Shown here: positions 1 through 64,000 of the stretch, in pieces
Layout: each line of letters begins with the position of its first letter
How positions within the stretch are numbered: the first letter of the stretch is position 1
NCBI GenBank assembly: GCA_965205205.1
Contig: CBDBFX010000002.1
Location: forward strand, 1,373,506 to 1,437,505
Reading direction: 5' to 3'
From: Arenicellales bacterium
GTDB taxonomy: Bacteria > Pseudomonadota > Gammaproteobacteria > Arenicellales > JAJDZL01
DNA length: 64,000 nucleotides
The notes under the pieces: model-generated
Told to the model about the DNA's origin: nothing
Databases searched by the model: none
Seen by the model: only the letters and a program-made list of their open reading frames with translations
Program-made: the position numbers and the translations under genes

Positions 1-354
1 TTCAAACAAATATGATTTGCGGGTAAAGCATCCCGTTTGAATGTAACTTCACAACAGGTTGCCCGCGGTCTCCTGGATGGGTGGTGTGCCCATTTAGGAG
101 ATCGCGGGCAACTGCTTTTCTCAGCATCTCGACGAATATAACCTACCACGGAAGCGGGATCAAGGACGTTTTTTTCTGCCGCTGTCAAGCGCGATTTCAA
201 ACTGTTCCCGGGACATGGCTCCGAATCCCGTTTTGTGTACCCTGCGTCGCACAGAACGCACAGCAAATTGGACCACGACACCGTGAGTTAGCTGTCCATG
301 CCCCTCGCTTCCATTATGTTCAATCATCCACCAGACATCACTGAGGTGCTCATT

Positions 355-1412
355 ATGACATCACTTACCAACAAAGATCAACTCCAGGTCATCCATCCAT
401 CCGTGCGCCGCCGGACTAGACATGCACAAAATGCAGATCACCGCCTTGCTCGAAGGACTCGCCCAGCTGAGCGAATTGCTGTGCGGCTTCGGCGTCACCG
501 CCGCAGCCATGGAAGCCACCGTCATCTACTGTCCATGTCCATGCGGACTTGGAACAGGCCGGCATCAAGCCGCTGGTGTTCAACGCCCAGCATGTCAAGC
601 AGATCAAGGGCCGCAAGACCGATGTCGCCGACCGCATCTGGCTGGCACGCATCGGCCCGTTCGGTCTCGGCCGACCCAGCTTCGTGCCGTCGCCTGAGTT
701 CCGCGAACTGCGCGACGTGCCACACAAGTGTCGCCAGCTGGTGCACGATTGAGCGCGCATCCGCAACCGCATCCATCAGACCCTGGACCGCGCCGGCCTG
801 TGCATCGGCGGTATCCTCTCCGACCTGTTCGGAGTCAATGGCCAGCGGATCATTGAAGAGCTTATCCGCGGTCGCTCGCCACAGGCGATCATCGATTCGC
901 TGTCCGCTCATGTCGAGCGGCACCGTCACGAGCTGGGCGACGCACTGAATACCGAGTTGACCGACTGCACCCGCTTCCTGCTCGAGGAAGACTTCACCTC
1001 CTGGCAGTAGCTGAACGACCGGATCCGGCGGTTCGACGAGTTCATCGAATACCGCCTGGGCCGACCTGTTTCCCGGCAACAACAAAAGCGCCGGCAAACG
1101 CCGCGCCAGACGCACCTGCGCGGCATTCTCATCAAGTGCGCCTTGGCCGCCGCCCGAACCAAATACAGCCAGTTCAACAGCTATCACCGCCACCTGAAGA
1201 TTCGACGCGGCTACCGACGCACCACGGTCGCCACCGCCCATAAGATGCTGCGAGCCGTCTACTGCATACTTAAACATGGCGAGTGCCATCGAGACCCGAA
1301 GGTCGACTACGAGGCGGCCATGGTGCAAAGCAACGCCTCGGGTTGGCTGCGGATGCTGCGCCAACATGGCTACACGCCAACACCTGAAATCCAGCCTGCG
1401 ATGGCCACCTGA
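355..1412 (+). pseudogene. IS110-family transposase, degraded
   Basis: One frame carries IS110 hallmarks (NAQHVKQIKGRKTDVADRIWLARI; C-terminal VATAHKMLRAVYCILKHG). It is broken by in-frame TGA at 750-752 and TAG at 1008-1010, by an N-terminal frameshift (ORFs 422..697 vs 549..752), and by apparent internal deletions. Confidence 0.8.
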
Positions 1413-1688
1413 ACGACACGCCAACCACGACCTTCACTGACTGAACGATCACCTGAACTCGCAGCCGATGGAGAGATGGGCCAGATTAACGGGAACATCC
1501 TCCAATCCCCTTCAGACTGCGACCGGAGCTGTTGTTTATAATTTCCAACCCTAGTTGGTCGGACGGCTCCACGCGCCTATAATCCAGAGAAGTTACACAG
1601 CAAATTAAGACAGCGAAATTGCCTCGGAATTCAACGGAATGCCTAATAATATCTTTCTGTCTACGCGATGTAATTTGGAATACGCACT

Positions 1689-2069
1689 ATGACAATTTTT
1701 CCAATATTGAGAATTTATGCTAAGTTGGCCACAGTCATAATAATAGCAGTGTTAGCGTGGCCAGCAACATCATTCGGTAATGAATACCAAGAACTCATTG
1801 AATGTTTTTTTAATAACGACGCATCCCCTGAAACATGTAAGTCTTTAGAGAACGAATTTGTAAAAGTGGAGATGGAAGATGAAAAAGAGGATAGTTTGGG
1901 CATCATTGATTCAGGGCGAATTGACTACGAGAAGATGTCTGGTAAATCTTACTGGTCTGAGTGGCCAATTTTTGGGAGTCCGTCGGCTGCGGACCTCCTT
2001 ATTGAGCAATTGAAGGAATACGATAAATCTTTACTTCAGAGTCAGACTAGCGTCTCACCGCACTTCTAA
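1689..2069 (+). CDS. small secreted hypothetical protein
   Basis: 126-aa ORF in AT-rich DNA. N-terminal hydrophobic signal-like segment (VIIIAVLAWPATSFG/NE) followed by an acidic mature part. No family recognised. Confidence 0.45.
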   Translation: MTIFPILRIYAKLATVIIIAVLAWPATSFGNEYQELIECFFNNDASPETCKSLENEFVKVEMEDEKEDSLGIIDSGRIDYEKMSGKSYWSEWPIFGSPSAADLLIEQLKEYDKSLLQSQTSVSPHF

Positions 2070-2245
2070 TGTTGGATAGAAAAATCTTTAGATTGAGATG
2101 ATCACTGTGCGTATCCTGCTAAGATTCTTGAAAAAAATAACGGCAAGTTACATTTGAGGAGGCACAAATTAGTTTCTAATATTACTTATGCAGTTATCGA
2201 ATTCAATTCTAATTTTTGTCGCTACAATAGTCTCTGGAGTAGTTA

Positions 2246-4080
2246 GTGTCTGCCAGAAAACCCCCATTTTCGCATGAAATGTCCGGTGATGTTGATTTTC
2301 TGAAGCCTCGAATCAAGAAGAAAATGGATGGCTGAGGGTTTGGGGAGAGAAGATTTCTGAACATTCGGCCGTTTTGCACCGATTGGCACGCTTTTTCCGT
2401 CAGTCGGGCGGCGAATGCCGAATTCGGCCCATAGGTCTCCATCCAGTCCCTCTGGCGGGACCGGTTCAACACCTCTTTTGACCAGCCGCCGCCGTCAGGC
2501 GGCCCGCTTCAGCTTCCGCCGCTCCCGCTCCCGCAACTCGTCGCGCACCATCACCCCATACCGATGCACGTTGTAAGCCAGCACCGACCGCGCCACCGTG
2601 CGCGCAAAGCCCGCCGCACCATGACTGCGCACCCGCACCAGACCCCGATGCCGCAGACTGTTGATCGCCGACTCCACCGCCGGATGCTGACGACGCGACT
2701 CGCGGAACCACGCCTGCTCCTCCCGCTCCCGCACCGCCTGCGAACGCCGTCCCTTGACCGGCAGCACGCAGTAAGTCAGCAGCTTCTGCAACTGCCGCTG
2801 CACCGTCGGACTGTGAAAGCCGCGGTCGAAACTGCACTTCTCCAACTGCGGATGACGCCGCAGCGTCTCCTTGATCACCGGCACCGCATGGTCCACATCA
2901 CTGCCCTCCCACATCACCTTCTGAGACAGGATCAGCTGATACTGATCCTCGACGATGCACACCGGCACCCCCAACTCCACCGCCACCCCCGCTTTGCCCT
3001 TGACGATCCACCGGGTGTGCGGCTCGAACACCGAAAAGATCTTCTCCGAGTGTGGAATCTGCTCGCCGCGCTGCAGCCGCCGCACCACCTGATCCGACAG
3101 CTTCTCGGCGTAGCCGATGAAGGTGACCACCTCGTCCAGCAGCCCACCCGACACCCCCTGCCGCATCAGCTGGTCCCGCGTCTCACACACCCGCGCCACC
3201 ACCCCGTCGCACCACCTCAGATACTTTTCCAAAGCTGCCGGGTCCGCCTTCGCCTGCTTCGCCTTACGGATGCCGTTGTACAGCCCGCGCAGCTTTCGCT
3301 GCAGATGTTTGTACTGCCGCCACCCGGACACCTGATGACACGCCTGCGCCTGATGCATCAGACCCAGCAGCCGGCGCGTCGTATCATTCAGCAGCCCGGT
3401 GTCGGTCGGGTAATGCACGTCCGTCTGCGCCACGAACGAATCGCAGCGGCCTTCCAACGCCTCGCCCGGCTGATGACCCGCTCGCCGGTGCGCCGCCTCC
3501 ACCACCAGCTGCGACACCTGGTCCAGCAGTTCCGCACTGAACAGATTCACATTGTCCATCACCTGCTGCAGCGTGTACGGCGGCTCCATCCATGAGCCAT
3601 GACCCAGCATCAGCTGCAGTTTATTATGGTTGGCCACCAGATCATGTAGCCGATCAAAATCGCAGTTCAACGCCTGCTTGACCATCGCCATCACCAGTCC
3701 CGACCACAGCGCCATGCCCGGGCGGCCGTTGTTCAGGTCCACCCCCGGCAGCGCCTCCGTCTCCAGCAGCGCGAACAGCCGCTCTCTCACCTGCGGGTCG
3801 CTGTACAGCGCCTGCAGACCCAGCAGCGCCGCCGGCATGTCGTCGCGCGAGTGGTGATCGATCTCAATGGCCATGATGTCGATGCCGCCCAGTTCGAGAT
3901 TCGGGTTGATGATGTCTCTCATTGCTTGTCTGCCTGGCGAAGATTGGGTGAAAAGTCGGCGAATCGGCTGAAATCGCCCCTTTTTCAGGGCAAAAGGCCA
4001 ATTCTTCGCTCACAATTATACGATATTATTCACATGATATCAGATAATTATCTCACTTTTTCGAGTTTTCTTGCAGACAC
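2246..4080 (-). mobile_element. IS-C copy 1 (ISNCY/IS5-superfamily-like IS)
   Basis: Inverted termini GTGTCTGC(C/A)AGAAAAC at both ends. Flanked by a 6-bp direct repeat TAGTTA (2240-2245 and 4081-4086). One of four copies in the window. Confidence 0.85.
2495..3922 (-). CDS. DDE transposase of IS-C (475 aa)
   Basis: Full-length ORF with three paralogues in the window. Motifs QTDVHYPTDTGLLND, SFDRGFHS and HPAVESAINSLRHRGL resemble IS5/ISNCY-type DDE transposases. The family assignment is from memory only. Confidence 0.75.
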   Translation of the reverse strand: MRDIINPNLELGGIDIMAIEIDHHSRDDMPAALLGLQALYSDPQVRERLFALLETEALPGVDLNNGRPGMALWSGLVMAMVKQALNCDFDRLHDLVANHNKLQLMLGHGSWMEPPYTLQQVMDNVNLFSAELLDQVSQLVVEAAHRRAGHQPGEALEGRCDSFVAQTDVHYPTDTGLLNDTTRRLLGLMHQAQACHQVSGWRQYKHLQRKLRGLYNGIRKAKQAKADPAALEKYLRWCDGVVARVCETRDQLMRQGVSGGLLDEVVTFIGYAEKLSDQVVRRLQRGEQIPHSEKIFSVFEPHTRWIVKGKAGVAVELGVPVCIVEDQYQLILSQKVMWEGSDVDHAVPVIKETLRRHPQLEKCSFDRGFHSPTVQRQLQKLLTYCVLPVKGRRSQAVREREEQAWFRESRRQHPAVESAINSLRHRGLVRVRSHGAAGFARTVARSVLAYNVHRYGVMVRDELRERERRKLKRAA

Positions 4081-4086
4081 TAGTTA

Positions 4087-4192
4087 GTGTCTGCCAGAAA
4101 ACAATCTATTTTCGCATGAAATGTCCGCCGATGTTGATTTTTTAACAGCTCGATTCCAGCAGAATGTTGATGGGTGAGGGCTCGGTTCGAGA
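4087..4192 (-). mobile_element. relic of a diverged IS-C-like right arm, part 1
   Basis: Starts with GTGTCTGCCAGAAAAC and aligns with the IS-C right arm (ATTTTCGCATGAAATGTCCG..GATGTTGATTTT). Interrupted by IS-E at 4198. Confidence 0.6.
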
Positions 4193-4197
4193 AATTT

Positions 4198-5438
4198 CAG
4201 ACTTCCTGACATGGTAAGCGACCTCAGCGGTGGTTCACGGATGGACAGGTCTGTCAAATCAGTGGTTTAACGTTCTCCAGCTGCGGCTTTCTCCCGATCG
4301 GGCCGTCCAATATGGCCAGCTCCATAAATCTCTCGCCACAGATTCGATCATGATACCTCAGTGTCCGTCGGCCGGGGGTTGAAATCACCGGTTGACACCC
4401 TGGCCGCCGCCCGCTAGCCGGCGGCATCTGGACCATCCCATCACGCCGGTGGTCGGCGGCTGTCGGTCGGCGGTGCGGTTGAAAAAGAGCGCAGAAAAAG
4501 TGAAAAAAAGTCCTCCGCATCGGCCGGCTGCAGTATAATTAAGATTATAATCATTTATACATTATAACAGGATTCCGACATGCTTTACAAAGACGCCATC
4601 CAGCAGCCCCTGGAACTGATTCCCGCGCAGGCGACGCACATCTGCGGACCGTTCTCCTTCGTGGTCAACCGGGGCATGACCTACTACTACAACTACCTGT
4701 CGCCGGTCGACTGCCATCCGCGCGATGACCGCCCGGCCATGCTGCTGCGCAGTCATGTCCGCGTCGGCGACCTGCCGGTCGAACGGCAACCCGAAGCGCT
4801 ACCGCCGGCCAAGCGGCTGTTCACCGATCTGGTGCGCATGATCGGCTACCGCGCCGAGACCCGCATGATGCCTTTGGTGGGCGGCGACAGCGCCGACCAG
4901 CCCACCGCCCGCCGGCTGCTGCGCACGCTACTGTCCGCCGATGCCAACCTCATCCCCGATGACTCGCAGAGCGTGCTGCGCGTGGAGCTGCTCGGCCTGG
5001 CCAATGGCGCCACCGAACGGGCGCTGCGGCCGGTGCTTGACGAACTGAACCGCAGCCGCACCTGTTATCCCGGCACCGAGCTGCGAATGGTTTACGACAT
5101 CGCCCGCTGACCGTCGCCTCGCCGCCGCAGGGCGGCGAGTGGCACTTCGGCCGACGACGGCCGACACACCCGAAACCGACCCCTCAGCGGCCGCCGTTCA
5201 TCCGGCGGTCGGATCGCGACGGCCGTCTCGACACCACCGATTCAGCTCCCAGCCGGCGACCCGACTTCGCACCACCCCGCGGCATCGGCCATCAGCGCCG
5301 TGGCGATGGCGCCGTCGCTGAAAATTCAGGTCAAGACTGCGCGGAATCCAAGTGTTGAAAATCGACGCAGATGGACGCCTCAGTCCGCTTCGCAGGTGAA
5401 AAATCGATCATAATAATTGGCTTAGGTCAGGAAGTCTG
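4198..5438 (+). mobile_element. IS-E: 1241-bp element with 13-bp terminal inverted repeats
   Basis: CAGACTTCCTGAC at 4198 and its reverse complement ending at 5438. 5-bp direct repeat AATTT (4193-4197 and 5439-5443). A shorter copy lies at 39538..40161 and a left-end fragment at 26588..26661. Confidence 0.7.
4580..5110 (+). CDS. 176-aa ORF carried by IS-E, possibly a transposase-derived C-terminal domain
   Basis: The only sizeable ORF inside IS-E. The tail (FTDLVRMIGYRAETRMM ... LDELNRSRTCYPGTELRMVYDI) resembles C-termini of uncharacterised putative transposases. No DDE triad is recognisable. Confidence 0.35.
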   Translation: MLYKDAIQQPLELIPAQATHICGPFSFVVNRGMTYYYNYLSPVDCHPRDDRPAMLLRSHVRVGDLPVERQPEALPPAKRLFTDLVRMIGYRAETRMMPLVGGDSADQPTARRLLRTLLSADANLIPDDSQSVLRVELLGLANGATERALRPVLDELNRSRTCYPGTELRMVYDIAR

Positions 5439-5443
5439 AATTT

Positions 5444-5584
5444 GCTGAAAAACCAGTCGTTGTCTGCCGCTTCGCCCGCTTTATTAGCCCGTCGACCGGC
5501 ACGGACCGAAAGCGGCCCATAGGCCACCATCCAGTCCCGTTGGCGATACCGGTTCACCTCCCCCTTGGCGCGCCCGCCGCCGTC
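5444..5584 (-). mobile_element. relic of a diverged IS-C-like right arm, part 2
   Basis: Continues the IS-C right-arm homology (CCCATAGG.C.CCATCCAGTCCC...GCCGCCGTC) after the IS-E insertion. Cut off by an IS-B-like end at 5585. Confidence 0.55.
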
Positions 5585-5640
5585 CTCACAACATCCCACA
5601 TATGAATCTACTCATTCTGGACCATGCACCGCCTTCTGAC
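5585..5640 (-). mobile_element. IS-B-like terminal fragment
   Basis: CTCACAACATCCCACA.ATGAATCTA.TCATTCTGGA.CATGC matches the right terminus of IS-B (compare 33477 onward and 37330-37373). Truncated after about 56 bp. Confidence 0.7.
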
Positions 5641-5710
5641 TTAACTTCCAGAGCATGGGTGCTTATTACTTATTGATAATAATAAGCATATTTGAAATAT
5701 TGACTGTCTA

Positions 5711-6463
5711 CTACTGGACACACTTCACGCGCACTCCCAACAGCCTGAACGCTTCCTTCTGCCACCGCGTCGGACTCGTCGTCATCCACAGCTCATCGGT
5801 CATGCCCGGCAGATCCAAATGCACCAGATGACGCTGCAGGATGCCCAGGGTGCCCAGCAGACCCGACCAGACCTGCACGTCATAGTCCTGACTGTTTTTC
5901 TTCCGCGCCGCCGATGCCGACACCTTGGCCGCCGACACCACCGAGTCCCGCTGTGGTTCACCCTCGTCCTCGAACAGCAGCGGCGCCAGCCGTCGCCGCA
6001 TGTGCCATTCGACATGGTACGCCAGCATGCACAGGAACACGTGGGCGCGCACCCGCGCCTCGGTGTAGTGATACACCGGTCGAACCTTCAGGTCCACCGT
6101 CTTCAGGCAGCGGAAGGCGCGCTCGACGCGACTCAGGCTCTTGTACGAGCGCACCAGGCCTTGCGCATCCAGCTGTTCGGCCGGCACCCGGGCGCGCACC
6201 ACATACAGGCCATCCAGCGCCGCCTCGGCGGCAATCCCCGCCGCATCGCGCCGCCAGGTGAAATGATCGTCGCCGATGTCCAGCTCGAAATGCTTCTCCA
6301 TCCGGTGGCGGCCAATCACCTGGCCCACTCGAAGCGCAATCCGGGCCGCACCCCGAACGAATCCCGCAGCCGTTCAATCTGTGAGCCGACCGTGCTCGGA
6401 TCGGCCACATTGCCGGCGAACACCTCCACCGCCACCGGACAGCCGTCACCATCGCACATGAGT
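5711..6463 (-). pseudogene. IS1634-family transposase (type A), C-terminal portion, internally deleted
   Basis: KHFELDIGDDHFTWRRD..EAALDGLYVVR...YKSLSRVERAFRCLKTVDLKVRPVYHY..RVRAHVFLCMLAYHVEWHMR is a typical IS1634 C-terminus. Upstream DGDGCPVAVEVFAGNVADPSTV runs up to the RIT junction. A large central part is missing and a frameshift is present. Confidence 0.8.
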
Positions 6464-6569
6464 CCTTATGTTATGTACGAAATTATGTCAAGTACGGTTG
6501 TAAAGGCAAGGTGGAGCTTGGACTTCATGAGATTTTACTTAACATAATATTTCGCATGGCAGGTGCTGC
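6464..6569. repeat. RIT terminal inverted repeat, left
   Basis: CCTTATGTTATGTACGAAATTATGTCAAGTACGG...CATGGCAGGTGCTGC is the exact reverse complement of 12608..12713. Confidence 0.9.
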
Positions 6570-6721
6570 ACAACCTGCTTTCCATCCGCTCAAAGAGACA
6601 TCAAAAAGGCCATCAGCCCCGGTGAGACGGTGTGTGTCCCCGCAGGACCGGTTCCGGCCACCTGACACTTCGCCATCGCTTCGGTCTTCATCTGCAGATC
6701 GATCTCGGCATAGATGTGGGT

Positions 6722-9330
6722 CTGTCACGAAGTCACACGTAACACAGTGATGTCGCGCCTTTGCAATCGGAAGGCAAGGGATCGGCCCTTTCAGGCCTGT
6801 TTTTCGTAGTGGCTTGGCGGTGAGGGGACGGTGCGGGCCGTGGGGAGTCGGTGGCGGTTGTCGCGGGTGGTGCGCCGAGTCGGATGAGGGTTTTTTCGGC
6901 CCGCGCGGCCGTCTCGGCCGGTCGGACCGAGAGCGGTTGGCGGCCGGTTGGTGCCGGCCGCGCGGCCGGCGTCAAGAACGCCGGCTCGGTCGTCTTCGAC
7001 GCGGCCGGGACTCGTCTTCAACGGCGGCCTGATAGCCGAGCAGGCCCACTGCAGATAGCGCAGACCGCTCCACAGTTTCTGTGCCCCCGGCAGCGGTTGC
7101 CGACGCGACGGTCGGAAGCCGGCGAAGCGGGCCGCATCAATGACAAAGGTGCGGATGTCAAGCGCGCCCGCGGGCGGGCCGCGCGGATGTCGGATGCGCA
7201 CCCGGCGCAGACAGGCATAGAGCACCTCGATCTGCTCGCCGGTGACGAACTGCTCGGCCGGGCACTCCGGCTGATGGCGGGCGGCCCGCTGCAGGGCGAA
7301 CACCTGCCAGGCGGCAATGGCATCGAAGCACAGACACTTGCACAGGTCTTCGGCCGCATCAAGCTGCCGATCCTCGATGCGGGTGCCAGTCTTGAGCACC
7401 CGAAAGTACTCCTCAATGCTCCAGCGGCGCTGATACCAACCTTGGATGCGTTGCGCCCACTCGGCCGTGGTCTCGCCCTCGGAACACAGCAGCAGCCAGT
7501 GCAGCGGCGGGCGGCCGTCTTCCGGTGCCGCGTCGCTCACCCGCACCGCCGTCAGCGTCAGGTGGGACGGCTGCTCGCCGCGCGGCGCACACACGCGCAC
7601 CCGCGCGATCTGTAGGTTCACCGACACGGTCCGATGGCCGCGGGCGTGCGCCCCGCCACGGGCCTGAACCGCCACCTCGGTCGTGGCGCACGGCGCCAGT
7701 GAGGCCAGGTAGTCTTCCAGCAGTGGCGTCTCATCGCCGACCTGCACCCGCCGCCGATTCCCCGCGGCCACCCGCACCAACAGACCGGCGGTCGGTTCCA
7801 CCGCCTGGCGCGCATACAGCGCCCACAGGTCCGCCTCGCGGTCGCCCACCGTCACCACCCGCCTGTCGCCATCGGCCCGCCCCAGCTCCGCCGTGCGCTC
7901 GAAGCCGCGCAGCCACCGACCACTTTCCTTCTTGGCGCCGGCCGCCGCCCGCCGCGCGGTCTTTGGCCCCGGCGCCCGAAAATCCGCTTCCACATCCAAC
8001 ACCCCCAACGGCTGACCCGTCTGCGTCAGCACCAGCAGCACATGGGCCACCACCCCCACACTGCCCGAACCGCCGCCACCAATCGCCACCAGACCGGCGG
8101 TCGAGTCGCGCAGCGTCTGGTAGTTCAGCACCGTGGTGTCCTGCACCACCAGCACCGTCCCGTCCGCCTCGCCCACCCGCTGCACCGTCATCGCCTGATG
8201 ACTCTCCAGCACATCGGCCGAACTGACCCGGGCATTGGACAGCAGCCGATAGGCCGCCCGCTGATCCGCCGGTTCCGGAAAAATCTCCGCCACTGGCGCC
8301 CCCGGCCGCTGCTGCCAGCACCGACCCATCTCGATCAGACGCTGCCGCAGACGACCATCCGTCAGACCGTTCCCACCGAACTCCCGGGTCGCCCAGTCGC
8401 CCGCCGCATGCCGCGCCGGACCCACCGGCAACGTCCGCACCGGCGCCGCCTGCAGCGTCGCCTGCCACCCCGCCACCAGCGGCCTCATCCACACCGTCCG
8501 CCGCACCCCCTCGCCACCACTCGGCGAGCGACCCGACGTCTGTCCGGCACACGACCATCCCGCCGCCCGATAACAGGTCCCCGCATGCGCCGGGCCCACA
8601 TACGTATACGTCAGCACCACCGTCTCCCGATGACGCCGCCACCAGGCCGCCGGCAACGCCGCCACCGCCTGACCCAACACATGCGACGCCAGATTCGCCA
8701 CCCGCACCCCTGGCAACAGTAAAAAACGATGATGGTTCACCACCTGATGAAGGTTCGCCACCCGCGCCCGCGCACCCCAGCCGATGAACCGGTCGCGCGC
8801 CTGCTGATGCCACCCCGCCGCCACAAATCCGATGCCACCCAACACCCCATGACGTTCGCTGTGAATCAGCCAGCACAGCTGCTTGCCCGGATGCCGCGGC
8901 TCCCCCTCCGGATGATGCCAGGCCATCAGCGCCCGAAACGGCACGCTGGTTGCCTCATCGACCACCGGCACCAAAGTCACCGCCCCCAAATCCGCCAGCG
9001 ACCCCGACACGCAGACCACCGGCGGCGCTGGCAACCCGGCCGCCGAACGCAACGGTGCCGACCGCACCGGCGCCGGCAGCTTGACGTCCAGCCGCAACGC
9101 CAGCGTCGGCAACACCTTTCGGGCCGACGACTCACACAGCTCGCCCTTCGCATTGCGCCAGTCCAGCCGTTCACACAGCTGCGACGCCAACTGCGTCCGC
9201 GAGGTCTCGCCCCCGACCACCGCCTGCCGGAACCAAGCTACCGTCTCTTTGTCATATTGTCGCATGCCGATTTGCATGCCACATAATTTAGCAGATTATT
9301 TTCTTCGTGTCAAGTGTGGTTTGTTGACAG
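6722..9330 (-). mobile_element. IS-A copy 1 (Tn5/IS4-like, 2609 bp)
   Basis: Termini CTGTCACGAAGTCACACG (6722) and the reverse complement of CTGTCAACAAACCACACTTGA (ending 9330). 9-bp TSD GATGTGGGT (6713-6721 and 9331-9339). Inserted in the 3' end of ritC. Confidence 0.9.
6791..9277 (-). CDS. IS-A transposase: DUF4338-like N-domain fused to a Tn5-type DDE domain; 3' frameshift variant (828 aa)
   Basis: C-half motifs: YRLLSN, VVQDTTVLNY, VGDREADLW, YQRRWSIEEYFRVLKTG (Tn5/IS50 type). N-half: RDRFIGW..NLHQVVNHHRFLLLPGVRVANLAS..GTCYRAAGW. A 1-nt deletion relative to copies 2 and 3 (GGGCCTGC vs GGGCCCTGC near 7047) replaces the last ~25 aa with an 85-aa tail. Confidence 0.85.
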   Translation of the reverse strand: MQIGMRQYDKETVAWFRQAVVGGETSRTQLASQLCERLDWRNAKGELCESSARKVLPTLALRLDVKLPAPVRSAPLRSAAGLPAPPVVCVSGSLADLGAVTLVPVVDEATSVPFRALMAWHHPEGEPRHPGKQLCWLIHSERHGVLGGIGFVAAGWHQQARDRFIGWGARARVANLHQVVNHHRFLLLPGVRVANLASHVLGQAVAALPAAWWRRHRETVVLTYTYVGPAHAGTCYRAAGWSCAGQTSGRSPSGGEGVRRTVWMRPLVAGWQATLQAAPVRTLPVGPARHAAGDWATREFGGNGLTDGRLRQRLIEMGRCWQQRPGAPVAEIFPEPADQRAAYRLLSNARVSSADVLESHQAMTVQRVGEADGTVLVVQDTTVLNYQTLRDSTAGLVAIGGGGSGSVGVVAHVLLVLTQTGQPLGVLDVEADFRAPGPKTARRAAAGAKKESGRWLRGFERTAELGRADGDRRVVTVGDREADLWALYARQAVEPTAGLLVRVAAGNRRRVQVGDETPLLEDYLASLAPCATTEVAVQARGGAHARGHRTVSVNLQIARVRVCAPRGEQPSHLTLTAVRVSDAAPEDGRPPLHWLLLCSEGETTAEWAQRIQGWYQRRWSIEEYFRVLKTGTRIEDRQLDAAEDLCKCLCFDAIAAWQVFALQRAARHQPECPAEQFVTGEQIEVLYACLRRVRIRHPRGPPAGALDIRTFVIDAARFAGFRPSRRQPLPGAQKLWSGLRYLQWACSAIRPPLKTSPGRVEDDRAGVLDAGRAAGTNRPPTALGPTGRDGRAGRKNPHPTRRTTRDNRHRLPTARTVPSPPSHYEKQA

Positions 9331-10217
9331 GATGTGGGTGGTGTTGAGACTGACATGTCCGAGCCAGGCGCGGATGGTGTTGAGGTCCACACCGGAGCGG
9401 AGCAGATGGCAGGCACAGGTGTGGCGCAGCATATGCGGGGTCACCTTCCTGCCCTGCAGCGCCGACACGCGTTCGGCGCAGCGCCGGACCAGGAAACCGA
9501 GTCCATGGCGCGTGTATGGTCGCCGATTCCGGTTGAGAAAAACGGGCTCGTCGGTGGCACGGTCTGTCACCAGATCGGCCAGCACCTTTGCGGTGCTGTT
9601 CCACAGCGGGCACTGCCGTCGGCGGCCCCCTTGCCCTGCAGGGTTACGAGCGCATTGGTGGCGCCGTCGGAGCCGAGCTCGAGGTCGTTTACCTTCAGCG
9701 CCGCCGCCTCGGAGACGCGGGCCCCAGTATTGTACAGGAACAGCAGCACCGCGTATTCGGTGCGCCCGCCCGGCCGCCGCCGGTCAGGTGATTCGAGCAG
9801 GGCCTGCATCTGCGTGCGGTCCAGCCAGTCGACGGTATTGTGAATCGCCTTTTTCTGTGGGATGGCGCGTATCTGCGCACACCAGTCCAGCTGGGCGGGC
9901 TCGCGGCTGGCCACGAAACGGGCGAAGCTGCGGATGGCCGTCAGCCGCTGATTGCGGGTGCGCACCGAACAGCCGCGCGATTCCAGATGGTCGAGAAAGC
10001 CGCGCACCTGATCCGCGGTGACATCCGCCACCTTCAGGCGTTCCGTCGGCGTTCGCAGCCGGCCGCTGAGGAACGGCAGCAGCAGTACGAAAGTGTCGCG
10101 GTAGCTGCACCGGGTGTTGTAGGTCAGGTTGCGTTCGGTAACCAGATGTTCGGTCAGAAACCGTCGCAGCCAGAAGCCTAGAGTATGGGTGTCACTCATC
10201 ATCGTCTCCTGCGGCAT
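9331..10217 (-). pseudogene. ritC: third RIT tyrosine recombinase, disrupted
   Basis: Phage-integrase motifs (HMLRHTCACHLLRSGVDLNTIRAWLGHVSLNTTHI). A frameshift near 9585-9640 splits it into ORFs 9567..10217 and 9310..9585. IS-A copy 1 detaches the last 43 codons (YAEIDLQMK...), which lie at 6590..6721. Confidence 0.8.
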
Positions 10218-11139
10218 AACGCTCGAATCGCCGTCCCGCCTGATGCAGCAGTTCCGGTGTCATTGACAGATAGACCTGGGTGGCGTCGAGATTGACATGA
10301 CCGAGCCAGGTGGCCAGTGTCGGCAGCAGTCGCTGGACGTCGGCGCCCTGACGGTACCAGTTCTCGAGCCGATGGACGGCGGCGGTATGACGCAGCGAAT
10401 GCAGATTCGGCGGCCGTCTCCAGTCGTTGGCCGCCGGCCGGATGCCCGCCGTTCGGAGCAGGTTTTTGAACGCCACCAGCATGAGGTGCCGGGACGGTGG
10501 TTCGCCATTGACGAGGGCGAGAAAAGTTGAGGCCCGGCCTCTGGGCAAAGGCTGGCGCCGCCTGGCATGACGGCGGAGTGCCGCGGTCAGCTGGTGGCCG
10601 ATGGGAACGAGGCGGGATTTGTGGAACTTGCTGTCCCTGACGGTCAATACGCCCTCATCAAGGTCCACATCCTCAAACGTGAGTCGAAGCGCCTCACTCA
10701 CCCGCAGGCCGGCGCCATAAAGCAGCAGCAGCCCGGTGCGCAGGGTGTCGGCGTCAAGCCTGCGGGCGTGCTGGCGACTGCGATCGATGCAGGCGAACAG
10801 CCGCCGCAGTTCGTCACGGGTAAACACCCACGGTGGCGCCGAGTGTGGCGCCGGCGGCTCGCTGTCGGCCGCCGGCAACGGCGACCGGGTGACATGACCG
10901 CGACTGACCGCATAGCGGTAAAAGCTGGCGAGGGTGCCGAACTTGCAGGAGCGGGTTCGGGTCAGCGGCCCGCGGCCCGCCAGAAAGCGCCGCACCTGTT
11001 CCTCACTGACCGCATCACAGCCGATGTCGCCACCCACCTGTCTGCAGTACTGCCGCAGCACCGCCGCACTGCTGTCGAACCTCGCCCCACGCGCCTTCTG
11101 CCAGTCCACATAGGATTCAATAACTTTCAGTAACGTCAT
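10192..11139 (-). CDS. ritB: second RIT tyrosine recombinase (315 aa)
   Basis: Intact ORF with a C-terminal HSLRHTAAVHRL...LATWLGHVNLDATQVYL catalytic region. Its start overlaps the ritA stop (ATGA at 11136-11139). Its end overlaps the ritC start by 26 nt. Confidence 0.85.
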   Translation of the reverse strand: MTLLKVIESYVDWQKARGARFDSSAAVLRQYCRQVGGDIGCDAVSEEQVRRFLAGRGPLTRTRSCKFGTLASFYRYAVSRGHVTRSPLPAADSEPPAPHSAPPWVFTRDELRRLFACIDRSRQHARRLDADTLRTGLLLLYGAGLRVSEALRLTFEDVDLDEGVLTVRDSKFHKSRLVPIGHQLTAALRRHARRRQPLPRGRASTFLALVNGEPPSRHLMLVAFKNLLRTAGIRPAANDWRRPPNLHSLRHTAAVHRLENWYRQGADVQRLLPTLATWLGHVNLDATQVYLSMTPELLHQAGRRFERYAAGDDDE

Positions 11140-12383
11140 AGCAGTCCCTCCAGGTCGATTTCTCCCACCTCATGCAGGGCGCTCAGCTGAACCTTGGCGT
11201 AAGTGGCGGTCGAACCGATGCGGTCATGTCCCAGGTAGTCGCTGACCACCTTCATTGACAGACCCTGATCCAGCAGGTGCTGGGCCACTCCATGTCGAAA
11301 GGCATGCGGCCCCCGACGTCTGCCACTCATTCCGAGCCGGTCGGCGCGGCGCCTGACAATCTGGTAAATCACCGTCCCGGTGAGCGGTCCCAGCGGCGCC
11401 TTCATCTTGACGAACAGGGTTCTTTCACCAATTGTGGGGCGCACCTCGTGCAGGTACCGGGCGAGCGCCCGGCTGACAGCCGACGACAGCGGATAATGAT
11501 CGGTGCGCGGTGATTTCAACCGGCGCACGGTCACTCGCCGTTCCCTCCAGTCGATGTCATCAAGCGTCAGCGCGGCCACCTCGCCGGCGCGCAGACCGTA
11601 AGTCGCCAGCAGCAGCAGAATGGCGAGGTCGCGCCGGTCCACGGGACGTTCCCCGGTGGCGCTGGCCAGCAGGTCGGCCACTTCCTGTCGGCTGAAGCCC
11701 TTGGGCACCGATTCGCCAGGATGCAGCCGCGGCGGCGTCAGCCCGTCGGCCAGATGGGGTGCGCACCAGCCCTGAGCGGCGGCGAAACGCAGGAAGACGC
11801 GCAGATGATGCGTATAGGTTTGAATGGTCGTACGACACAGACCCCGCGCCCACCAGTCCGACACCAGCCGATCGATGTCGTGCAGCGCGATGGCGTCCAG
11901 ATCGCCGCCCGTCTCATCCAACCGTCTGAACACAAAGTCAGCGACGCGGCGTCGGCTGGCAATCGTCCCCACTGAACAGCCCCGCTCCGCCCGCATCCAG
12001 TCGACATAGGCCGCCACCCGCCCGGTGTGGCCGTGGGGTGACTGACCGAGGTCCGCTTCAAGCATGCCGGCATGGCGCAGCCAGCGGACCGAACCGCTGA
12101 CGAACCGCCGTCGTCTCGTGTCTTTCAGCGGCCGGTGATAATGAGACCCCGCAGGTGGCGACCATTCGGCGGCCGCCTCGATGCGGGACCGGCTGACGCC
12201 GTCACCGGGTCGCAGATTGAGAATTTCAACCAGACGGCACTGGGTCGCGGCAACGGCGCGCAGGGAGCCCCGACGCGCACCGCACCGGGCGCAGTGCTCA
12301 AGATAGGAAAGCCGCTCATCATGTAACGGTGCCCAGTGGTACCGGTCAATGGTGGCGGCGTCGGTAAACAGAGTTTCAAACAT
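11136..12383 (-). CDS. ritA: first RIT tyrosine recombinase (415 aa)
   Basis: Intact ORF. LRAGEVAALTLDDIDW, HAFRHGVAQHLLDQG and YLGHDRIGSTATYAKV give the R..HxxR..Y pattern. Largest and first gene of the trio. Confidence 0.85.
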   Translation of the reverse strand: MFETLFTDAATIDRYHWAPLHDERLSYLEHCARCGARRGSLRAVAATQCRLVEILNLRPGDGVSRSRIEAAAEWSPPAGSHYHRPLKDTRRRRFVSGSVRWLRHAGMLEADLGQSPHGHTGRVAAYVDWMRAERGCSVGTIASRRRVADFVFRRLDETGGDLDAIALHDIDRLVSDWWARGLCRTTIQTYTHHLRVFLRFAAAQGWCAPHLADGLTPPRLHPGESVPKGFSRQEVADLLASATGERPVDRRDLAILLLLATYGLRAGEVAALTLDDIDWRERRVTVRRLKSPRTDHYPLSSAVSRALARYLHEVRPTIGERTLFVKMKAPLGPLTGTVIYQIVRRRADRLGMSGRRRGPHAFRHGVAQHLLDQGLSMKVVSDYLGHDRIGSTATYAKVQLSALHEVGEIDLEGLL

Positions 12384-12607
12384 GGCATCTCTCCAATGGG
12401 ATGGTTAGAAATACACCATGTTAGAACAGGACGGAGAAACGACGGCAGGCCGTGCCGCCGAGAAACACTGGATGATGATTCTGACAGGCCCTGGAATGAG
12501 GTGTGACTGAGCGGCGATCGGCAGGTGAGCTCGCCGAAGGCCACCATCGGACCCGTGCTCACGTCCGCATCTGAGGTCGCCTGTCAGAATGGCCTCAGAC
12601 ACCCCGC

Positions 12608-12713
12608 GCAGCACCTGCCATGCGAAATATTATGTTAAGTAAAATCTCATGAAGTCCAAGCTCCACCTTGCCTTTACAACCGTACTTGACATAATTTCGT
12701 ACATAACATAAGG
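12608..12713. repeat. RIT terminal inverted repeat, right
   Basis: Exact reverse complement of 6464..6569. Confidence 0.9.
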
Positions 12714-12743
12714 GTTGTTATGTTGTATACAACATAACAACCC
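12712..12743. repeat. 32-bp perfect palindrome abutting the RIT right end
   Basis: GGGTTGTTATGTTGTA/TACAACATAACAACCC. The distal half is IS1634 coding sequence (GLLCC) and the proximal half is its inverted copy. Confidence 0.9.
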
Positions 12744-13364
12744 GAGCTGTATCTGTTTTTTGCCGCGCCGTCCATCGCGCGAATAACCATACTCGGACAG
12801 TGGACAGCAGTGTCCTTCCATATGGATGGAAGTGACATCGTAAAGCACCAGCGAGCCTTCGCTCAGCTGGCGTTTGGCCAGCCGCCGTTCAATGCCGGCC
12901 TGCCGTTTGCCGAGCCAGTCCATGGCGGCGTAGAGCTGGTTTTCGGTGACCTCGGTCAGGTTCAGGGTCTGGGCCAGGGAGTGTCGGGCGGTGGCGGCGT
13001 TCAGGCCACAGGCGGTGGCCAGTTTGGAACGCGGTTCGAGGATGCGGGCGATCAGCAGGGCGATGACGAGATTGCGCGCCGGGCTGGGCTGTCGGTCGAT
13101 GAGCCGCGGCAGGCCGAGTTTTCGGATGCTGCCGAGGATGGCGGCGACGTGGCCGTGCGGCAGCGAGCGGCGCACTTCGGGCTTGGGCATGGAGTCGATC
13201 ACATAGCCGCCTTTGAAGAGGGCTTTGAGCTGGGGGATGTATTGGGGTGGGACTTTGGAGAAGTTGCCGAGGGTGCGTTTTCTGGCTTTGCCGTTTTCGC
13301 GGTAGGACTCGCGCAGCAGCACGGTGGGCGGGTAGTGTCGATTTGGAACCACGTCTATAAACAT
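12714..13364 (-). pseudogene. IS1634-family transposase (type A), N-terminal portion
   Basis: LLRESYRENGKARKRTLGNFS ... LVLYDVTSIHMEGHCCPLSEYGYSRDGRRGKKQIQLGLLC is a typical IS1634 N-terminus. The frame then runs into the RIT inverted repeat. Confidence 0.8.
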
Positions 13365-13535
13365 GGATACAATTATAGCATAAGAAAAATAATATTATCA
13401 AAATAATATTAAAGAAAAAAAGTGTCTCATTCATGGACACGAAATCCACTTGATTGGACGGTGATATGTGTCGTATCTAATTGATTGGAAATGATAAAAT
13501 GACAAAAATCCTGAATTTTTTGTCTCGAAGGCAAG

Positions 13536-13841
13536 ATAAGACAGGACCTTGCCGACCCGGCCGCTGGCATCCGGACCGCCGTACCAGTGGCCGATGTCGC
13601 GGATGACACCGGCCTGACCGGCATCCTCGGTGCCGAACTTGTGCTCGAAGCGGCAGACCGCGGACAGTTCCTCCACCACCTCGTTCGAGCCTTTGATGCA
13701 CCAGCGCGAGCAACCGCCGTAGAACTTCGCGTCCATGCCTTTGTCCAGCATGACGTCGCCGCGCAGCGACCCGTACCAGGCCGCCTCGGCGAGGACGGCC
13801 GCCGAGGCGGCCATGGCGTCCGAGAAAGCCAGAACGGCCAT
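13536..13841 (-). pseudogene. porin P1, 5' fragment with internal deletion
   Basis: MAVLAFSDAMAASAAVLA/EAAWYGSLRGDV...RFEHKFGTEDAGQAGVIRDIGHW...VLSY. About 28 conserved residues (GRLAYVGLSGGFG.LTLGQIWSASYNHA) are missing. Homology ends at 13536 against IS1634-A DNA. Confidence 0.8.
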
Positions 13842-13926
13842 CAGGAGTTTCCAGTCCAGCCCCCGTTCGGGTGTATACTGGAGTCCAAGCGGGGCAAGTC
13901 AATGCGTGGACCCGCATGGAGGTGTG

Positions 13927-15234
13927 ATGATAGCCGTGTGGAATGAAGAAAAAGAAAGAGGACTGACGGAGTTCTCGAAGCGTTCCGACAAGGAATATGC
14001 GCTTTATTTCGTGGGACGGCGGGATGTCATTTCGGGCATTGAGGACACGGTCGGCCAGATACGGCGGCTGATGGCCGGCAGGGCGGCGTCGGACCTTGTC
14101 GGTTGCGGTCTGAATCTGTCAGACCAGCGCACCTGGCTGGTTCAGGGTGCGCCGGGGGCGGGCAAGACGGCCCTGCTGAGCCATCTTAGGCGGATCTGGG
14201 AGCGGCGGAAGGACGGGCCGGTATCGGTCAGTTTGGATCCTCTGGATCTGGAAGACGAGTCCGAGCTGACCCATGTCATTGCGAACCGGATCAGGAGCGA
14301 CGGGGGTGAGATTCTCAAACGAGTCCGGACGCGGGAGCTGGCGGGCGGACTGAAGTTCTGGGGCGGTGGATTTGATGTCAGGACTGCCGAGACGGAACGG
14401 CAGGGCGCATTGACGCTCAGAGATCTGTGGCGGCTGTATGACAGGCGGCTGTCGGATGTAATACGGGATCATCTGCCGAAGAAGATCAGGTCTGGGGTGT
14501 CGGCGCTGCGGCCGGTGGTGCTGATGGTGGATGAGGTACAGAAGCTGGGACTTGAAGGTGAGAAGCTACTGCTGCGAATACATCTTGGCGGGCATGGGCT
14601 GCCGATTGTGGCGGTGCTGGCGGGTCTGGCCTGGTCGCAGACGCGTCTGGCGGAGGCGGGGATCTCAAGACTGAGTCAGGGGCATGTGCGGACGTTGCGG
14701 CCGCTGGCCGGGGCCGAGGTGGCCGAGGCGGTGCGTCTACTGCTGGAGAAATATGAGATTGAGGGCTCTGGGGATGCCGCCATTGCGGGGAAGATTGCGG
14801 CGTGGTCTAACGGCTGGCCGCAGCATCTGCACAATTACATGCGCGTGCTGGCGACGGAGCTGAGAGACGGGAAAGGCGACCTTGCCGCAGTGGATGAGAA
14901 CAGGCTTCGTGCAGAAGGGAACCGGATGAGAAAGGACTACTATGCGCGGCGTCTGATCAGTTCCAGCATCACAGCCTGCGTCAACCTGCTGGCCGATGTC
15001 GCCGAAATAATCGGTGAGGGTGGCTGTAGTGAGCCGGAGCTGTTGGACCTGCTTGGTGAACGGGTTTGGAAAGAAAAGCGAAAATCGGCGGACTGCATGC
15101 CAAGAAGTATGGAACCGCAGGAGTTCGTCGGTGAAATGATCCGAGCAGGCATCATCCATAAAGAAAAGCGTCGCATCATCATCCCGATTCCGTCTTTCCG
15201 CCAGCACCTGATTGAAAGCAGACTGAACGACTGA
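13927..15234 (+). CDS. AAA/STAND-like P-loop ATPase (AAA_16 / Arch_ATPase-like), full length
   Basis: FVGRRD motif, Walker A GAPGAGKTALL, Walker B-like VVLMVDEVQKL. I take ATG 13927 (MIAVWNEEKERGL) as the start by homology with the five other copies. The ORF-track extension to 13735 is antisense porin DNA. Confidence 0.75.
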   Translation: MIAVWNEEKERGLTEFSKRSDKEYALYFVGRRDVISGIEDTVGQIRRLMAGRAASDLVGCGLNLSDQRTWLVQGAPGAGKTALLSHLRRIWERRKDGPVSVSLDPLDLEDESELTHVIANRIRSDGGEILKRVRTRELAGGLKFWGGGFDVRTAETERQGALTLRDLWRLYDRRLSDVIRDHLPKKIRSGVSALRPVVLMVDEVQKLGLEGEKLLLRIHLGGHGLPIVAVLAGLAWSQTRLAEAGISRLSQGHVRTLRPLAGAEVAEAVRLLLEKYEIEGSGDAAIAGKIAAWSNGWPQHLHNYMRVLATELRDGKGDLAAVDENRLRAEGNRMRKDYYARRLISSSITACVNLLADVAEIIGEGGCSEPELLDLLGERVWKEKRKSADCMPRSMEPQEFVGEMIRAGIIHKEKRRIIIPIPSFRQHLIESRLND

Positions 15235-15759
15235 CGCTGACTTTCCTGGTGAGCCAGGCATACTGCACGCCATCTTTCTCAAATGTGGCGGTCAGGAATG
15301 GTGCGGCGGGCGAGTCGCAGTGGCGGGTTTTCCACTGACTCGTACATCTTCCATCCTCAAGTCGCTACCGGCAACCGCCCCAGTTTCATGTGAAGCTCAA
15401 TTCCGGGATGCGATGGTGCAGGCGGCCAACGAAAACCGAAACGGCTCCGATGCAACCCTGCTTTCGCACGGCATGCCGAGCGGACGGATGATATTTTAAC
15501 TTCCCGTTTGTGAAAGCTGTTGCAAATATGAACAGCAATTCCCACCGAGGACAGCTTCCGTGGATTCGGCGTGATTTCCGGCTTCAAACGCAGGAGTCGG
15601 GAGGATGCGGGCAAGGTGGACCCTCCGGCGGGTTGCCGGATCGGCGGTTGGCTGCGTATATCCTGAAGAACCGGCCGGTCACACATTCGGTCACGGCGAC
15701 CGCATCAGGACGTGTCGAAGGGCACCAGACCGTGCTCGCAGTATCCGAAGGCGAGGGAC

Positions 15760-16887
15760 TTATACAGCGTCTGCCAGTCCCCGGACGTGGAATCCCAGGA
15801 ACAGCACGCGCAGCTGCTCCCACAGGGCTTTCGAGCCGCCCGCTTCCGCCCGCGCGGCCTGGAACAGCGAGCAGCACCGCTGCTGCACCTGATCGATGAG
15901 AAACGCCAGCATCGTCAGGTGGGCGAACACCGTCGCCAGATGCTGTCGGCCGTGGCCGAAATTGTGTTCAAAGCCGTAGCCTTGGTTCTTCAGGGTGTTG
16001 AAGGTCTCGTTCTCAATGCGCCAGCGGGCCCGGCCCGCCCGCATCAGCTCGTCGGCGTTGGCTGCCGTGACCTCCAGGTCCGTGACCCAGGAGAAATGCA
16101 GCGTCTGACCGTCCGCGCGGGTCTCCCAGCACTCCAGGAAGTTCACCTCCAGGTCGAAGTTCGCCTCATTCAGCGGCACGCCGTTCAGGAAGCGGAAGTG
16201 AAACCGGCTGCCATCCCGGTCCAGCTCCACGGTTCGGGTCGCCGCCGTGACATCGACCCAGTGGAACAGTTCCCCATGGTCGCCCGGCTTCACCCCCAGC
16301 ACATAACGCAGGTTCAGTTCCCGTAGCAGCCGGATGTGCGGACCGTTCGAGGCCAGCGCATCCGGCGCCAGCGGAAACACTTCCCGGTGCTCCGGGTGCA
16401 CCAGCACCGCACCCAGCATCTGGTGGTACCAGGTGGTGCTGCCATCCCGATGATGCTTCTCACAGCAGTGCTCGCAATGCACCTTCTTCGAGGAGAAATG
16501 ACCCGTGCCGTCCACCGACAGCAGATGGTGGTCCAGCCAGGTGAAACCATCCAGACCCTTGCCCCGCTGCAGGGCGGCGAACACCTTCTTGAAGACCCCG
16601 CGCACCGCCCGCGGATCCACCTGGTCCAGACACTCGCGCAGGGCCGTATCCGATGGCGCACGGAGCACCCCGTACAGATTCCTGAGGTTCGACCGCACCC
16701 TGTTCTCGTCCCGCGCATCCTGATCGAAGTTCAACAGCGACGGGTACTTCAGGCTGAACATCGTCAGGGCCGACATCAGACCGTCCGTCTGGCACAGACC
16801 ACGGCTGGCCACGGCGTCCTTGATGCGGTCGAATTCGGCACGCACCAACCGAAGCAGACCCGGTGCGCTGAGGGTCTTGCGAAACAT
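15760..16887 (-). pseudogene. IS-D DDE transposase, internally deleted and 3' frameshifted
   Basis: Motifs HCEHCCEKHHRDGSTTWYHQMLGAVLVHPEHREVFPLAP and RWRIENETFNTLKNQGYGFEHNFGHG. Compared with the relic at 60047..61267 it lacks ~45 aa (EPILRADGARKNDCERNAAKRLL...LVEDAL). A frameshift changes the last ~25 aa. IS4/IS701-like; family not certain. Confidence 0.7.
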
Positions 16888-17002
16888 GGTCTTGGATATG
16901 ATTGATCATCCAGTCGGGTAAAAAACAGCCCTATCATACCACTTTTCAATGAAAAGTCCGCGAACAGTAATTTTTCAGCCCCCCCTGAAACCTCCGTATT
17001 TA

Positions 17003-18830
17003 GTGTCTGCAAGAAAACTCGAAAAAGTGAGATAATTATCTGATATCATGTGAATAATATCGTATAATTGTGAACGAAGAATTGGCCTTTTGCCCTGAAA
17101 AAGGGGCGATTTCAGCCGATTCGCCGACTTTTCACCCAATCTTCGCCAGGCAGACAGGCAATGAGAAACATCATCAACCCGAATCACGAACTGGGCGGCA
17201 TTGACATCACGGCCATTGAGATCGACCACCACTCGAGAGACGACATGCCGGCGGTGCTGCTGGGCCTGCAGACGCTGTATCGCGACCCGCAGGTGAGAGA
17301 GCGGCTGTTCGCGCTGCTGGAGACGGAGGCGCTGCCGGGGGTGGACCTGAACAACGGTCGCCCGGGCATGGCGCTGTGGCCGGGACTGGTGATGGCGGTG
17401 GTCAAGCAGGCGTTGAACTGCGATTTCGATCGCCTGCATGATCAGGTGCGAAACCATGTGGACCTGCAGCGGATGATGGGTCATGGTTCATTGATGAAGC
17501 CGCCGTACACGCTGCAGCAGGTGGTGGACAATGTGAATCTGTTCAGTGCGGAACTGCTGGACAAGGTGTCGGCGCTGGTGGTGGAGGCGGCGCACCGGCG
17601 TGCGGGTCATCAGCCGGGCGAGGCGTTGAAAGGACGCTGCGATTCATTCGTGGCGCAGACGGACGTGCATTATCCGACCGACACCGGGCTGCTGAATGAT
17701 GCGGCGCGCCGGCTGCTGGGTCTGATGCATCAGGCGCAGGCGTGTCATCAGGTGTCCGGGTGGCGGCAGTACCGACATCTGCAGCGAAAGCTGCGCGGTC
17801 TGTACAACGGCATCCGCCAGGCGAAGCAGGCGAAGGCGGACCCGGCGGCTTTGAAAGAATATCTGAGTTGGTGCGACGGGGTGGTGTCACGGGTCTGCGA
17901 GACGCGGGATCAGCTGATGCGGCAGGGGGTGTCGGGTGCGCTGCTGGACGAGGTGGTCACGTTCCTCGGCTACGCCGAGAAGCTGTCGGCTCAGGTGGTG
18001 CGGCGATTGCTGCGCGGCGAGCAGATTGTGCACTCGGAGAAGATCTTTTCGGTGTTCGAGCCGCACACTCGGTGGATCGTCAAGGGCAAAGCGGGGGTGG
18101 CGGTGGAGTTGGGGGTGCCGGTGTGCATCGTCGAAGATCAGCATCAGCTGATCCTGTGTCAGAAGGTGATGTGGGAGGGCGGTGATGTGGACCATGCGGT
18201 GCCGGTGATCAAGGAGACGCTGCGGCGTCATCCGCAGTTGGAGAAGTGCAGTTTCGACCGCGGCTTTCACAGTCCGGCGGTGCAGCGGCAGTTGCAGGAG
18301 CTGCTGACTTACTGCGTGCTGCCGGTCAAGGGACGGCGCTCGCAGGCGGTGCGGGAGCGGGAGGGGCAGGCGTGGTTCCGCGAGGCGCGTCGTCAGCATC
18401 CGGCGGTGGAGTCGGCGATCAACAGTCTGCGGCATCGGGGTCTGGTGCGGGTGCGCAGTCATGGTGCGGCGGGCTTTGCGCGCACGGTGGCGCGGTCGGT
18501 GCTGGCTTACAACGTGCATCGGTATGGGGTGATGGTGCGCGACGAGTTGCGGGAGCGGGAGCGGCGGAAGCGGGCCGCCTGACGGCGGCGGTTGGTCAAA
18601 AGGGGTGTTGAACCGGTCCCGCCAGGGGACTGGATGGAGACCTATGGGCCGAATTCGGCATTCGCCGCCCGACTGACGAAAAAAGCGTGCCAATCGGCGC
18701 AAAACGGCCGAATGTTCAGAAATCTTCTCTCCCCGAACCCTCAGCCATCCATTTTCTTCTCGTTTCGAGGCTTCATAAAATCAACATCGCCGGACATTTC
18801 ATGCGAAAATGGGGGTTTTCTGGCAGACAC
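17003..18830 (+). mobile_element. IS-C copy 2 (1828 bp)
   Basis: Same termini as copy 1. 6-bp TSD TATTTA (16997-17002 and 18831-18836). Lies inside IS-D copy 1. Confidence 0.9.
17161..18582 (+). CDS. DDE transposase of IS-C (473 aa)
   Basis: Full-length paralogue of 2495..3922. Confidence 0.75.
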   Translation: MRNIINPNHELGGIDITAIEIDHHSRDDMPAVLLGLQTLYRDPQVRERLFALLETEALPGVDLNNGRPGMALWPGLVMAVVKQALNCDFDRLHDQVRNHVDLQRMMGHGSLMKPPYTLQQVVDNVNLFSAELLDKVSALVVEAAHRRAGHQPGEALKGRCDSFVAQTDVHYPTDTGLLNDAARRLLGLMHQAQACHQVSGWRQYRHLQRKLRGLYNGIRQAKQAKADPAALKEYLSWCDGVVSRVCETRDQLMRQGVSGALLDEVVTFLGYAEKLSAQVVRRLLRGEQIVHSEKIFSVFEPHTRWIVKGKAGVAVELGVPVCIVEDQHQLILCQKVMWEGGDVDHAVPVIKETLRRHPQLEKCSFDRGFHSPAVQRQLQELLTYCVLPVKGRRSQAVREREGQAWFREARRQHPAVESAINSLRHRGLVRVRSHGAAGFARTVARSVLAYNVHRYGVMVRDELRERERRKRAA

Positions 18831-18866
18831 TATTTACTGACCCGGCAGGCTTGGCGGGAATTGCTG

Positions 18867-19824
18867 TGCACAGATCGTCGGCCGCATCAAGGCTACGGTC
18901 CTCGATGCGGGTGCCGGTCTTGAGCACCCGGAAGTACTCCTCAATGCTCCAGCGGACTTGATACCAACCTTGGATGCGCCGCGCCCACGCGGCCGTGGCC
19001 TCGCCCTCGGAACACAGCAGCAGCCAGTGCAGCGGCGGGCGGCCTCGTCCGGCGTCGTCGCGTCGCTAACCCGCACCGTCATCCCCTGATGACCCTCCAG
19101 TACATCGGCCGAACTGACCCGGGCATTGGACAGCAGCCGATAGGCCTCCCGCTGACCCGCCTCGTCTGGAAAAATCTCCGACACCGGCGACCGCGGCCGC
19201 TGCTGCCAGCACCGACACATCTCGATCAGCCGCTGCCGCAGACGACCATCCGACAGACCGTTCCCACCTAACTCCCGAGTCGCCCACCGCCGCGCGCACC
19301 GCCCCCACCGGCAACGCCTACAGCGCCGCCCGCCAACCCGCCACCAGCGGCTTCACCCACACCGCTCGACTCAACCCCTCGCCACCACTCGGCGGGCGAC
19401 CCGACGTCTGCCCCACAGACGACCACCCCGCCGCCACAAAACCGATGCCACCCAGCACCCCATGACGTTCGCTGTGGATCAGCCAGCACACCTGTTTGTC
19501 CGGCTACCGCGGCTCCCCCTCCGGATTATGCCAAGCCATCATCGCCCGAAACTGCCGCCCAGCCTGCTCATCGGCCACCAGCACCAGGGGCACCGCCCCC
19601 AAATCCGCCAGCGTCCCCGATACGTATACCGCCGCCGGCTCCGGCAACCCGGCCGTCGAACGCACCGGCTCCGGTCGCGCAGCTGCGACGTCAACTGCGT
19701 GCGCGTGGTCCCGCCACCTGCCGGAACTAGTCCACCGTCTCCCGATCATATTGTCGCATGCCGATTTGAATGCCACATAATTTAGCAGATTATTGTCTTC
19801 GTGTTAAGAGTGTCGAAGTGACAG
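18867..19824 (-). mobile_element. relic of an IS-A-like element with multiple internal deletions
   Basis: Patchy homology to IS-A on the minus strand (WSIEEYF region, YRLLSNARVSSADVLE, DUF4338 pieces). Terminus is the reverse complement of CTGTCACTTCGACACTCTTAACACGAAG, ending at 19824. Near-duplicate of 58400..58800. Confidence 0.75.
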
Positions 19825-20070
19825 GTCCCGGACCGCTCTGCTTTCGAATGCCGCACCCTTCCCGTCTCTGACCCCTGCTTTAATGACTCTCCAATCGCTT
19901 TCCAATGGCTCAAAATGGAGACAGCGAAATTGCCTCAGCATATAATGAGGTCCACAAACAATAAAATTTTGACTTGATCACGCAACGTTAAATGTCTCGA
20001 TTTGATTATTACAGAAGCAGGGGTGGAAGGATTGAATGATGTCTCAAACAGTCACCAGTCGGTCGTTGGC

Positions 20071-20640
20071 ATGAATACCGCGACATTTGATACATACGCG
20101 GCCGCGAGTGAGCTGCAGGCGCACGGCTTCACCGAAGACCAGGCTGTTGCGACTGTTTCAATGGTTCGCAGCGCCATGAACGAAAGCGTCGCTACGAAAG
20201 CTGATATTGCACAGCTTGAAAGTAGCATGAAGGCTGACTACGCGCAGCTTGAAAGTAGCATGAAGGCTGACTACGCGCAGCTTGAAAGTAGCATGAAGGC
20301 TGATATTGCACAGCTTGAAAGTAGCATGAAGGCTGATATTGCACAGCTTGAAAGTAGCATGAAGGCTGACTACGCGCAGCTCGAAAGTCACATTCAGACG
20401 TACAGTGCGCAGCTGGAAAGTCGGATGGAGACTCTGGAAAGTCGGATGAAGGCTGACAATGCACAGCTTAAAAGTGACATGAAGGCTGACAGTGCTCGTC
20501 TTGAATATCGGATGGAGACTCTGGAAAATCGGATGAAGGCTGACAATGCTGAGCTTGATAGCCGCTCGACCAAACGGTTGTACGTTGCTGCATTTGGTAT
20601 CGTCGCAATCACAGTTGGATTGCTGAAGCTCCTTGACTGA
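20071..20640 (+). CDS. DUF1640-like tail-anchored coiled-coil protein with 11-aa tandem repeats (copy 1)
   Basis: N-terminus MNTATFDTYAAASELQAHGFTEDQAVA matches the DUF1640 pattern. Six ADI/YAQLESSMK repeats. C-terminal TM segment LYVAAFGIVAITVGLLKLL. Start at ATG 20071 is preferred over the track's TTG at 20002. Confidence 0.65.
   Translation: MNTATFDTYAAASELQAHGFTEDQAVATVSMVRSAMNESVATKADIAQLESSMKADYAQLESSMKADYAQLESSMKADIAQLESSMKADIAQLESSMKADYAQLESHIQTYSAQLESRMETLESRMKADNAQLKSDMKADSARLEYRMETLENRMKADNAELDSRSTKRLYVAAFGIVAITVGLLKLLD
20200..20397 (+). repeat. 6 x 33-bp in-frame tandem repeat
   Basis: GCTGA(T/C)(A/T)(T/A)(T/C)GC(A/G)CAGCTTGAAAGTAGCATGAAG repeated head to tail. The paralogue at 59176..59406 has 7 units. 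Confidence 0.9.
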
Positions 20641-20840
20641 CCGCCCGAATCCCCGCCTCAGCGAACGGTGGGCAAAGCCGCGGAATGTCTGTATTCAATG
20701 CCGGTCGAGTTTTTCCCAAGAGCATCTTTAGACTGGATTCGGGTTGCCTGATCTTCTCACCCATTGATTGACCGTCACACCGGTTCGTTCTACCGTTCCA
20801 GACGCCACTGAATGACGGACATCAGACTGTCATTGACGCG

Positions 20841-21069
20841 TTGAAAATCCACTTCAGGTCCAAATCGGCTCGAAAAATTCGTGAGAATCATGGGGAAGGG
20901 GATAAAAAACTTGGACCGGCATGTGCGAAGTCACGACGGAAGCGATTGGTGGAGGCCAGTGCGGTGCGAGTCGTATCAGAAATGGCATCCGGTTGCCCAC
21001 CTACTCTGAAAGGAGAACGTAAGGGTCGGTTGGCCATTAAGTTGGATAAAAAGAATCGACTGTCTCAAG
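20841..21069 (+). pseudogene. RelE/HigB-like toxin ORF, 3' end displaced by ISAs1-like insertion
   Basis: KIHFRSKSARKI...KKLGPACAKSRRKRLVE...LKGERKGRLAIKLDKKNRL follows the RelE/ParE/HigB-type pattern (..C...G...A..L..RL..L....L.G.R.G..A..L....RL). Homology to its paralogue (59850..) and the ISAs1-like IR boundary place the break at 21069/21070. Confidence 0.4.
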
Positions 21070-21243
21070 CAGGGCAATTCAAAAGTCAGAAGGGACCAAT
21101 CCTACCGCGATTCAGAGTGTCACAGGAGCCGTTGTCGACCGGTTCGCCGTCTGATACAAAAAATCGCGTCCAGCTCTGGACAAACAAAAGTCAATCTGAG
21201 ATAATGGGCGCCGTCATGAGATCTGAAGACGAGAACGGGGCGG

Positions 21244-22870
21244 ATGGATCTGCGCGCCATTGAGGTGCGGCCGGTGTGCACGCCGGCCGAGCGTCGGCGC
21301 TGGGACGAGCTGGTCGCCCGCCATCACTATCTGCCTTACCAGGGGCTGTTCGGGCGCGCCCTGCGCCATGTGGCGGTGCTGGGTGAGACTTGGCTGGCGC
21401 TGGTGGGCTGGCAGGGCGGAGCCTTCAAGGTTGGCGTGCGCGACCGCTGGGTCGGCTGGACGCGCGACCAGCAGTATGCGCGCCTGCATCTGTTGGCCCA
21501 CAATGCGCGGTACGTGGTGCTGCCGGCGGCACGGTCGAAGAATCTGGCCTCGCGCGGGTGCTGAGTCTGCGGCGGCTGTGCGATGACATGCAGGAGATAC
21601 ACGGGTATCCGGTCTGGCTGGCCGAGACGTTCGTCGATCCGTCGCGTTTCGCCGGCACCTGCTACCGGGCTTCGAACTGGCACTCGCTCGGCCGGACGCG
21701 GGGCTATGGACGGGTGCCGGGGGCGACGCCAAACTGGCATTACCATGGTCAACCGAAGGAGGTTTATGTGTATTCACTGACAGACGACTGTCGAGATCAG
21801 CTGTGTGGCACGGCGGTGCCTGGATCGGGACGGTTCGAACGGCCGGCCGCTGATGAGTGGCCGTCAACTGAGGAGCTGGAAAGCCTGCACGACCATCTGT
21901 CGGGCATGGAGGATTTCCGCCACGCCCGCGGGCAGCGCTACCCGTTGCCCTGTCTGGTCACGCTGATGGTGGCGGCCCGCTTGGCGGGCTACCGCGGCAT
22001 CACCGCGTTCGGTCAGTATGCGGCCCTGCTGTCGCAGGAACAGCTGGCGGCGGTGGGCGCTTTCTGGAGTCCGAGCAAGGCGCGCTACACCGCCCCGGTC
22101 ACCTCGACGTTCCACTAAATATTGGCGCAGATGCCGCCCAAGTTCCTGGATGAAGCGGTCAATGCATGGGTGCAGGCGAACAGTTCGGCCGACGGGGCGA
22201 CGGCCATTGACGGCAAGGTGGTGCGTGGCGCGGCCAAGGCGCGCGGGAAAGCGCGTTGCACGCTGGTGGCGGCGCTGGAGCATGGCACGGGTCTGGTGTT
22301 GGGACAGACCGAGGTGGCGGAGGGAAGCAATGAGATTCCGGCGGTGAAGGAGAATCAGGCGACGATGCGGGCGGACCTGCAGTCCATTGACTGGACCAAG
22401 GCGGAACGGTTCGAGCAGGACGTGGAACTGGGACATGGTCGTCTGGAGCATCGCCGCTGTGAGGTGGTTGACCTGAGCAGTGCCGAATGGGACGGGTACT
22501 GTGCGCTGCACGGCCGCCGCCAGGCGTTTCGCATCGAACGGTGCCGCGAGCTCATCAAGCGTGGGACCGTCGAACGGGAGACCGTCTATGGTCTGACTTC
22601 GCTGCCGGCCGAACAGGCCGGGCGCAACGGATCGCCACCCTGGTGCGGGGACACTGGGAGATCGAGAACCGGCTACACGACACCCGGGACTTCAGTTATG
22701 ACGAGGACCGTTGCCGGGCGCATGTGCGCAACGTGCCGCGCAACCTCGCCACCCTGAGCAACACGGCCATCTCCCTGATCCGTCTGGACTACCGGTTCGA
22801 TTACATCCCGCAGGCGCACCGCCATTTCGCCGCCCGCCCCGATGAGGCGCTTGATGCGGTCTTGAAGTGA
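21244..22870 (+). pseudogene. ISAs1-family transposase with DUF4338-like N-domain; frameshifts and a stop
   Basis: Spread over four ORFs (21244..21564, 21390..22118, 22122..22757, 22487..22870). N-part: RDRWVGW..RLHLLAHNARYVVLP..KNLASRVL..ETFVDPSRFAGTCYRASNW. C-part ISAs1 hallmarks: DFRHARGQRYPL, AIDGKVVRG, GHWEIENRLHDTRDFSYDEDRCR. Confidence 0.8.
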
Positions 22871-22985
22871 CCGCATCATAGCCACCGACCTAAGCGACGG
22901 CCACACGCACCGAGGGGGTGCGAGGGGCCGCTCTGTCTGCAGAACGCCCGCAGGGGTGCCTTCACACCGCCGCACCGGCGCGGAC

Positions 22986-25595
22986 CTGTCAACAAACCAC
23001 ACTTAACACGAAGAAAATAATTTGCTAAATTATGTGGCATGCAAATCGGCATGCGACAATATGACAAAGAGACGGTAGCTTGGTTCCGGCAGGCGGTGGT
23101 CGGGGGCGAGACCTCGCGGACGCAGTTGGCGTCGCAGCTGTGTGAACGGCTGGACTGGCGCAATGCGAAGGGCGAGCTGTGTGAGGCGTCGGCCCGAAAG
23201 GTGCTGCCGACGCTGGCGTTGCGGCTGGACGTCAAGCTGCCGGCGCCGGTGCGGCCGGCACCGTTGCGTTCGGCGGCCGGGTTGCCAGCGCCGCCGGTGG
23301 TCTGCGTGTCGGGGTCGCTGGCGGATTTGGGGGCGGTGACTTTGGTGCCGGTGGTCGATGAGGCAACCAGCGTGCCGTTTCGGGCGCTGATGGCCTGGCA
23401 TCATCCGGAGGGGGAGCCGCGGCATCCGGGCAAGCAGCTGTGCTGGCTGATTCACAGCGAACGTCATGGGGTGTTGGGTGGCATCGGATTTGTGGCGGCG
23501 GGGTGGCATCAGCAGGCGCGCGACCGGTTCATCGGCTGGGGTGCGCGGGCGCGGGTGGCGAACCTTCATCAGGTGGTGAACCATCATCGTTTTTTACTGT
23601 TGCCAGGGGTGCGGGTGGCGAATCTGGCGTCGCATGTGCTGGGTCAGGCGGTGGCGGCGTTGCCGGCGGCCTGGTGGCGGCGTCATCGGGAGACGGTGGT
23701 GCTGACGTATACGTATGTGGGCCCGGCGCATGCGGGGACCTGTTATCGGGCGGCGGGATGGTCGTGTGCCGGACAGACGTCGGGTCGCTCGCCGAGTGGT
23801 GGCGAGGGGGTGCGGCGGACGGTGTGGATGAGGCCGCTGGTGGCGGGGTGGCAGGCGACGCTGCAGGCGGCGCCGGTGCGGACGTTGCCGGTGGGTCCGG
23901 CGCGGCATGCGGCGGGCGACTGGGCGACCCGGGAGTTCGGTGGGAACGGTCTGACGGATGGTCGTCTGCGGCAGCGTCTGATCGAGATGGGTCGGTGCTG
24001 GCAGCAGCGGCCGGGGGCGCCAGTGGCGGAGATTTTTCCGGAACCGGCGGATCAGCGGGCGGCCTATCGGCTGCTGTCCAATGCCCGGGTCAGTTCGGCC
24101 GATGTGCTGGAGAGTCATCAGGCGATGACGGTGCAGCGGGTGGGCGAGGCGGACGGGACGGTGCTGGTGGTGCAGGACACCACGGTGCTGAACTACCAGA
24201 CGCTGCGCGACTCGACCGCCGGTCTGGTGGCGATTGGTGGCGGCGGTTCGGGCAGTGTGGGGGTGGTGGCCCATGTGCTGCTGGTGCTGACGCAGACGGG
24301 TCAGCCGTTGGGGGTGTTGGATGTGGAAGCGGATTTTCGGGCGCCGGGGCCAAAGACCGCGCGGCGGGCGGCGGCCGGCGCCAAGAAGGAAAGTGGTCGG
24401 TGGCTGCGCGGCTTCGAGCGCACGGCGGAGCTGGGGCGGGCCGATGGCGACAGGCGGGTGGTGACGGTGGGCGACCGCGAGGCGGACCTGTGGGCGCTGT
24501 ATGCGCGCCAGGCGGTGGAACCGACCGCCGGTCTGTTGGTGCGGGTGGCCGCGGGGAATCGGCGGCGGGTGCAGGTCGGCGATGAGACGCCACTGCTGGA
24601 AGACTACCTGGCCTCACTGGCGCCGTGCGCCACGACCGAGGTGGCGGTTCAGGCCCGTGGCGGGGCGCACGCCCGCGGCCATCGGACCGTGTCGGTGAAC
24701 CTACAGATCGCGCGGGTGCGCGTGTGTGCGCCGCGCGGCGAGCAGCCGTCCCACCTGACGCTGACGGCGGTGCGGGTGAGCGACGCGGCACCGGAAGACG
24801 GCCGCCCGCCGCTGCACTGGCTGCTGCTGTGTTCCGAAGGCGAGGCCACGGCCGAGTGGGCGCAACGCATCCAAGGTTGGTATCAGCGCCGCTGGAGCAT
24901 TGAGGAGTACTTTCGGGTGCTCAAGACTGGCACCCGCATCGAGGATCGGCAGCTTGATGCGGCCGAAGACCTGTGCAAGTGTCTGTGCTTCGATGCCATT
25001 GCCGCCTGGCAGGTGTTCGCCCTGCAGCGGGCCGCCCGCCATCAGCCGGAGTGCCCGGCCGAGCAGTTCGTCACCGGCGAGCAGATCGAGGTGCTCTATG
25101 CCTGTCTGCGCCGGGTGCGCATCCGACATCCGCGCGGCCCGCCCAAGGGCGCGCTTGACATCCGCACCTTTGTCATTGATGCGGCCCGCTTCGCCGGCTT
25201 CCGACCGTCGCGTCGGCAACCGCTGCCGGGGGCACAGAAACTGTGGAGCGGTCTGCGCTATCTGCAGTGGGCCCTGCTCGGCTATCAGGCCGCCGTTGAA
25301 GACGAGTCCCGGCCGCGTCGAAGACGACCGAGCCGGCGTTCTTGACGCCGGCCGCGCGGCCGGCACCAACCGGCCGCCAACCGCTCTCGGTCCGACCGGC
25401 CGAGACGGCCGCGCGGGCCGAAAACCCCCTCATCCGACCCGGCGCACCACCCGCGGCACCCGCCACCGACTCCCCACGGCCCGCACCGTCCCCTCACCGC
25501 CAAGCCACTACGAAAAACAGACCTGAAAGGGCCGATCCCTTGCCTTCCGATTGCAAAGGCGCGACATCACTGTGTTACGTGTGACTTCGTGACAG
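22986..25595 (+). mobile_element. IS-A copy 2 (2610 bp)
   Basis: CTGTCAACAAACCACACTT at 22986 and the reverse complement of CTGTCACGAAGTCACACG ending at 25595. 9-bp TSD GGCGCGGAC (22977-22985 and 25596-25604). Confidence 0.9.
23039..25345 (+). CDS. IS-A transposase (768 aa): DUF4338-like N-domain + Tn5-type DDE domain
   Basis: Intact. Differs from copy 3 at only two positions that I can see (CEA/CES and VRP/VRS). Confidence 0.85.
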   Translation: MQIGMRQYDKETVAWFRQAVVGGETSRTQLASQLCERLDWRNAKGELCEASARKVLPTLALRLDVKLPAPVRPAPLRSAAGLPAPPVVCVSGSLADLGAVTLVPVVDEATSVPFRALMAWHHPEGEPRHPGKQLCWLIHSERHGVLGGIGFVAAGWHQQARDRFIGWGARARVANLHQVVNHHRFLLLPGVRVANLASHVLGQAVAALPAAWWRRHRETVVLTYTYVGPAHAGTCYRAAGWSCAGQTSGRSPSGGEGVRRTVWMRPLVAGWQATLQAAPVRTLPVGPARHAAGDWATREFGGNGLTDGRLRQRLIEMGRCWQQRPGAPVAEIFPEPADQRAAYRLLSNARVSSADVLESHQAMTVQRVGEADGTVLVVQDTTVLNYQTLRDSTAGLVAIGGGGSGSVGVVAHVLLVLTQTGQPLGVLDVEADFRAPGPKTARRAAAGAKKESGRWLRGFERTAELGRADGDRRVVTVGDREADLWALYARQAVEPTAGLLVRVAAGNRRRVQVGDETPLLEDYLASLAPCATTEVAVQARGGAHARGHRTVSVNLQIARVRVCAPRGEQPSHLTLTAVRVSDAAPEDGRPPLHWLLLCSEGEATAEWAQRIQGWYQRRWSIEEYFRVLKTGTRIEDRQLDAAEDLCKCLCFDAIAAWQVFALQRAARHQPECPAEQFVTGEQIEVLYACLRRVRIRHPRGPPKGALDIRTFVIDAARFAGFRPSRRQPLPGAQKLWSGLRYLQWALLGYQAAVEDESRPRRRRPSRRS

Positions 25596-25806
25596 GGCGC
25601 GGACGCCGCCGACCGCAGGGTTGAGGCACCGAAACCGTGCAAAACTCACCGCAGACGGCGTCTGCTCTCAGCCTGGTCCCTGCCATCGGCATTCGATCGC
25701 CTTCCAAACTGTCCGCTATCAACCCATGACCCTAGGCTGACTTACGACTTTTGAATTGTCCTGGATGGCCTATCAACCTTGTTTGCGATTAATGGAAGGA
25801 GTGATA

Positions 25807-25830
25807 AAATGTAGACAAAATTCTACATTT
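25807..25830. promoter_or_regulatory. candidate vapBC operator palindrome
   Basis: AAATGTAGA-N6-TCTACATTT, ending 17 nt upstream of the vapB ATG and overlapping a -10-like GATAAAAT. Confidence 0.45.
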
Positions 25831-25846
25831 ATTGATTATTAATTTA

Positions 25847-26101
25847 ATGGCATTGAATATTCGTAACTACGAGGTTGAAGAGCTGGCAAAAGCGGTTTCT
25901 GAACTTACGGGTGAAACTAAAACACAGGCAGTCAAGGTTGCATTAAAACAGCGCCTGCATCAGATTAAACTCCGACGATTCAGTAAATTCAGAATCAAGG
26001 AACTCATGGAGATCGCAAAACATTGCGGCTCCTTGCAAATGTTGGATGACAGAAGCGATGAGGAAATACTCGGCTATGACGACAAAGGACTGCCAGGCTG
26101 A
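25847..26101 (+). CDS. vapB: type II antitoxin, VapB family (Rv0623/PSK-like)
   Basis: MALNIRN.EVEELAKAVSELTGETKTQAVKVALKQRL ... DEEILGYDDKGLP is the characteristic pattern. Its stop overlaps the vapC start (ATGA-type junction at 26101). Confidence 0.8.
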   Translation: MALNIRNYEVEELAKAVSELTGETKTQAVKVALKQRLHQIKLRRFSKFRIKELMEIAKHCGSLQMLDDRSDEEILGYDDKGLPG

Positions 26102-26487
26102 TGGTAGTTGATACATCCGCGATCATCGCCATTCTCGGAAATGAACCCGAGCAACAGAGTTTCATTGAAGCAATTGAACAAAGTGATGTCCGTCTGATTT
26201 CCTCCGCATCATTTCTGGAAGCGTCCATCGTGATTCTCCACCGCTTTGGTGAAGAAGGGTTGAAAGACTTGGATGTGTTTGTCATGGCGGCAAAAATTGA
26301 AATTGAACCGGTTGATTCTGACCAAGCTCATATCGCGCGGCGGGCCTATCTGGAATTCGGAAAAAACAGACATCCAGCGAATCTGAATTTTGGCGACTGT
26401 TTCGCGTATGCCTTATCTAAATTGACTGACGAACCCCTATTATTCAAAGGGGATGATTTTTCCAAGACAGATATTTCCATGCTGTAA
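26101..26487 (+). CDS. vapC: PIN-domain toxin VapC
   Basis: MVVDTSAIIAIL..EPE start, conserved acidic residues, and C-terminal NFGDCFAYALS...PLLFKGDDFSKTD, typical of VapC. Confidence 0.85.
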   Translation: MVVDTSAIIAILGNEPEQQSFIEAIEQSDVRLISSASFLEASIVILHRFGEEGLKDLDVFVMAAKIEIEPVDSDQAHIARRAYLEFGKNRHPANLNFGDCFAYALSKLTDEPLLFKGDDFSKTDISML

Positions 26488-26587
26488 AAGCCATCTGACC
26501 CGGGTATCTTCCGTAATGAATTACTATACGCCGTATCTTTCACGCGATCTACGGCAATTCCCGTCAAACCTGCCGGGTCAGTAAATT

Positions 26588-26661
26588 CAGACTTCCTGAC
26601 ATGGTAACCGACATCAGCGGTGGTTCACTGATGGACAGGTCTGTCAAATCAGTGGTTTAAC
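26588..26661 (+). mobile_element. IS-E left-end fragment
   Basis: CAGACTTCCTGACATGGTAA.CGAC.TCAGCGGTGGTTCAC.GATGGACAGGTCTGTCAAATCAGTGGTTTAAC matches 4198-4271. Preceded by ~35 bp resembling an IS-D terminus. Confidence 0.7.
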
Positions 26662-26745
26662 CCGAAGTTCTGGAAGTAAATAGACGATAGGTGTTTGTTA
26701 TTTTTGTGAATTATTGACCATCCAATGATCAGTTTCTGACTACGT

Positions 26746-27099
26746 TTAGATTTTTACGTAAAGCAGGTCAAAGGCGGTTCGCTGCAGCTCGGTCGGTTCC
26801 GTCAACTGACTGAAACGCCGCTGAAACTGTTCGATGACAACAGTGTTGCGACACAAAGTGCCCAAGTGTCCGAGCAGGCCGCGGAAGTGATGGGGCGGAT
26901 GACCGTGTACCGTGCGCCGCGTCGTCGCTTTACGCCGGGCACTTGTAGAAGGAACGCTGGGCCGCACCGGCGAGCCGCGCCGCGCCTCCTGGCGGTTATC
27001 CTCCGCCAACAGCATTGGCGCCCAGGCCGGTCTTATATGCCACTCCACGTGATAGGCAGGCAGGCACAGGAAGACGTGGGAGCGAACCTGTTCAGTCAA
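26746..27099 (-). pseudogene. IS1634-type B transposase C-terminal fragment
   Basis: The 117-aa ORF contains VRSHVFLCLPAYHVEWHIR, the conserved IS1634 C-terminal block. Confidence 0.7.
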
Positions 27100-27245
27100 C
27101 CGATGATGGATCGGACGCGCCTGCAGATCAATCGTTTTCAGACAGCGGAACGCTTACTCCAGACGGGCCAGGCTCTTGTAGGCGCCGCACGGCGGCACTC
27201 GCCTCCAGTCTGGATTCGGACACCGAGGTGCGAACCACATAGATA

Positions 27246-29079
27246 GTGTCTGCAAGAAAACTCGAAAAAGTGAGATAATTATCTGATATCATGTGAATAA
27301 TATCGTATAATTGTGAACGAAGAATTGGCCTTTTGCCCTGAAAAAGGGGCGATTTCAGCCGATTCGCCGACTTTTCACCCAATCTTCGCCAGGCAGACAA
27401 GCAATGAGAGACATCATCAACCCGAATCTCGAACTGGGTGGCGTCGACATCATGGCCATTGAGATCGACCACCACTCGAGAGACGACATGCCGGCGGTGC
27501 TGCTGGGCCTGCAGGCGCTGTACAGTGACCCGCAGGTGAGAAAGCGGCTGTTCGCGCGGCTGGAGACGGAGGCGCTGCCGGGGGTGGATCTGAACAACGG
27601 CCGCCCGGGCATGGCGCTGTGGTCGGGACTGGTGATGGCGATGGTCAAGCAGGCGTTGAACTGCGATTTTGATCGTTTGCATGATCTGGTGGCCAACCAT
27701 AATAAACTGCAGCTGATGCTGGGTCATGGTACATGGATGGAGCCGCCGTACACGCTGCAGCAGGTGATCGACAACGTAAATCTGTTCCGCGCGGAACTGC
27801 TGGACAAGGTGTCGGCGCTGGTGGTGGAGGCGGCGCACCGGCGAGCGGGTCATCAGCCGGGCGAGGCGTTGAAAGGACGCTGCGATTCATTCGTGGCGCA
27901 GACGGACGTGCATTATCCGACCGACACCGGGCTGCTGAATGATGCGGCGCGCCGGCTGCTGGGTCTGATGCATCAGGCGCAGGCGTGTCATCAGGTGTCC
28001 GGGTGGCGGCAGTACCGACATCTGCAGCGAAAGCTGCGCGGTCTGTACAACGGCATCCGCCAGGCGAAGCAGGCGAAGGCGGACCCGGCGGCTTTGAAAG
28101 AATATCTGAGTTGGTGCGACGGGGTGGTGTCACGGGTCTGCGAGACGCGGGATCAGCTGATGCGGCAGGGGGTGTCGGGTGCGCTGCTGGACGAGGTGGT
28201 CACGTTCCTCGGCTACGCCGAGAAGCTGTCGGGTCAGGTGGTGCGGCGGCTGCAGCGCGGCGAGCAGATTCCGCACTCGGAGAAGATCTTTTCGGTGTTC
28301 GAGCCGCACACTCGGTGGATCGTCAAGGGCAAAGCGGGGGTGGCGGTGGAGTTGGGGGTGCCGGTGTGCATCGTCGAAGATCAGCATCAGCTGATCCTGT
28401 GTCAGAAGGTGATGTGGGAGGGCAGTGATGTGGACCATGCGGTGCCGGTGATCAAGGAGACGCTGCGGCGTCATCCGGATCTGAACCGATGCAGTTTCGA
28501 CCGCGGCTTTCACAGTCCGGCGGTGCAGCGGCAGTTGCAGGAGCTGCTGACTTACTGCGTGCTGCCGGTCAAGGGACGGCGTTCGCAGGCGGTGCGGGAG
28601 CGGGAGGAGCAGGCGTGGTTCCGCGAGTCGCGTCGTCAGCATCCGGCGGTGGAGTCGGCGATCAACAGTCTGCGGCATCGGGGTCTGGTGCGGGTGCGCA
28701 GTCATGGTGCGGCGGGCTTTGCGCGCACGGTGGCGCTGTCGGTGCTGGCTTACAACGTGCATCGGTATGGGGTGATGGTGCGCGACGAGTTGCGGGCGCG
28801 GGAGCGGCGGAAGCTGAAGCGGGCCGCCTGACGGCGGCGGTTGGCCAAAAGGGGTGTTGAACCGGTCCCGCCAGGGGACTGGATGGAGTCCTATGGGCCG
28901 AATTCGGCATTCGCCGCCCGACTGACGAAAAAAGCGTGCCAATCGGCGCAAAACGACCGAATGTTCAGAAATCTTCTCGCCCCGAACCCTCAGCCATCCA
29001 TTTTCTTCTCGATTCGAGGCTTCAGAAAATCAACATCGCCGGACATTTCATGCGAAAATGGGGGTTTTCTGGCAGACAC
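27246..29079 (+). mobile_element. IS-C copy 3 (1834 bp)
   Basis: Same termini. 6-bp TSD TAGATA (27240-27245 and 29080-29085). Inserted between LDGI and YVVRTS of the IS1634-B relic. Confidence 0.9.
27404..28831 (+). CDS. DDE transposase of IS-C (475 aa)
   Basis: Full-length paralogue. Confidence 0.75.
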   Translation: MRDIINPNLELGGVDIMAIEIDHHSRDDMPAVLLGLQALYSDPQVRKRLFARLETEALPGVDLNNGRPGMALWSGLVMAMVKQALNCDFDRLHDLVANHNKLQLMLGHGTWMEPPYTLQQVIDNVNLFRAELLDKVSALVVEAAHRRAGHQPGEALKGRCDSFVAQTDVHYPTDTGLLNDAARRLLGLMHQAQACHQVSGWRQYRHLQRKLRGLYNGIRQAKQAKADPAALKEYLSWCDGVVSRVCETRDQLMRQGVSGALLDEVVTFLGYAEKLSGQVVRRLQRGEQIPHSEKIFSVFEPHTRWIVKGKAGVAVELGVPVCIVEDQHQLILCQKVMWEGSDVDHAVPVIKETLRRHPDLNRCSFDRGFHSPAVQRQLQELLTYCVLPVKGRRSQAVREREEQAWFRESRRQHPAVESAINSLRHRGLVRVRSHGAAGFARTVALSVLAYNVHRYGVMVRDELRARERRKLKRAA

Positions 29080-29216
29080 TAGATACCGTCCAGCCGTGCT
29101 TCTCGGGGGATAGAATCGGTGTTGCGGGCGTAGTCAAAGGTGGTGTCGGTAATCCCGGTGTCGAAATGCTTGGCCACCTTGAATCGGTCCTTGACCCGAC
29201 CCAGGCGCAGGACGAT

Positions 29217-29420
29217 GGTCTGACAGATTCAGACCGGAACTGACAAGGCCCGACGCATCAGCTCCTTTCCGTCCTCCAATCGCCGCATCTGACCGACCGT
29301 TTTCTCAATCCCAGCGATGAGGTTCCGCCGACCCACGAAATGGAGTGCCTCTTCCCTGTCGGAGCACTCTGAAAACTCCACCAGACTCTTTTGCTTTTCC
29401 TCATCCTGTATGGCTTCCAT
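29217..29420 (-). pseudogene. ATPase 5' stub (first ~65 codons, frameshifted)
   Basis: MEAIQDEEKQKSLVEFSECSDREEALHFVGRRNLIAGIEKTVGQMRRL is homologous to the N-terminus of 13927..15234. Homology stops at the palindrome GGTCTGACAGATTCAGACC (29217-29235), where it is fused to the IS1634-B relic. Confidence 0.8.
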
Positions 29421-29525
29421 GATGCATCGGGTCAGTTGCATCGACTGCATTGACCGGCACAAAGCGACCGTCGAAACCTGACTGCGGTTCTGGTTTTCTC
29501 AGGCCTGCTGGCGGCCCCGGCCGCG

Positions 29526-30893
29526 GTGTTCGCGGAAGCGTCCTGGTACGGCTCGCTGCGCGGCGGCGTCCTGCTCGACAAGGGCAAAGATGCCAGGTTC
29601 TACGACGGCTACTCGCGCTGGGGCATCAAAGGCTCGAACGAGATATCGGAAGGGCTGTCCGCAGTCTACCGCTTCGAGCACAAGTTCAGCACCGAGGACG
29701 CCGGCCAGGCCGGCGGCCGGCTGGCCTACGTGGGCCTGTCCGGTGGTTTTGGCTCGCTGACGCTGGGACAGATCTGGAGCGCCAGCTACAACCACGCCGG
29801 CGTCATCCGCGACATCGGCAATTATTACAGCAGTGGCGACACCAGTGGCCGGATCGGCAACACCCTGTCCTACGCCTATTCGAACGACGCCTTCAGCGTG
29901 CAGTTCGACGCCATCATGGACGGTAAGAAGGACTCCGGCAACGCCATCGATCAGTGGGAACTCGGGGCGACGGTGAACATCGGCGATATCGGCAAAGTCG
30001 CCTTCGCCCATGTGAAGAAGGAAGACGTCAAAACGGGCAATAAAATGGTGAGGGTGACCAAGTGGTCCGGCGGCGGCCAGTGGCTCTACAGCCCGAAACT
30101 ATGGTCGAAAAACGCGGAAAGCACCTGGTCCATCAGTAAAAAAGGAACGGACAACACTCTAACTGCTGGTACTGGCGAGTTTCAGGAAGAATTTGAAAAA
30201 GGAAAGGAGATGAGAGTCGTTGTTCAACCAATAACCGTTTATGTCAAGCTGCCAAACACCAATTATGACGCGGATAAAAAACAATTGAAAGATGCGGTGG
30301 CGGGTACCCTTCATGGCCATCCCAGTTTTCAACGAATCACAGGAAGTGGTGGTGATTCGAATGTCAAACTTAATCCCAAGGTTTCTTTTCGGTATGGTGC
30401 TGCGTGTGATCCCACCACCCCACCAAGAGACGAGACTAAATGTGTAAAGACTACCGCCTATCAGGCTGAATTGAAACATAATGCAATAGTCGACAACGGC
30501 GTATTCTTTTTCGCTCCCGGTCATGTTGAGGATGAGATGGACTATGGCGAGAAGTCAAGCCACGTGTCGGCATCGTTTGACCTCGGTGCGGTGACCCTGG
30601 GTCTGGGCCATTCGACGACGAAGTTCATGGATCCGATGAAGACGAAGAAGGCGAAGACGAACTACATCGGCGTCAACGGTGCCATTGGCGACACCGGGCT
30701 GGACTGGCGGGCCTGGTATCGGACCAAGGAGGAGGTGAAGGACAACAACATGACGGTGAAGTCGAAGCCCTGGGGCATCGGTTTGGGCAAGAAACTCGGC
30801 GGTGGCGCTTTGGCCTATGTCGAGCATTGGAACGATGGCGCGAAAGGCGCAAAGAAATCCGGCACGGTGGTCGGCCTGCGCGTCGATTTCTAG
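29526..30893 (+). CDS. porin P2 (general bacterial porin type, type-I central insert); start unresolved
   Basis: EASWYGSLRGGV...RWGIKGSNEISEGL...YVGL.GGFG.LTLGQ N-block and C-terminal ...GGGALAYVEHWNDG...TVVGLRVDF (terminal F). Track coordinates use GTG 29526. The signal-peptide codons (LTAVLVFSGLLAAPAAVFA) lie in frame upstream, behind a TGA at 29451-29453. Confidence 0.75.
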   Translation: MFAEASWYGSLRGGVLLDKGKDARFYDGYSRWGIKGSNEISEGLSAVYRFEHKFSTEDAGQAGGRLAYVGLSGGFGSLTLGQIWSASYNHAGVIRDIGNYYSSGDTSGRIGNTLSYAYSNDAFSVQFDAIMDGKKDSGNAIDQWELGATVNIGDIGKVAFAHVKKEDVKTGNKMVRVTKWSGGGQWLYSPKLWSKNAESTWSISKKGTDNTLTAGTGEFQEEFEKGKEMRVVVQPITVYVKLPNTNYDADKKQLKDAVAGTLHGHPSFQRITGSGGDSNVKLNPKVSFRYGAACDPTTPPRDETKCVKTTAYQAELKHNAIVDNGVFFFAPGHVEDEMDYGEKSSHVSASFDLGAVTLGLGHSTTKFMDPMKTKKAKTNYIGVNGAIGDTGLDWRAWYRTKEEVKDNNMTVKSKPWGIGLGKKLGGGALAYVEHWNDGAKGAKKSGTVVGLRVDF

Positions 30894-30922
30894 CGACCGG
30901 CTCTTTCACATTGGGAGAATGG

Positions 30923-30950
30923 AACGGGGTGCGAAAGCACCCCGTTTCGT
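30923..30950 (+). terminator. hairpin terminator after P2
   Basis: AACGGGGTGC-GAAA-GCACCCCGTT followed by TCGT. The same stem recurs after all four porins. Confidence 0.6.
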
Positions 30951-31142
30951 CGTACCATGGATTTGAAGATCATCTGAGACGGGGTGCGGTTTCAAGCCGC
31001 AGCCCTGAAACATACCGGCGGCTCAATCCACCTCAGACCGGTTCGGAGACGTTGCAAAGTGATCTTCTGCCAACATCGCCGAACAAGGTACCGGGCGGTG
31101 AATCTCAGATTTCTGTCTTTCATCCGCGTTTCAGGCGGAACC

Positions 31143-31171
31143 AAAAAAACGGGGTGCAATAGCACCCCGTT
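31143..31171 (-). terminator. rho-independent terminator after P3
   Basis: On the minus strand: ACGGGGTGC-TATT-GCACCCCGT followed by TTTTTTT. Confidence 0.8.
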
Positions 31172-31198
31172 CCATTCTCATCAATGTGAACTCGGTCG

Positions 31199-31976
31199 CT
31201 AGAAACTCACGCCCAGTCCGACCACCGTGCCACTGGATTTCTTTGCTCCTTTCACACCGTCATTCCAATGCTCGACATAAGCCCAGGCGCCACCGCCCAG
31301 ATCCTTGCCCAACCCGATGCCCCAGGGCTTCGTCTTCGTGCCGTCGGCATGCTCCTTGGTCCGATACCAGGCCCGCCAGTCCAGCCCGGTGTCGTCAATG
31401 CCACCGTTAACGCCGATGTAATTCGTCTTCGTCTTCATGGCTCCCGCCTTGTTCGACTTCATCGTCGAATGACCCAGTCCCAAGGTGACCGCACCGATTT
31501 CAAACGATGCCGATATGTGATTCGACTTGCTGCCCGGCTCGCTGATAACTCTTTTGGTGACTGATTGCGTGCTGGCCGGTGTCAAGACTTGACTCGGCAA
31601 ATAGTAGAACGCCTGTATCTCGTCACTAACCTTTTTTGCGCCGGCCGATGTTCCCCCTGGAGTTTCGGTCGTGCCGAAATGTGCATAGGCGTCTATTTTC
31701 ACACACGCATCGGAAATACCATCATCAGTGTTTTTTTTGTCTATACATTCATATTTACCACTAGCCTTTTCGGTCTCAATAACGAACCAATAACTGTCGG
31801 GGTCGCCAACGGGATGATTGCCTTTACGAAGGGCCGTTATTTGAAGGTTGTATAGAGTGATTTGCTGAGTGTCCTTGCTGAGATCTGGAGCGTCAAAAGC
31901 CCCGCCTTTCTTCACATAGACCTTGATTTTCTTGACCTCTCTGAATTCAACAGCACCGGTGTTAGCAACAACTAGA
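31199..31976 (-). pseudogene. porin P3, 3' part (type-II central insert + C-block)
   Basis: ...ITALRKGNHPVGDPDSYWF...SKSNHISASFEIGAVTLGLGHST...AYVEHWNDG...VVGLGVSF. Separated from its 5' part by IS-C copy 4. Confidence 0.85.
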
Positions 31977-33476
31977 TAATTAGTGTCTGCAAGAAAACTC
32001 GAAAAAGTGAGATAATTATCTGATATCATGTGAATAATATCGTATAATTGTGAACGAAGAATTGGCCTTTTGCCCTGAAAAAGGGGCGATTTCAGCCGAT
32101 TCGCCGACTTTTCACCCAATCTTCGCCAGGCAGACAGGCAATGAGAAACATCATCAACCCGAATCACGAACTGGGCGGCATTGACATCACGGCCATTGAG
32201 ATCGACCACCACTCGAGAGACGACATGCCGGCGGTGCTGCTGGGCCTGCAGACGCTGTATCGCGACCCGCAGGTGAGAGAGCGGCTGTTCGCGCGGCTGG
32301 AGACGGAGGCGCTGCCGGGGGTGGACCTGAACAACGGTCGCCCGGGCATGGCGCTGTGGCCGGGACTGGTGATGGCGGTGGTCAAGCAGGCGTTGAACTG
32401 CGATTTCGATCGCCTGCATGATCAGGTGCGAAACCATGTGGACCTGCAGCGGATGATGGGTCATGGTTCATTGATGAAGCCGCCGTACACGCTGCAGCAG
32501 GTGGTGGACAATGTGAATCTGTTCAGTGCGGAACTGCTGGACAAGGTGTCGGCGCTGGTGGTGGAGGCGGCGCACCGGCGTGCGGGTCATCAGCCGGGCG
32601 AGGCGTTGAAAGGACGCTGCGATTCATTCGTGGCGCAGACGGACGTGCATTATCCGACCGACACCTCACAAGGGCCCACACTTGATTCTCAGAACATAAT
32701 GTGATAAAACAGGGCCTACCATGAAAGTAGGCCTGCATCAGTTTCACGCCCAGACCATCGACTGGTTTCAGAAGGCGGTGTCGACGCCGGGTGTGTCGCG
32801 CAACGCCCTGGCCCGCGGGCTGTGCGAGCGCGACGAGTGGACCGGTCCGACGGGTGAGTTGTGTGTGGCGGCGGCCCGCAAGGCGCTGCCGGTGCTGGCT
32901 GGGCGGCTGGGCGTGGCATTGCCGGCGCCGCACCCGGCATTCGGTTCGGGCGGCCGTGAGGCGCCGCCTGAGGCGGCTTATCCGGACCGCGCGCTGCGTG
33001 GCCCGCTGTCAGCGCTGGGTGAGGTGACGGTCGAGCCGGTGTCGGGCGATGAGGAACGGCGGCTGTGGGAGTCGATGATGCGCACGCATCATCCGCAGGG
33101 CTGGGCTCAGGCGCCGGGTGGCCAGCTGCGCTACTGGGTGTGTTCTTCGCGCTACGGTCGTCTGGGCGGGCTGAACTTCTGTGCGGCGAGCTGGCACCAG
33201 CAGGTGCGCGATGCGTTCATCGGCTGGTCGGGTGAGGCGCGGGTGTCGAATCTGAGTCGGGTGCTGAACAACCAGCGGCTGCTGATTCTGCCGGGGGTGC
33301 GGGTTCACGGTCTGGCCTCTCGGGTGCTGGAGCTGGCGTGTGCGCAGGTGGTTGAGGACTGGGAGGCGAAATACAATGTACGACCGGTGCTGGCGTACAC
33401 GTATGTGGCGCCCGAGCATCCGGGGACCAGCTACCGGGCGGCGGGTTGGCAGTGCGGTGCGGGCGGCACCTCGGGT

Positions 33477-35826
33477 CTCACAACATCCCACAGTTGAATC
33501 TATTCATTCTGGATCATGCCTCGCCTTCTGAGCGAGCGATAGGTAAAGACCGCCTCCCGCAGCAGCACATATCCCTGCCACAGTTTCATGACGCCCGGCA
33601 GCGGCTGACTGCGGCGCGGATGAAAACCCGCCAGCCGCGCCACATCGACGACGAAACTGCGGATGTCTGGCGCCTCGCCCGGTGGCGGCTGCGGCCGGCG
33701 GATGCCATAATCGTCCAGTCGGGTGTTCAGCACCAGCAGGTCATCTTCACTCACCACCTCGTCGGCCGGCGTCTGCGGGCGGTCGCGCGCCATCCGATCG
33801 AGGCTGAACACCTCACAGGCGGTGATGGCATCGAACGTCAGGCACTTGCGCAGGTCATCGGCATGGTCCAGCTGCCGCGCCTCTATGCCGGCGCCAGTCT
33901 TCAGGGTGCGGAAGTACTCCTCAATGGTCCAGCGCAGCTCATAGTGCCGCAGGGCGGTGCTGGCGCCGTCGGCATCGGCCTGCCCCTCGGTGGTCAGCAG
34001 CAGCCAGTGCAGCGGCTGCTCACCGGCCGGCGGGTCCGCTTCAATCGCACTGACCGCCAGCATCTCAATCGGCGCCGTATCCGCCCCCGAGGGCGGTCGC
34101 CGCGGTGGCGCCAGCCGCACCCGCGCCGCCCGCAACGCCAGCCGCACCTCGCGCCCCGCACGCTTCCGGCCACCCCCGCAGGCCACCACCTGCACGGTCT
34201 TCTCCGCCAGCGACGGCAACCTCTCCATGTGCGCCCACAGACACTCGCGCTTCCCGCCTGCCAACAGCACCTCGCGGCGACTCCCGCGCCGCACCCGAAC
34301 CAGCAGCCCGGCCGACTGCGCGCGCGCCTGATCCAGCAGCCCCCACAGGTCGCCCTCCCGATCGCATACCGTCACCACCCGCGTCCGCGCACAGGCCCGC
34401 TCCAGCTCACAGGCCCGTGCCAGACCTTCGCCCCAGCGCTCGCTTTCCAGCTCCAGCCGATCCGCATAGTCCGCATCCAGCGCATACACCCCCAGCGGTC
34501 GCCCCGCCTCGTTCACCGCCAGACCCACATGCGCCTTCAGACCCTGCACGCCCGACCCACCGCCACCAATGTTCACCAGCCCCGCCGTCGCCGGCCGACT
34601 CGCATAGTTCAGCGCCGTCGTGTCCTGCAGCGCCAGCACCACCGGCTCCAGCCGACAGCGATCCACCATCGCCGCCCAGTGCGGCTCCAAGATGTGTTCC
34701 ATTGTCACTCGCTCATTTGACAACAGCCGGTAAGCCGCACGCAAGTCCGCCCGCCGGGGAAAGATCTGCGGCAGCGATGCCCCCGGCCGCTCCAGCCACG
34801 CCCGACCCATGCGCAAGATCCGCGCGCACACCCGACCGTCCGGATGCCGGCTGCGGCCATATTCCACAACCGCCCAATCCGTCTTCTCATCCATGTGCAG
34901 CGCCGGCGCCGCCTGAATCTGCCGCACCGGCTCGGCGCACAGCACCGTCCGCCAGCCGCGCACCAGCGGTTTCAGCCACACTGCCCGCACCACCGTGCCA
35001 CCACTCGGCGAGCGACCCGAGGTGCCGCCCGCACCGCACTGCCAACCCGCCGCCCGGTAGCTGGTCCCCGGATGCTCGGGCGCCACATACGTGTACGCCA
35101 GCACCGGTCGTACATTGTATTTCGCCTCCCAGTCCTCAACCACCTGCGCACACGCCAGCTCCAGCACCCGAGAGGCCAGACCGTGAACCCGCACCCCCGG
35201 CAGAATCAGCAGCCGCTGGTTGTTCAGCACCCGACTCAGATTCGACACCCGCGCCTCACCCGACCAGCCGATGAACGCATCGCGCACCTGCTGGTGCCAG
35301 CTCGCCGCACAGAAGTTCAGCCCGCCCAGACGACCGTAGCGCGAAGAACACACCCAGTAGCGCAGCTGGCCACCCGGCGCCTGAGCCCAGCCCTGCGGAT
35401 GATGCGTGCGCATCATCGACTCCCACAGCCGCCGTTCCTCATCGCCCGACACCGGCTCGACCGTCACCTCACCCAGCGCTGACAGCGGGCCACGCAGCGC
35501 GCGGTCCGGATAAGCCGCCTCAGGCGGCGCCTCACGGCCGCCCGAACCGAATGCCGGGTGCGGCGCCGGCAATGCCACGCCCAGCCGCCCAGCCAGCACC
35601 GGCAGCGCCTTGCGGGCCGCCGCCACACACAACTCACCCGTCGGACCGGTCCACTCGTCGCGCTCGCACAGCCCGCGGGCCAGGGCGTTGCGCGACACAC
35701 CCGGCGTCGACACCGCCTTCTGAAACCAGTCGATGGTCTGGGCGTGAAACTGATGCAGGCCTACTTTCATGGTAGGCCCTGTTTTATCACATTATGTTCT
35801 GAGAATCAAGTGTGGGCCCTTGTGAG
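33477..35826 (-). mobile_element. IS-B inner copy (2350 bp, intact)
   Basis: Same ends in inverted orientation. 9-bp TSD ACCTCGGGT (33468-33476 and 35827-35835) inside the outer copy's transposase gene. Confidence 0.9.
33500..35770 (-). CDS. IS-B transposase (756 aa): DUF4338-like N-domain + Tn5-type DDE domain
   Basis: YRLLSNERV, LQDTTALNY, VCDREGDLW, YELRWTIEEYFRTLKTG. N-half: RDAFIGW..NLSRVLNNQRLLILPGVRVHGLAS..GTSYRAAGW. Confidence 0.85.
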   Translation of the reverse strand: MKVGLHQFHAQTIDWFQKAVSTPGVSRNALARGLCERDEWTGPTGELCVAAARKALPVLAGRLGVALPAPHPAFGSGGREAPPEAAYPDRALRGPLSALGEVTVEPVSGDEERRLWESMMRTHHPQGWAQAPGGQLRYWVCSSRYGRLGGLNFCAASWHQQVRDAFIGWSGEARVSNLSRVLNNQRLLILPGVRVHGLASRVLELACAQVVEDWEAKYNVRPVLAYTYVAPEHPGTSYRAAGWQCGAGGTSGRSPSGGTVVRAVWLKPLVRGWRTVLCAEPVRQIQAAPALHMDEKTDWAVVEYGRSRHPDGRVCARILRMGRAWLERPGASLPQIFPRRADLRAAYRLLSNERVTMEHILEPHWAAMVDRCRLEPVVLALQDTTALNYASRPATAGLVNIGGGGSGVQGLKAHVGLAVNEAGRPLGVYALDADYADRLELESERWGEGLARACELERACARTRVVTVCDREGDLWGLLDQARAQSAGLLVRVRRGSRREVLLAGGKRECLWAHMERLPSLAEKTVQVVACGGGRKRAGREVRLALRAARVRLAPPRRPPSGADTAPIEMLAVSAIEADPPAGEQPLHWLLLTTEGQADADGASTALRHYELRWTIEEYFRTLKTGAGIEARQLDHADDLRKCLTFDAITACEVFSLDRMARDRPQTPADEVVSEDDLLVLNTRLDDYGIRRPQPPPGEAPDIRSFVVDVARLAGFHPRRSQPLPGVMKLWQGYVLLREAVFTYRSLRRRGMIQNE

Positions 35827-38534
35827 ACCTCGGGTCGCTCGCCGAGTGGTGGCACGGTGGTGCGGGCAGTGTGGCTGAAACCGCTGGTGCGCGGCTGGCG
35901 GACGGTGCTGTGCGCCGAGCCGGTGCGGCAGATTCAGGCGGCGCCGGCGCTGCACATGGATGAGAAGACGGATTGGGCGGCTGTGGAATATGGCCGCAGC
36001 CGGCATCCGGACGGTCGGGTGTGCGCGCGGATCTTGCGCATGGGTCGGGCGTGGCTGGAGCGGCCGGGGGCATCGCTGCCGCAGATCTTTCCCCGGCGGG
36101 CGGACTTGCGTGCGGCTTACCGGCTGTTGTCAAATGAGCGAGTGACAATGGAACACATCTTGGAGCCGCACTGGGCGGCGATGGTGGATCGCTGTCGGCT
36201 GGAGCCGGTGGTGCTGGCGCTGCAGGACACGACGGCGCTGAACTATGCGAGTCGGCCGGCGACGGCGGGGCTGGTGAACATTGGTGGCGGTGGGTCGGGC
36301 GTGCAGGGTCTGAAGGCGCATGTGGGTCTGGCGGTGAACGAGGCGGGGCGACCGCTGGGGGTGTATGCGCTGGATGCGGACTATGCGGATCGGCTGGAGC
36401 TGGAAAGCGAGCGCTGGGGCGAAGGTCTGGCACGGGCCTGTGAGCTGGAGCGGGCCTGTGCGCGGACGCGGGTGGTGACGGTATGCGATCGGGAGGGCGA
36501 CCTGTGGGGGCTGCTGGATCAGGCGCGCGCGCAGTCGGCCGGGCTGCTGGTTCGGGTGCGGCGCGGGAGTCGCCGCGAGGTGCTGTTGGCAGGCGGGAAG
36601 CGCGAGTGTCTGTGGGCGCACATGGAGAGGTTGCCGTCGCTGGCGGAGAAGACCGTGCAGGTGGTGGCCTGCGGGGGTGGCCGGAAGCGTGCGGGGCGCG
36701 AGGTGCGGCTGGCGTTGCGGGCGGCGCGGGTGCGGCTGGCGCCACCGCGGCGACCGCCCTCGGGGGCGGATACGGCGCCGATTGAGATGCTGGCGGTCAG
36801 TGCGATTGAAGCGGACCCGCCGGCCGGTGAGCAGCCGCTGCACTGGCTGCTGCTGACCACCGAGGGGCAGGCCGATGCCGACGGCGCCAGCACCGCCCTG
36901 CGGCACTATGAGCTGCGCTGGACCATTGAGGAGTACTTCCGCACCCTGAAGACTGGCGCCGGCATAGAGGCGCGGCAGCTGGACCATGCCGATGACCTGC
37001 GCAAGTGCCTGACGTTCGATGCCATCACCGCCTGTGAGGTGTTCAGCCTCGATCGGATGGCGCGCGACCGCCCGCAGACGCCGGCCGACGAGGTGGTGAG
37101 TGAAGATGACCTGCTGGTGCTGAACACCCGACTGGACGATTATGGCATCCGCCGGCCGCAGCCGCCACCGGGCGAGGCGCCAGACATCCGCAGTTTCGTC
37201 GTCGATGTGGCGCGGCTGGCGGGTTTTCATCCGCGCCGCAGTCAGCCGCTGCCGGGCGTCATGAAACTGTGGCAGGGATATGTGCTGCTGCGGGAGGCGG
37301 TCTTTACCTATCGCTCGCTCAGAAGGCGAGGCATGATCCAGAATGAATAGATTCAACTGTGGGATGTTGTGAGGACCGACACCGGGCTGCTGAATGATGC
37401 GGCGCGCCGGCTGCTGGGTCTGATGCATCAGGCGCAGGCGTGTCATCAGGTGTCCGGGTGGCGGCAGTACCGACATCTGCAGCGAAAGCTGCGCGGTCTG
37501 TACAACGGCATCCGCCAGGCGAAGCAGGCGAAGGCGGACCCGGCGGCTTTGAAAGAATATCTGAGTTGGTGCGACGGGGTGGTGTCACGGGTCTGCGAGA
37601 CGCGGGATCAGCTGATGCGGCAGGGGGTGTCGGGTGCGCTGCTGGACGAGGTGGTCACGTTCCTCGGCTACGCCGAGAAGCTGTCGGCTCAGGTGGTGCG
37701 GCGATTGCTGCGCGGCGAGCAGATTGTGCACTCGGAGAAGATCTTTTCGGTGTTCGAGCCGCACACTCGGTGGATCGTCAAGGGCAAAGCGGGGGTGGCG
37801 GTGGAGTTGGGGGTGCCGGTGTGCATCGTCGAAGATCAGCATCAGCTGATCCTGTGTCAGAAGGTGATGTGGGAGGGCGGTGATGTGGACCATGCGGTGC
37901 CGGTGATCAAGGAGACGCTGCGGCGTCATCCGCAGTTGGAGAAGTGCAGTTTCGACCGCGGCTTTCACAGTCCGGCGGTGCAGCGGCAGTTGCAGGAGCT
38001 GCTGACTTACTGCGTGCTGCCGGTCAAGGGACGGCGCTCGCAGGCGGTGCGGGAGCGGGAGGGGCAGGCGTGGTTCCGCGAGGCGCGTCGTCAGCATCCG
38101 GCGGTGGAGTCGGCGATCAACAGTCTGCGGCATCGGGGTCTGGTGCGGGTGCGCAGTCATGGTGCGGCGGGCTTTGCGCGCACGGTGGCGCTGTCGGTGC
38201 TGGCTTACAACGTGCATCGGTATGGGGTGATGGTGCGCGACGAGTTGCGGGAGCGGGAGCGGCGGAAGCGGGCCGCCTGACGGCGGCGGTTGGTCAAAAG
38301 GGGTGTTGAACCGGTCCCGCCAGGGGACTGGATGGAGACCTATGGGCCGAATTCGGCATTCGCCGCCCGACTGACGGAAAAAGCGTGCCAATCGGCGCAA
38401 AACGGCCGAATGTTCAGAAATCTTCTCTCCCCGAACCCTCAGCCATCCATTTTCTTCTCGTTTCGAGGCTTCATAAAATCAACATCGCCGGACATTTCAT
38501 GCGAAAATGGGGGTTTTCTGGCAGACACTAATTA

Positions 38535-39199
38535 TTAAGTGAACCTATTCCGACTTTGGGTGGTGTCATCGTGACCGTCGTCTGATTTTCCATCTGATCT
38601 TCCATACTCACATGGGCGAAAGCGACTTTGCCGATGTCGCCGATGTTGACCGTTGCCCCGAGTTCCCACTGATCGACGGCCTTGCCGGTGTCTTTCCCGC
38701 CTTCCATGATGGCATCGAACTGCACGCTGAAAACGTCGTTCGAATAGGCGTAGGACAGCGCGTTGCCAATCCGGAAGCTGGTGTCCGAATCGCTGTAATA
38801 ATTGCCGATGTCGCGGATGACGCCGGCGTGGTTGTAACTGGCGCTCCAGATCTGTCCCAGCGTCAGCTTGCCGAAACCGCCGTCCAGGCCCACGTAGGCC
38901 AGCCGGCCTTTGGTCGCTTTCCTGGCCAGACCGGCATCCGTGGTGCTGATGGCGTGCTCGAAGCGGTAGACTGCGGACAGGCCTTCCGAGATCTCGTTCG
39001 AGCCCTTGATGCCCCAGCGCGAGTAGCCGTCGTAGAACTCGGCGTCCTCGCCCTTTTTCAGCTCGACGCCGCCGCGCAGCGAGCCGTACCAGGACGCTTC
39101 CGCGAACACCGCGGCCGGCGCCGCCAGCAGGCCTGAGAAAACCAGAACCGCAGTCAGGTTTTGACGGTCGCTTTGTACAGGTGAATTCAACTGATGCAA
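38535..39199 (-). pseudogene. porin P3, 5' part (the only copy with an in-frame start and open leader)
   Basis: TTG start at 39199, then HQLNSPVQSDRQNLTAVLVFSGLLAAPAAVFA/EASWYG... through KVAFAHVSMED and the start of the type-II insert. Ends at the IS-C TSD. Confidence 0.85.
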
Positions 39200-39214
39200 C
39201 TGAACTGGTGCATC

Positions 39215-39435
39215 ATGGAAGCCATGTGGAATGAGGAAAAGGAAAGGGGTCTGACGGAGTTTTCAGAACGGTCCGACAGGGAAGAGGCACTCTATTTCGT
39301 GGGTCGGCCAGACCTCATCGCTGGGATTGAGAAAACGGTCGGTCAGATGTGGCGGCTGGTGGCCGGAAAGGAGGTGTCGGACCTTGTCAGTTCCGGTCTG
39401 AATCTGTCAGACCGGCCCCCTGGCTGGTGCGGGAT
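39215..39435 (+). pseudogene. ATPase 5' stub
   Basis: MEAMWNEEKERGLTEFSERSDREEALYFVGRPDLIAGIEKTVGQMWRLVAGKEVSDLVSSGLNLSD. Homology extends a few codons past the palindrome (39395-39413), then is lost. Confidence 0.8.
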
Positions 39436-39537
39436 GCAAATTAAATGTTCAATTCAACATTTATTCGCCGAACACATGAATCGGACAAAATACACTACAC
39501 AAAATCGGGCCGTCATCTTCTGAAACTCGATAAATTT

Positions 39538-40161
39538 CAGACTTCCTGACATGGTCAGCGACTTCAGCGGTGATTCACGGATGGACAGGTCTGTCAAATC
39601 AGTGGTTTAACGTTCTCCAGCTGCGGCTTTCTCCCGATCGGGCCGTCCCATATGGCCAGCTGCAAAAATCTCTCGCCACAGATTCGATCATGATACCATC
39701 AGTGCCCGTCGGCCGGGGGTTGACATCACCGGATGACACCCTGGCTGTCGCCCGCTCGCCGGCGGCATCTGGAAGATCCCATCCCTCCGGTGGTCGGCCG
39801 TTGTCGGTCGTCGGTGCGGTTGAAAAAGAGTGCAGAAAAAGTGAAAAAAGTCCGCCGCATCGGCGCACTGCAGTATAATTAAGAACAGCATTATACAATC
39901 ATCACAACAGGATTCCGACAGGCTTTACAAAGACGCCATCCAGAAGCCCCTGGAACCGATTCCCGCGCAGGCGACGCACATCTGCGGACCGTTCTCCTTC
40001 GTGGTCGACTGGGGCCTGACCTACTACTACAACTACCTGTCGCCGTTCGACTGCCATCCGGGCGATGACCACCCGGCCATGCAGCTGCGCATCGGCCGCC
40101 TGTGAAGGATCTGATGAGTGCCTTCGAGGTGCCGCGGGCGACGCTTAGGTCAGGAAGTCTG
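39538..40161 (+). mobile_element. IS-E copy 2, internally deleted (624 bp)
   Basis: Both CAGACTTCCTGAC ends are present. The ORF is truncated and its ATG is mutated (GACATGCTT becomes GACAGGCTT). No TSD. Confidence 0.7.
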
Positions 40162-40271
40162 AGTCCATTGCGACTCGCCCATGGTTGTACCAACCCACCC
40201 AAATTCTGCTAAACTGCAGTCCGTGAATCCACAAACAGAAATGCTTCTCTGTATGAGAAACTAAACCCATT

Positions 40272-41780
40272 ATGGAAAAATCATCGCGCATTACCATACC
40301 GAGAGTGGCCATTGGTGGATTGTGGCACGAAACCAACACTTTCGCCCCCGGCATCACGCGTCTCGAAGATTTCGTCGCCTATCAATATGCGCGGAATAAT
40401 GAACTGCTCGAAAAGTACACCGGTACCAACACCGAGCTGGGTGGTATGATCCGAGGATCAACCAATATCGAGCTGATACCCACTCTCTTTGCGGCGGCGG
40501 TACCATCCGCAACGATTGAATATCAGTCGTTTATCGAGCTGGTTGATGATCTGATCGAACGAATGCAAAAAGCGATGCCTTTGGACGGTGTTGTTCTTTC
40601 ATTACATGGTGCCGCGGTGGCCGACAACATTGACGATGCCGATGCCTGCATTCTCGAACGCGTCCGACAGGCGGTCGGGGACGCGGTGCCGATCATCGCA
40701 ACATTCGATTATCACGCCAATCTGAGCGACAGCATGATACGAACCGCATCGGTACTGATCGGCTACAATACATTTCCGCATACTGACATGGCCGAGCGGG
40801 GCGAAGAGGCGGTTGTCGTGATGAAGCGGCTCCTCACAGAAAATATCAAATTGCATTGCATCCATCGCAAACTTCCACTTCTCACTTCACCTCTGGAACA
40901 GCAGACTGATGAATCTCCCATGCAGGAAATATTGCAAAAGCTTGAAGATCTTGAATCAGGTCCAGCGATTATCAGTGGTTCAGTTGCTATGGGATATCCG
41001 TACAGTGATGTCGCTCATCTCGGCGCGTCGGTCGTCGTTTACGGCAGTTGTTCAGAACGGGCCGAAAACGCGGCCAATATCATCGCATCAGCATTATGGA
41101 ATGCGAAAGAGAAATTTCAGACGCAACTATTGCCAGTTGACACGTGTGTTGACATTGCTGTCAACAGCTCCCAATTCCCAGTCGTAATCGTCGAACCGGC
41201 CGACAATGTAGGCGGTGGCGGTGCTGGTGACGGAACGGCTGTCCTGCAGGCGTTACTGAACGCCAGAGCAGATCGATCAGTCATTGTCATATTCGATCCG
41301 GCCGCTGTCGAAGAGGCCCAAAAGATCGGTGTCGGCAACAGGTGTACGCTTCGCATCGGTGGAAAAACCGATGACAAGCACGGCCAGCCGGTGGCAGCTG
41401 AGGTAGTGGTGAATCGAATAACACCGGGCGAATATGTTCACAAGGGTTCTTACATGACGGGTTATGTCACTTCAATGGGGCAGACTGCATTGGTTGAATC
41501 CCAAGGCGTACAGATCGTACTGACATCCAGGCGCAGTATGCCTTTTGACGCCGAACAGCTGCGTTCACTGAGAATCGAACCTGCAGAACAGAAGATTATC
41601 GTTGTAAAATCTGCGATCGGCTGGAAGGCGGCTTACGGTGATGTCGCAAAGCTGGTGCTGGTTGCCGACACACCCGGCGTCTGTGCGGCTGACCTCACCC
41701 GATTGAACTACCATAAATGTGCAGACTCCCTGTACCCAATCAGGCAATCAACAACATTTTCCGTTGGATCTGATCAATGA
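40272..41780 (+). CDS. M81-family (MlrC-like) metallopeptidase
   Basis: RVAIGGLWHETNTFAP N-terminus and a ~500-aa length are typical of the MlrC/DUF1485 family. Confidence 0.7.
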   Translation: MEKSSRITIPRVAIGGLWHETNTFAPGITRLEDFVAYQYARNNELLEKYTGTNTELGGMIRGSTNIELIPTLFAAAVPSATIEYQSFIELVDDLIERMQKAMPLDGVVLSLHGAAVADNIDDADACILERVRQAVGDAVPIIATFDYHANLSDSMIRTASVLIGYNTFPHTDMAERGEEAVVVMKRLLTENIKLHCIHRKLPLLTSPLEQQTDESPMQEILQKLEDLESGPAIISGSVAMGYPYSDVAHLGASVVVYGSCSERAENAANIIASALWNAKEKFQTQLLPVDTCVDIAVNSSQFPVVIVEPADNVGGGGAGDGTAVLQALLNARADRSVIVIFDPAAVEEAQKIGVGNRCTLRIGGKTDDKHGQPVAAEVVVNRITPGEYVHKGSYMTGYVTSMGQTALVESQGVQIVLTSRRSMPFDAEQLRSLRIEPAEQKIIVVKSAIGWKAAYGDVAKLVLVADTPGVCAADLTRLNYHKCADSLYPIRQSTTFSVGSDQ

Positions 41781-42943
41781 CCATTCCCCGAGAAGCGGTT
41801 TTTCCACAGGAAGAATTTGAGACGCGGCTGCACAACACCCGACAGGCAATGGTGGCACGCAATATGGACGTGCTGATTCTGCATTCAGCGTCCAACATTT
41901 ACTACCTTTGCGGACATCACACGCTGAATTTATGGGACTATCAATGTCTGATCGTGCCACTGGAGCAGCCGCCGATTATGGTTCTCTGGCAGTTTGAGCG
42001 TGGACGGTTCGAAGCATCGGCATACATCGCCGAACTGGATCTTTATGAAACCCATGCCAATCCAGTTCAGGCGACCAAAACATCGCTTTCGAGACGAGGA
42101 CTGCTGAAAGGTACGATTGGCGTTGAAGAAAAGAGCCGGTATCTGGTCCCAATATTGCGCGCTGAACTGGTGGACGCCCTGGAAGGAGCGAGTGTGGTGA
42201 ATGGTTCAGGATTGGTCGACAACGTCAGAAACATAAAATCTGCATCAGAATTGAAAATTATCGATGAGGCCGCGCAACTGACCGATCGGGCAATTCGCGC
42301 GGGATATCAATCCATCGGCCGGGGAAACACCGATTCCGCGGTCGCCGCGCGCGTTGCCTCGGTGCTGATTGAGCATGGCAGTCTTGGGTTTTCGGTCTAT
42401 CCGATCATTTCAGCTGGATATCGGGCCGGGATTCCACACAATAGCAACAGCGGGTATGTCATTCAGAATGAAGATGCCGTATTCATCGAGTGTTCACCGA
42501 GTCATCATTGGTACCACGCACCGCTCATGCGTACCGCGATCGTCGGTACAGCCAGCCCAAAGATCAGGCAGTTCGCCGAACTTGAAAAAGAAGCCGTCGA
42601 TGCGATGCTGGATATCGCAAAGCCTGGCACGCTCGCTTCGGATGTTGCCAAAGTCGCTGAATCCCTAATCGCAACCATTCGAAGCGAGGTTCTGTTTCAT
42701 GAAGTTTACGGTTATCCCGTCGGTATTGGATTTCCGCCCACCTGGGGTGAAGAGTCAGGGTTTGCCATCATTACAAACAACCACCGCCCACTGCAGGCTG
42801 GCATGGTATTTCACATTCCCATGACGCTCCGAGTCAATGGAGAATTTGGTGTCGGACTCAGTGAAACATTCATCGTAACCGAGCGAGGTGCGCCTAGGAC
42901 ATTGAGTACCATTCCAAGAGAGCTGCATCAAATTGTCGAATGA
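41777..42943 (+). CDS. M24-family metallopeptidase (creatinase/prolidase/ectoine-hydrolase-like)
   Basis: 388 aa with a creatinase-type N-domain plus a pita-bread C-domain pattern. Start overlaps the upstream stop (ATGA). Confidence 0.65.
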   Translation: MTIPREAVFPQEEFETRLHNTRQAMVARNMDVLILHSASNIYYLCGHHTLNLWDYQCLIVPLEQPPIMVLWQFERGRFEASAYIAELDLYETHANPVQATKTSLSRRGLLKGTIGVEEKSRYLVPILRAELVDALEGASVVNGSGLVDNVRNIKSASELKIIDEAAQLTDRAIRAGYQSIGRGNTDSAVAARVASVLIEHGSLGFSVYPIISAGYRAGIPHNSNSGYVIQNEDAVFIECSPSHHWYHAPLMRTAIVGTASPKIRQFAELEKEAVDAMLDIAKPGTLASDVAKVAESLIATIRSEVLFHEVYGYPVGIGFPPTWGEESGFAIITNNHRPLQAGMVFHIPMTLRVNGEFGVGLSETFIVTERGAPRTLSTIPRELHQIVE

Positions 42944-44265
42944 ACCTGAATTACGATCAATCGAAAAAACTGTATTCAGCCGCAGGCAACTGCCTGGCCG
43001 GTGGAGTCAGCAGCAATTTTCGTTACTTGGGGTACGGCGAAAGTCCGTGTCCGCTTTTTTATTCGGGTGGAAACGGTTCTAGAATTAACGATGTGGACGG
43101 CAACGTCTATATCGATTACGCACTGGCCAATGGACCGATCATCTTGGGGCACGCGCCCGAAGTGGTGCTTGATGAGGTGAAAGCCACCCTTTCCATGGGA
43201 CAGCTTTTTGCCGGTCAGACCGAGTACGAGCTGGAGTTGGCGCAAAAACTCGTTGAGATCATTCCATGTGCTGAACTGGTACGTTTCGCCTCGAGTGGAA
43301 CCGAAGCCATTCAGGCCGCGGTCAGATTGGCGAGGGCGGCAACTGAGCGAATGAAAATCATCAAATTTGAAGGCCATTATCACGGCTGGACAGACAATGT
43401 GTTCATCAGCGTCAATCCACCCCTAAAGGACGCCGGTCCGGAGTTTCAGCCCATCAGTGTCGCTCAGACCCCCGGCCAATCCATTGGCGCGCTGGATGAC
43501 ATCATTACCCTGCCCTGGAATGATCTTGATCGACTTGCCCAGGTACTGCGAGAGCGTTCGTCAGAAATTGCCGGTGTCGTCATGGAGCCAATCAACTGCA
43601 ATACTGGAGCAATCCTGCCGCTGCCCGGCTATCTGGAAGGTGTACGAGAGCTGACCGAACGGTACAATGTCGTTCTTATTTTCGATGAAGTCATTACTGG
43701 GTTTCGTGTCGCACTGAACGGAGCACAGGGTTTACTTGGCGTTTCACCCGATCTCGCGATATTCGCCAAAGCGCTGGCGGCGGGATTCCCACTTGCCGCG
43801 CTCACCGGAAAAAAGGAGATCATGGAGCTCTTACATACGCGCTCAGTCATGCACGGCGGAACATACAATGCCAATGTCATGTCAGTTGTTGCAGGACTCA
43901 AGACCATTGAATCCCTGCAGGCTGACGGCGGCGCGGTCTACCGACAGATGGAAGCAGTGGGTGGCCAATTGATGAATGGGTTACAGTCTCTCGCCGGGAA
44001 ATATGGAGAACCAATGACGGTTCAGGGTTTGGGATCGGTGTTCCACCCGATTTTTGGTGACCTCGGCCGACCCGTCACACGCTACAGAGACTATCTGAAT
44101 ACGGATGGTGAGCGAAAAAACAGGTTTTATGCGAAACTGCACGGTGCCGGTTCTAGAGTTACCGCTCGCGGCACCTGGTTTCTGTCTACGGCACATAGTA
44201 CCGATGACATTGAAGAAACACTGGAACATGCGGAATGGGCACTGAACAGGCTGACCGATGAATGA
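42940..44265 (+). CDS. class-III aminotransferase (glutamate-1-semialdehyde aminomutase-like)
   Basis: GGVSSNFR, DYALANGPIILGH, SGTEA, VLIFDEVITGFR, FAKALAAGFP (PLP-lysine region). Overlapping start/stop. Confidence 0.75.
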   Translation: MNLNYDQSKKLYSAAGNCLAGGVSSNFRYLGYGESPCPLFYSGGNGSRINDVDGNVYIDYALANGPIILGHAPEVVLDEVKATLSMGQLFAGQTEYELELAQKLVEIIPCAELVRFASSGTEAIQAAVRLARAATERMKIIKFEGHYHGWTDNVFISVNPPLKDAGPEFQPISVAQTPGQSIGALDDIITLPWNDLDRLAQVLRERSSEIAGVVMEPINCNTGAILPLPGYLEGVRELTERYNVVLIFDEVITGFRVALNGAQGLLGVSPDLAIFAKALAAGFPLAALTGKKEIMELLHTRSVMHGGTYNANVMSVVAGLKTIESLQADGGAVYRQMEAVGGQLMNGLQSLAGKYGEPMTVQGLGSVFHPIFGDLGRPVTRYRDYLNTDGERKNRFYAKLHGAGSRVTARGTWFLSTAHSTDDIEETLEHAEWALNRLTDE

Positions 44266-44995
44266 CGATCAGCCAGTGCGTATCGGATTCGTTTGGCCGG
44301 GTGGCGGCGCGGAACATGATTTTTATCAGTTCTTTGAGGAATCGGGCGACCGGGTAAAACTCTTCATTACCTGCACGCGGGTCGGCGGCGACGGAGACAA
44401 CGATCACGATATTGATGCCCTAGAGCAGACCTCCCGCCTTGACTGGCTGGTTGAAGCGGCACTCAGACTTGTGCCACTGAATGTGGATTGTGTCTACTGG
44501 CCCTGCACCAGTGGCAGCTTCGTCCGCGGACGGGCGCATGCAGAAGAGCAGCTACGTACCCTTACTGAGACAGTCGGTGTTCCGTCTGGCAGCACCTCCA
44601 TTGCGTTTATCGAGGCCCTTTGTCATAAAGGAGTTCAGCGCGTCAGCGTTCTGTCAACTTATCCGGAACCTGCGTCAAGAGCCTTTGAGTCCTTTCTCAG
44701 AGAATTCGATATTGAAGTGCTGAGTATGAAGTGGCTGAACGCACCATCGGGTTGGGATGCCGCCCTGCTTCAACCCGAGTTCATCATCGGACAGATTCCG
44801 CAGGCGGTACACCCGGAGGCGGAAGTGTTACTGATTCCGGATACGGCCATGCCGTCCATTTTCTCCATCAATGCTTTTGAAGCGTGTGCCGGAATACCCG
44901 TTTTCACCGCGAACGGGGTTACCGTATGGAATGCCATGAAACTGGCGGGGCGGAAATTGTCCGATTCAAGATTCGGATCTCTGATTGCAGGCTGA
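44258..44995 (+). CDS. Asp/Glu racemase-superfamily protein (maleate isomerase / EutA / arylmalonate decarboxylase-like)
   Basis: 245 aa. VYWPCTSGSF resembles the first catalytic-Cys motif of this fold. The expected second Cys motif is replaced by LLIPDTAMPS. Overlaps the upstream gene by 8 nt. Confidence 0.5.
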   Translation: MNDDQPVRIGFVWPGGGAEHDFYQFFEESGDRVKLFITCTRVGGDGDNDHDIDALEQTSRLDWLVEAALRLVPLNVDCVYWPCTSGSFVRGRAHAEEQLRTLTETVGVPSGSTSIAFIEALCHKGVQRVSVLSTYPEPASRAFESFLREFDIEVLSMKWLNAPSGWDAALLQPEFIIGQIPQAVHPEAEVLLIPDTAMPSIFSINAFEACAGIPVFTANGVTVWNAMKLAGRKLSDSRFGSLIAG

Positions 44996-45389
44996 TGAAC
45001 CCTGTTTTCGACGAGTATGAGTTGAACGGCTTTTGGTGAGCGCGAGCGTGGGTGACAGGCGATTTGAGATAAGAAAGTCGTGATGTTAAGGTCACCTGAG
45101 CCGATCTCCTATGGTGTGACGGGCAATTGTGTTCGTCGGGTGAATTTCCTGCATTTGGCAGCGAGCACCCCGAAACATTCCACTTGAAAACCGACTCTGT
45201 GTAATAAAATTTTCCATACCAATGCAAATCGGCATTTTTTAGCTTGGCTAAGGAAACAATTCAACCTGAATGATCAGTTCACCGTCATCTGCATGCCACG
45301 AAATTCATCATTCACATGCATGCCACGAACCGATGAGTGGCCGGCTCGCTTTCCACTGCGAGCCGAGCTGAATCCGTACGCCGGACCCG

Positions 45390-46532
45390 ATGCTTCGTAG
45401 TCCTCTTCACGACCTGCACATTGAGCTCGGTGCAAAAATGGGGCCATTCGCAGGTTATGAAATGCCACTTTGGTACCCTGAAAAAATCGTTGCCGAACAT
45501 AAGCACACCCGCGCCCAAGCCAGTCTGTTCGATATCTCACATATGGGACAGGCTAGCATTGTCGGTGAAAACTCGGCCACTGAACTGGAACGTCTCATTC
45601 CAACCGATCTCGAAGCGCTGCCGCGTCACAAAATGCACTACTGCTGCTTTACAGGCGATAACGGCGGCATCCTTGACGACTTGGTCATCGCCTGTCTTGG
45701 GCAGGACTATTTTGTTGTGATGAACGCAGCCCGAAAAGAGCACGATCTCAATCATCTGCGTACAAACATCACCCAATCCGCCGTTTTGGAACACACTGAA
45801 AACGCACTGATCGCAGTTCAGGGACCAAAAGCCACAGATGTTCTGCGGCGTCTGACACCGGCGATCTGTGGTCTGGAGTTCATGTCGATGGGAGACTTCT
45901 CAATCCGCGGCGTACCGTGCATCGTCAGCCGCTCGGGTTACACCGGTGAGGATGGTTTTGAAATTTCAATGGCGGCTGAAACGGCGATGAAACTCGCTAG
46001 AGACCTGCTCGCTGAACCCGAAGTCATGCCCGCTGGATTGGGAGCCAGAGACTCTCTCAGACTGGAGGCCGGCTTACGACTCTATGGTCAGGACATGGAC
46101 ACCACAACAACACCGGTTGAGGCCGGCATTCATTGGACCATTTCCAAATCCAGACGTGCAGGCGGTGTGCGCGCGGGTGGATTTCCAGGTGCTGACGTTA
46201 TCTTCAAGCAGTTGGCGAATGGCGCCGAGCGCCGTTTTGTCGGCATCCTTCCCGAAGGGCGGTCTCCGGCCCGCACCGACACCCCCATCTGTCTTGATGA
46301 TGGTGAAGTCATTGGCCGGGTTACCAGCGGCCTGTTCGCACCATCGGTTGAGGCGCCCATCGCGATGGGATACATCCAACGAGAACATGCCATTCAGGGC
46401 GGTAGCGTCAATTTACTGGTACGCGGCAGACAGATACCCGCGAAGATCATACGGCTGCCTTTCGTCAGGCATCGTTACCTTAACACTGTAAAAATTCAAT
46501 CAGCTTCCAATGGAGGAACATCCAATGTCTAA
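45390..46532 (+). CDS. gcvT: glycine cleavage system aminomethyltransferase (T protein)
   Basis: SPLHDLHIELGAKMGPFAGYEMPLWY, FDISHMGQ, SRSGYTGEDGFEIS. Confidence 0.9.
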   Translation: MLRSPLHDLHIELGAKMGPFAGYEMPLWYPEKIVAEHKHTRAQASLFDISHMGQASIVGENSATELERLIPTDLEALPRHKMHYCCFTGDNGGILDDLVIACLGQDYFVVMNAARKEHDLNHLRTNITQSAVLEHTENALIAVQGPKATDVLRRLTPAICGLEFMSMGDFSIRGVPCIVSRSGYTGEDGFEISMAAETAMKLARDLLAEPEVMPAGLGARDSLRLEAGLRLYGQDMDTTTTPVEAGIHWTISKSRRAGGVRAGGFPGADVIFKQLANGAERRFVGILPEGRSPARTDTPICLDDGEVIGRVTSGLFAPSVEAPIAMGYIQREHAIQGGSVNLLVRGRQIPAKIIRLPFVRHRYLNTVKIQSASNGGTSNV

Positions 46533-46905
46533 CACCCGTTATAGCGCCGAACACGAATGGGCTCGTTCCGATGACGGGCGGACCGCAACGATCGGAATCA
46601 CAGATTATGCTCAAGAGCAGCTGGGCGATATCGTTTTTGTTGAATTGCCCAATGTGGGAGACGCGTTCGCCGCCGGGGACGAAATCGCGGTGATTGAATC
46701 TGTGAAAGCCGCGGACGGGCTCAAGACCCCCGTATCCGGCACCGTTATTGAAATAAACCAGGACCTTGTGGACACCCCTGAAACAGTCAACGAAAGCCCG
46801 ATTGATAATGGCTGGTTCTGTAAACTTGAACTGACTGACGCGGCCGAGCTGGAGGGATTGATGGATCACGAACAGTACAGAGAATACACTTCCAATCTTG
46901 AATAA
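46525..46905 (+). CDS. gcvH: glycine cleavage system H protein
   Basis: YSAEHEWAR..GITDYAQEQLGDIVFVELP..ESVKA (lipoyl-lysine motif). ATG 46525 (MSNTRY) is preferred over the track's 46510; it overlaps the gcvT stop. Confidence 0.9.
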   Translation: MSNTRYSAEHEWARSDDGRTATIGITDYAQEQLGDIVFVELPNVGDAFAAGDEIAVIESVKAADGLKTPVSGTVIEINQDLVDTPETVNESPIDNGWFCKLELTDAAELEGLMDHEQYREYTSNLE

Positions 46906-46928
46906 TACGTTTCCCGATATTCGAAATC

Positions 46929-49850
46929 ATGCCTGAAGAAAAACACCCACAAAGCCTCGATGAACTGGAGTCCATCAACGACTTCGTCAGAAGGCACATC
47001 GGACCTGGTCCCACCCAAGTTCAGGCGATGCTGGACGAACTCGGCGTCGACACTCTTAATACACTGATTGAACAGACGGTACCCAAACAGCTGCTCAGTA
47101 ATAAAGCGTTGAATCTGAGTGTTCCCGTTGGTGAGAATGAAACCATCAGCTATATCCGCCGAATGCGCGAACGAAATCAGGTTTTCACCTCCATGATCGG
47201 CATGGGATACCATCCGACGATTCTGCCGGGTGTGATCCGACGCAACATTTTTGAAGACCCAGGCTGGTATACCGCGTATACGCCTTATCAGGCTGAAGTC
47301 AGTCAAGGGCGTCTTGAGGCACTGCTGGTGTTTCAGGAAATGTTGATTGATCTGACGGCCATGGAACTCGCCAACGCTTCCCTGCTGGATGAGGCCACAG
47401 CCGCCGCCGAAGCGATGTCCATGGCGAAACGCGTAACCAAATCCAACGCCAACCGCTTTCTGGTATCGGATGACTGCCACCCACAGACCATTGCAGTTGT
47501 GCAGACGCGGGCGAGATCGCTTGGACTTGAAGTCATATTGGGTAGTATTGATCAACTGATCGATCAAGAGGATGATTTCTTCGGCATCCTCATCCAGTAC
47601 CCTGGTTCAAGCGGCCGAATTTCAGATATTGGATCCATCATTGCAACCGCACACTCAAAGAAAGCGATTGTCACCGTTGCAACCGACCTGTTGTCTCTGT
47701 GCCTGATCAAGCCACCGGGTGAATTTGATGCCGATATCGTAGTCGGCAACTCACAGCGGTTCGGAGTGCCCATGGCTTATGGCGGCCCGCACGCAGCATT
47801 TCTCGCTACGCGGTATGAATATCGGCGCACCATCCCGGGACGATTGATCGGAGTTTCCATTGACTCGCGCGGCAGGCCAGCTCTGCGCATGGCGCTGCAG
47901 ACGCGCGAACAGCACATCCGCCGCGACAAGGCAACGAGCAACATTTGTACCGCCCAAGTCTTATTGGCGATCGTAGCCGCGTTCTATGCCATGTACCATG
48001 GGCCGCAAGGACTGCGGGATATCGCAGCCAGGGTTAACCGCTATGCACAGATTACCGCGGAAGGGTTGCGCCGACTGGGTTACAGCATCGTTCATGACAC
48101 CTATTTTGATACCCTGACGGTCAACGCGCACGGACAGGCGCGCCGCATCGCGGCCAGGGCAAGGGAGATCCGCATCAATCTTCGCGTTGTCGATGCAGAT
48201 CATCTCGGCATATCGCTGGATGAAACGACCAAACGCGTTCATCTTGAGAGGCTCTGGTCAATTTTCGACACCAATGCAAATTCAAAAATTTCAATCGATC
48301 AGATCGACGCCCAGATCAGCGGCTGCATACCAGAGACGCTGAGACGCACCTCGGAGTACCTGACTCACCCCACGTTTAACCTGTATCAATCAGAAACACT
48401 CATGCTACGATACATCCGACATCTTGGGCAAAAAGACATTGCGCTGAACCGGTCGATGATACCCCTCGGTTCCTGCACCATGAAGCTCAATTCTACGACT
48501 GAAATGACACCCGTAACCTTTCACAAGTTCAGTGCCATTCATCCGTTCGCACCATTGGACCAAACCCAGGGCTATCATCAGTTGGTTGAAGAACTTGAAA
48601 CCATGCTGTGCGAGATTACCGGATTTGATGCCATTTCGTTTCAACCCAACGCCGGCTCACAAGGCGAGTATGCGGGGCTTCTGTGCATCAAGCGCTATTT
48701 TGAAGTTTGCGGCCAAAGTCACCGGGACATCTGTCTCATTCCACAATCGGCGCACGGCACCAACCCTGCCAGTGCCGCCTTGGCGGGCCTGCGGGTGGTC
48801 GTCGTCAAGTGCGATGACAGCGGAAACGTTGATGTCGAGGACTTGAAGGCGAAACTGGAGAAGTACGCCGAACATATCGCAGCACTGATGATCACCTATC
48901 CGTCGACACATGGCGTATTCGAAGAAGCCATCGTTGAAATCTGCAACCTGATGCACGATTGTGGTGCACAGGTCTATTTGGATGGCGCCAACATGAACGC
49001 GATGGTGGGACTGTGTAAACCAGCCGAGATCGGTGCAGATGTCTGTCATCTCAACCTGCACAAAACTTTCTGCATTCCACATGGTGGAGGTGGTCCCGGT
49101 ATGGGTCCGATAGGCGTCAAATCGCACCTTGCGCCTTACCTTCCCGACCACACGGTCGTCGAAGGTGTCAATCCCTATGCCGGTAAACAGCCAACGGTCG
49201 GAGCCATTTCGGCCGCACCTTGGGGTTCCGCTGGAATACTGCCAATATCTTGGGCCTATATTTCGCTGATGGGCGGAGATGGCCTGCGCCATGCAACCGA
49301 AATTGCAATTTTGAATGCGAACTATATGGCGAAAAAACTGGAGTCGCATTTTCCAATTCTCTACAAAGGGAAATACGGCCGCGTCGCTCATGAATGTATC
49401 GTTGACATGAGAGAAATTCGCAAAAGCAGTGGCGTTACAGTCGAAGATGTCGCAAAACGTCTGATGGACTTCGGATTTCATGCGCCGACCATTTCGTTTC
49501 CAGTTGCCGATACGATGATGATTGAGCCCACTGAGAGTGAGGCCAAACGAGAAATTGATCGATATTGCGATGCAATGGCCGCCATTCGTCAGGAGATTGC
49601 CGATATCGAATCCGGTCAATCAGATCCAGATAACAACCCGCTCAAAAATGCGCCGCACACCTTCGATCAGCTGATTGCTGATGACTGGAATCTGCCATAT
49701 TCGAGGCAGCAGGCATTTTTTCCACTGGATTGGGTGTGGCAGGACAAGTATTGGCCACCGGTTGGCAGGATCGACAATGTCTACGGCGACCGACACGTTG
49801 TCTGCAGTTGTCCACCGATGTCCGAATGGATAGAAGCAGATGAACATTAG
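46929..49850 (+). CDS. gcvP: glycine dehydrogenase (decarboxylating), single-chain P protein
   Basis: 973 aa. FVRRHIGP, YTPYQAE(V)SQGRLEAL, NLHKTFCIPHGGGGPG. Confidence 0.9.
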   Translation: MPEEKHPQSLDELESINDFVRRHIGPGPTQVQAMLDELGVDTLNTLIEQTVPKQLLSNKALNLSVPVGENETISYIRRMRERNQVFTSMIGMGYHPTILPGVIRRNIFEDPGWYTAYTPYQAEVSQGRLEALLVFQEMLIDLTAMELANASLLDEATAAAEAMSMAKRVTKSNANRFLVSDDCHPQTIAVVQTRARSLGLEVILGSIDQLIDQEDDFFGILIQYPGSSGRISDIGSIIATAHSKKAIVTVATDLLSLCLIKPPGEFDADIVVGNSQRFGVPMAYGGPHAAFLATRYEYRRTIPGRLIGVSIDSRGRPALRMALQTREQHIRRDKATSNICTAQVLLAIVAAFYAMYHGPQGLRDIAARVNRYAQITAEGLRRLGYSIVHDTYFDTLTVNAHGQARRIAARAREIRINLRVVDADHLGISLDETTKRVHLERLWSIFDTNANSKISIDQIDAQISGCIPETLRRTSEYLTHPTFNLYQSETLMLRYIRHLGQKDIALNRSMIPLGSCTMKLNSTTEMTPVTFHKFSAIHPFAPLDQTQGYHQLVEELETMLCEITGFDAISFQPNAGSQGEYAGLLCIKRYFEVCGQSHRDICLIPQSAHGTNPASAALAGLRVVVVKCDDSGNVDVEDLKAKLEKYAEHIAALMITYPSTHGVFEEAIVEICNLMHDCGAQVYLDGANMNAMVGLCKPAEIGADVCHLNLHKTFCIPHGGGGPGMGPIGVKSHLAPYLPDHTVVEGVNPYAGKQPTVGAISAAPWGSAGILPISWAYISLMGGDGLRHATEIAILNANYMAKKLESHFPILYKGKYGRVAHECIVDMREIRKSSGVTVEDVAKRLMDFGFHAPTISFPVADTMMIEPTESEAKREIDRYCDAMAAIRQEIADIESGQSDPDNNPLKNAPHTFDQLIADDWNLPYSRQQAFFPLDWVWQDKYWPPVGRIDNVYGDRHVVCSCPPMSEWIEADEH

Positions 49851-49942
49851 GGTGTAGATTTTGATGGTGTGCCGGACTTTAGGCACTGAGACGAGCCACG
49901 GTGATGCGACGATGTCCGGCTGCTAATTTCCGCTCCTTTAAG

Positions 49943-50502
49943 TCGAAGTTCTGGAAGTAAATAGACGATAGGTGTTTGTTATTTTGGTGATATGACGACT
50001 ATCCAATGCTCAATTTCTAACCAATTTTAATTTTTACGTGAAGACACAAGGTGCCTAGGTGTCCGTGCAGGCCGCGGAAGTGATGGGTCGGATGACCATC
50101 TACCGTGCGCCGCGTCGCCGCTTTGTGGTGGGCACTGGCAGAAAGAACGCTGGGACGCACCGGTGAGCCTGGCCTCCTCCTGGGCGGTCATCGTCCGCGA
50201 ACAGCAGTGGTGCCATGCCTGTCTTAGGGGCCACTCAACGTGATCGGCGAGCAGGCACAGGAAGATGGAAAAGGGGGGGGGCGCGAACTCGTTCAGTCAG
50301 CCGATGATGGATCGGACGTACCTGCAGATCAATCGTTTTCAGACAGCGGAACGCCCGTTACACGCTGGCCAGGCTATTGTAGGGGCGCACGGCGGCACTC
50401 GGCTCCCAGTCTGGATTCGGACACCGAGATGCGAACCACATAGATGCCGTCCAGCCGTGCTTCTCAGGCGATGCCCTTGACCCGACCTAGGCGCAGGGTG
50501 AT
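49943..50502 (-). mobile_element. IS1634-type B relic, copy 2 (heavily decayed)
   Basis: The first ~95 nt are near-identical to 26663-26760. The remainder aligns with copy 1 but has stops, a deletion of the KHFDT..DSIPR block, and a G9 tract (50273-50281). Confidence 0.7.
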
Positions 50503-50701
50503 GGTCTGACAGATTCAGACCGGAACCGACAAGGTTCGACACCTCCTTTCCGGGCGCCAGCCGTCGCATCTGACCGATCATATTCACAATGCTGCCGATG
50601 AGGTCGCGCCGACCCACGAAATAGATTGCCTCTTCCCTGTCGGAGCACTCTGAAAACTCCGTCAGACCCCTTTCCTTTTCCTCATTCCACATGGCTTCCA
50701 T
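50503..50701 (-). pseudogene. ATPase 5' stub
   Basis: MEAMWNEEKERGLTEFSECSDREEAIYFVGRRDLIGSIVNMIGQMRRLAPGKEVSNLVGSGLNLSD. Ends at the palindrome (50503-50521), fused to the IS1634-B relic at the same point as at 29217. Confidence 0.8.
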
Positions 50702-50842
50702 GATGCATCAGATCAACTGTATTCACCGGCGCAAAGCGACCGTCAAAACCTGACTGCGGTTCTGGTTTTCTCAGGCCTGCTGGCGGCGCCGGCCGCGGTT
50801 TTCGCGGAGGCGTCCTGGTACGGCTCGCTGCGCGGCGGCGTC

Positions 50843-52120
50843 ATGCTCGACAAGGGCCAGGACACCGAGTTCTACGACGGTGGCTCGCGCTGGGGCATCA
50901 AAGGCGCCAACGAGATTTCGGAAGGCCTGACCGCGGTCTACAACTTCGAGCACGAGATCAGCACCGCGGATGCCGGTCAGGCCAAAGGCCGGCTGGCCTA
51001 CGTGGGCCTGTCCGGCGGCTTCGGCTCGCTGACGCTGGGACAGATCTGGAGCGCCAGCTACAACCACACCGGCGTCATCCGCGACATCAGCAACTGGCAC
51101 AGCGCCCACGAATCCAGTGGCCGGGTCGGCAGCGCCCTGTCCTATGCCTATACGGGTGACGCTTTCAGCGTGCAGTTCGACGCCATCATGGCCGGTGGGA
51201 AAGACACCGGCAAGGCCGTCGATCAGTGGGAACTCGGCGCGACGGTGAACATCGGCGATATCGGCAAGGTCGCCTTCGCCCATGTGAAGAAGGAAGACCA
51301 GATGATGGACATGATGACGCCAGCTACAATCTCTTATAATGTTGTCAATAATGTCGTTCAGGCGGCAGCAGACGGCAAGACAACAATAATGCCAAAGAAA
51401 GTCAAAGTCTACGTGAAAGCGAAAGTAGGAGGGACAGGAGCAGATAAAGATAATAAGGGGAAATTCAACGATGCGGACCTCGACAGTGCCAACGACCGAG
51501 CGAATCTTCGCAGTGGTATTACCATAACAGCCCTTCGCAAGGGCAATAAACCCGTAGGCGATCCCGACAATTATTGGTTCTTCGTTGATGACGCCAGCGA
51601 AAAGACAGGCGCTGCTTATGATTGCCTGACTGCTGACAGCAAGATTTCCGACGATTGTGTCGGAATAGATATCTATGCACAATTCTATACGACATCCTCT
51701 AACCTGGACGAAAAGCTTTACTTTCTGCCGACCGAACCAGGCGTGACGGCGGCCGGCACGAAAAAAGTCATCAGCGAGTATGGTAGCAAGTCGAGTCACG
51801 TGTCGGCATCGTTTGAGATTGGTGCGGTGACCTTGGGTCTGGGCCATTCGACGACGAAATCCATGGATCCGACGAATACGATGAAGGCGAAGACGAACTA
51901 CATCGGTGCTTCGGGTGGGATTGGCGATACCGGACTGAGCTGGAACGCTTGGTATCGGAACAATAAGGATTTCAAAGGCGTGAAGACGAAGCCTTGGACC
52001 ATCGGCCTGAAAAAGACCCTGGGCGGTGGCGCCTGGGCCTATGTCGAGCATGGGAACGATGGCAAAAAGGGTAAGGATAAATCCAGCAGCACGGTGGTCG
52101 GACTGGGGGTGAATTTCTAG
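50843..52120 (+). CDS. porin P5 (type-II central insert); start unresolved
   Basis: Full barrel blocks and terminal VGLGVNF. The track start ATG 50843 removes the signal peptide. The signal-peptide codons are in frame upstream, but the TTG seen in P3 is CTG here. Confidence 0.75.
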   Translation: MLDKGQDTEFYDGGSRWGIKGANEISEGLTAVYNFEHEISTADAGQAKGRLAYVGLSGGFGSLTLGQIWSASYNHTGVIRDISNWHSAHESSGRVGSALSYAYTGDAFSVQFDAIMAGGKDTGKAVDQWELGATVNIGDIGKVAFAHVKKEDQMMDMMTPATISYNVVNNVVQAAADGKTTIMPKKVKVYVKAKVGGTGADKDNKGKFNDADLDSANDRANLRSGITITALRKGNKPVGDPDNYWFFVDDASEKTGAAYDCLTADSKISDDCVGIDIYAQFYTTSSNLDEKLYFLPTEPGVTAAGTKKVISEYGSKSSHVSASFEIGAVTLGLGHSTTKSMDPTNTMKAKTNYIGASGGIGDTGLSWNAWYRNNKDFKGVKTKPWTIGLKKTLGGGAWAYVEHGNDGKKGKDKSSSTVVGLGVNF

Positions 52121-52147
52121 AGATTGACTTTCAGTCGATGAGAATGG

Positions 52148-52177
52148 AACGGGGTGCGATAGCACCCCGTTTCTTTT
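52148..52177 (+). terminator. rho-independent terminator after P5
   Basis: AACGGGGTGC-GATA-GCACCCCGTT followed by TCTTTT. Confidence 0.75.
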
Positions 52178-52500
52178 GAACTCCACATGAAACGCTGAGG
52201 AAAGACAGGCATCTCAGATTCACCGTTCGGCACTTGTTCGGCGATGTTGGTAGAAATTCACTTTGCGGCGTCCCCGAACCGGCCTGAGTCCGATTGAATC
52301 GACGGTCATGTTCAGGGTTGGGGCTACAACCGAAGCCTCAGGTGACCTTCACATCCAGAGTGCGCGAAACGGACTTCCGCGATAATGAGATCGGGTGCAG
52401 AAGCGGTCTGCGGGAACCTCGAGCGAATGGTGGACTGAGATCCTGTCTGTCAGGAAAGGTCATATACGGCACACGGTAAACATGATGATCTGAAGCGGAA

Positions 52501-52528
52501 ACGAAACGGGGTGCGAGAGCACCCCGTT
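52501..52528 (-). terminator. hairpin terminator after P6
   Basis: On the minus strand: AACGGGGTGC-TCTC-GCACCCCGTT followed by TCGTTT. Confidence 0.6.
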
Positions 52529-52558
52529 CCATTCTCACCGACGTGAAAGAGCCGGTCG

Positions 52559-53935
52559 CTAGAAATTCACGCCCAGGCCGACCACCGTGTTGCCGCCTTT
52601 CTCTTTGCCTTTCTTGCCGTTGTTCCCGTGCTCGACATAGGCCCAGGCACCACCGCCCAGGGTCTTTTTCAGGCCGATGGTCCAGGGCTTCGTCTTCTCC
52701 ATCATGCCAGAATCGGCATCATATGCCTCCTTGGTCCGATACCAAGCGTTCCAGCTCAGTCCGGTATCGCCAATCCCACCCGAAGCACCGATGTAGTTCG
52801 TCTTCGCCTTCTTCGTCTTCATCGGATCCATGGACTTCGTCGTCGAATGGCCCAGACCCAAGGTCACCGCACCGACATCAAAAGACGCCGACACATGACT
52901 CGACTTCTCACCATAGTCCATCTCATCCTCAACATGCTCGGGAGCGAAATAGAATGTTTCTTCATCTATTTCATTCTTTTTCAATGTGGCCTTATAGCCC
53001 GTAGTCTCTGCACAAAGTGCATCAGTAACAGCAGCAGTTGGTTTTGTTGTTGGATTAGGTGCGAGTGCCTTCTTACAAGTATCTATAGTACCATACACAA
53101 AAGCATCATTTTGTTTGGTAAATTTATTTTCGGCGGCGGCGGTACCAGAAGTTTCAAGCTTCATAACGCCAAAATCAGCATCACTCGCCACCGATTTATT
53201 TGTCGTATGTTTAATTCGTTCATTGTCCTTGTCATAATTGGTGCCATCCTTCTTGACATAAACGGTGAGTGATTGAACAGGGATTCTCATCACCTTTCCT
53301 TCTCCTTTATTGGTCAGGAATAGCGAACCGCTCGGCGCCGTCCATAGCATCGGACTGTACCGCCATCGGGGATTATTGGAGACGGATTTGTCGGTCCACT
53401 TTGTCACTCTCACCATTTTATTGCCCGTTTTGGCATCTTCCTTCTTCACATGGGCGAAGGCGACTTTGCCGATGTCGCCGATGTTCACCGTCGCTCCGAG
53501 TTCCCACTGATCGATGGCCTTGCCGGAGTCTTTCTTACCGTCCATGATGGCGTCGAACTGCACACTGAAGGCGTCGCCGACAAACGAATACGACAGGGCG
53601 TTGCCGACCCGGACGCTGGTGTCGCTGGCGCTGTGCCAGTTGGCGATGTCGCGGATGACGCCGGCGTGGTTATAGCTGGCGCTCCAGATCTGTCCCGCCG
53701 TCAGCGTGCCGAAGCCACCGGACAGCCCCACGTAGGCCAGCCGGCCGCCGGGCTGACCGGCGTCCGCGGTGCTGATCTTGTGCTCGAAGTTGTAGACCGC
53801 GGACAGGCCTTCCGACACCTCGTTGGAGCCTTTGATGCCCCAGCGCGAGCCGCCGTCGTAGAACTGGGCGTCTTTGCCCTTGTCCAGCATGACGCCACCG
53901 CGCAGCGAGCCGTACCAGGATGCTTCGGCGAACAC
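52559..53935 (-). CDS. porin P6 (type-I central insert); start unresolved
   Basis: Same architecture as P2. The track start is the GTG inside the signal-peptide cleavage region. The upstream in-frame leader reads TTG CAT TGA. Confidence 0.75.
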   Translation of the reverse strand: MFAEASWYGSLRGGVMLDKGKDAQFYDGGSRWGIKGSNEVSEGLSAVYNFEHKISTADAGQPGGRLAYVGLSGGFGTLTAGQIWSASYNHAGVIRDIANWHSASDTSVRVGNALSYSFVGDAFSVQFDAIMDGKKDSGKAIDQWELGATVNIGDIGKVAFAHVKKEDAKTGNKMVRVTKWTDKSVSNNPRWRYSPMLWTAPSGSLFLTNKGEGKVMRIPVQSLTVYVKKDGTNYDKDNERIKHTTNKSVASDADFGVMKLETSGTAAAENKFTKQNDAFVYGTIDTCKKALAPNPTTKPTAAVTDALCAETTGYKATLKKNEIDEETFYFAPEHVEDEMDYGEKSSHVSASFDVGAVTLGLGHSTTKSMDPMKTKKAKTNYIGASGGIGDTGLSWNAWYRTKEAYDADSGMMEKTKPWTIGLKKTLGGGAWAYVEHGNNGKKGKEKGGNTVVGLGVNF

Positions 53936-54033
53936 TGCGGCCGGCGCCGCCAGCAGGCCTGAGAAAACCAGAACCGCAGTCAGGTTTTGACGGTCGCTTT
54001 GCGCCGGTCAATGCAACTGACACCCGATGCATC

Positions 54034-54241
54034 ATGGAAGCCATGTGGAATGAGGAAAAGTAAGGGGTCTGACGGAGTTTTCAGAACGTTCTGACAGGGA
54101 AGAGGCACTCTATTTCGTGGGTTGACGGGACCTCATCGCCGGGATGGAGAAAACGGTCGGTCAGATGCGGCGATGGGAGGACGGAAAGGAGTTGATGCGT
54201 CGAACCTTGTCGGTTCTGGTCTGAATCTTTCAGACCAGCGC
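54034..54241 (+). pseudogene. ATPase 5' stub, degenerate
   Basis: MEAMWNEEK then TAA at 54061, plus later frameshifts. Ends at the palindrome variant GGTCTGAATCTTTCAGACC (54218-54236) + AGCGC. Confidence 0.75.
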
Positions 54242-54455
54242 CCTGCGCCTGGGTCGGGTCAAGTGCCGATTCAAGGTGGCCAAGCATTTCGACACCGTGA
54301 TCACCGACACCACCTTTCACTACGCCCGCAACAACGATTCGATCGCCCGAGAATTACGGCTGGACGGCATCTATGTGGTTCGCACCTCGGTGTCCGAATC
54401 CAGACTGGAGGCGAGTGCCGACGTGCGGCGCCTACAAGAGCCTGGCACGTCCGGA
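54242..54455 (+). mobile_element. IS1634-type B relic, copy 3
   Basis: LRLGRVKCRFKVAKHFDTVITDTTFHYARNNDSIARELRLDGIYVVRTSVSESRLEASADV, then cut by an IS-B-like end. Confidence 0.75.
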
Positions 54456-55416
54456 GACACAACATCCCACACATAAGTCTTTCCATTCTGGGCCATGCTC
54501 CGCCTTCTGAGCGCCCGATAGGTGAAGACCGACTCCCGCAGTAGCACATACCCCTGCCACAGTTTCATGATGCCCGGCAGCGGCTGACTGCGACGCGGAT
54601 GAAAACCCGCCAGCCGCGCCACATCGACGACGAAACTGCGGATGTCCGTCGCCTCGCCGGGCGGCGGCTTTGGTCGGCGGATGCCATAATCATCCAGGCG
54701 GGCGTTCAGCACCAGCAGGTCATCTTCACTCACCACCTCGTCGGCCGGCGTCTGCTGGCGGTCGCCGCGGCGCCAGCCGCACCCGCGCTGCCCACAACTC
54801 CAGCCGCACCTCGCGTCCCGCACGCTTCCGCCTCCCCCCGCAGGCCACCACCTGCACGGTCTTTTCCGCCAGCTGCGCCCACAGACACTCGCGCTCCCCC
54901 CCCCCTGCCAACAGCACCTCGCGGCGACTCCCGCGCCGCACCCGAACCAGCAACCCGGCCGACTGCGAACGCGCCTGATCCAGCAGCCCCCACAGGTCGC
55001 CCTCCCGATCGCATACCGTCACCACCCGCGTCCGCGCACAGGGCCGCTCCAGACCCTCGCCCCAGCGCTCGCTTTCCAGCTCCAGCCGATCCGCATAGTC
55101 CGCATCCAGCGCATACACCCCCAAGGGACGACCCGCCTCGTTCACCGCTAGACCAACATGCGCCTTCAGACCCTGCACGCCCGACCCACCGCCACCAATG
55201 TTCACCAGCCCCGATGTCGCCGGCCGACTCGCATAGTTCAGCGCCGTCGTGTCCTGCAGCGCCAGCACCACCGGCTCCAGCCGACAGCGATCCACCATCG
55301 CCGCCCAGTGCGGCTACGAGATGTGTTCCATTGTCACTCGCTCATTTGATAACAGCCGGTAAGCCGCACGCAAGTCCGCCCGCCGTGGAAAGATCTGCGG
55401 CAGCGACGCCCCCGGC

Positions 55417-58026
55417 CTGTCAACAAACCACACTTGACACGAAGAAAATAATTTGCTAAATTATGTGGCATGCAAATCGGCATGCGACAATATGACAAAG
55501 AGACGGTAGCTTGGTTCCGGCAGGCGGTGGTCGGGGGCGAGACCTCGCGGACGCAGTTGGCGTCGCAGCTGTGTGAACGGCTGGACTGGCGCAATGCGAA
55601 GGGCGAGCTGTGTGAGTCGTCAGCCCGAAAGGTGTTGCCGACGCTGGCGTTGCGGCTGGACGTCAAGCTGCCGGCGCCGGTGCGGTCGGCACCGTTGCGT
55701 TCGGCGGCCGGGTTGCCAGCGCCGCCGGTGGTCTGCGTGTCGGGGTCGCTGGCGGATTTGGGGGCGGTGACTTTGGTGCCGGTGGTCGATGAGGCAACCA
55801 GCGTGCCGTTTCGGGCGCTGATGGCCTGGCATCATCCGGAGGGGGAGCCGCGGCATCCGGGCAAGCAGCTGTGCTGGCTGATTCACAGCGAACGTCATGG
55901 GGTGTTGGGTGGCATCGGATTTGTGGCGGCGGGGTGGCATCAGCAGGCGCGCGACCGGTTCATCGGCTGGGGTGCGCGGGCGCGGGTGGCGAACCTTCAT
56001 CAGGTGGTGAACCATCATCGTTTTTTACTGTTGCCAGGGGTGCGGGTGGCGAATCTGGCGTCGCATGTGCTGGGTCAGGCGGTGGCGGCGTTGCCGGCGG
56101 CCTGGTGGCGGCGTCATCGGGAGACGGTGGTGCTGACGTATACGTATGTGGGCCCGGCGCATGCGGGGACCTGTTATCGGGCGGCGGGATGGTCGTGTGC
56201 CGGACAGACGTCGGGTCGCTCGCCGAGTGGTGGCGAGGGGGTGCGGCGGACGGTGTGGATGAGGCCGCTGGTGGCGGGGTGGCAGGCGACGCTGCAGGCG
56301 GCGCCGGTGCGGACGTTGCCGGTGGGTCCGGCGCGGCATGCGGCGGGCGACTGGGCGACCCGGGAGTTCGGTGGGAACGGTCTGACGGATGGTCGTCTGC
56401 GGCAGCGTCTGATCGAGATGGGTCGGTGCTGGCAGCAGCGGCCGGGGGCACCAGTGGCGGAGATTTTTCCGGAACCGGCGGATCAGCGGGCGGCCTATCG
56501 GCTGCTGTCCAATGCCCGGGTCAGTTCGGCCGATGTGCTGGAGAGTCATCAGGCGATGACGGTGCAGCGGGTGGGCGAGGCGGACGGGACGGTGCTGGTG
56601 GTGCAGGACACCACGGTGCTGAACTACCAGACGCTGCGCGACTCGACCGCCGGTCTGGTGGCGATTGGTGGCGGCGGTTCGGGCAGTGTGGGGGTGGTGG
56701 CCCATGTGCTGCTGGTGCTGACGCAGACGGGTCAGCCGTTGGGGGTGTTGGATGTGGAAGCGGATTTTCGGGCGCCGGGGCCAAAGACCGCGCGGCGGGC
56801 GGCGGCCGGCGCCAAGAAGGAAAGTGGTCGGTGGCTGCGCGGCTTCGAGCGCACGGCGGAGCTGGGGCGGGCCGATGGCGACAGGCGGGTGGTGACGGTG
56901 GGCGACCGCGAGGCGGACCTGTGGGCGCTGTATGCGCGCCAGGCGGTGGAACCGACCGCCGGTCTGTTGGTGCGGGTGGCCGCGGGGAATCGGCGGCGGG
57001 TGCAGGTCGGCGATGAGACGCCACTGCTGGAAGACTACCTGGCCTCACTGGCGCCGTGCGCCACGACCGAGGTGGCGGTTCAGGCCCGTGGCGGGGCGCA
57101 CGCCCGCGGCCATCGGACCGTGTCGGTGAACCTACAGATCGCGCGGGTGCGCGTGTGTGCGCCGCGCGGCGAGCAGCCGTCCCACCTGACGCTGACGGCG
57201 GTGCGGGTGAGCGACGCGGCACCGGAAGACGGCCGCCCGCCGCTGCACTGGCTGCTGCTGTGTTCCGAAGGCGAGGCCACGGCCGAGTGGGCGCAACGCA
57301 TCCAAGGTTGGTATCAGCGCCGCTGGAGCATTGAGGAGTACTTTCGGGTGCTCAAGACTGGCACCCGCATCGAGGATCGGCAGCTTGATGCGGCCGAAGA
57401 CCTGTGCAAGTGTCTGTGCTTCGATGCCATTGCCGCCTGGCAGGTGTTCGCCCTGCAGCGGGCCGCCCGCCATCAGCCGGAGTGCCCGGCCGAGCAGTTC
57501 GTCACCGGCGAGCAGATCGAGGTGCTCTATGCCTGTCTGCGCCGGGTGCGCATCCGACATCCGCGCGGCCCGCCCAAGGGCGCGCTTGACATCCGCACCT
57601 TTGTCATTGATGCGGCCCGCTTCGCCGGCTTCCGACCGTCGCGTCGGCAACCGCTGCCGGGGGCACAGAAACTGTGGAGCGGTCTGCGCTATCTGCAGTG
57701 GGCCCTGCTCGGCTATCAGGCCGCCGTTGAAGACGAGTCCCGGCCGCGTCGAAGACGACCGAGCCGGCGTTCTTGACGCCGGCCGCGCGGCCGGCACCAA
57801 CCGGCCGCCAACCGCTCTCGGTCCGACCGGCCGAGACGGCCGCGCGGGCCGAAAAAAACCTCATCCGACTCTGCGCACCACCCGCGACAACCGCCACCGA
57901 CTCCCCACGGCCCGCACCGTCCCCTCACCGCTAAGCCACTACGAAAAACAGGCCTGAAAGGACCGATCCCTTGCCTTCCGATTGCAAAGGCGCGACATCA
58001 CTGTGTTACGTGTGACTTCGTGACAG
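55417..58026 (+). mobile_element. IS-A copy 3 (2610 bp)
   Basis: Same termini as copy 2. 9-bp TSD GCCCCCGGC (55408-55416 and 58027-58035). Confidence 0.9.
55470..57776 (+). CDS. IS-A transposase (768 aa)
   Basis: Intact and nearly identical to 23039..25345. Confidence 0.85.
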   Translation: MQIGMRQYDKETVAWFRQAVVGGETSRTQLASQLCERLDWRNAKGELCESSARKVLPTLALRLDVKLPAPVRSAPLRSAAGLPAPPVVCVSGSLADLGAVTLVPVVDEATSVPFRALMAWHHPEGEPRHPGKQLCWLIHSERHGVLGGIGFVAAGWHQQARDRFIGWGARARVANLHQVVNHHRFLLLPGVRVANLASHVLGQAVAALPAAWWRRHRETVVLTYTYVGPAHAGTCYRAAGWSCAGQTSGRSPSGGEGVRRTVWMRPLVAGWQATLQAAPVRTLPVGPARHAAGDWATREFGGNGLTDGRLRQRLIEMGRCWQQRPGAPVAEIFPEPADQRAAYRLLSNARVSSADVLESHQAMTVQRVGEADGTVLVVQDTTVLNYQTLRDSTAGLVAIGGGGSGSVGVVAHVLLVLTQTGQPLGVLDVEADFRAPGPKTARRAAAGAKKESGRWLRGFERTAELGRADGDRRVVTVGDREADLWALYARQAVEPTAGLLVRVAAGNRRRVQVGDETPLLEDYLASLAPCATTEVAVQARGGAHARGHRTVSVNLQIARVRVCAPRGEQPSHLTLTAVRVSDAAPEDGRPPLHWLLLCSEGEATAEWAQRIQGWYQRRWSIEEYFRVLKTGTRIEDRQLDAAEDLCKCLCFDAIAAWQVFALQRAARHQPECPAEQFVTGEQIEVLYACLRRVRIRHPRGPPKGALDIRTFVIDAARFAGFRPSRRQPLPGAQKLWSGLRYLQWALLGYQAAVEDESRPRRRRPSRRS

Positions 58027-59046
58027 GCCCCCGGCCGCTCCAGCCACGCCCGACCCATGCGCAAGATCCGCGCACAGCACCGACCGCTAGCCGCACACCA
58101 GCGGTTTCAGCCACACCGACCGCATCACCGTGCCGCCGCTCGGCGAACAACCCGACGTGCCGCCCTCACCGCAACGCCAACCCGCCGCACGGTAGCTCAG
58201 CCCCGTATGCTCGGGCTCCACATACGTGTACGCCAGCACCGGTCGTACATTGTATTTCGTCTCCCAATCCTCAGCCACCTGTGCGCACGCCAGCTCCAGC
58301 ACCCGACTCAGATTAGCCACCCGCGCCTCACCCGACCAGCCGATGAACGCATCGCGCACCTGCTGTTGCCGCCCAGCACCCCATGACGTTCGCTGTGGAC
58401 CAGCCAGCATAGCTGTTTGCCCGGATGCCGCGGCTCCCCCTCCGGATGATGCCAGGCCATCAGCGCCCGAAACTGTACGCTGGTTGCCTCATCGACCACC
58501 GGCACCAAAGTCACCGCCCCCAGCTCCGCCAGCGTCCCCGACACGCAGACCGCCGCCGGTTCTGGCAACCCGGCCGTCGAACGCACCGGCAGCACCTTGC
58601 GGACCGACGACTCGCACAGCTCCCCCTTCGCATTGCGCCAGTCCAGCCGTTCGCTCAGCTGCGACGCCAACTGCGTGCGCGTGGTCCCACCACCTACCGG
58701 AACTAGTCCACCGTCTCCTGATCATATTGTCGCATGCCGATTTGCATGCCACATAATTTAGCAGATTATTTTCTTCGTGTTAAGAGTGTCGAAGTGACAG
58801 GCCCCGGACCGCTCTGCTTTCGAATGCCGCACCCTTCCCGTCTCTAACCCCTGCTTTAATGACTCTCCAATCGCTTTCCAATGGCTCAAAATGGAGACAG
58901 CGAAATTGCCTCAGCATATAATGAGGTCCACAAACAATAAAATTTTGACTTGATCACGCAACGTTAAATGTCTCGATTTGATTATTACAGAAGCAGGGGT
59001 GGAAGGATTGAATGATGTCTCAAACAGTCAACAGTCGGTCGTTGGC

Positions 59047-59649
59047 ATGAATACCGCGACATTTGATACATACGCGGCCGCGAGTGAGCTGCAGGCGCAC
59101 GGTTTCACCGAAGACCAGGCTGTTGCGACTGTTTCAATGGTTCGCAGTGCAATGAACGAAAGCGTCGCTACGAAAGCTGATATTGCGCAGCTTGAAAGTA
59201 GCATGAAGGCTGATATTACACAGCTTGAAAGTAGCATGAAGGCTGATATTGCACAGCTTGAAAGTGGCATGAAGGCTGACTACGCGCAGCTTGAAAGTGG
59301 CATGAAGGCTGATATTGCACAGCTTGAAAGTGGCATGAAGGCTGACTACGCGCAGCTTGAAAGTGGCATGAAGGCTGATATTGCACAGCTCGAAAGTCAC
59401 ATTCAGACGTACAGTGCACAGCTTGAAAGTCGGATGGAGACTCTGGAAAGTCGGATGAAGGCTGACAATGCACAGCTTAAAAGTGACATGAAGGCTGACA
59501 GTGCTCGGCTTGAATATCGGATGGAGACTCTGGAAAATCGGATGAAGGCTGACAATGCTGAGCTTGATAGCCGCTCGACCAAACGGTTGTACGTTGCTGC
59601 ATTTGGTATCGTCGCAATCACAGTTGGATTGCTGAAGCTCCTTGACTGA
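59047..59649 (+). CDS. DUF1640-like tail-anchored coiled-coil protein (copy 2, one extra repeat)
   Basis: Same N- and C-termini as 20071..20640. Seven ADI/YxQLES(S/G)MK units. Confidence 0.65.
   Translation: MNTATFDTYAAASELQAHGFTEDQAVATVSMVRSAMNESVATKADIAQLESSMKADITQLESSMKADIAQLESGMKADYAQLESGMKADIAQLESGMKADYAQLESGMKADIAQLESHIQTYSAQLESRMETLESRMKADNAQLKSDMKADSARLEYRMETLENRMKADNAELDSRSTKRLYVAAFGIVAITVGLLKLLD
59176..59406 (+). repeat. 7 x 33-bp in-frame tandem repeat
   Basis: Same unit as 20200..20397. Units 3-6 carry GGC (Gly) instead of AGC (Ser). Confidence 0.9.
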
Positions 59650-59849
59650 CCGCCCGAATCCCCGCCTCAGCGAACGGTGGGCAAAGCCGCGGAATGTCTG
59701 TATTCAATGCCGGCCGAGTTTTTCCCAAGAGCATCTTTAGACTGGATTCGGGTTGCCTGATCTTCTCATCCATTGATTGACCGTCACACCGGTTCGTTCT
59801 ACCGTTCCAGACGCCACTGAATGACGGACATCAGACTGTTATTGACGCG

Positions 59850-60046
59850 TTGAAAATCCACTTCAGGTCCAAATCGGCTCGAAAAATTTGTGAGAATCAT
59901 GGTGAAGGGGATAAGAAACTTGGACCGGCATGTGCAAAGTCACGGCGTAGACGATTGGCGGAGATCAGTACGGCGCAAGTCGTATCAGAACTGGCGGCCG
60001 GTTGCCCACCTACTCTGAAAGGAGAACGTAAGGGTCGGTTGGCCAT
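59850..60046 (+). pseudogene. RelE/HigB-like toxin ORF, truncated by IS-D
   Basis: Paralogue of 20841..21069 (KIHFRSKSARKI..LKGERKGRLAI). IS-D terminus CAGCAATTCCC starts at 60047. Confidence 0.4.
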
Positions 60047-61267
60047 CAGCAATTCCCGCCAAGGACATCGCCCGTGGATTCGGCGTGATTTCCGGCTTCA
60101 AATGCAAGAGTCGGGAGGATGCGGGCAAGGTGGACCCTCCGGCGGGTTGCCGGATCGGCGGTTGGCCACGTGATACCCTGAAGAACCGGCCGGTCACACA
60201 TTCGGTCACGGCGACCGGGTCAGGACGTGTCGAAAGGCACCAGGTCGGGCTTGCGGTGCCCGAAGGCGATGGCCTTATACAGCATCTCCCAGTTCTGGAT
60301 GTGGAACTCCAGAAACGAGGTGTTTCCGCTGGCGCCGGAGCCGATCCTGCGGGCGGACGGTGCCAGGAAGAACGACTGCGAGCGCAATGCGGCCAAGCGG
60401 CTGCTGGGGGACGTGCGGCGGGAGCATCCGCATCTGAAACTGCTGGTGGAGGATGCGCTGGACTCGAACGGTCCCGCACATCCGGCTGCTGCAGGAACTG
60501 AACCTGCGCCATGTGCTGGGGGTGAAGCCGGGCGACCAAGGGGAACTGTTCCACTGGGTCAAGGTTACGGCGGCGACCCGAATCGTGGAGATGGATCGGG
60601 ACGACAGCCGGTTTTGCTTCCGGTTCCTGAACGGCGTGCCGCTGAATGAGGCGAACTTCGACCTGGAGGTGAACTTCCTGGAGTGCTGGGAGACTCGCCC
60701 GAACGGTCGGACGCTTCACTTCTCCTGGGTCACGGACCTGGAGGTCACGGCAGCCAACGCCTACGAGCTGATGCGGGCGGTACGGCCCCGCTGGCGCATC
60801 GAGAACGAGACCTTCAACACCCTGAAGAACCAAGGCGACGGCTTTGAACACAATTTCGGCCACGGCCGACGGCATCTGGCGACGGTGTTCGCCCACCTGA
60901 CGATGCTGGCGTTTCTCATCGATCAGGTGCAGCAGCGGTGCTGCGCGCTGTTCCAGGCCGCGCGGGCGGAAGCGGGCGGCTCGAGTGCCCTGTGGAGGCG
61001 GCAGCTCGGACTGTTTCTGGAGTTCCACATCCAGAACTGGGGGAGGCTGTATAAGGCCATCGCCTTCGGGCACCGCAAGCCCGACCTGGTGCCTTTCGAC
61101 ACGTCCTGACCCGGTCGCCGTGACCGAATGCGTGACCGGCCGGTTCTTCAGAATATCACGTGGCCAACCCGCCGGAGGGTCCACCTTGCCCTCATCCTCC
61201 CGACTCCTGCATTTGAAGCCGGAAATCACGCCGAATCCACGGGAGATGTCCTTGGCGGGAATTGCTG
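60047..61267. mobile_element. IS-D relic with the same (3') end at both extremities
   Basis: 60047-60300 is an inverted copy of ~61005-61267 (terminus plus the last ~30 transposase codons). In between, the + strand carries the mid to C-terminal transposase (60300..61109, frameshifted). Confidence 0.75.
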
Positions 61268-61440
61268 TCCCGGAATTGAGCCCCACATGAAACTGGGCCG
61301 GTTGCCGGTAGCGGCTTGAGGATGGAAGATGTACGAGTCAGTGGAAAACCTGCCACTGCGACTCGCCCGCCGCACCATTCCTGGCCGCCACATTTGAGAA
61401 AGATGGCGTGCAGTATGCCTGCTTACCAGGAAAGTCAGAG

Positions 61441-62757
61441 TCAGTCGTTCAGTCTGCTTTCAATCAGGTGCTGGCGGAAAGACGGAATCGGGATGATGAT
61501 GCGGCGCTTTTCTTTATGGATGATACCGGCTCGGATCATTTCACCGACGAACTCCTGCGGTTCCATACTTCTTGGCATGCAGTCCGCCGATTTTTGCTTT
61601 TCTTTCCAAACCCGTTCACCAAGCAGGTCCAACAGCTCCGACTCACTGCAGCCACCCTCACCGATCATTTCGGCGACATCGGCCAGCAGGTTGACGCAGG
61701 CTGTGATGCTGGAACTGATCAGACGCCGCGCATAGTAGTCCTTTCTCATCCGGTTCCCTTCTGCACGAAGCCTGTTCTCATCCACTGCGGCAAGGTCGCC
61801 TTTCCCGTCTCTCAGCTCCGTCGCCAGCACGCGCATGTAATTGTGCAGATGCTGCGGCCAGCCGTTGGACCACGCCGCAATCTTCCCCGCAATGGCGGCA
61901 TCCCCAGAGCCCTCAATCTCATATTTCTCCAGCAGTAGACGCACCGCCTCGGCCGCCTCGGCCGCCTCGGCCCCGGCCAGCGTCCGCAGCGTCCGCACAT
62001 GCCCCTGACTCAGTCTTGAGATCCCCGCCTCCGCCAGACGCGTCTGCGACCAGGCCAGACCCGCCAGCACCGCCACAATCGGCAGTCCATGCCTGCCAAG
62101 ATGTATTCGCAGCAGCAGCTTCTCACCTTCAGGTCCCAGCTTCTGTACCTCATCCACCATCAGCACCACCGGCCGCAGCGCCGACACCCCAGACCTGATC
62201 TTCTTCGGCAGATGGTCCCGTATCGCATCCGACAGCCGCCTGTCATACAGCCGCCACAGATCTCTGAGCGTCAATGCGCCCTGCCGTTCCGTCTCGGCAG
62301 TCCTGACGTCAAATCCACCGCCCCAGAAATTCAGTCCGCCCACCAGCTCCCGCGTCCGGACTCGTTTGAGAATCTCACCCCCGTCGCTCCTGATCCGGTT
62401 CGCAATGACATGGGTCAGCTCGGACTCGTCTTCCAGATCCAGAGGATCCAAACTGACCGATACCGGCCCGTCCTTCCGCCGCTCCCAGATCTGCCGAAGA
62501 TGGCTCAGCAGGGCCGTCTTGCCCGCCCCCGGCGCACCCTGAACCAGCCAGGTGCGCTGGTCTGACAGATTCAGACCGCAACCGACAAGGTTCGACGCCG
62601 CCCTGCCGGCCATCAGCCGCCGCATCTGATCGACCGTGTCCTCAATGCCCGAAATGACATCCCGCCGTCCCACGAAATAAAGCGCATATTCCTTGTCGGA
62701 ACGCTTCGAGAACTCCGTCAGTCCTCTTTCTTTTTCTTCATTCCACATGGCTATCAT
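61441..62757 (-). CDS. AAA/STAND-like P-loop ATPase, full length (copy 2)
   Basis: Paralogue of 13927..15234 (MIAMWNEEKERGL..., GAPGAGKTALL, VVLMVDEVQKL) with a 3-aa AEA insertion. The track ORF's extension to 63291 is antisense porin. Confidence 0.75.
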   Translation of the reverse strand: MIAMWNEEKERGLTEFSKRSDKEYALYFVGRRDVISGIEDTVDQMRRLMAGRAASNLVGCGLNLSDQRTWLVQGAPGAGKTALLSHLRQIWERRKDGPVSVSLDPLDLEDESELTHVIANRIRSDGGEILKRVRTRELVGGLNFWGGGFDVRTAETERQGALTLRDLWRLYDRRLSDAIRDHLPKKIRSGVSALRPVVLMVDEVQKLGPEGEKLLLRIHLGRHGLPIVAVLAGLAWSQTRLAEAGISRLSQGHVRTLRTLAGAEAAEAAEAVRLLLEKYEIEGSGDAAIAGKIAAWSNGWPQHLHNYMRVLATELRDGKGDLAAVDENRLRAEGNRMRKDYYARRLISSSITACVNLLADVAEMIGEGGCSESELLDLLGERVWKEKQKSADCMPRSMEPQEFVGEMIRAGIIHKEKRRIIIPIPSFRQHLIESRLND

Positions 62758-62847
62758 CACACCTCCATACGGGTCCACGCATTGACTTGCCCCGCTTGGA
62801 CTCCAGTATACACCCGAACGGGGGAGGGGCTGGACTGGAAACTCCTG

Positions 62848-63562
62848 ATGGCCATTCTGGTTTTCTCGGGCGCCATGGCCGCCTCGGCGGCCGTCCTCGC
62901 CGAGGCGGTCTGGTACGGGTCGCTGCGCGGCGACGTCATGCTGGACAAAGGCATGGACGCGAAGTTCTACGGCGGCTGCTCGCGCTGGTGCATCAAAGGC
63001 TCGAACGAGGTGGTGGAGGAACTGTCCGCGGTCTGCCGCTTCGAGCACAGGTTCTGCACCGAGGACGCCGGTCAGGCCGGTGTCATCCGCGACATCGGCC
63101 ACTGGTACGGCGGTCCGAACGCCAGCGGCCGGGTCGGAAAGGTCCTGTCTTATGCTTATTCGAACGACGCCTTCGGTCTGCAGGTCGATGCCATCATGGA
63201 CGGTAAGAAAGACTCCGGCAGGGCCATCGATCAGTTGGCACTCGGGGCGACGGTGAACATCGGCGACCTCGGTCGGGTCGCCTTTGCCCATGTGAGGAAG
63301 GAAGATGTCAAAACGGTGTGCAAAGTGGCGAAAGTGGCCAAGTGGGCCAGCGGCTCCACAGTCCGAAAAATTGGTCAGATGGTGCGGAGGACTCCTGGCA
63401 AATCAAAACAGCTGATAATGGTGACACTCAGCTCAAGGAAGAATTTGCCAGGGGAATGGAGATGACGATTGTTGCTCTGCCAGGTACCGTTTGTGTGCAA
63501 AAGAGTCACGCTGATTATGACGCGGCGAAAAACCAGTTGAAAGATGTGGCGGCAGGTGGAAT
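62848..63562 (+). pseudogene. porin P7: same internal deletion as P1, frameshift, truncated by IS3
   Basis: MAILVFSGAMAASAAVLA/EAVWYG... It lacks the same ~28-aa block as P1. Type-I insert with a frameshift near 63465. Homology ends about 63562. Confidence 0.8.
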
Positions 63563-63626
63563 GTATTCGCTGAGGTTCACATCATAAAATGTTAAAAAAT
63601 GTGTAAAAAAACGGAGGTGACTCAAG

Positions 63627-63911
63627 ATGTTGAAGAAACGGTATTCGGAAGAATTCAAACAGATGGTTTGTGAAAAGATGCGGCAGGGGGTGGCGCCCTC
63701 GCAGTTGGCCCGCGAGTATGAGCCGCGGCTGCAGACGCTGTATCGGTGGAAGCGGGCGATGCTGCACGAAGGGCCGGACGCGGTGGCGGAAAGTGCGGCG
63801 AGGATAAGACAGTTGGAAAAGCAGGTTCGCCAGTTGGAGGAGGATAGGGAAATATTGGAAAAAGCGGCGACCTGGTTCGCAAAGGCACAAGGACCAGGGC
63901 TGAGCAGGTAA
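63627..63911 (+). CDS. IS3-family transposase OrfA (HTH)
   Basis: KKRYSEEFKQMV...LAREYE...TLYRWKR...QLEKQVRQLEEDREILEKAATWFAK. Confidence 0.85.
   Translation: MLKKRYSEEFKQMVCEKMRQGVAPSQLAREYEPRLQTLYRWKRAMLHEGPDAVAESAARIRQLEKQVRQLEEDREILEKAATWFAKAQGPGLSR
63859..63864 (+). promoter_or_regulatory. candidate -1 frameshift slippery site (A AAA AG)
   Basis: GAA AAA GCG in the OrfA frame. The -1 frame stays open into OrfB. Confidence 0.4.
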
Positions 63912-63913
63912 GC

Positions 63914-64000
63914 GTGTATCAGTTCATGTTGGCGAATCAGGTCTGTCATACGGTGGTGGCGATGTGTCGGGTGCTGCGCGTGTGTCGGCGCTCGTATTAC
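63914..64000 (+). CDS. IS3-family transposase OrfB, 5' end only
   Basis: VYQFMLANQVCHTVVAMCRVLRVCRRSYY resembles the conserved OrfB N-terminus (..F....PV..MCRVL.VSRS.YY), in the -1 frame relative to OrfA. Confidence 0.7.
   Translation, partial: MYQFMLANQVCHTVVAMCRVLRVCRRSYY

Follow-up and report, generated by a model that had tools for sequence, protein, structure and literature searches.

INTRODUCTION

Insertion sequences (IS) that lie within other IS elements, or within copies of themselves, are documented and occur close to the neutral expectation (PMC12065110; PMC3205602). Wolbachia genomes contain 18 IS copies that a nested IS has interrupted (Cerveau et al., 2011, PMC3205602), and laboratory evolution of E. 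coli gave rise to IS1 self-insertions and to further IS-within-IS variants (Kanai et al., 2025, PMC12065110). The number of such events in E. coli equalled that expected from the fraction of the target made up by IS DNA, with no sign of self-avoidance (PMC12065110). Local hopping of IS elements is also on record (PMC4369082). Here we describe a nest of three IS insertions within one porin gene of an uncultured Arenicellales-like gammaproteobacterium, found in a 64,000-nt stretch of a single contig, which is referred to as the window.

RESULTS

Architecture and in silico excision of the nest

The initial annotation had proposed that a porin gene (P3) is split by the element IS-C, IS-C by IS-B, and IS-B by a second, inverted copy of itself. 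The order of the nest, the self-insertion and the positions of the junctions were borne out by the sequence and by excision, and the arrangement is confirmed to the single-base level (Table 1).

Table 1. Positions of the nested elements, their target duplications and the interrupted porin gene in the window
Feature	Position	Strand	Remarks
Porin P3 paralog, C-terminal part, codons ~224-482, end ..GLGVSF	31202..31982	-	tblastn, restored ORF, Pfam
Left TAATTA copy (IS-C target duplication)	31977-31982		within P3 C-terminal part
IS-C, whole span including nested elements	31983-38528
IS-C left part, nt 1-682	31983..32664	+	left inverted repeat GTGTCTGCAAGAAAAC; transposase codons 1-~175 (..HYPTDT)
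Left GACCGACAC copy, 9 bp (outer IS-B duplication)	32656-32664		last 9 nt of IS-C left part
Outer IS-B, whole span including inner copy	32665-37373
Outer IS-B left part, nt 1-812	32665..33476	+	left end CTCACAAGGGCCCACAC; transposase codons 1-252 (GNAT-like/DruA)
Left ACCTCGGGT copy, 9 bp (inner IS-B duplication)	33468-33476		codons T250-S251-G252; last 9 nt of outer IS-B left part
Inner IS-B, complete, 2350 bp	33477..35826	-	both inverted repeats; opposite orientation to outer copy
Inner IS-B transposase ORF, intact, 756 aa	33500-35770	-
Outer IS-B right part, nt 804-2350	35827..37373	+	right end ..CAACTGTGGGATGTTGTGAG
Right ACCTCGGGT copy	35827-35835		first 9 nt of outer IS-B right part
Outer IS-B remnant ORF, 512 aa	35812-37350	+	contains entire Tn5-like core
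IS-C right part, nt 674-1828	37374..38528	+	right inverted repeat ..GTTTTCTGGCAGACAC
Right GACCGACAC copy	37374-37382		first 9 nt of IS-C right part
IS-C transposase C-terminal remnant, 303 aa	37369-38280	+
Porin P3 N-terminal part, codons 1-223	38529..39199	-	with signal peptide
Right TAATTA copy	38529-38534		within P3 N-terminal part

The nest was then dissected by removing each inserted element together with one copy of its duplication. By this procedure, which the initial annotation had suggested as a way to regain intact ORFs, the reading frames of the two transposases and of the porin were recovered. The outer IS-B returned to exactly 2350 bp with a 756-aa frame and IS-C to 1828 bp with a 473-aa frame, the latter having the length of the copy at 17003-18830, and both lengths agreed to the base with those calculated earlier. 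The porin became a single open frame of 482 aa with a signal peptide (..LLAAPAAVFA/EASWYG) and a C-terminal Phe (..GLGVSF).

The restored outer IS-B and the reverse complement of the inner one differed solely at position 958 (C vs T), which changes Ala to Val (WAAVEY/WAVVEY) and accounts for the one-residue difference already noticed between the two transposases; across 813 nt, the left part of the outer copy shows no difference from the inner one (100% identity). The restored IS-C (copy 4) differed from copy 2 (17003-18830) at three nucleotides, and its right part alone is 99.8% identical to that copy.

The target duplications are exact at all levels, being 6 bp long for IS-C and 9 bp for both IS-B copies. 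At a fixed junction an exact 9-bp match is expected by chance with a probability of 4^-9 (~4e-6), and it occurs here twice, while the corresponding value for the 6-bp match is 4^-6 (~2e-4). Once rejoined, the outer IS-B and IS-C each possess both ends. The nest shows a complete inner element, a duplication of family-typical length, and the recovery of element and frame upon excision. Duplications of 9 bp were also found at all three IS-A copies of the window and at three relatives in other genomes, and 6-bp TANNTA duplications at all four IS-C copies in the window. The palindromic TAATTA was considered as a possible extension of the IS-C inverted repeat, which was rejected as the other three copies are flanked by TAACTA, TATTTA, and TAGATA; these different 6-mers indicate that TAATTA is a true 6-bp target duplication and that IS-C has a TANNTA preference.

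IS-C and IS-B are new members of known families

The IS-C transposase matched the ISNCY model NF033593 with 400 bits (cut-off 325) over residues 21-456 of 473, and by this full-length match above the cut-off IS-C is a predicted ISNCY-family element. ISNCY is a holding bin and not a defined family, and IS-C is placed in it by the model match. Like the elements covered by NF033593, IS-C encodes a DDE transposase of ~470 aa in one ORF and ends in short inverted repeats, which read GTGTCTGC(A/C)AGAAAAC. Its nearest relative on annotated plasmids, with 39% identity, is an unannotated copy on plasmid MEALZ_p of Methylotuvimicrobium alcaliphilum.

The IS-B transposase reached 272 bits against the IS4-family model NF033590 (cut-off 160), and its ORF carries the Y-x2-R-x3-E-x6-K motif YELRWTIEEYFRTLK along with a CDREGD catalytic box. 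It is related to the Tn5 transposase both by sequence (E=9e-28) and by fold (TM 0.80). The ends of the element are CTCACAAGGGCCCACAC and CTCACAACATCCCACAG, and both copies have terminal inverted repeats and 9-bp duplications. By motif, model match, ends and duplication, IS-B is an IS4-family element of the IS50/Tn5-like type.

The IS-B transposase is a fusion protein in which a GNAT-like (DruA/DUF4338) domain makes up the N-terminal part and is followed by a complete Tn5-like core; DUF4338 is described in the literature as a GNAT-like domain. Residues 105-227 matched PF14236 (DruA) with 76.4 bits (cut-off 27), and an acetyl-CoA-type motif, R-x-x-G-x-A (R194..A199), is conserved across 35 homologs. 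The DruA model of PADLOC gave a weak match (E=0.0035), and none of the Druantia defence genes druB-E was found adjacent to IS-B, where the domain sits in an IS transposase. These comparisons show that IS-B shares the DruA domain, but not that it belongs to a Druantia system. The same domain is also present in IS-A and is weakly seen in a nearby ISAs1-like pseudogene.

In the plasmid collection no record covered >=80% of the IS-B transposase, and the Tn5-like core alone found matches, at ~30%. A literature search for fusions of DUF4338, DruA or GNAT domains with IS4 transposases returned no description. Elements of the IS4 family of ~2.3 kb that combine a DruA-type domain with a full Tn5-like transposase apparently form a large undescribed group.

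The interrupted porin and its surroundings

In tblastn, the restored P3 matched its C-terminal part in the window at 100% over residues 223-482, and it matched Pfam Porin_4 with 64.6 bits (cut-off 27) over residues 24-206 only. Judged by this domain match, the signal peptide and the C-terminal Phe, the interrupted gene is predicted to encode a Gram-negative general porin. The window contains three other full-length porin paralogs with 54-62% identity, or four if full and partial ones are counted. IS DNA makes up about 35% of the window, and a second nest, in which IS-A lies within an IS-B-like relic, is found at 54.4-58.4 kb. The porin-paralog region acts as an IS sink. In two relatives that are syntenic over 40.3-49.9 kb (L009 and L010), the 10-kb gcvP flanks that were compared are free of porin and IS genes and so contain no orthologous empty site. 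An Rfam scan of the window found nothing.

For annotation, it follows that the apparent proteins of 187, 258, 303, and 512 aa are fragments of two transposases and that P3 is a pseudogene.

Copy number and the donor of the inner IS-B

The copy numbers in the source contig were estimated from protein clusters and are lower bounds. At least 21 distinct products fell into the 90% cluster that holds the IS-B transposase, with two more divergent single-member clusters besides, and at least 12 distinct products and one fragment belonged to the IS-C transposase cluster. These numbers are moderate, not extreme. A scan of genome contigs for further copies detected only relatives with 39-52% identity, all in other MAGs.

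The inner IS-B was compared with 15 of the 21 cluster members and with the two divergent singles. Among these, the outer IS-B was the closest (1 aa apart), the next relative was 3 aa away, and those of full length were 22-46 aa away; an even closer donor is possible among the other six cluster members. The initial annotation had ascribed the self-insertion either to local hopping or to a very high copy number. As no other member compared is closer to the inner IS-B than the outer one, a hop from a local or sister copy is favoured, while a very high copy number gained no support. Most likely, the donor was the outer copy itself, for example via the sister chromosome after replication, or a near-identical neighbour, and with such a donor the inner IS-B would represent a recent short-range hop.

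The recent bursts proposed earlier are supported by the low divergence of the copies, with a single difference in 2350 nt for IS-B and three differences in 1828 nt for IS-C. Near-identical copies with fresh duplications suggest transposition activity of IS-B, and both IS-B and IS-C appear to have been active very recently in this bacterium.

DISCUSSION

We consider it highly probable (about 90%) that the nest arose by three ordinary, recent and successive insertions mediated by DDE transposases into a region that tolerates them. In the first step, IS-C (ISNCY, 1828 bp) would have entered a TAATTA site at codon ~223 of a redundant porin paralog. IS-B (IS4/Tn5-like, 2350 bp) would then have inserted into the IS-C transposase gene at ..YPTDT/GLL.. 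in the same orientation, and finally a second IS-B would have entered the first one, inverted, after codon 252, in what is predicted to be a loop where the N-terminal GNAT-like domain ends, ahead of the Tn5-like core. Staggered cuts would have left the family-typical duplications of 6, 9, and 9 bp. Each later insertion would have landed in non-functional or selfish DNA, causing no cost to the host, so that it could be kept, and such neutral retention is the probable cause of the nesting. Since IS elements have no target immunity, a sibling copy would be open to insertion.

The alternative that survives best, which we regard as tentative, is that the nesting was targeted, that is, the IS-A and IS-B transposases prefer GC-rich 9-mers with G/C ends, or DNA of their own family, which would direct them to IS elements that are GC-rich within a genome of lower GC content. 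Mean GC content is 76% for the five duplications of IS-A and IS-B in the window and 57% for non-IS DNA (P ~0.01, n=5), but the sample is tiny and the excess is not significant against the IS background (P ~0.13), so that cause and effect are confounded. The Tn5 target consensus starts with G (position 1) and ends with C (position 9), and so do four of the eight duplications, which include those of three relatives in other genomes (TCCCGCGGC, CCCCCGGGC, and GTCGGGAAC); the host genomes of these relatives, however, may themselves be GC-rich. Of the five IS-A and IS-B insertions that are intact in the window, three sit within other IS elements, but at an IS density of 35% ~2-3 of nine intact insertions would be expected in IS DNA by chance, and three were observed. 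Beside neutrality, a target preference may help to steer IS-A and IS-B into GC-rich IS DNA. The further idea that the GNAT-like domain of IS-A and IS-B is a functional module that, in a "safe-harbour" strategy, biases their landing towards DNA that is GC-rich or belongs to their own family seems to us rather improbable; if true, the self-insertion and the second nest in the window would be programmed outcomes and not neutral accidents.

That the porin was hit first is the probable order, which is not forced by the nesting alone, since all ends are intact and a composite could be mobilised in trans. IS-C could have gained one or both IS-B copies elsewhere, and the resulting 4.2-kb or 6.5-kb composite could then have entered the porin gene by means of an IS-C transposase acting in trans. 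This route would be served by the intact inverted repeats of IS-C and by at least three further copies of IS-C in the window alone whose transposase genes (473-475 aa) are intact, and the topology of the nest leaves the outermost event undated. However, no second composite or IS-C::IS-B copy is present within the window, and transposition frequency generally falls with element length, while many transposases prefer to act in cis. The members of the IS-C pair are 3 nt apart and those of the IS-B pair 1 nt, which fits, though it does not prove, the outside-in order. Movement of a composite is unlikely in our judgement.

Finally, an assembler misjoin or a fold-back chimera at repeats is hardly credible as the source of the inverted IS-B within IS-B: the 813-nt and 1.5-kb perfect inverted repeats present here are of the type that assemblers mishandle, but a misjoin yields no complete two-ended element set between exact 9-bp direct repeats of family length, the lengths add up to the base at all three levels, the two IS-B copies are told apart by a single nucleotide difference, and the source is one contig of 3.8 Mb, a size that suggests a long-read assembly. 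The initial annotation had likewise argued against a chimera, and its argument is strengthened by the completeness of the inner elements, which have both inverted repeats and duplications of family length. Homologous inversion between the inverted IS-B copies was also considered as an origin and rejected by reasoning, because it would not leave a complete element with an exact 9-bp direct repeat on its two sides; flip isomers would still require an insertion.

With serial insertion as the preferred reading, the nest is a clean example of successive IS insertions from which their relative timing can be read. Its importance as a nest is small; nesting is an ordinary, already documented outcome of mobile elements accumulating in dispensable DNA. 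Any wider reach is confined to the fusion of the DruA-type domain with a Tn5-like transposase, which may be relevant to how the DruA protein of Druantia arose and to the regulation or targeting of transposases.

Like the Wolbachia nests, this locus contains an IS copy that was split by a later IS and can be rejoined in silico, under a high IS load. Unlike those, it is three insertions deep in one gene and includes insertion of an element into the same element, and each of its three target duplications has stayed exact, which argues for very young events. With the E. coli IS1 case it has in common an IS inside its own copy, the lack of self-avoidance, and homologous repeats lying side by side, whereas IS1 there was an engineered, hyperactive laboratory element and IS-B is a natural IS4-family element of an uncultured gammaproteobacterium. 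Compared with IS50/Tn5, IS-B shares the YREK signature, the CDRE catalytic box, 9-bp duplications, inverted repeats and a single transposase ORF, and its core residues 291-739 align with the whole Tn5 transposase. In contrast to IS50/Tn5, it is 2350 bp long, its ends (CTCACAA..) are unlike those of Tn5, and its transposase of 756 aa carries ~290 extra N-terminal residues, which constitute the GNAT-like DruA/DUF4338 domain.

Architecture of the nested insertion

The 31500–39200 region was read, its ORFs were listed, the ends of the elements were located by exact search, and the elements were then excised in silico. This confirmed the arrangement described in the initial annotation, where the porin gene P3 is split by the ISNCY-family element IS-C, IS-C by the IS4/Tn5-like element IS-B (outer copy), and the latter by a second, inverted IS-B (inner copy), each with exact target-site duplications. 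After removal of the inner IS-B and one copy of its duplication, the outer IS-B was exactly 2350 bp long and regained its 756-aa frame, while removal of the outer IS-B left an IS-C of 1828 bp with a 473-aa frame, reproducing the lengths calculated earlier for both elements. Similarly, when IS-C and one TAATTA were excised, the minus-strand porin halves fused into one frame that starts with a typical signal peptide and ends in Phe. The restored IS-C and the copy at 17003–18830 are equal in length and differ at three nucleotides. The restored outer IS-B has a single mismatch to the reverse complement of the inner copy (nt 958, C in the outer and T in the inner), which corresponds to the one-residue difference noticed previously (Ala in WAAVEY versus Val in WAVVEY). 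For junctions specified in advance, exact matches of 9, 9, and 6 bp far exceed what chance would give. That the inverted IS-B within IS-B is an assembly artefact is very unlikely, since complete elements with family-typical duplications at three levels would not be the product of such an error, and the earlier argument against a chimera is upheld.

The nest also gives rise to long inverted repeats within 32665–37373, which form two almost perfect pairs (813 nt with 1536 nt spacing and ~1550 nt with 803 nt spacing). Homologous recombination between such repeats can cause inversion, thus the population may contain a mixture of flip isomers.

Features of the nest and its surroundings
Feature	Position	Strand	Flanking duplication	Remark
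IS-C in P3	31983–38528		TAATTA
Outer IS-B	32665–37373		GACCGACAC
Inner IS-B	33477–35826	inverted	ACCTCGGGT
Transposase ORF, inner IS-B	33500–35770	−		756 aa
Remnant ORF, outer IS-B	35812–37350			512 aa, annotated as P0128
IS-C copy 1	2246–4080	−	TAGTTA	within 2240–4198
IS-C-like right-end relic	4087–4198			112 bp, 81% identity
IS-A copies	6722–9330, 22986–25595, 55417–58026		9 bp each; copy 3, GCCCCCGGC (GCCGGGGGC on opposite strand)	ends CTGTCAC../..GTTGACAG
Second nest	54458–58370			IS-A copy 3 within IS-B-like relic
IS-B-like relic, partly deleted	54458–55416 and 58027–58370			~90% identical to IS-B
Porin paralogs/fragments	13536–13856, 29436–30890, 50714–52117, 52562–54019, 62833–63306			49–62% identical to P3
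ISAs1-like pseudogene	21390–22870	+		frameshifted
CCDC90-like ORFs	20002–20640, about 59000–59650			region 94–95% identical

IS elements and porin genes of the region

The palindromic TAATTA might also have been the outer end of the inverted repeat of IS-C, a possibility that was rejected because the flanking 6-mers of the other three copies in the window differ (TAACTA, TATTTA, and TAGATA, each present on both sides). These are therefore true 6-bp duplications with a TANNTA preference. The 473-aa DDE transposase of IS-C scored 400 bits with the ISNCY model NF033593 (cut-off 325); the element passes the ISNCY tests applied, its placement coming from this model. Self-comparison of the window detected four IS-C copies and a relic end. 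The relic abuts IS-C copy 1, with nothing between them but the 6-bp duplication of copy 1, so here a new IS-C was inserted exactly at the tip of an older one.

IS DNA makes up 22.7 kb (35%) of the window. Self-comparison found IS-B in two copies plus a 90% identical relic, and IS-A, its larger relative, in three copies of 2609–2610 bp plus two IS-A-like relics. The IS-A copies are >99% identical to one another and 78% identical to IS-B in parts, and their ~830-aa transposase has the domain architecture of that of IS-B (DruA + Tnp_DNA_bind + DDE). Copy 1 splits a tyrosine-recombinase-like ORF and copy 3 (2610 bp) forms the second nest. Three of the nine intact insertions in the window lie within other IS elements, which is close to the expectation for uniform insertion into a region consisting of 25–35% IS DNA.

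The interrupted gene encodes a Porin_4/Porin_1 protein, and five further paralogs or fragments (three full-length, two partial) are interspersed with the IS elements. The GcvP protein shares 87% identity with its counterpart in an Arenicellales relative, with which 40.3–49.9 kb is syntenic, so that the host is probably an Arenicellales-like, uncultured gammaproteobacterium. No porin or IS genes were seen in the 10-kb gcvP flanks of the syntenic relatives, including the Arenicellales MAG L010. The GC content is 69% in IS-A and IS-B, 61% in IS-C, 57% in non-IS DNA, and 52% in the porin C-terminal flank; a likely explanation is that the elements arrived recently from a donor of higher GC content, or that they retain their own composition. 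The two CCDC90-like coiled-coil ORFs are paralogous, and each contains a 33-bp tandem-repeat array (11 aa, KADxAQLESSM) with different repeat numbers.

The IS-B transposase and its GNAT-like domain

Residues 345–744 of the IS-B protein matched NCBIfam NF033590 (IS4 family; 272 bits, cut-off 160), and the entire Tn5 transposase could be aligned with residues 291–739 (E=9e-28). The IS4 signature Y-x2-R-x3-E-x6-K was read from the ORF as YELRWTIEEYFRTLK, along with a CDREGD box. IS-B passes the IS4-family tests applied, which place it by models and motifs. In the AlphaFold model (35 homologs, mean pLDDT 87), the core resembled Tn5 transposase (TM 0.80) and the N-terminal domain resembled the GNAT acetyltransferases SpeG and RimI (TM ~0.65). 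Pfam assigned residues 105–227 to DruA/DUF4338 (76 bits), a family described as GNAT-like (PMC10853773), and a conserved R-x-x-G-x-A motif (R194..A199) was present in this domain (residues 1–290). At least 295 proteins of a large database match the transposase at E <= 1e-5, and the best 120 of these all have DruA/DUF4338, mostly in proteins of ~750 aa. The relatives seen in other genomes have a length of 2.3 kb, ends similar to those of IS-B, and duplications of 9 bp. No full-length match was found among PLSDB plasmids. The DruA-type domain is shared with DruA of Druantia; unlike that protein, however, the IS-B protein is a transposase within an IS and not part of a defence system. No paper describing a GNAT-like (DruA/DUF4338) and Tn5-like fusion was found in the searchable literature, and this fusion is the sole lead here that deserves separate attention. 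The N-terminal part of the ISAs1-like pseudogene (DDE_Tnp_1_assoc, HWEIENRLH motif) gave a sub-threshold DruA/DUF4338 match (25.4 bits, cut-off 27), by which the module may occur on a second transposase family.

The duplication ACCTCGGGT corresponds to codons T250-S251-G252 of the outer transposase, a predicted loop that closes the GNAT-like domain and adjoins residues 255–257, the only segment modelled with low confidence in this part of the protein. As the insertion follows this domain, the 512-aa remnant ORF keeps the whole Tn5-like core without it, a separation that we regard as accidental.

Origin of the nest

Database records place the IS-B transposase, the IS-C transposase, and GcvP on a single source contig of 3,805,514 bp. 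The 90% cluster of the IS-B transposase comprises 21 distinct sequences, nearly all on this contig, which also carries two more divergent single-member clusters; the IS-C transposase cluster has 12 members and one fragment. The IS load is thus moderate and not extreme, and of the two explanations offered previously for the self-insertion, very high copy number was not borne out, while local hopping fits. Among the members listed (15 of 21, and the two divergent singles), the closest to the inner IS-B was P0128, the outer fragment (1 aa difference), followed by P0129, another of the listed sequences (3 aa), and the full-length copies (22–46 aa). The variable codon is Asp in the more divergent copies, Ala in the outer copy and P0129, and a private Val in the inner one, suggesting that the latter descends from the outer copy or its immediate sibling.

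To our knowledge, IS elements have no target immunity. The simplest account would be three conventional DDE insertions, outside-in and all recent, the last being a short-range or sister-copy hop; the later ones may have been retained because they fell into already dead or selfish DNA. Since both IS-C ends are intact, the nest may also have formed elsewhere and moved into the porin gene as a composite mobilised in trans, but this would alter the order of events alone. A target preference of IS-A/IS-B steering the nesting is suggestive: their duplications are 76% GC versus 57% for non-IS DNA (P about 0.01, n=5), those of three relatives elsewhere are likewise GC-rich, and half of the eight duplications begin with G (position 1) and end with C (position 9), as in the Tn5 target consensus. 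Nevertheless, significance is lost when IS DNA serves as the background (P about 0.13), and the location of the insertions is a confounder.

Sequential insertion, the first reading, is supported by these results, and IS-B and IS-C are new members of known families. Nested IS insertion is an ordinary, already documented phenomenon: in E. coli evolution with activated IS1, the count of IS-within-IS events including self-insertions equalled the target-fraction expectation (PMC12065110), 18 nested cases were described in Wolbachia genomes (PMC3205602), and local hopping has been reported (PMC4369082). The structure found here is the same as these known nested insertions, both in its working and in kind.

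Follow-up and report, generated by a model that had tools for sequence, protein, structure and literature searches.

Convergent start-less porin genes in an Arenicellales chromosome as putative silent cassettes for variation of a large surface loop

We analyzed a 64,000-nt window (the whole stretch of DNA whose first lines stand above) from an Arenicellales chromosome, in which locus B consists of two convergent, tail-to-tail general-porin paralogues, P5 (+) and P6 (-), with inverted ATPase stubs on either side. Our best reading, which has about an even chance of being correct and is based on the sequence of one assembly, is that these genes are silent cassettes traded by homologous recombination, resembling msp2 or pilS, in a putative switching system. 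P5, P6 and similar copies would be archival and silent, exchanging the central regions that code for extracellular loop L5, and also flanking patches, with other members of the family through conserved blocks. The exchange would proceed by homologous recombination, mainly gene conversion, and would involve, among other partners, the small number of copies whose leader is complete.

The left outer flank of locus B (the 'X' remnant, 49937-50502) matches 26656-27244 beside locus A in direct orientation at 83-84%, and its inner ~105 nt (50368-50472) form an inverted repeat of 54446-54342 at 90.6% (both blastn). It is followed by the left ATPase stub (50503-50701, -; 66 codons, MEAMWNEEKERGLTEF...SNLVGSGLNLSD) and the P5 leader (50702-50806, +), with the signal-peptide-like coding LTAVLVFSGLLAAPAAVFA. 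P5 itself (ORF 50843-52120, +) comprises a conserved 5′ block (50807-51297; strands 1-9 and loop L3), which is the coding part of the left 5′ arm, a 'type II' central cassette (51298-51775; the large extracellular loop L5, mature residues ~165-325) and a conserved 3′ block with the stop codon (51776-52120; strands 10-16, ending ...GVNF), in the left 3′ arm. The mature protein begins with EASWYG at 50807. Beyond the P5 intrinsic terminator (52148-52178, +; AACGGGGTGC-GATA-GCACCCCGTT, then a T-run; z = -5.3) lies the spacer core (52179-52496), for which an Rfam search gave no match, and then the P6 terminator (52497-52528, -; AACGGGGTGC-TCTC-GCACCCCGTT, then a T-run; z = -5.6). P6 (ORF 52559-53935, -; mature start 53926) has the corresponding 3′ block with the stop codon (52559-52918, right 3′ arm), a 'type I' central cassette coding for L5 (52919-53435), a 5′ block (53436-53926, the coding part of the right 5′ arm) and a leader (53927-54033, ...NLTAVLVFSGLLAAPAAVFA). 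The right ATPase stub (54034-54266, +) and right outer flank (54267-54456, blastn) complete the locus, with an IS4-family remnant 3′ of the flank from about 54444. Both porins, delimited by the ORF list and Pfam, match Porin_4 and Porin_1 over the curated cut-offs.

P5, P6 and the locus A gene A1 were found to be without a usable start codon, the position of the family ATG being occupied by ACT. In P5 the sequence ahead of the signal-peptide-like coding lacks ATG, GTG and TTG; a CTG stands at 50717, where a fragment at 38 kb has TTG, and the ACT at 50753 replaces the ATG of relatives. The P6 leader reads TTG (54016-54014), CAT, TGA (54010-54008), thus placing an in-frame stop at codon 3, and A1 likewise has an upstream TGA at codon 3 after its sole upstream TTG/CTG. 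The bodies of P5 and P6 (437-455 codons) are free of interruption. Judged by their reading frames, P5 and P6 in their present form would clearly be incapable of yielding an exported porin. One may suppose instead that they are ordinary expressed paralogues with differing surface loops, translated from non-canonical starts such as CTG, as the P5 frame is open from CTG 50717 across the signal-peptide-like sequence, each gene has a strong terminator of its own and dN/dS is below 1. We consider this highly improbable, however, given the TGA in P6 and A1, after which later candidate starts would drop the signal peptide, the lack of any Shine-Dalgarno-like motif such as AAGGTGAT in L001 or the GAGGAA six nt ahead of the ATG in the P0003-type leader in L056, and an ATPase start codon only 15 nt from the P5 CTG. 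Consensus scanning for promoters located none in any copy. Across the chromosome, 10 of the 15 called proteins begin within or past the signal peptide, and the loci with complete leaders are P0003, P0121 and P0006.

The ATPase genes are defective as well. The left stub is homologous to the N-terminus of a P-loop ATPase of ~435 aa (430-440 aa) and ends just short of the Walker A motif, and the stubs beside A1, P5, P6 and the 38-kb fragment are all truncated at the same point. The right stub begins ATG...MEAMWNEEK and has a stop at codon 10 and more stops downstream. Full-length relatives occur in the window (61441-62757, -) and in L001 (2595-3893).

The source chromosome carries 15 porin paralogues, 14 on the same 3,805,514-bp contig plus P0121; the host is a marine symbiont-type bacterium. 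Family copies share a 5′ block of ~490 nt (strands 1-9) and a 3′ block of ~345 nt (strands 10-16), the latter accompanied by the conserved terminator hairpin, which is kept after porins in many Arenicellales genomes, with a hypervariable center of 480-520 nt between the blocks. An AlphaFold model of P5 has 16 strands (mean pLDDT 78), in which confidence is low over the central cassette, and Foldseek matched the porin model to OmpT, OmpU, Omp32, PorB and OmpF (E 1e-15 to 1e-12). Positions 51297 and 51776, where the arms end, correspond to mature residues ~165 and ~325 and coincide with the barrel boundary. From the alternation of short turns and long loops in the model, the hypervariable center is predicted to code for L5, a very large extracellular loop. 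In the sister genome OZ220493.1, the same arrangement (ATPase and porin diverging on each side, the two porins converging) occurs in at least five copies with full-length ATPases and in both internal orders, plain/acidic and acidic/plain. Locus B is one copy of a repeated palindromic ATPase/porin module, in a clustered family on an IS-rich chromosome.

As the original prediction had it, the 5′ blocks of locus B are inverted repeats about nine-tenths identical (50713-51297 / 53436-54020, 585 nt, 90%; longest exact runs 72, 35 and 29 nt, the 72-nt run spanning the leader), and blastn extended them to 832 nt at 87.9% (50473-51297 / 54266-53436). The 3′ arms (51776-52177 / 52918-52499) match over 420 nt (84.5%) and contain identical runs of 77, 38 and 35 nt; the predicted distance of about 0.44 kb is recovered from stop codon to stop codon (438 nt), the arms themselves being 321 nt apart. 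E-values of all locus A/B repeat and flank matches were far below chance. The 5′ arms are a patchwork: of the 1000 permutations of a PHI-type test, one attained the observed value, which corresponds to (1+1)/(1000+1), about 0.002. Since the 5′ and 3′ blocks are common to all copies and the center is hypervariable, the inverted repeats represent the conserved ends, coding for the barrel, of two convergent paralogues. Any such pair of genes whose ends are conserved would have this geometry, which returns at least five times as a set layout of the module in the sister genome.

Locus A (29189-31960) holds the same pair reversed, as a stub (-), A1 (type I, 29526-30893, +; leader from 29445, mature start 29535, stop 30893), a spacer (30894-31201) and A2 (type II, 31202 to about 31960, -), of which only the C-terminal ~250 codons are left, an ISNCY-family element from about 31970 taking the place of the 5′ half. 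The two spacers had been described as reverse complements; this applies to 52137-52372, which matches 31182-30942 at 79% over 244 nt, but not to about 125 nt (52373-52498) that have no counterpart in locus A. Outside the pair, 54267-54373 pairs with 29188-29080 beside A1 and 54369-54456 with 27244-27157 at 96.6% (blastn), so that the outer flank of A1 (29080-29188, then 27157-27244) resembles that of P6 and not that of P5 (blastn). The whole pair, flanks included, is thus reversed between the loci, in agreement with the proposal that locus B is an inverted paralogue of locus A, and an interior flip is ruled out as the source of the difference.

It had further been proposed that recombination across the repeats inverts the interval or exchanges cassettes, in the manner of sapA. 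The repeats are long enough and cassettes do appear to be exchanged in the family, but inversion as a switch is not supported. In Campylobacter fetus, a single promoter lies on an invertible segment between divergently oriented homologues, which code for S-layer proteins. Clustered homologues in both orientations and recombination within conserved 5′ regions are common to sap and the porins, whereas locus B is convergent, has two equivalent dead leaders and codes for porins rather than S-layer proteins. Nested inversion of sap appears among the titles cited in PMC1950947. RecA-dependent inversion of this kind through the 5′ or 3′ arms, reshuffling cassettes between two leaders, would draw on the length of the arms (832 and 420 nt) and of their longest exact runs (72 and 77 nt), on the two internal orders in OZ220493.1 and on P0010, whose P5-type center and P6-type 3′ block are the expected product of a 3′-arm crossover. 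We nevertheless judge it very unlikely: the arms are 12-16% divergent, the A/B difference takes in the outer flanks, and between oppositely oriented 5′ ends there is no segment bearing a promoter. Both 5′ arms carry the same upstream region, dead stub and start-less leader, so inversion would leave expression unchanged. It is physically possible and may have added to the mosaics, but would not act as an expression switch.

Comparisons among paralogues instead favor gene conversion, with silent copies as the source, over inversion. The P5 center is 81% identical to that of P0010 and more than 99% to that of P0121, and at most 21% to those of all other paralogues. P0008 resembles P5 in its N block (94%) and C block (96%) and in the center reaches only 14%, P0010 joins its P5-type center (81%) to a P6-type C block (95%), and the C block of P0013 is that of A1 at 99%. 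Between P0009 and P0011 the center is 83% identical, with flanks at 80% and 76%. The same mosaic pattern is seen in OZ220493.1, e.g., a center at 96% against an N block at 78%. P0121, elsewhere in the chromosome, is a P5 body behind a complete, P0003-type leader; its mature residues 1-50 are those of P0009, the other ~400 match P5 at all but 3 positions, and we take P0121 and P5 as a probable donor/recipient pair. These identities support an apparent exchange of central cassettes among differing 5′ and 3′ frameworks within the porin family.

A related possibility is a shufflon of the Dichelobacter Omp1 or Mycoplasma vsa/vpma type, in which alternating gene orientation would allow a recombinase to link one leader (promoter, start and signal peptide) to start-less cassettes at a fixed site. 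For Dichelobacter nodosus Omp1, four linked outer-membrane protein genes and a proposed site-specific inversion are described in PMC4196234, citing Moses et al. 1995; the likeness lies in rearrangement-driven variation of an outer-membrane protein, with linked variant genes and antigenic variation proposed to occur by inversion. Cassette orientation alternates in all genomes looked at, homology between complete and start-less copies in OZ241837.1 starts abruptly at CTGAGTGCACCCTCAG within signal-peptide coding, OZ219781.1 has a divergent start-less pair with arms of 526 nt at 97% and a gap of 476 nt, and tyrosine recombinases occur at 9331-12383 of the window and near porins in L029 and L015. 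However, the window recombinases are a trio 38 kb away that adjoins IS fragments and therefore looks like a mobile element, no recombinase is conserved beside the modules (none in about 38 kb of the OZ220493.1 cluster covered) and no serine invertase was found anywhere. Unlike a site-specific system, breakpoints here vary and no conserved recombinase or fixed crossover site is established: in P0121 the parent changes ~50 codons past the mature start, the 5′ arms are patchy and homology among the window copies reaches far upstream of the signal peptide. We regard a shufflon as improbable.

Rather unlikely, in our estimate, is that locus B is a decaying relic, a module being lost from an IS-swamped genome, with starts recently lost, no present role and mosaics left by past recombination among once-functional paralogues. 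The partner ATPases are truncated, with stops in the right stub, ISNCY- and IS4-family elements are dense in the window and neighboring copies are degenerate or IS-cut (A2 and the 38-kb fragment are IS-cut; the 13-kb and 62-kb copies have stops and a deletion). The identity of the P5 and P6 defective leaders over 72 nt fits a recent spread; this run suggests that the leader is being homogenized among copies, in which case start loss could be recent and intact bodies would be uninformative for this genome. On the other hand, 3/3 full-length start-less copies in the window and seven elsewhere in the chromosome have 425-487 stop-free codons, the P5 body stands behind a complete leader in P0121, and start-less but intact copies (bodies of 400-600 aa) occur in at least six other species-level Arenicellales genomes, with differing truncation points. 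Most copies there retain only the last ~9 signal-peptide codons, preceded by stops or unrelated sequence, and one or two copies per genome are complete, with a Shine-Dalgarno motif, ATG and MKK... leaders. Most pairs of start-less copies there give a dN/dS of 0.04-0.37, and a few C-block comparisons reach 0.78 (dS 0.1-1.4), which suggests purifying selection that could partly predate truncation or act via conversion with expressed copies; for the window porin copies dN/dS is 0.10-0.55. In the nearest genome an internal ATG (MPVLIFSG...) is retained by the paired copies, all of which may be expressed.

That nothing of this kind had been described for a porin was too strong a claim, as Omp1, msp2/p44, TprK and bab are outer-membrane precedents. 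TprK donors in Treponema pallidum are short segments serving seven small variable regions, whereas here one large loop-coding block of 480-520 nt appears to move between whole-gene copies. TprK variation with silent donor cassettes is described in PMC10118025. Paralogue conversion among outer-membrane proteins is found in Helicobacter pylori babA/babB/babC (PMC4552749), where N- and C-terminal homology surrounds a variable middle, homologous recombination within the genome produces chimeras, and conversion alters which 5′ end precedes a middle region and hence its expression control; unlike here, the three bab loci are all potentially expressed, and there is no start-less archive, pairing of modules or clustering. 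Anaplasma msp2/p44, with 'functional pseudogenes' and an expression site (PMC11946796), likewise involves an outer-membrane beta-barrel, many central variable regions between conserved 5′ and 3′ sequences, start-less silent copies beside few complete expression genes, and breakpoints in the conserved flanks, with recombination inside the silent repertoire too. It differs in that the silent bodies here are full-length, with their own terminators, in convergent pairs co-duplicated with an ATPase gene, that the protein is a classical 16-strand general porin, and that the organism is a marine Arenicellales bacterium and not an intracellular pathogen. If the silent-cassette reading is true, a giant surface loop would be varied from silent copies in this bacterium, as pathogens vary their surface antigens.

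We found by self-comparison that, as originally predicted, the two convergent porin genes of locus B (50.3-54.5 kb) carry inverted repeats at both their 5′ and their 3′ ends. ORF calls and Pfam searches place P5 at 50843-52120 (+) and P6 at 52559-53935 (-). The 5′ repeats extend over 585 nt with 90% identity, or over 832 nt with 87.9% identity when the upstream regions are included (50473-51297 vs. 54266-53436), and an additional 105-nt inverted repeat is present at 50368-50472 vs. 54446-54342 (90.6% identity). The 3′ repeats cover 420 nt with 84.5% identity (51776-52177 vs. 52918-52499), and the longest exact runs are 72 nt, in the leader and signal-peptide coding region, and 77 nt, in the 3′ block. 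An assembly artefact was judged unlikely, given arms of only 84-88% identity and a unique interior. A separate strong terminator, a hairpin with a T-run, lies downstream of each gene. The hairpin, AACGGGGTGC-N4-GCACCCCGTT (52148-52171 and 52505-52528), also follows porin genes at many loci from other contigs and genomes (e.g., L005 5372-5400, L036 4994-5023, and L039 994-1028), and it is 90-100% identical even between genomes in which the porin N-terminal block is less than 60% identical. When a conserved function was sought in the spacer, these hairpins were the only elements conserved outside the source genome; an Rfam search of 49.8-54.8 kb gave no match, and synonymous-site conservation in the arms revealed nothing distinct that would indicate a DNA-level crossover site. 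A search for conserved 5′ and 3′ boxes in 45 copies gave its best window (0.82), with modest contrast, over the initial 30 nt of mature coding sequence.

The proteins were assigned to the porins by both sequence and predicted structure. P5, P6, and A1 (the type I gene of locus A) scored 60.5, 54.0, and 64.7 bits against Porin_4 (Pfam curated cut-off 27) and 38-41 bits against Porin_1 (cut-off 23.7), and the porin C-terminus reads ...GVNF, ending in an aromatic residue. The AlphaFold model of mature P5 is a 16-strand barrel with pLDDT >85 in both conserved blocks, in which longer loops alternate with short turns of 2-4 residues and an L3-type loop that bears a helix (residues 82-105) lies between strands 5 and 6. 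Its nearest solved structures are OmpT, OmpU, Omp32, PorB, and OmpF (E 3e-15 to 1e-11), with target-normalised TM scores of 0.58-0.75, most of them 0.64-0.75. By strand counting, the low-confidence centre of the model (mature residues ~165-325) would be extracellular loop L5. The inner repeat ends at 51297 and 51776 coincide with mature residues ~165 and ~325, and this match to the predicted limits of L5 suggests that the central cassette codes for one giant surface loop.

P6, A1, and P5 correspond, respectively, to proteins P0001, P0004, and P0014 on a 3,805,514-bp contig that encodes at least 14 paralogues; a 15th, P0121, was hidden inside the 90% cluster of P5, and cluster look-ups for further hidden twins found P0121 alone. 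Among the 14, identity is 75-95% in the N block and 67-99% in the C block vs. 13-83% in the centre, and the same pattern of conserved ends and variable centre was seen in OZ220493.1 and other genomes. Relatives are confined to long-read MAGs labelled Arenicellales, a marine order of Gammaproteobacteria with sponge symbionts among its members (PMC11410982). In one subfamily (L001 5921-7300, L002, L004, and L006; protein P0002), an acidic insertion of 20-25 residues (DEVTSEDTASEDNMATSAAEPVG) separates the signal-peptide cleavage site from barrel strand 1.

We found no ATG, GTG, or TTG ahead of the signal-peptide coding sequence of P5, P6, or A1 that would yield a translatable signal peptide. Relatives start at CCTG-ATG (MPVLIFSG..., MAILVF...), with AAGGTGAT nine nt upstream of the ATG in L001 and L003, whereas A1, P5, P6, and an IS-cut porin copy at 38 kb have CCTG-ACT in its place and lack the AAGGTGAT motif. 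The sole upstream in-frame candidates are CTG in P5 and A1 and TTG in P6 and the 38-kb fragment; codon 3 is TCA in P5 and the fragment and TGA, an in-frame stop upstream of the signal-peptide coding, in P6 and A1. A 17-codon upstream ORF whose stop overlaps the P5 CTG was considered as a translational-coupling device and rejected because the frame relation is not maintained in P6. Of the 15 called proteins of the chromosome, 10 begin inside or after the signal peptide. Judged from these leaders, the locus B genes appear not to be translatable into exported porin; P5, P6, and A1 are porin genes by descent but not functional ones in their present state, and we regard ordinary expression of P5 and P6 as scarcely credible. 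Their bodies and that of A1 run for 437-455 codons with no interruption, and the three have diverged with dN/dS of 0.10-0.55 in the barrel blocks.

Complete genes are present on the same chromosome. P0003 has a Shine-Dalgarno sequence (GAGGAA) six nt before its ATG and adjoins uvrA (ENA contig L056, 23 kb), and its homology to the window copies begins only inside the signal peptide. The leader of P0121 is of the P0003 type, while P0006 starts with MKIIRN.... Consensus promoter scans of locus B, L001, and L056 located no promoter; a sigma-70-like match lies upstream of P0003 at L056 9718-9745. Two ~45-nt direct repeats (CTGTTTCCG.AG.CAT..(A)AAAG..C.GTTCGCCAA.C.GC) at L056 9790-9990, also upstream of P0003, may be a regulatory site.

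The start-less leaders bear directly on the inversion switch that had been proposed for locus B by analogy with Campylobacter fetus sap, in which a single promoter lies on an invertible segment and inversion changes which homologue is expressed. Locus B has in common with sap a cluster of homologues in opposite orientations whose 5′ regions are conserved, but the single-promoter invertible segment is absent: the two genes are convergent, the interval separating the 5′ arms contains two gene bodies and no promoter, and both 5′ arms have equivalent upstream regions, ATPase stubs, and start-less leaders. As both arms carry the same dead leader, inversion would be unable to act as a sap-like switch. 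Inversion across the arms is possible, and crossover in the 3′ arms would give a chimera like P0010, one of the chromosomal paralogues; nevertheless, we consider such a switch very improbable. Locus A is indeed the locus B pair reversed, with A1 (type I) on the + strand and A2 (type II) on the - strand; the 5′ half of A2 is gone, with an ISNCY-family insertion at ~31970. The spacers of the two loci, described as reverse complements of each other, are homologous over 244 nt at 79% identity, but ~125 nt are private to B. The outer flank of A1 (29080-29188, then 27157-27244) was found beside P6, not P5, and the difference in orientation therefore concerns the whole pair. An interior inversion as its source was rejected, since the outer flank at 29080-29188 travels with the type I gene.

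The nearest genome, OZ220493.1, contains a unit consisting of an ATPase (432 aa, -), a porin (+), a porin (-), and an ATPase (430 aa, +), which recurs at least five times within 55 kb. Most of these modules combine one plain and one acidic-extension porin, in both internal orders. This recurrence indicates that locus B is a degenerate copy of a conserved module and that it owes its inverted-repeat geometry to the design of that module. The ATPase stubs reported beside the locus B porins are real: the left one (50503-50701, -) retains 66 codons with homology to the N-terminal end of a P-loop ATPase of 430-440 aa, and the right one, beginning at 54034 (+), meets a stop at codon 10. All ATPase stubs in the window end at one common point, directly before the Walker A motif. 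In other genomes, porin clusters of alternating orientation occur without the ATPase.

The ~435-aa P-loop ATPase and the porin beside it form a divergent gene pair, duplicated together in each case. ATPase copies are found at 61441-62757 (-) and 14126-15234 (+) in the window and at L001 2595-3893 and 7414-8706; at least 13 are present in OZ220493.1 and only ~5 full-length ones in the source genome, and distant relatives (30-36% identity) are widespread in metagenomes. Pfam matches to AAA_16, AAA_22, and NACHT were weak and below threshold, and searches of PADLOC, NCBIfam, and PDB sequences gave no match. A large inverted duplication in the window (13536-16341 and 60474-63153, 47 kb apart, 92-98% identical) holds a full-length ATPase and a degenerate porin that has an ATG start, an internal deletion, and a stop after ~185 codons; this is a more divergent module type, ~72% identical to the locus B arms. 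In the sister genome and in the source genome alike, one clustered porin (L006 4011-5290 in OZ220493.1, and P0006) begins with a complete signal peptide, MKFRKN... or MKIIRN..., and lacks an ATPase partner. The L006 porin stands head to head with a paired copy, 497 nt between them. Such a porin may be the ancestral gene of its cluster or the one mainly expressed.

We traced each porin copy in the fetched loci upstream from its mature N-terminus. In OZ241837.1, two copies (L031+ and L023+) have GGAG, an ATG, and a MKKLLVTLALAGTLSAPSVVFA-type signal peptide, and in six start-less copies homology begins only at CTGAGTGCACCC..., the last nine signal-peptide codons, immediately preceded by unrelated DNA or a stop codon. 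A like pattern was observed in OZ219781.1, OY761535.1, OY762925.1, CAXXFC, CAXXJB, and CBDEVD. In at least six other genomes most copies are start-less. The paired copies in the nearest genome retain an internal ATG. The start-less copies elsewhere have intact bodies of 400-600 codons, and pairs of them show dS of 0.1-1.4 with dN/dS of 0.04-0.37 in most cases, a few C-block pairs reaching 0.78. Copies that seem inexpressible in place and yet evolve as proteins would carry the signature of "functional pseudogenes." Alternatively, the start-less copies may simply be decaying, which we consider unlikely but still worth weighing: in the source genome the loss of starts could be recent, since homogenisation of the leader is under way and some copies in the window are plainly decaying. 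A divergent start-less pair in OZ219781.1 (L013 3034-3559 and 4036-4561) has 526-nt inverted 5′ blocks that are 97% identical and 476 nt apart, making it a much better inversion substrate than locus B; in this geometry a flip of the short intergenic segment could be of consequence.

The paralogues of the source chromosome are mosaics. P0008 is 94% identical to P5 in the N block and 96% in the C block but only 14% in the centre, and P0010 combines the centre of P5 (81%, with at most 22% to all others) with the C block of P6 (95%). The C block of P0013 is 99% identical to that of A1 and its N block 82%, while P0009 and P0011 share 83% in the centre and 80% and 76% in the flanks. OZ220493.1 contains similar mosaics (e.g., centre 96% vs. 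N block 78%). Affinities alternate along the four 5′ arms in the window, which are a patchwork; the observed value was attained in 1 of 1000 permutations of a PHI-type test using 60 informative sites ((1+1)/(1000+1), ~0.002). P0121 has a leader of the P0003 type, first 50 mature residues identical to those of P0009, and last ~400 residues that differ from P5 at three positions. Thus, the body of P5 stands behind a complete leader elsewhere on the same chromosome, with the breakpoint within the conserved 5′ block. This is the single instance in which a sequence with a complete leader can be traced to a start-less copy through a breakpoint in the conserved flank, and the sequences are compatible with transfer in either direction. 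Exact-protein look-ups of P0014, P0006, P0010, P0001, P0004, P0121, and P0003 found no variant contigs, only P0003 being matched, and a 65-aa query of the P0003-type leader for bodies joined to it gave no matches.

We give roughly even weight to the possibility that the start-less copies serve as a silent archive. Homologous recombination running through the barrel-coding blocks would then carry the L5-coding centres from copy to copy in the archive and into complete genes. A site-specific shufflon could also move such cassettes, and the sharp 5′ edge of the cassettes in some genomes is compatible with it: in OZ241837.1 homology has an abrupt edge at CTGAGTGCACCCTCAG. The window copies have no such edge. 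Breakpoints vary among them and P0121, and this variation favours gene conversion of the RecA type over a fixed-site recombinase. No recombinase is conserved beside the porin modules. Within ~4 kb on each side of the porins, we found no recombinase in the OZ220493.1 modules and no serine invertase at any locus, and tyrosine recombinases gave single matches near L029 and L015; locus B and its flanks had none. We consider a shufflon improbable. Returning to the archive, we tentatively propose, with some doubt, a system of surface variation on a general porin of Arenicellales in which one complete gene or a few would be fed by clustered start-less full-length cassettes of alternating orientation, each co-duplicated with an ATPase in some lineages, and in which L5 (150-250 residues) would be replaced via its barrel-coding flanks; locus B would represent two archive cassettes and P0121 a recent product. 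In these bacteria phage or host recognition, and not antibody, would probably be the selective pressure.

Mobile elements are abundant in the window. Three tandem tyrosine-recombinase genes (9331-12383, -) lie among IS fragments 38 kb from locus B; two are intact (11136-12383 and 10192-11139), and the third (~9331-10195) is cut by an IS4-family element ending at 9370. They look like a recombinase-in-trio mobile element and adjoin an IS1634-family fragment (12630-13364) and a truncated porin (13536-13813). IS4-family elements occur at 7043-9370, 22985-25273, 55377-57704, and 33471-37379, with copies 99-100% identical, and two copies within 32658-37379 are nested or inverted, with perfect arms of 1553 and 820 nt. 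The N-terminal region of their 756-768-aa transposase matches Pfam DruA (Druantia protein) and is followed by DNA-binding and DDE domains of the Tn5 type. An ISNCY-family element with a 475-aa transposase is present as five copies or fragments (2449-4082, 17001-18571, 27244-~29080, 31977-32665, and 37374-38269), which are 93-100% identical; one splits the A1 flank and one truncates A2. Two paralogous coiled-coil protein genes (20002-20640 and 58978-59649), with CCDC90-like and apolipoprotein-like Pfam matches, contain 33-nt tandem repeat arrays at 20163-20561 and 59106-59570.

The closest known system in its working is Anaplasma msp2/p44 (PMC11946796), in which central variable regions with conserved flanks move from silent "functional pseudogenes" into an expression site. 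As in msp2/p44, pilE/pilS, TprK, and vlsE, there are many variable copies with conserved flanks and one or a few complete genes whose 5′ end is unique, here P0003, P0121, P0006, L031+, and L023+. The porin family resembles Treponema TprK (PMC10118025) and shares the chimerism of conserved ends and variable middle with Helicobacter bab (PMC4552749), and Dichelobacter Omp1 is a precedent for outer-membrane protein variation by rearrangement (PMC4196234). However, none of Anaplasma, TprK, bab, and Omp1 involves a 16-strand general porin. They also differ in the unit of exchange, here one loop of 150-250 residues, in the archive, which here consists of full-length terminated copies in convergent or divergent pairs, ATPase-linked in two genomes, and in ecology. 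Our full-text literature search (Arenicellales and porin; porin, silent cassettes, and gene conversion) found no such system described for Arenicellales or for a general porin.

General porins rank among the main receptors for phages and the main targets in host recognition, and diversification of their surface loops is usually attributed to point mutation and horizontal exchange. Silent-cassette strategies are known from a handful of pathogens, such as Anaplasma, Neisseria (pili), Treponema, and Borrelia. If our reading is correct, an archive of start-less porins kept by selection in several species-level genomes would represent this strategy on a classical porin in marine host-associated bacteria, and antigenic variation of the pathogen kind, drawing on silent copies, would then reach the OmpF/PorB class of porins. 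The porin system also raises the question of the role of the co-duplicated ATPase. The lesson for annotation would be that the many "N-terminally truncated porins" of Arenicellales MAGs are not gene-calling noise. Interplay between phages and Arenicellales has been documented (PMC11410982), and these loci would provide a concrete locus for the surface variation of symbionts living in phage-rich sponge tissue.
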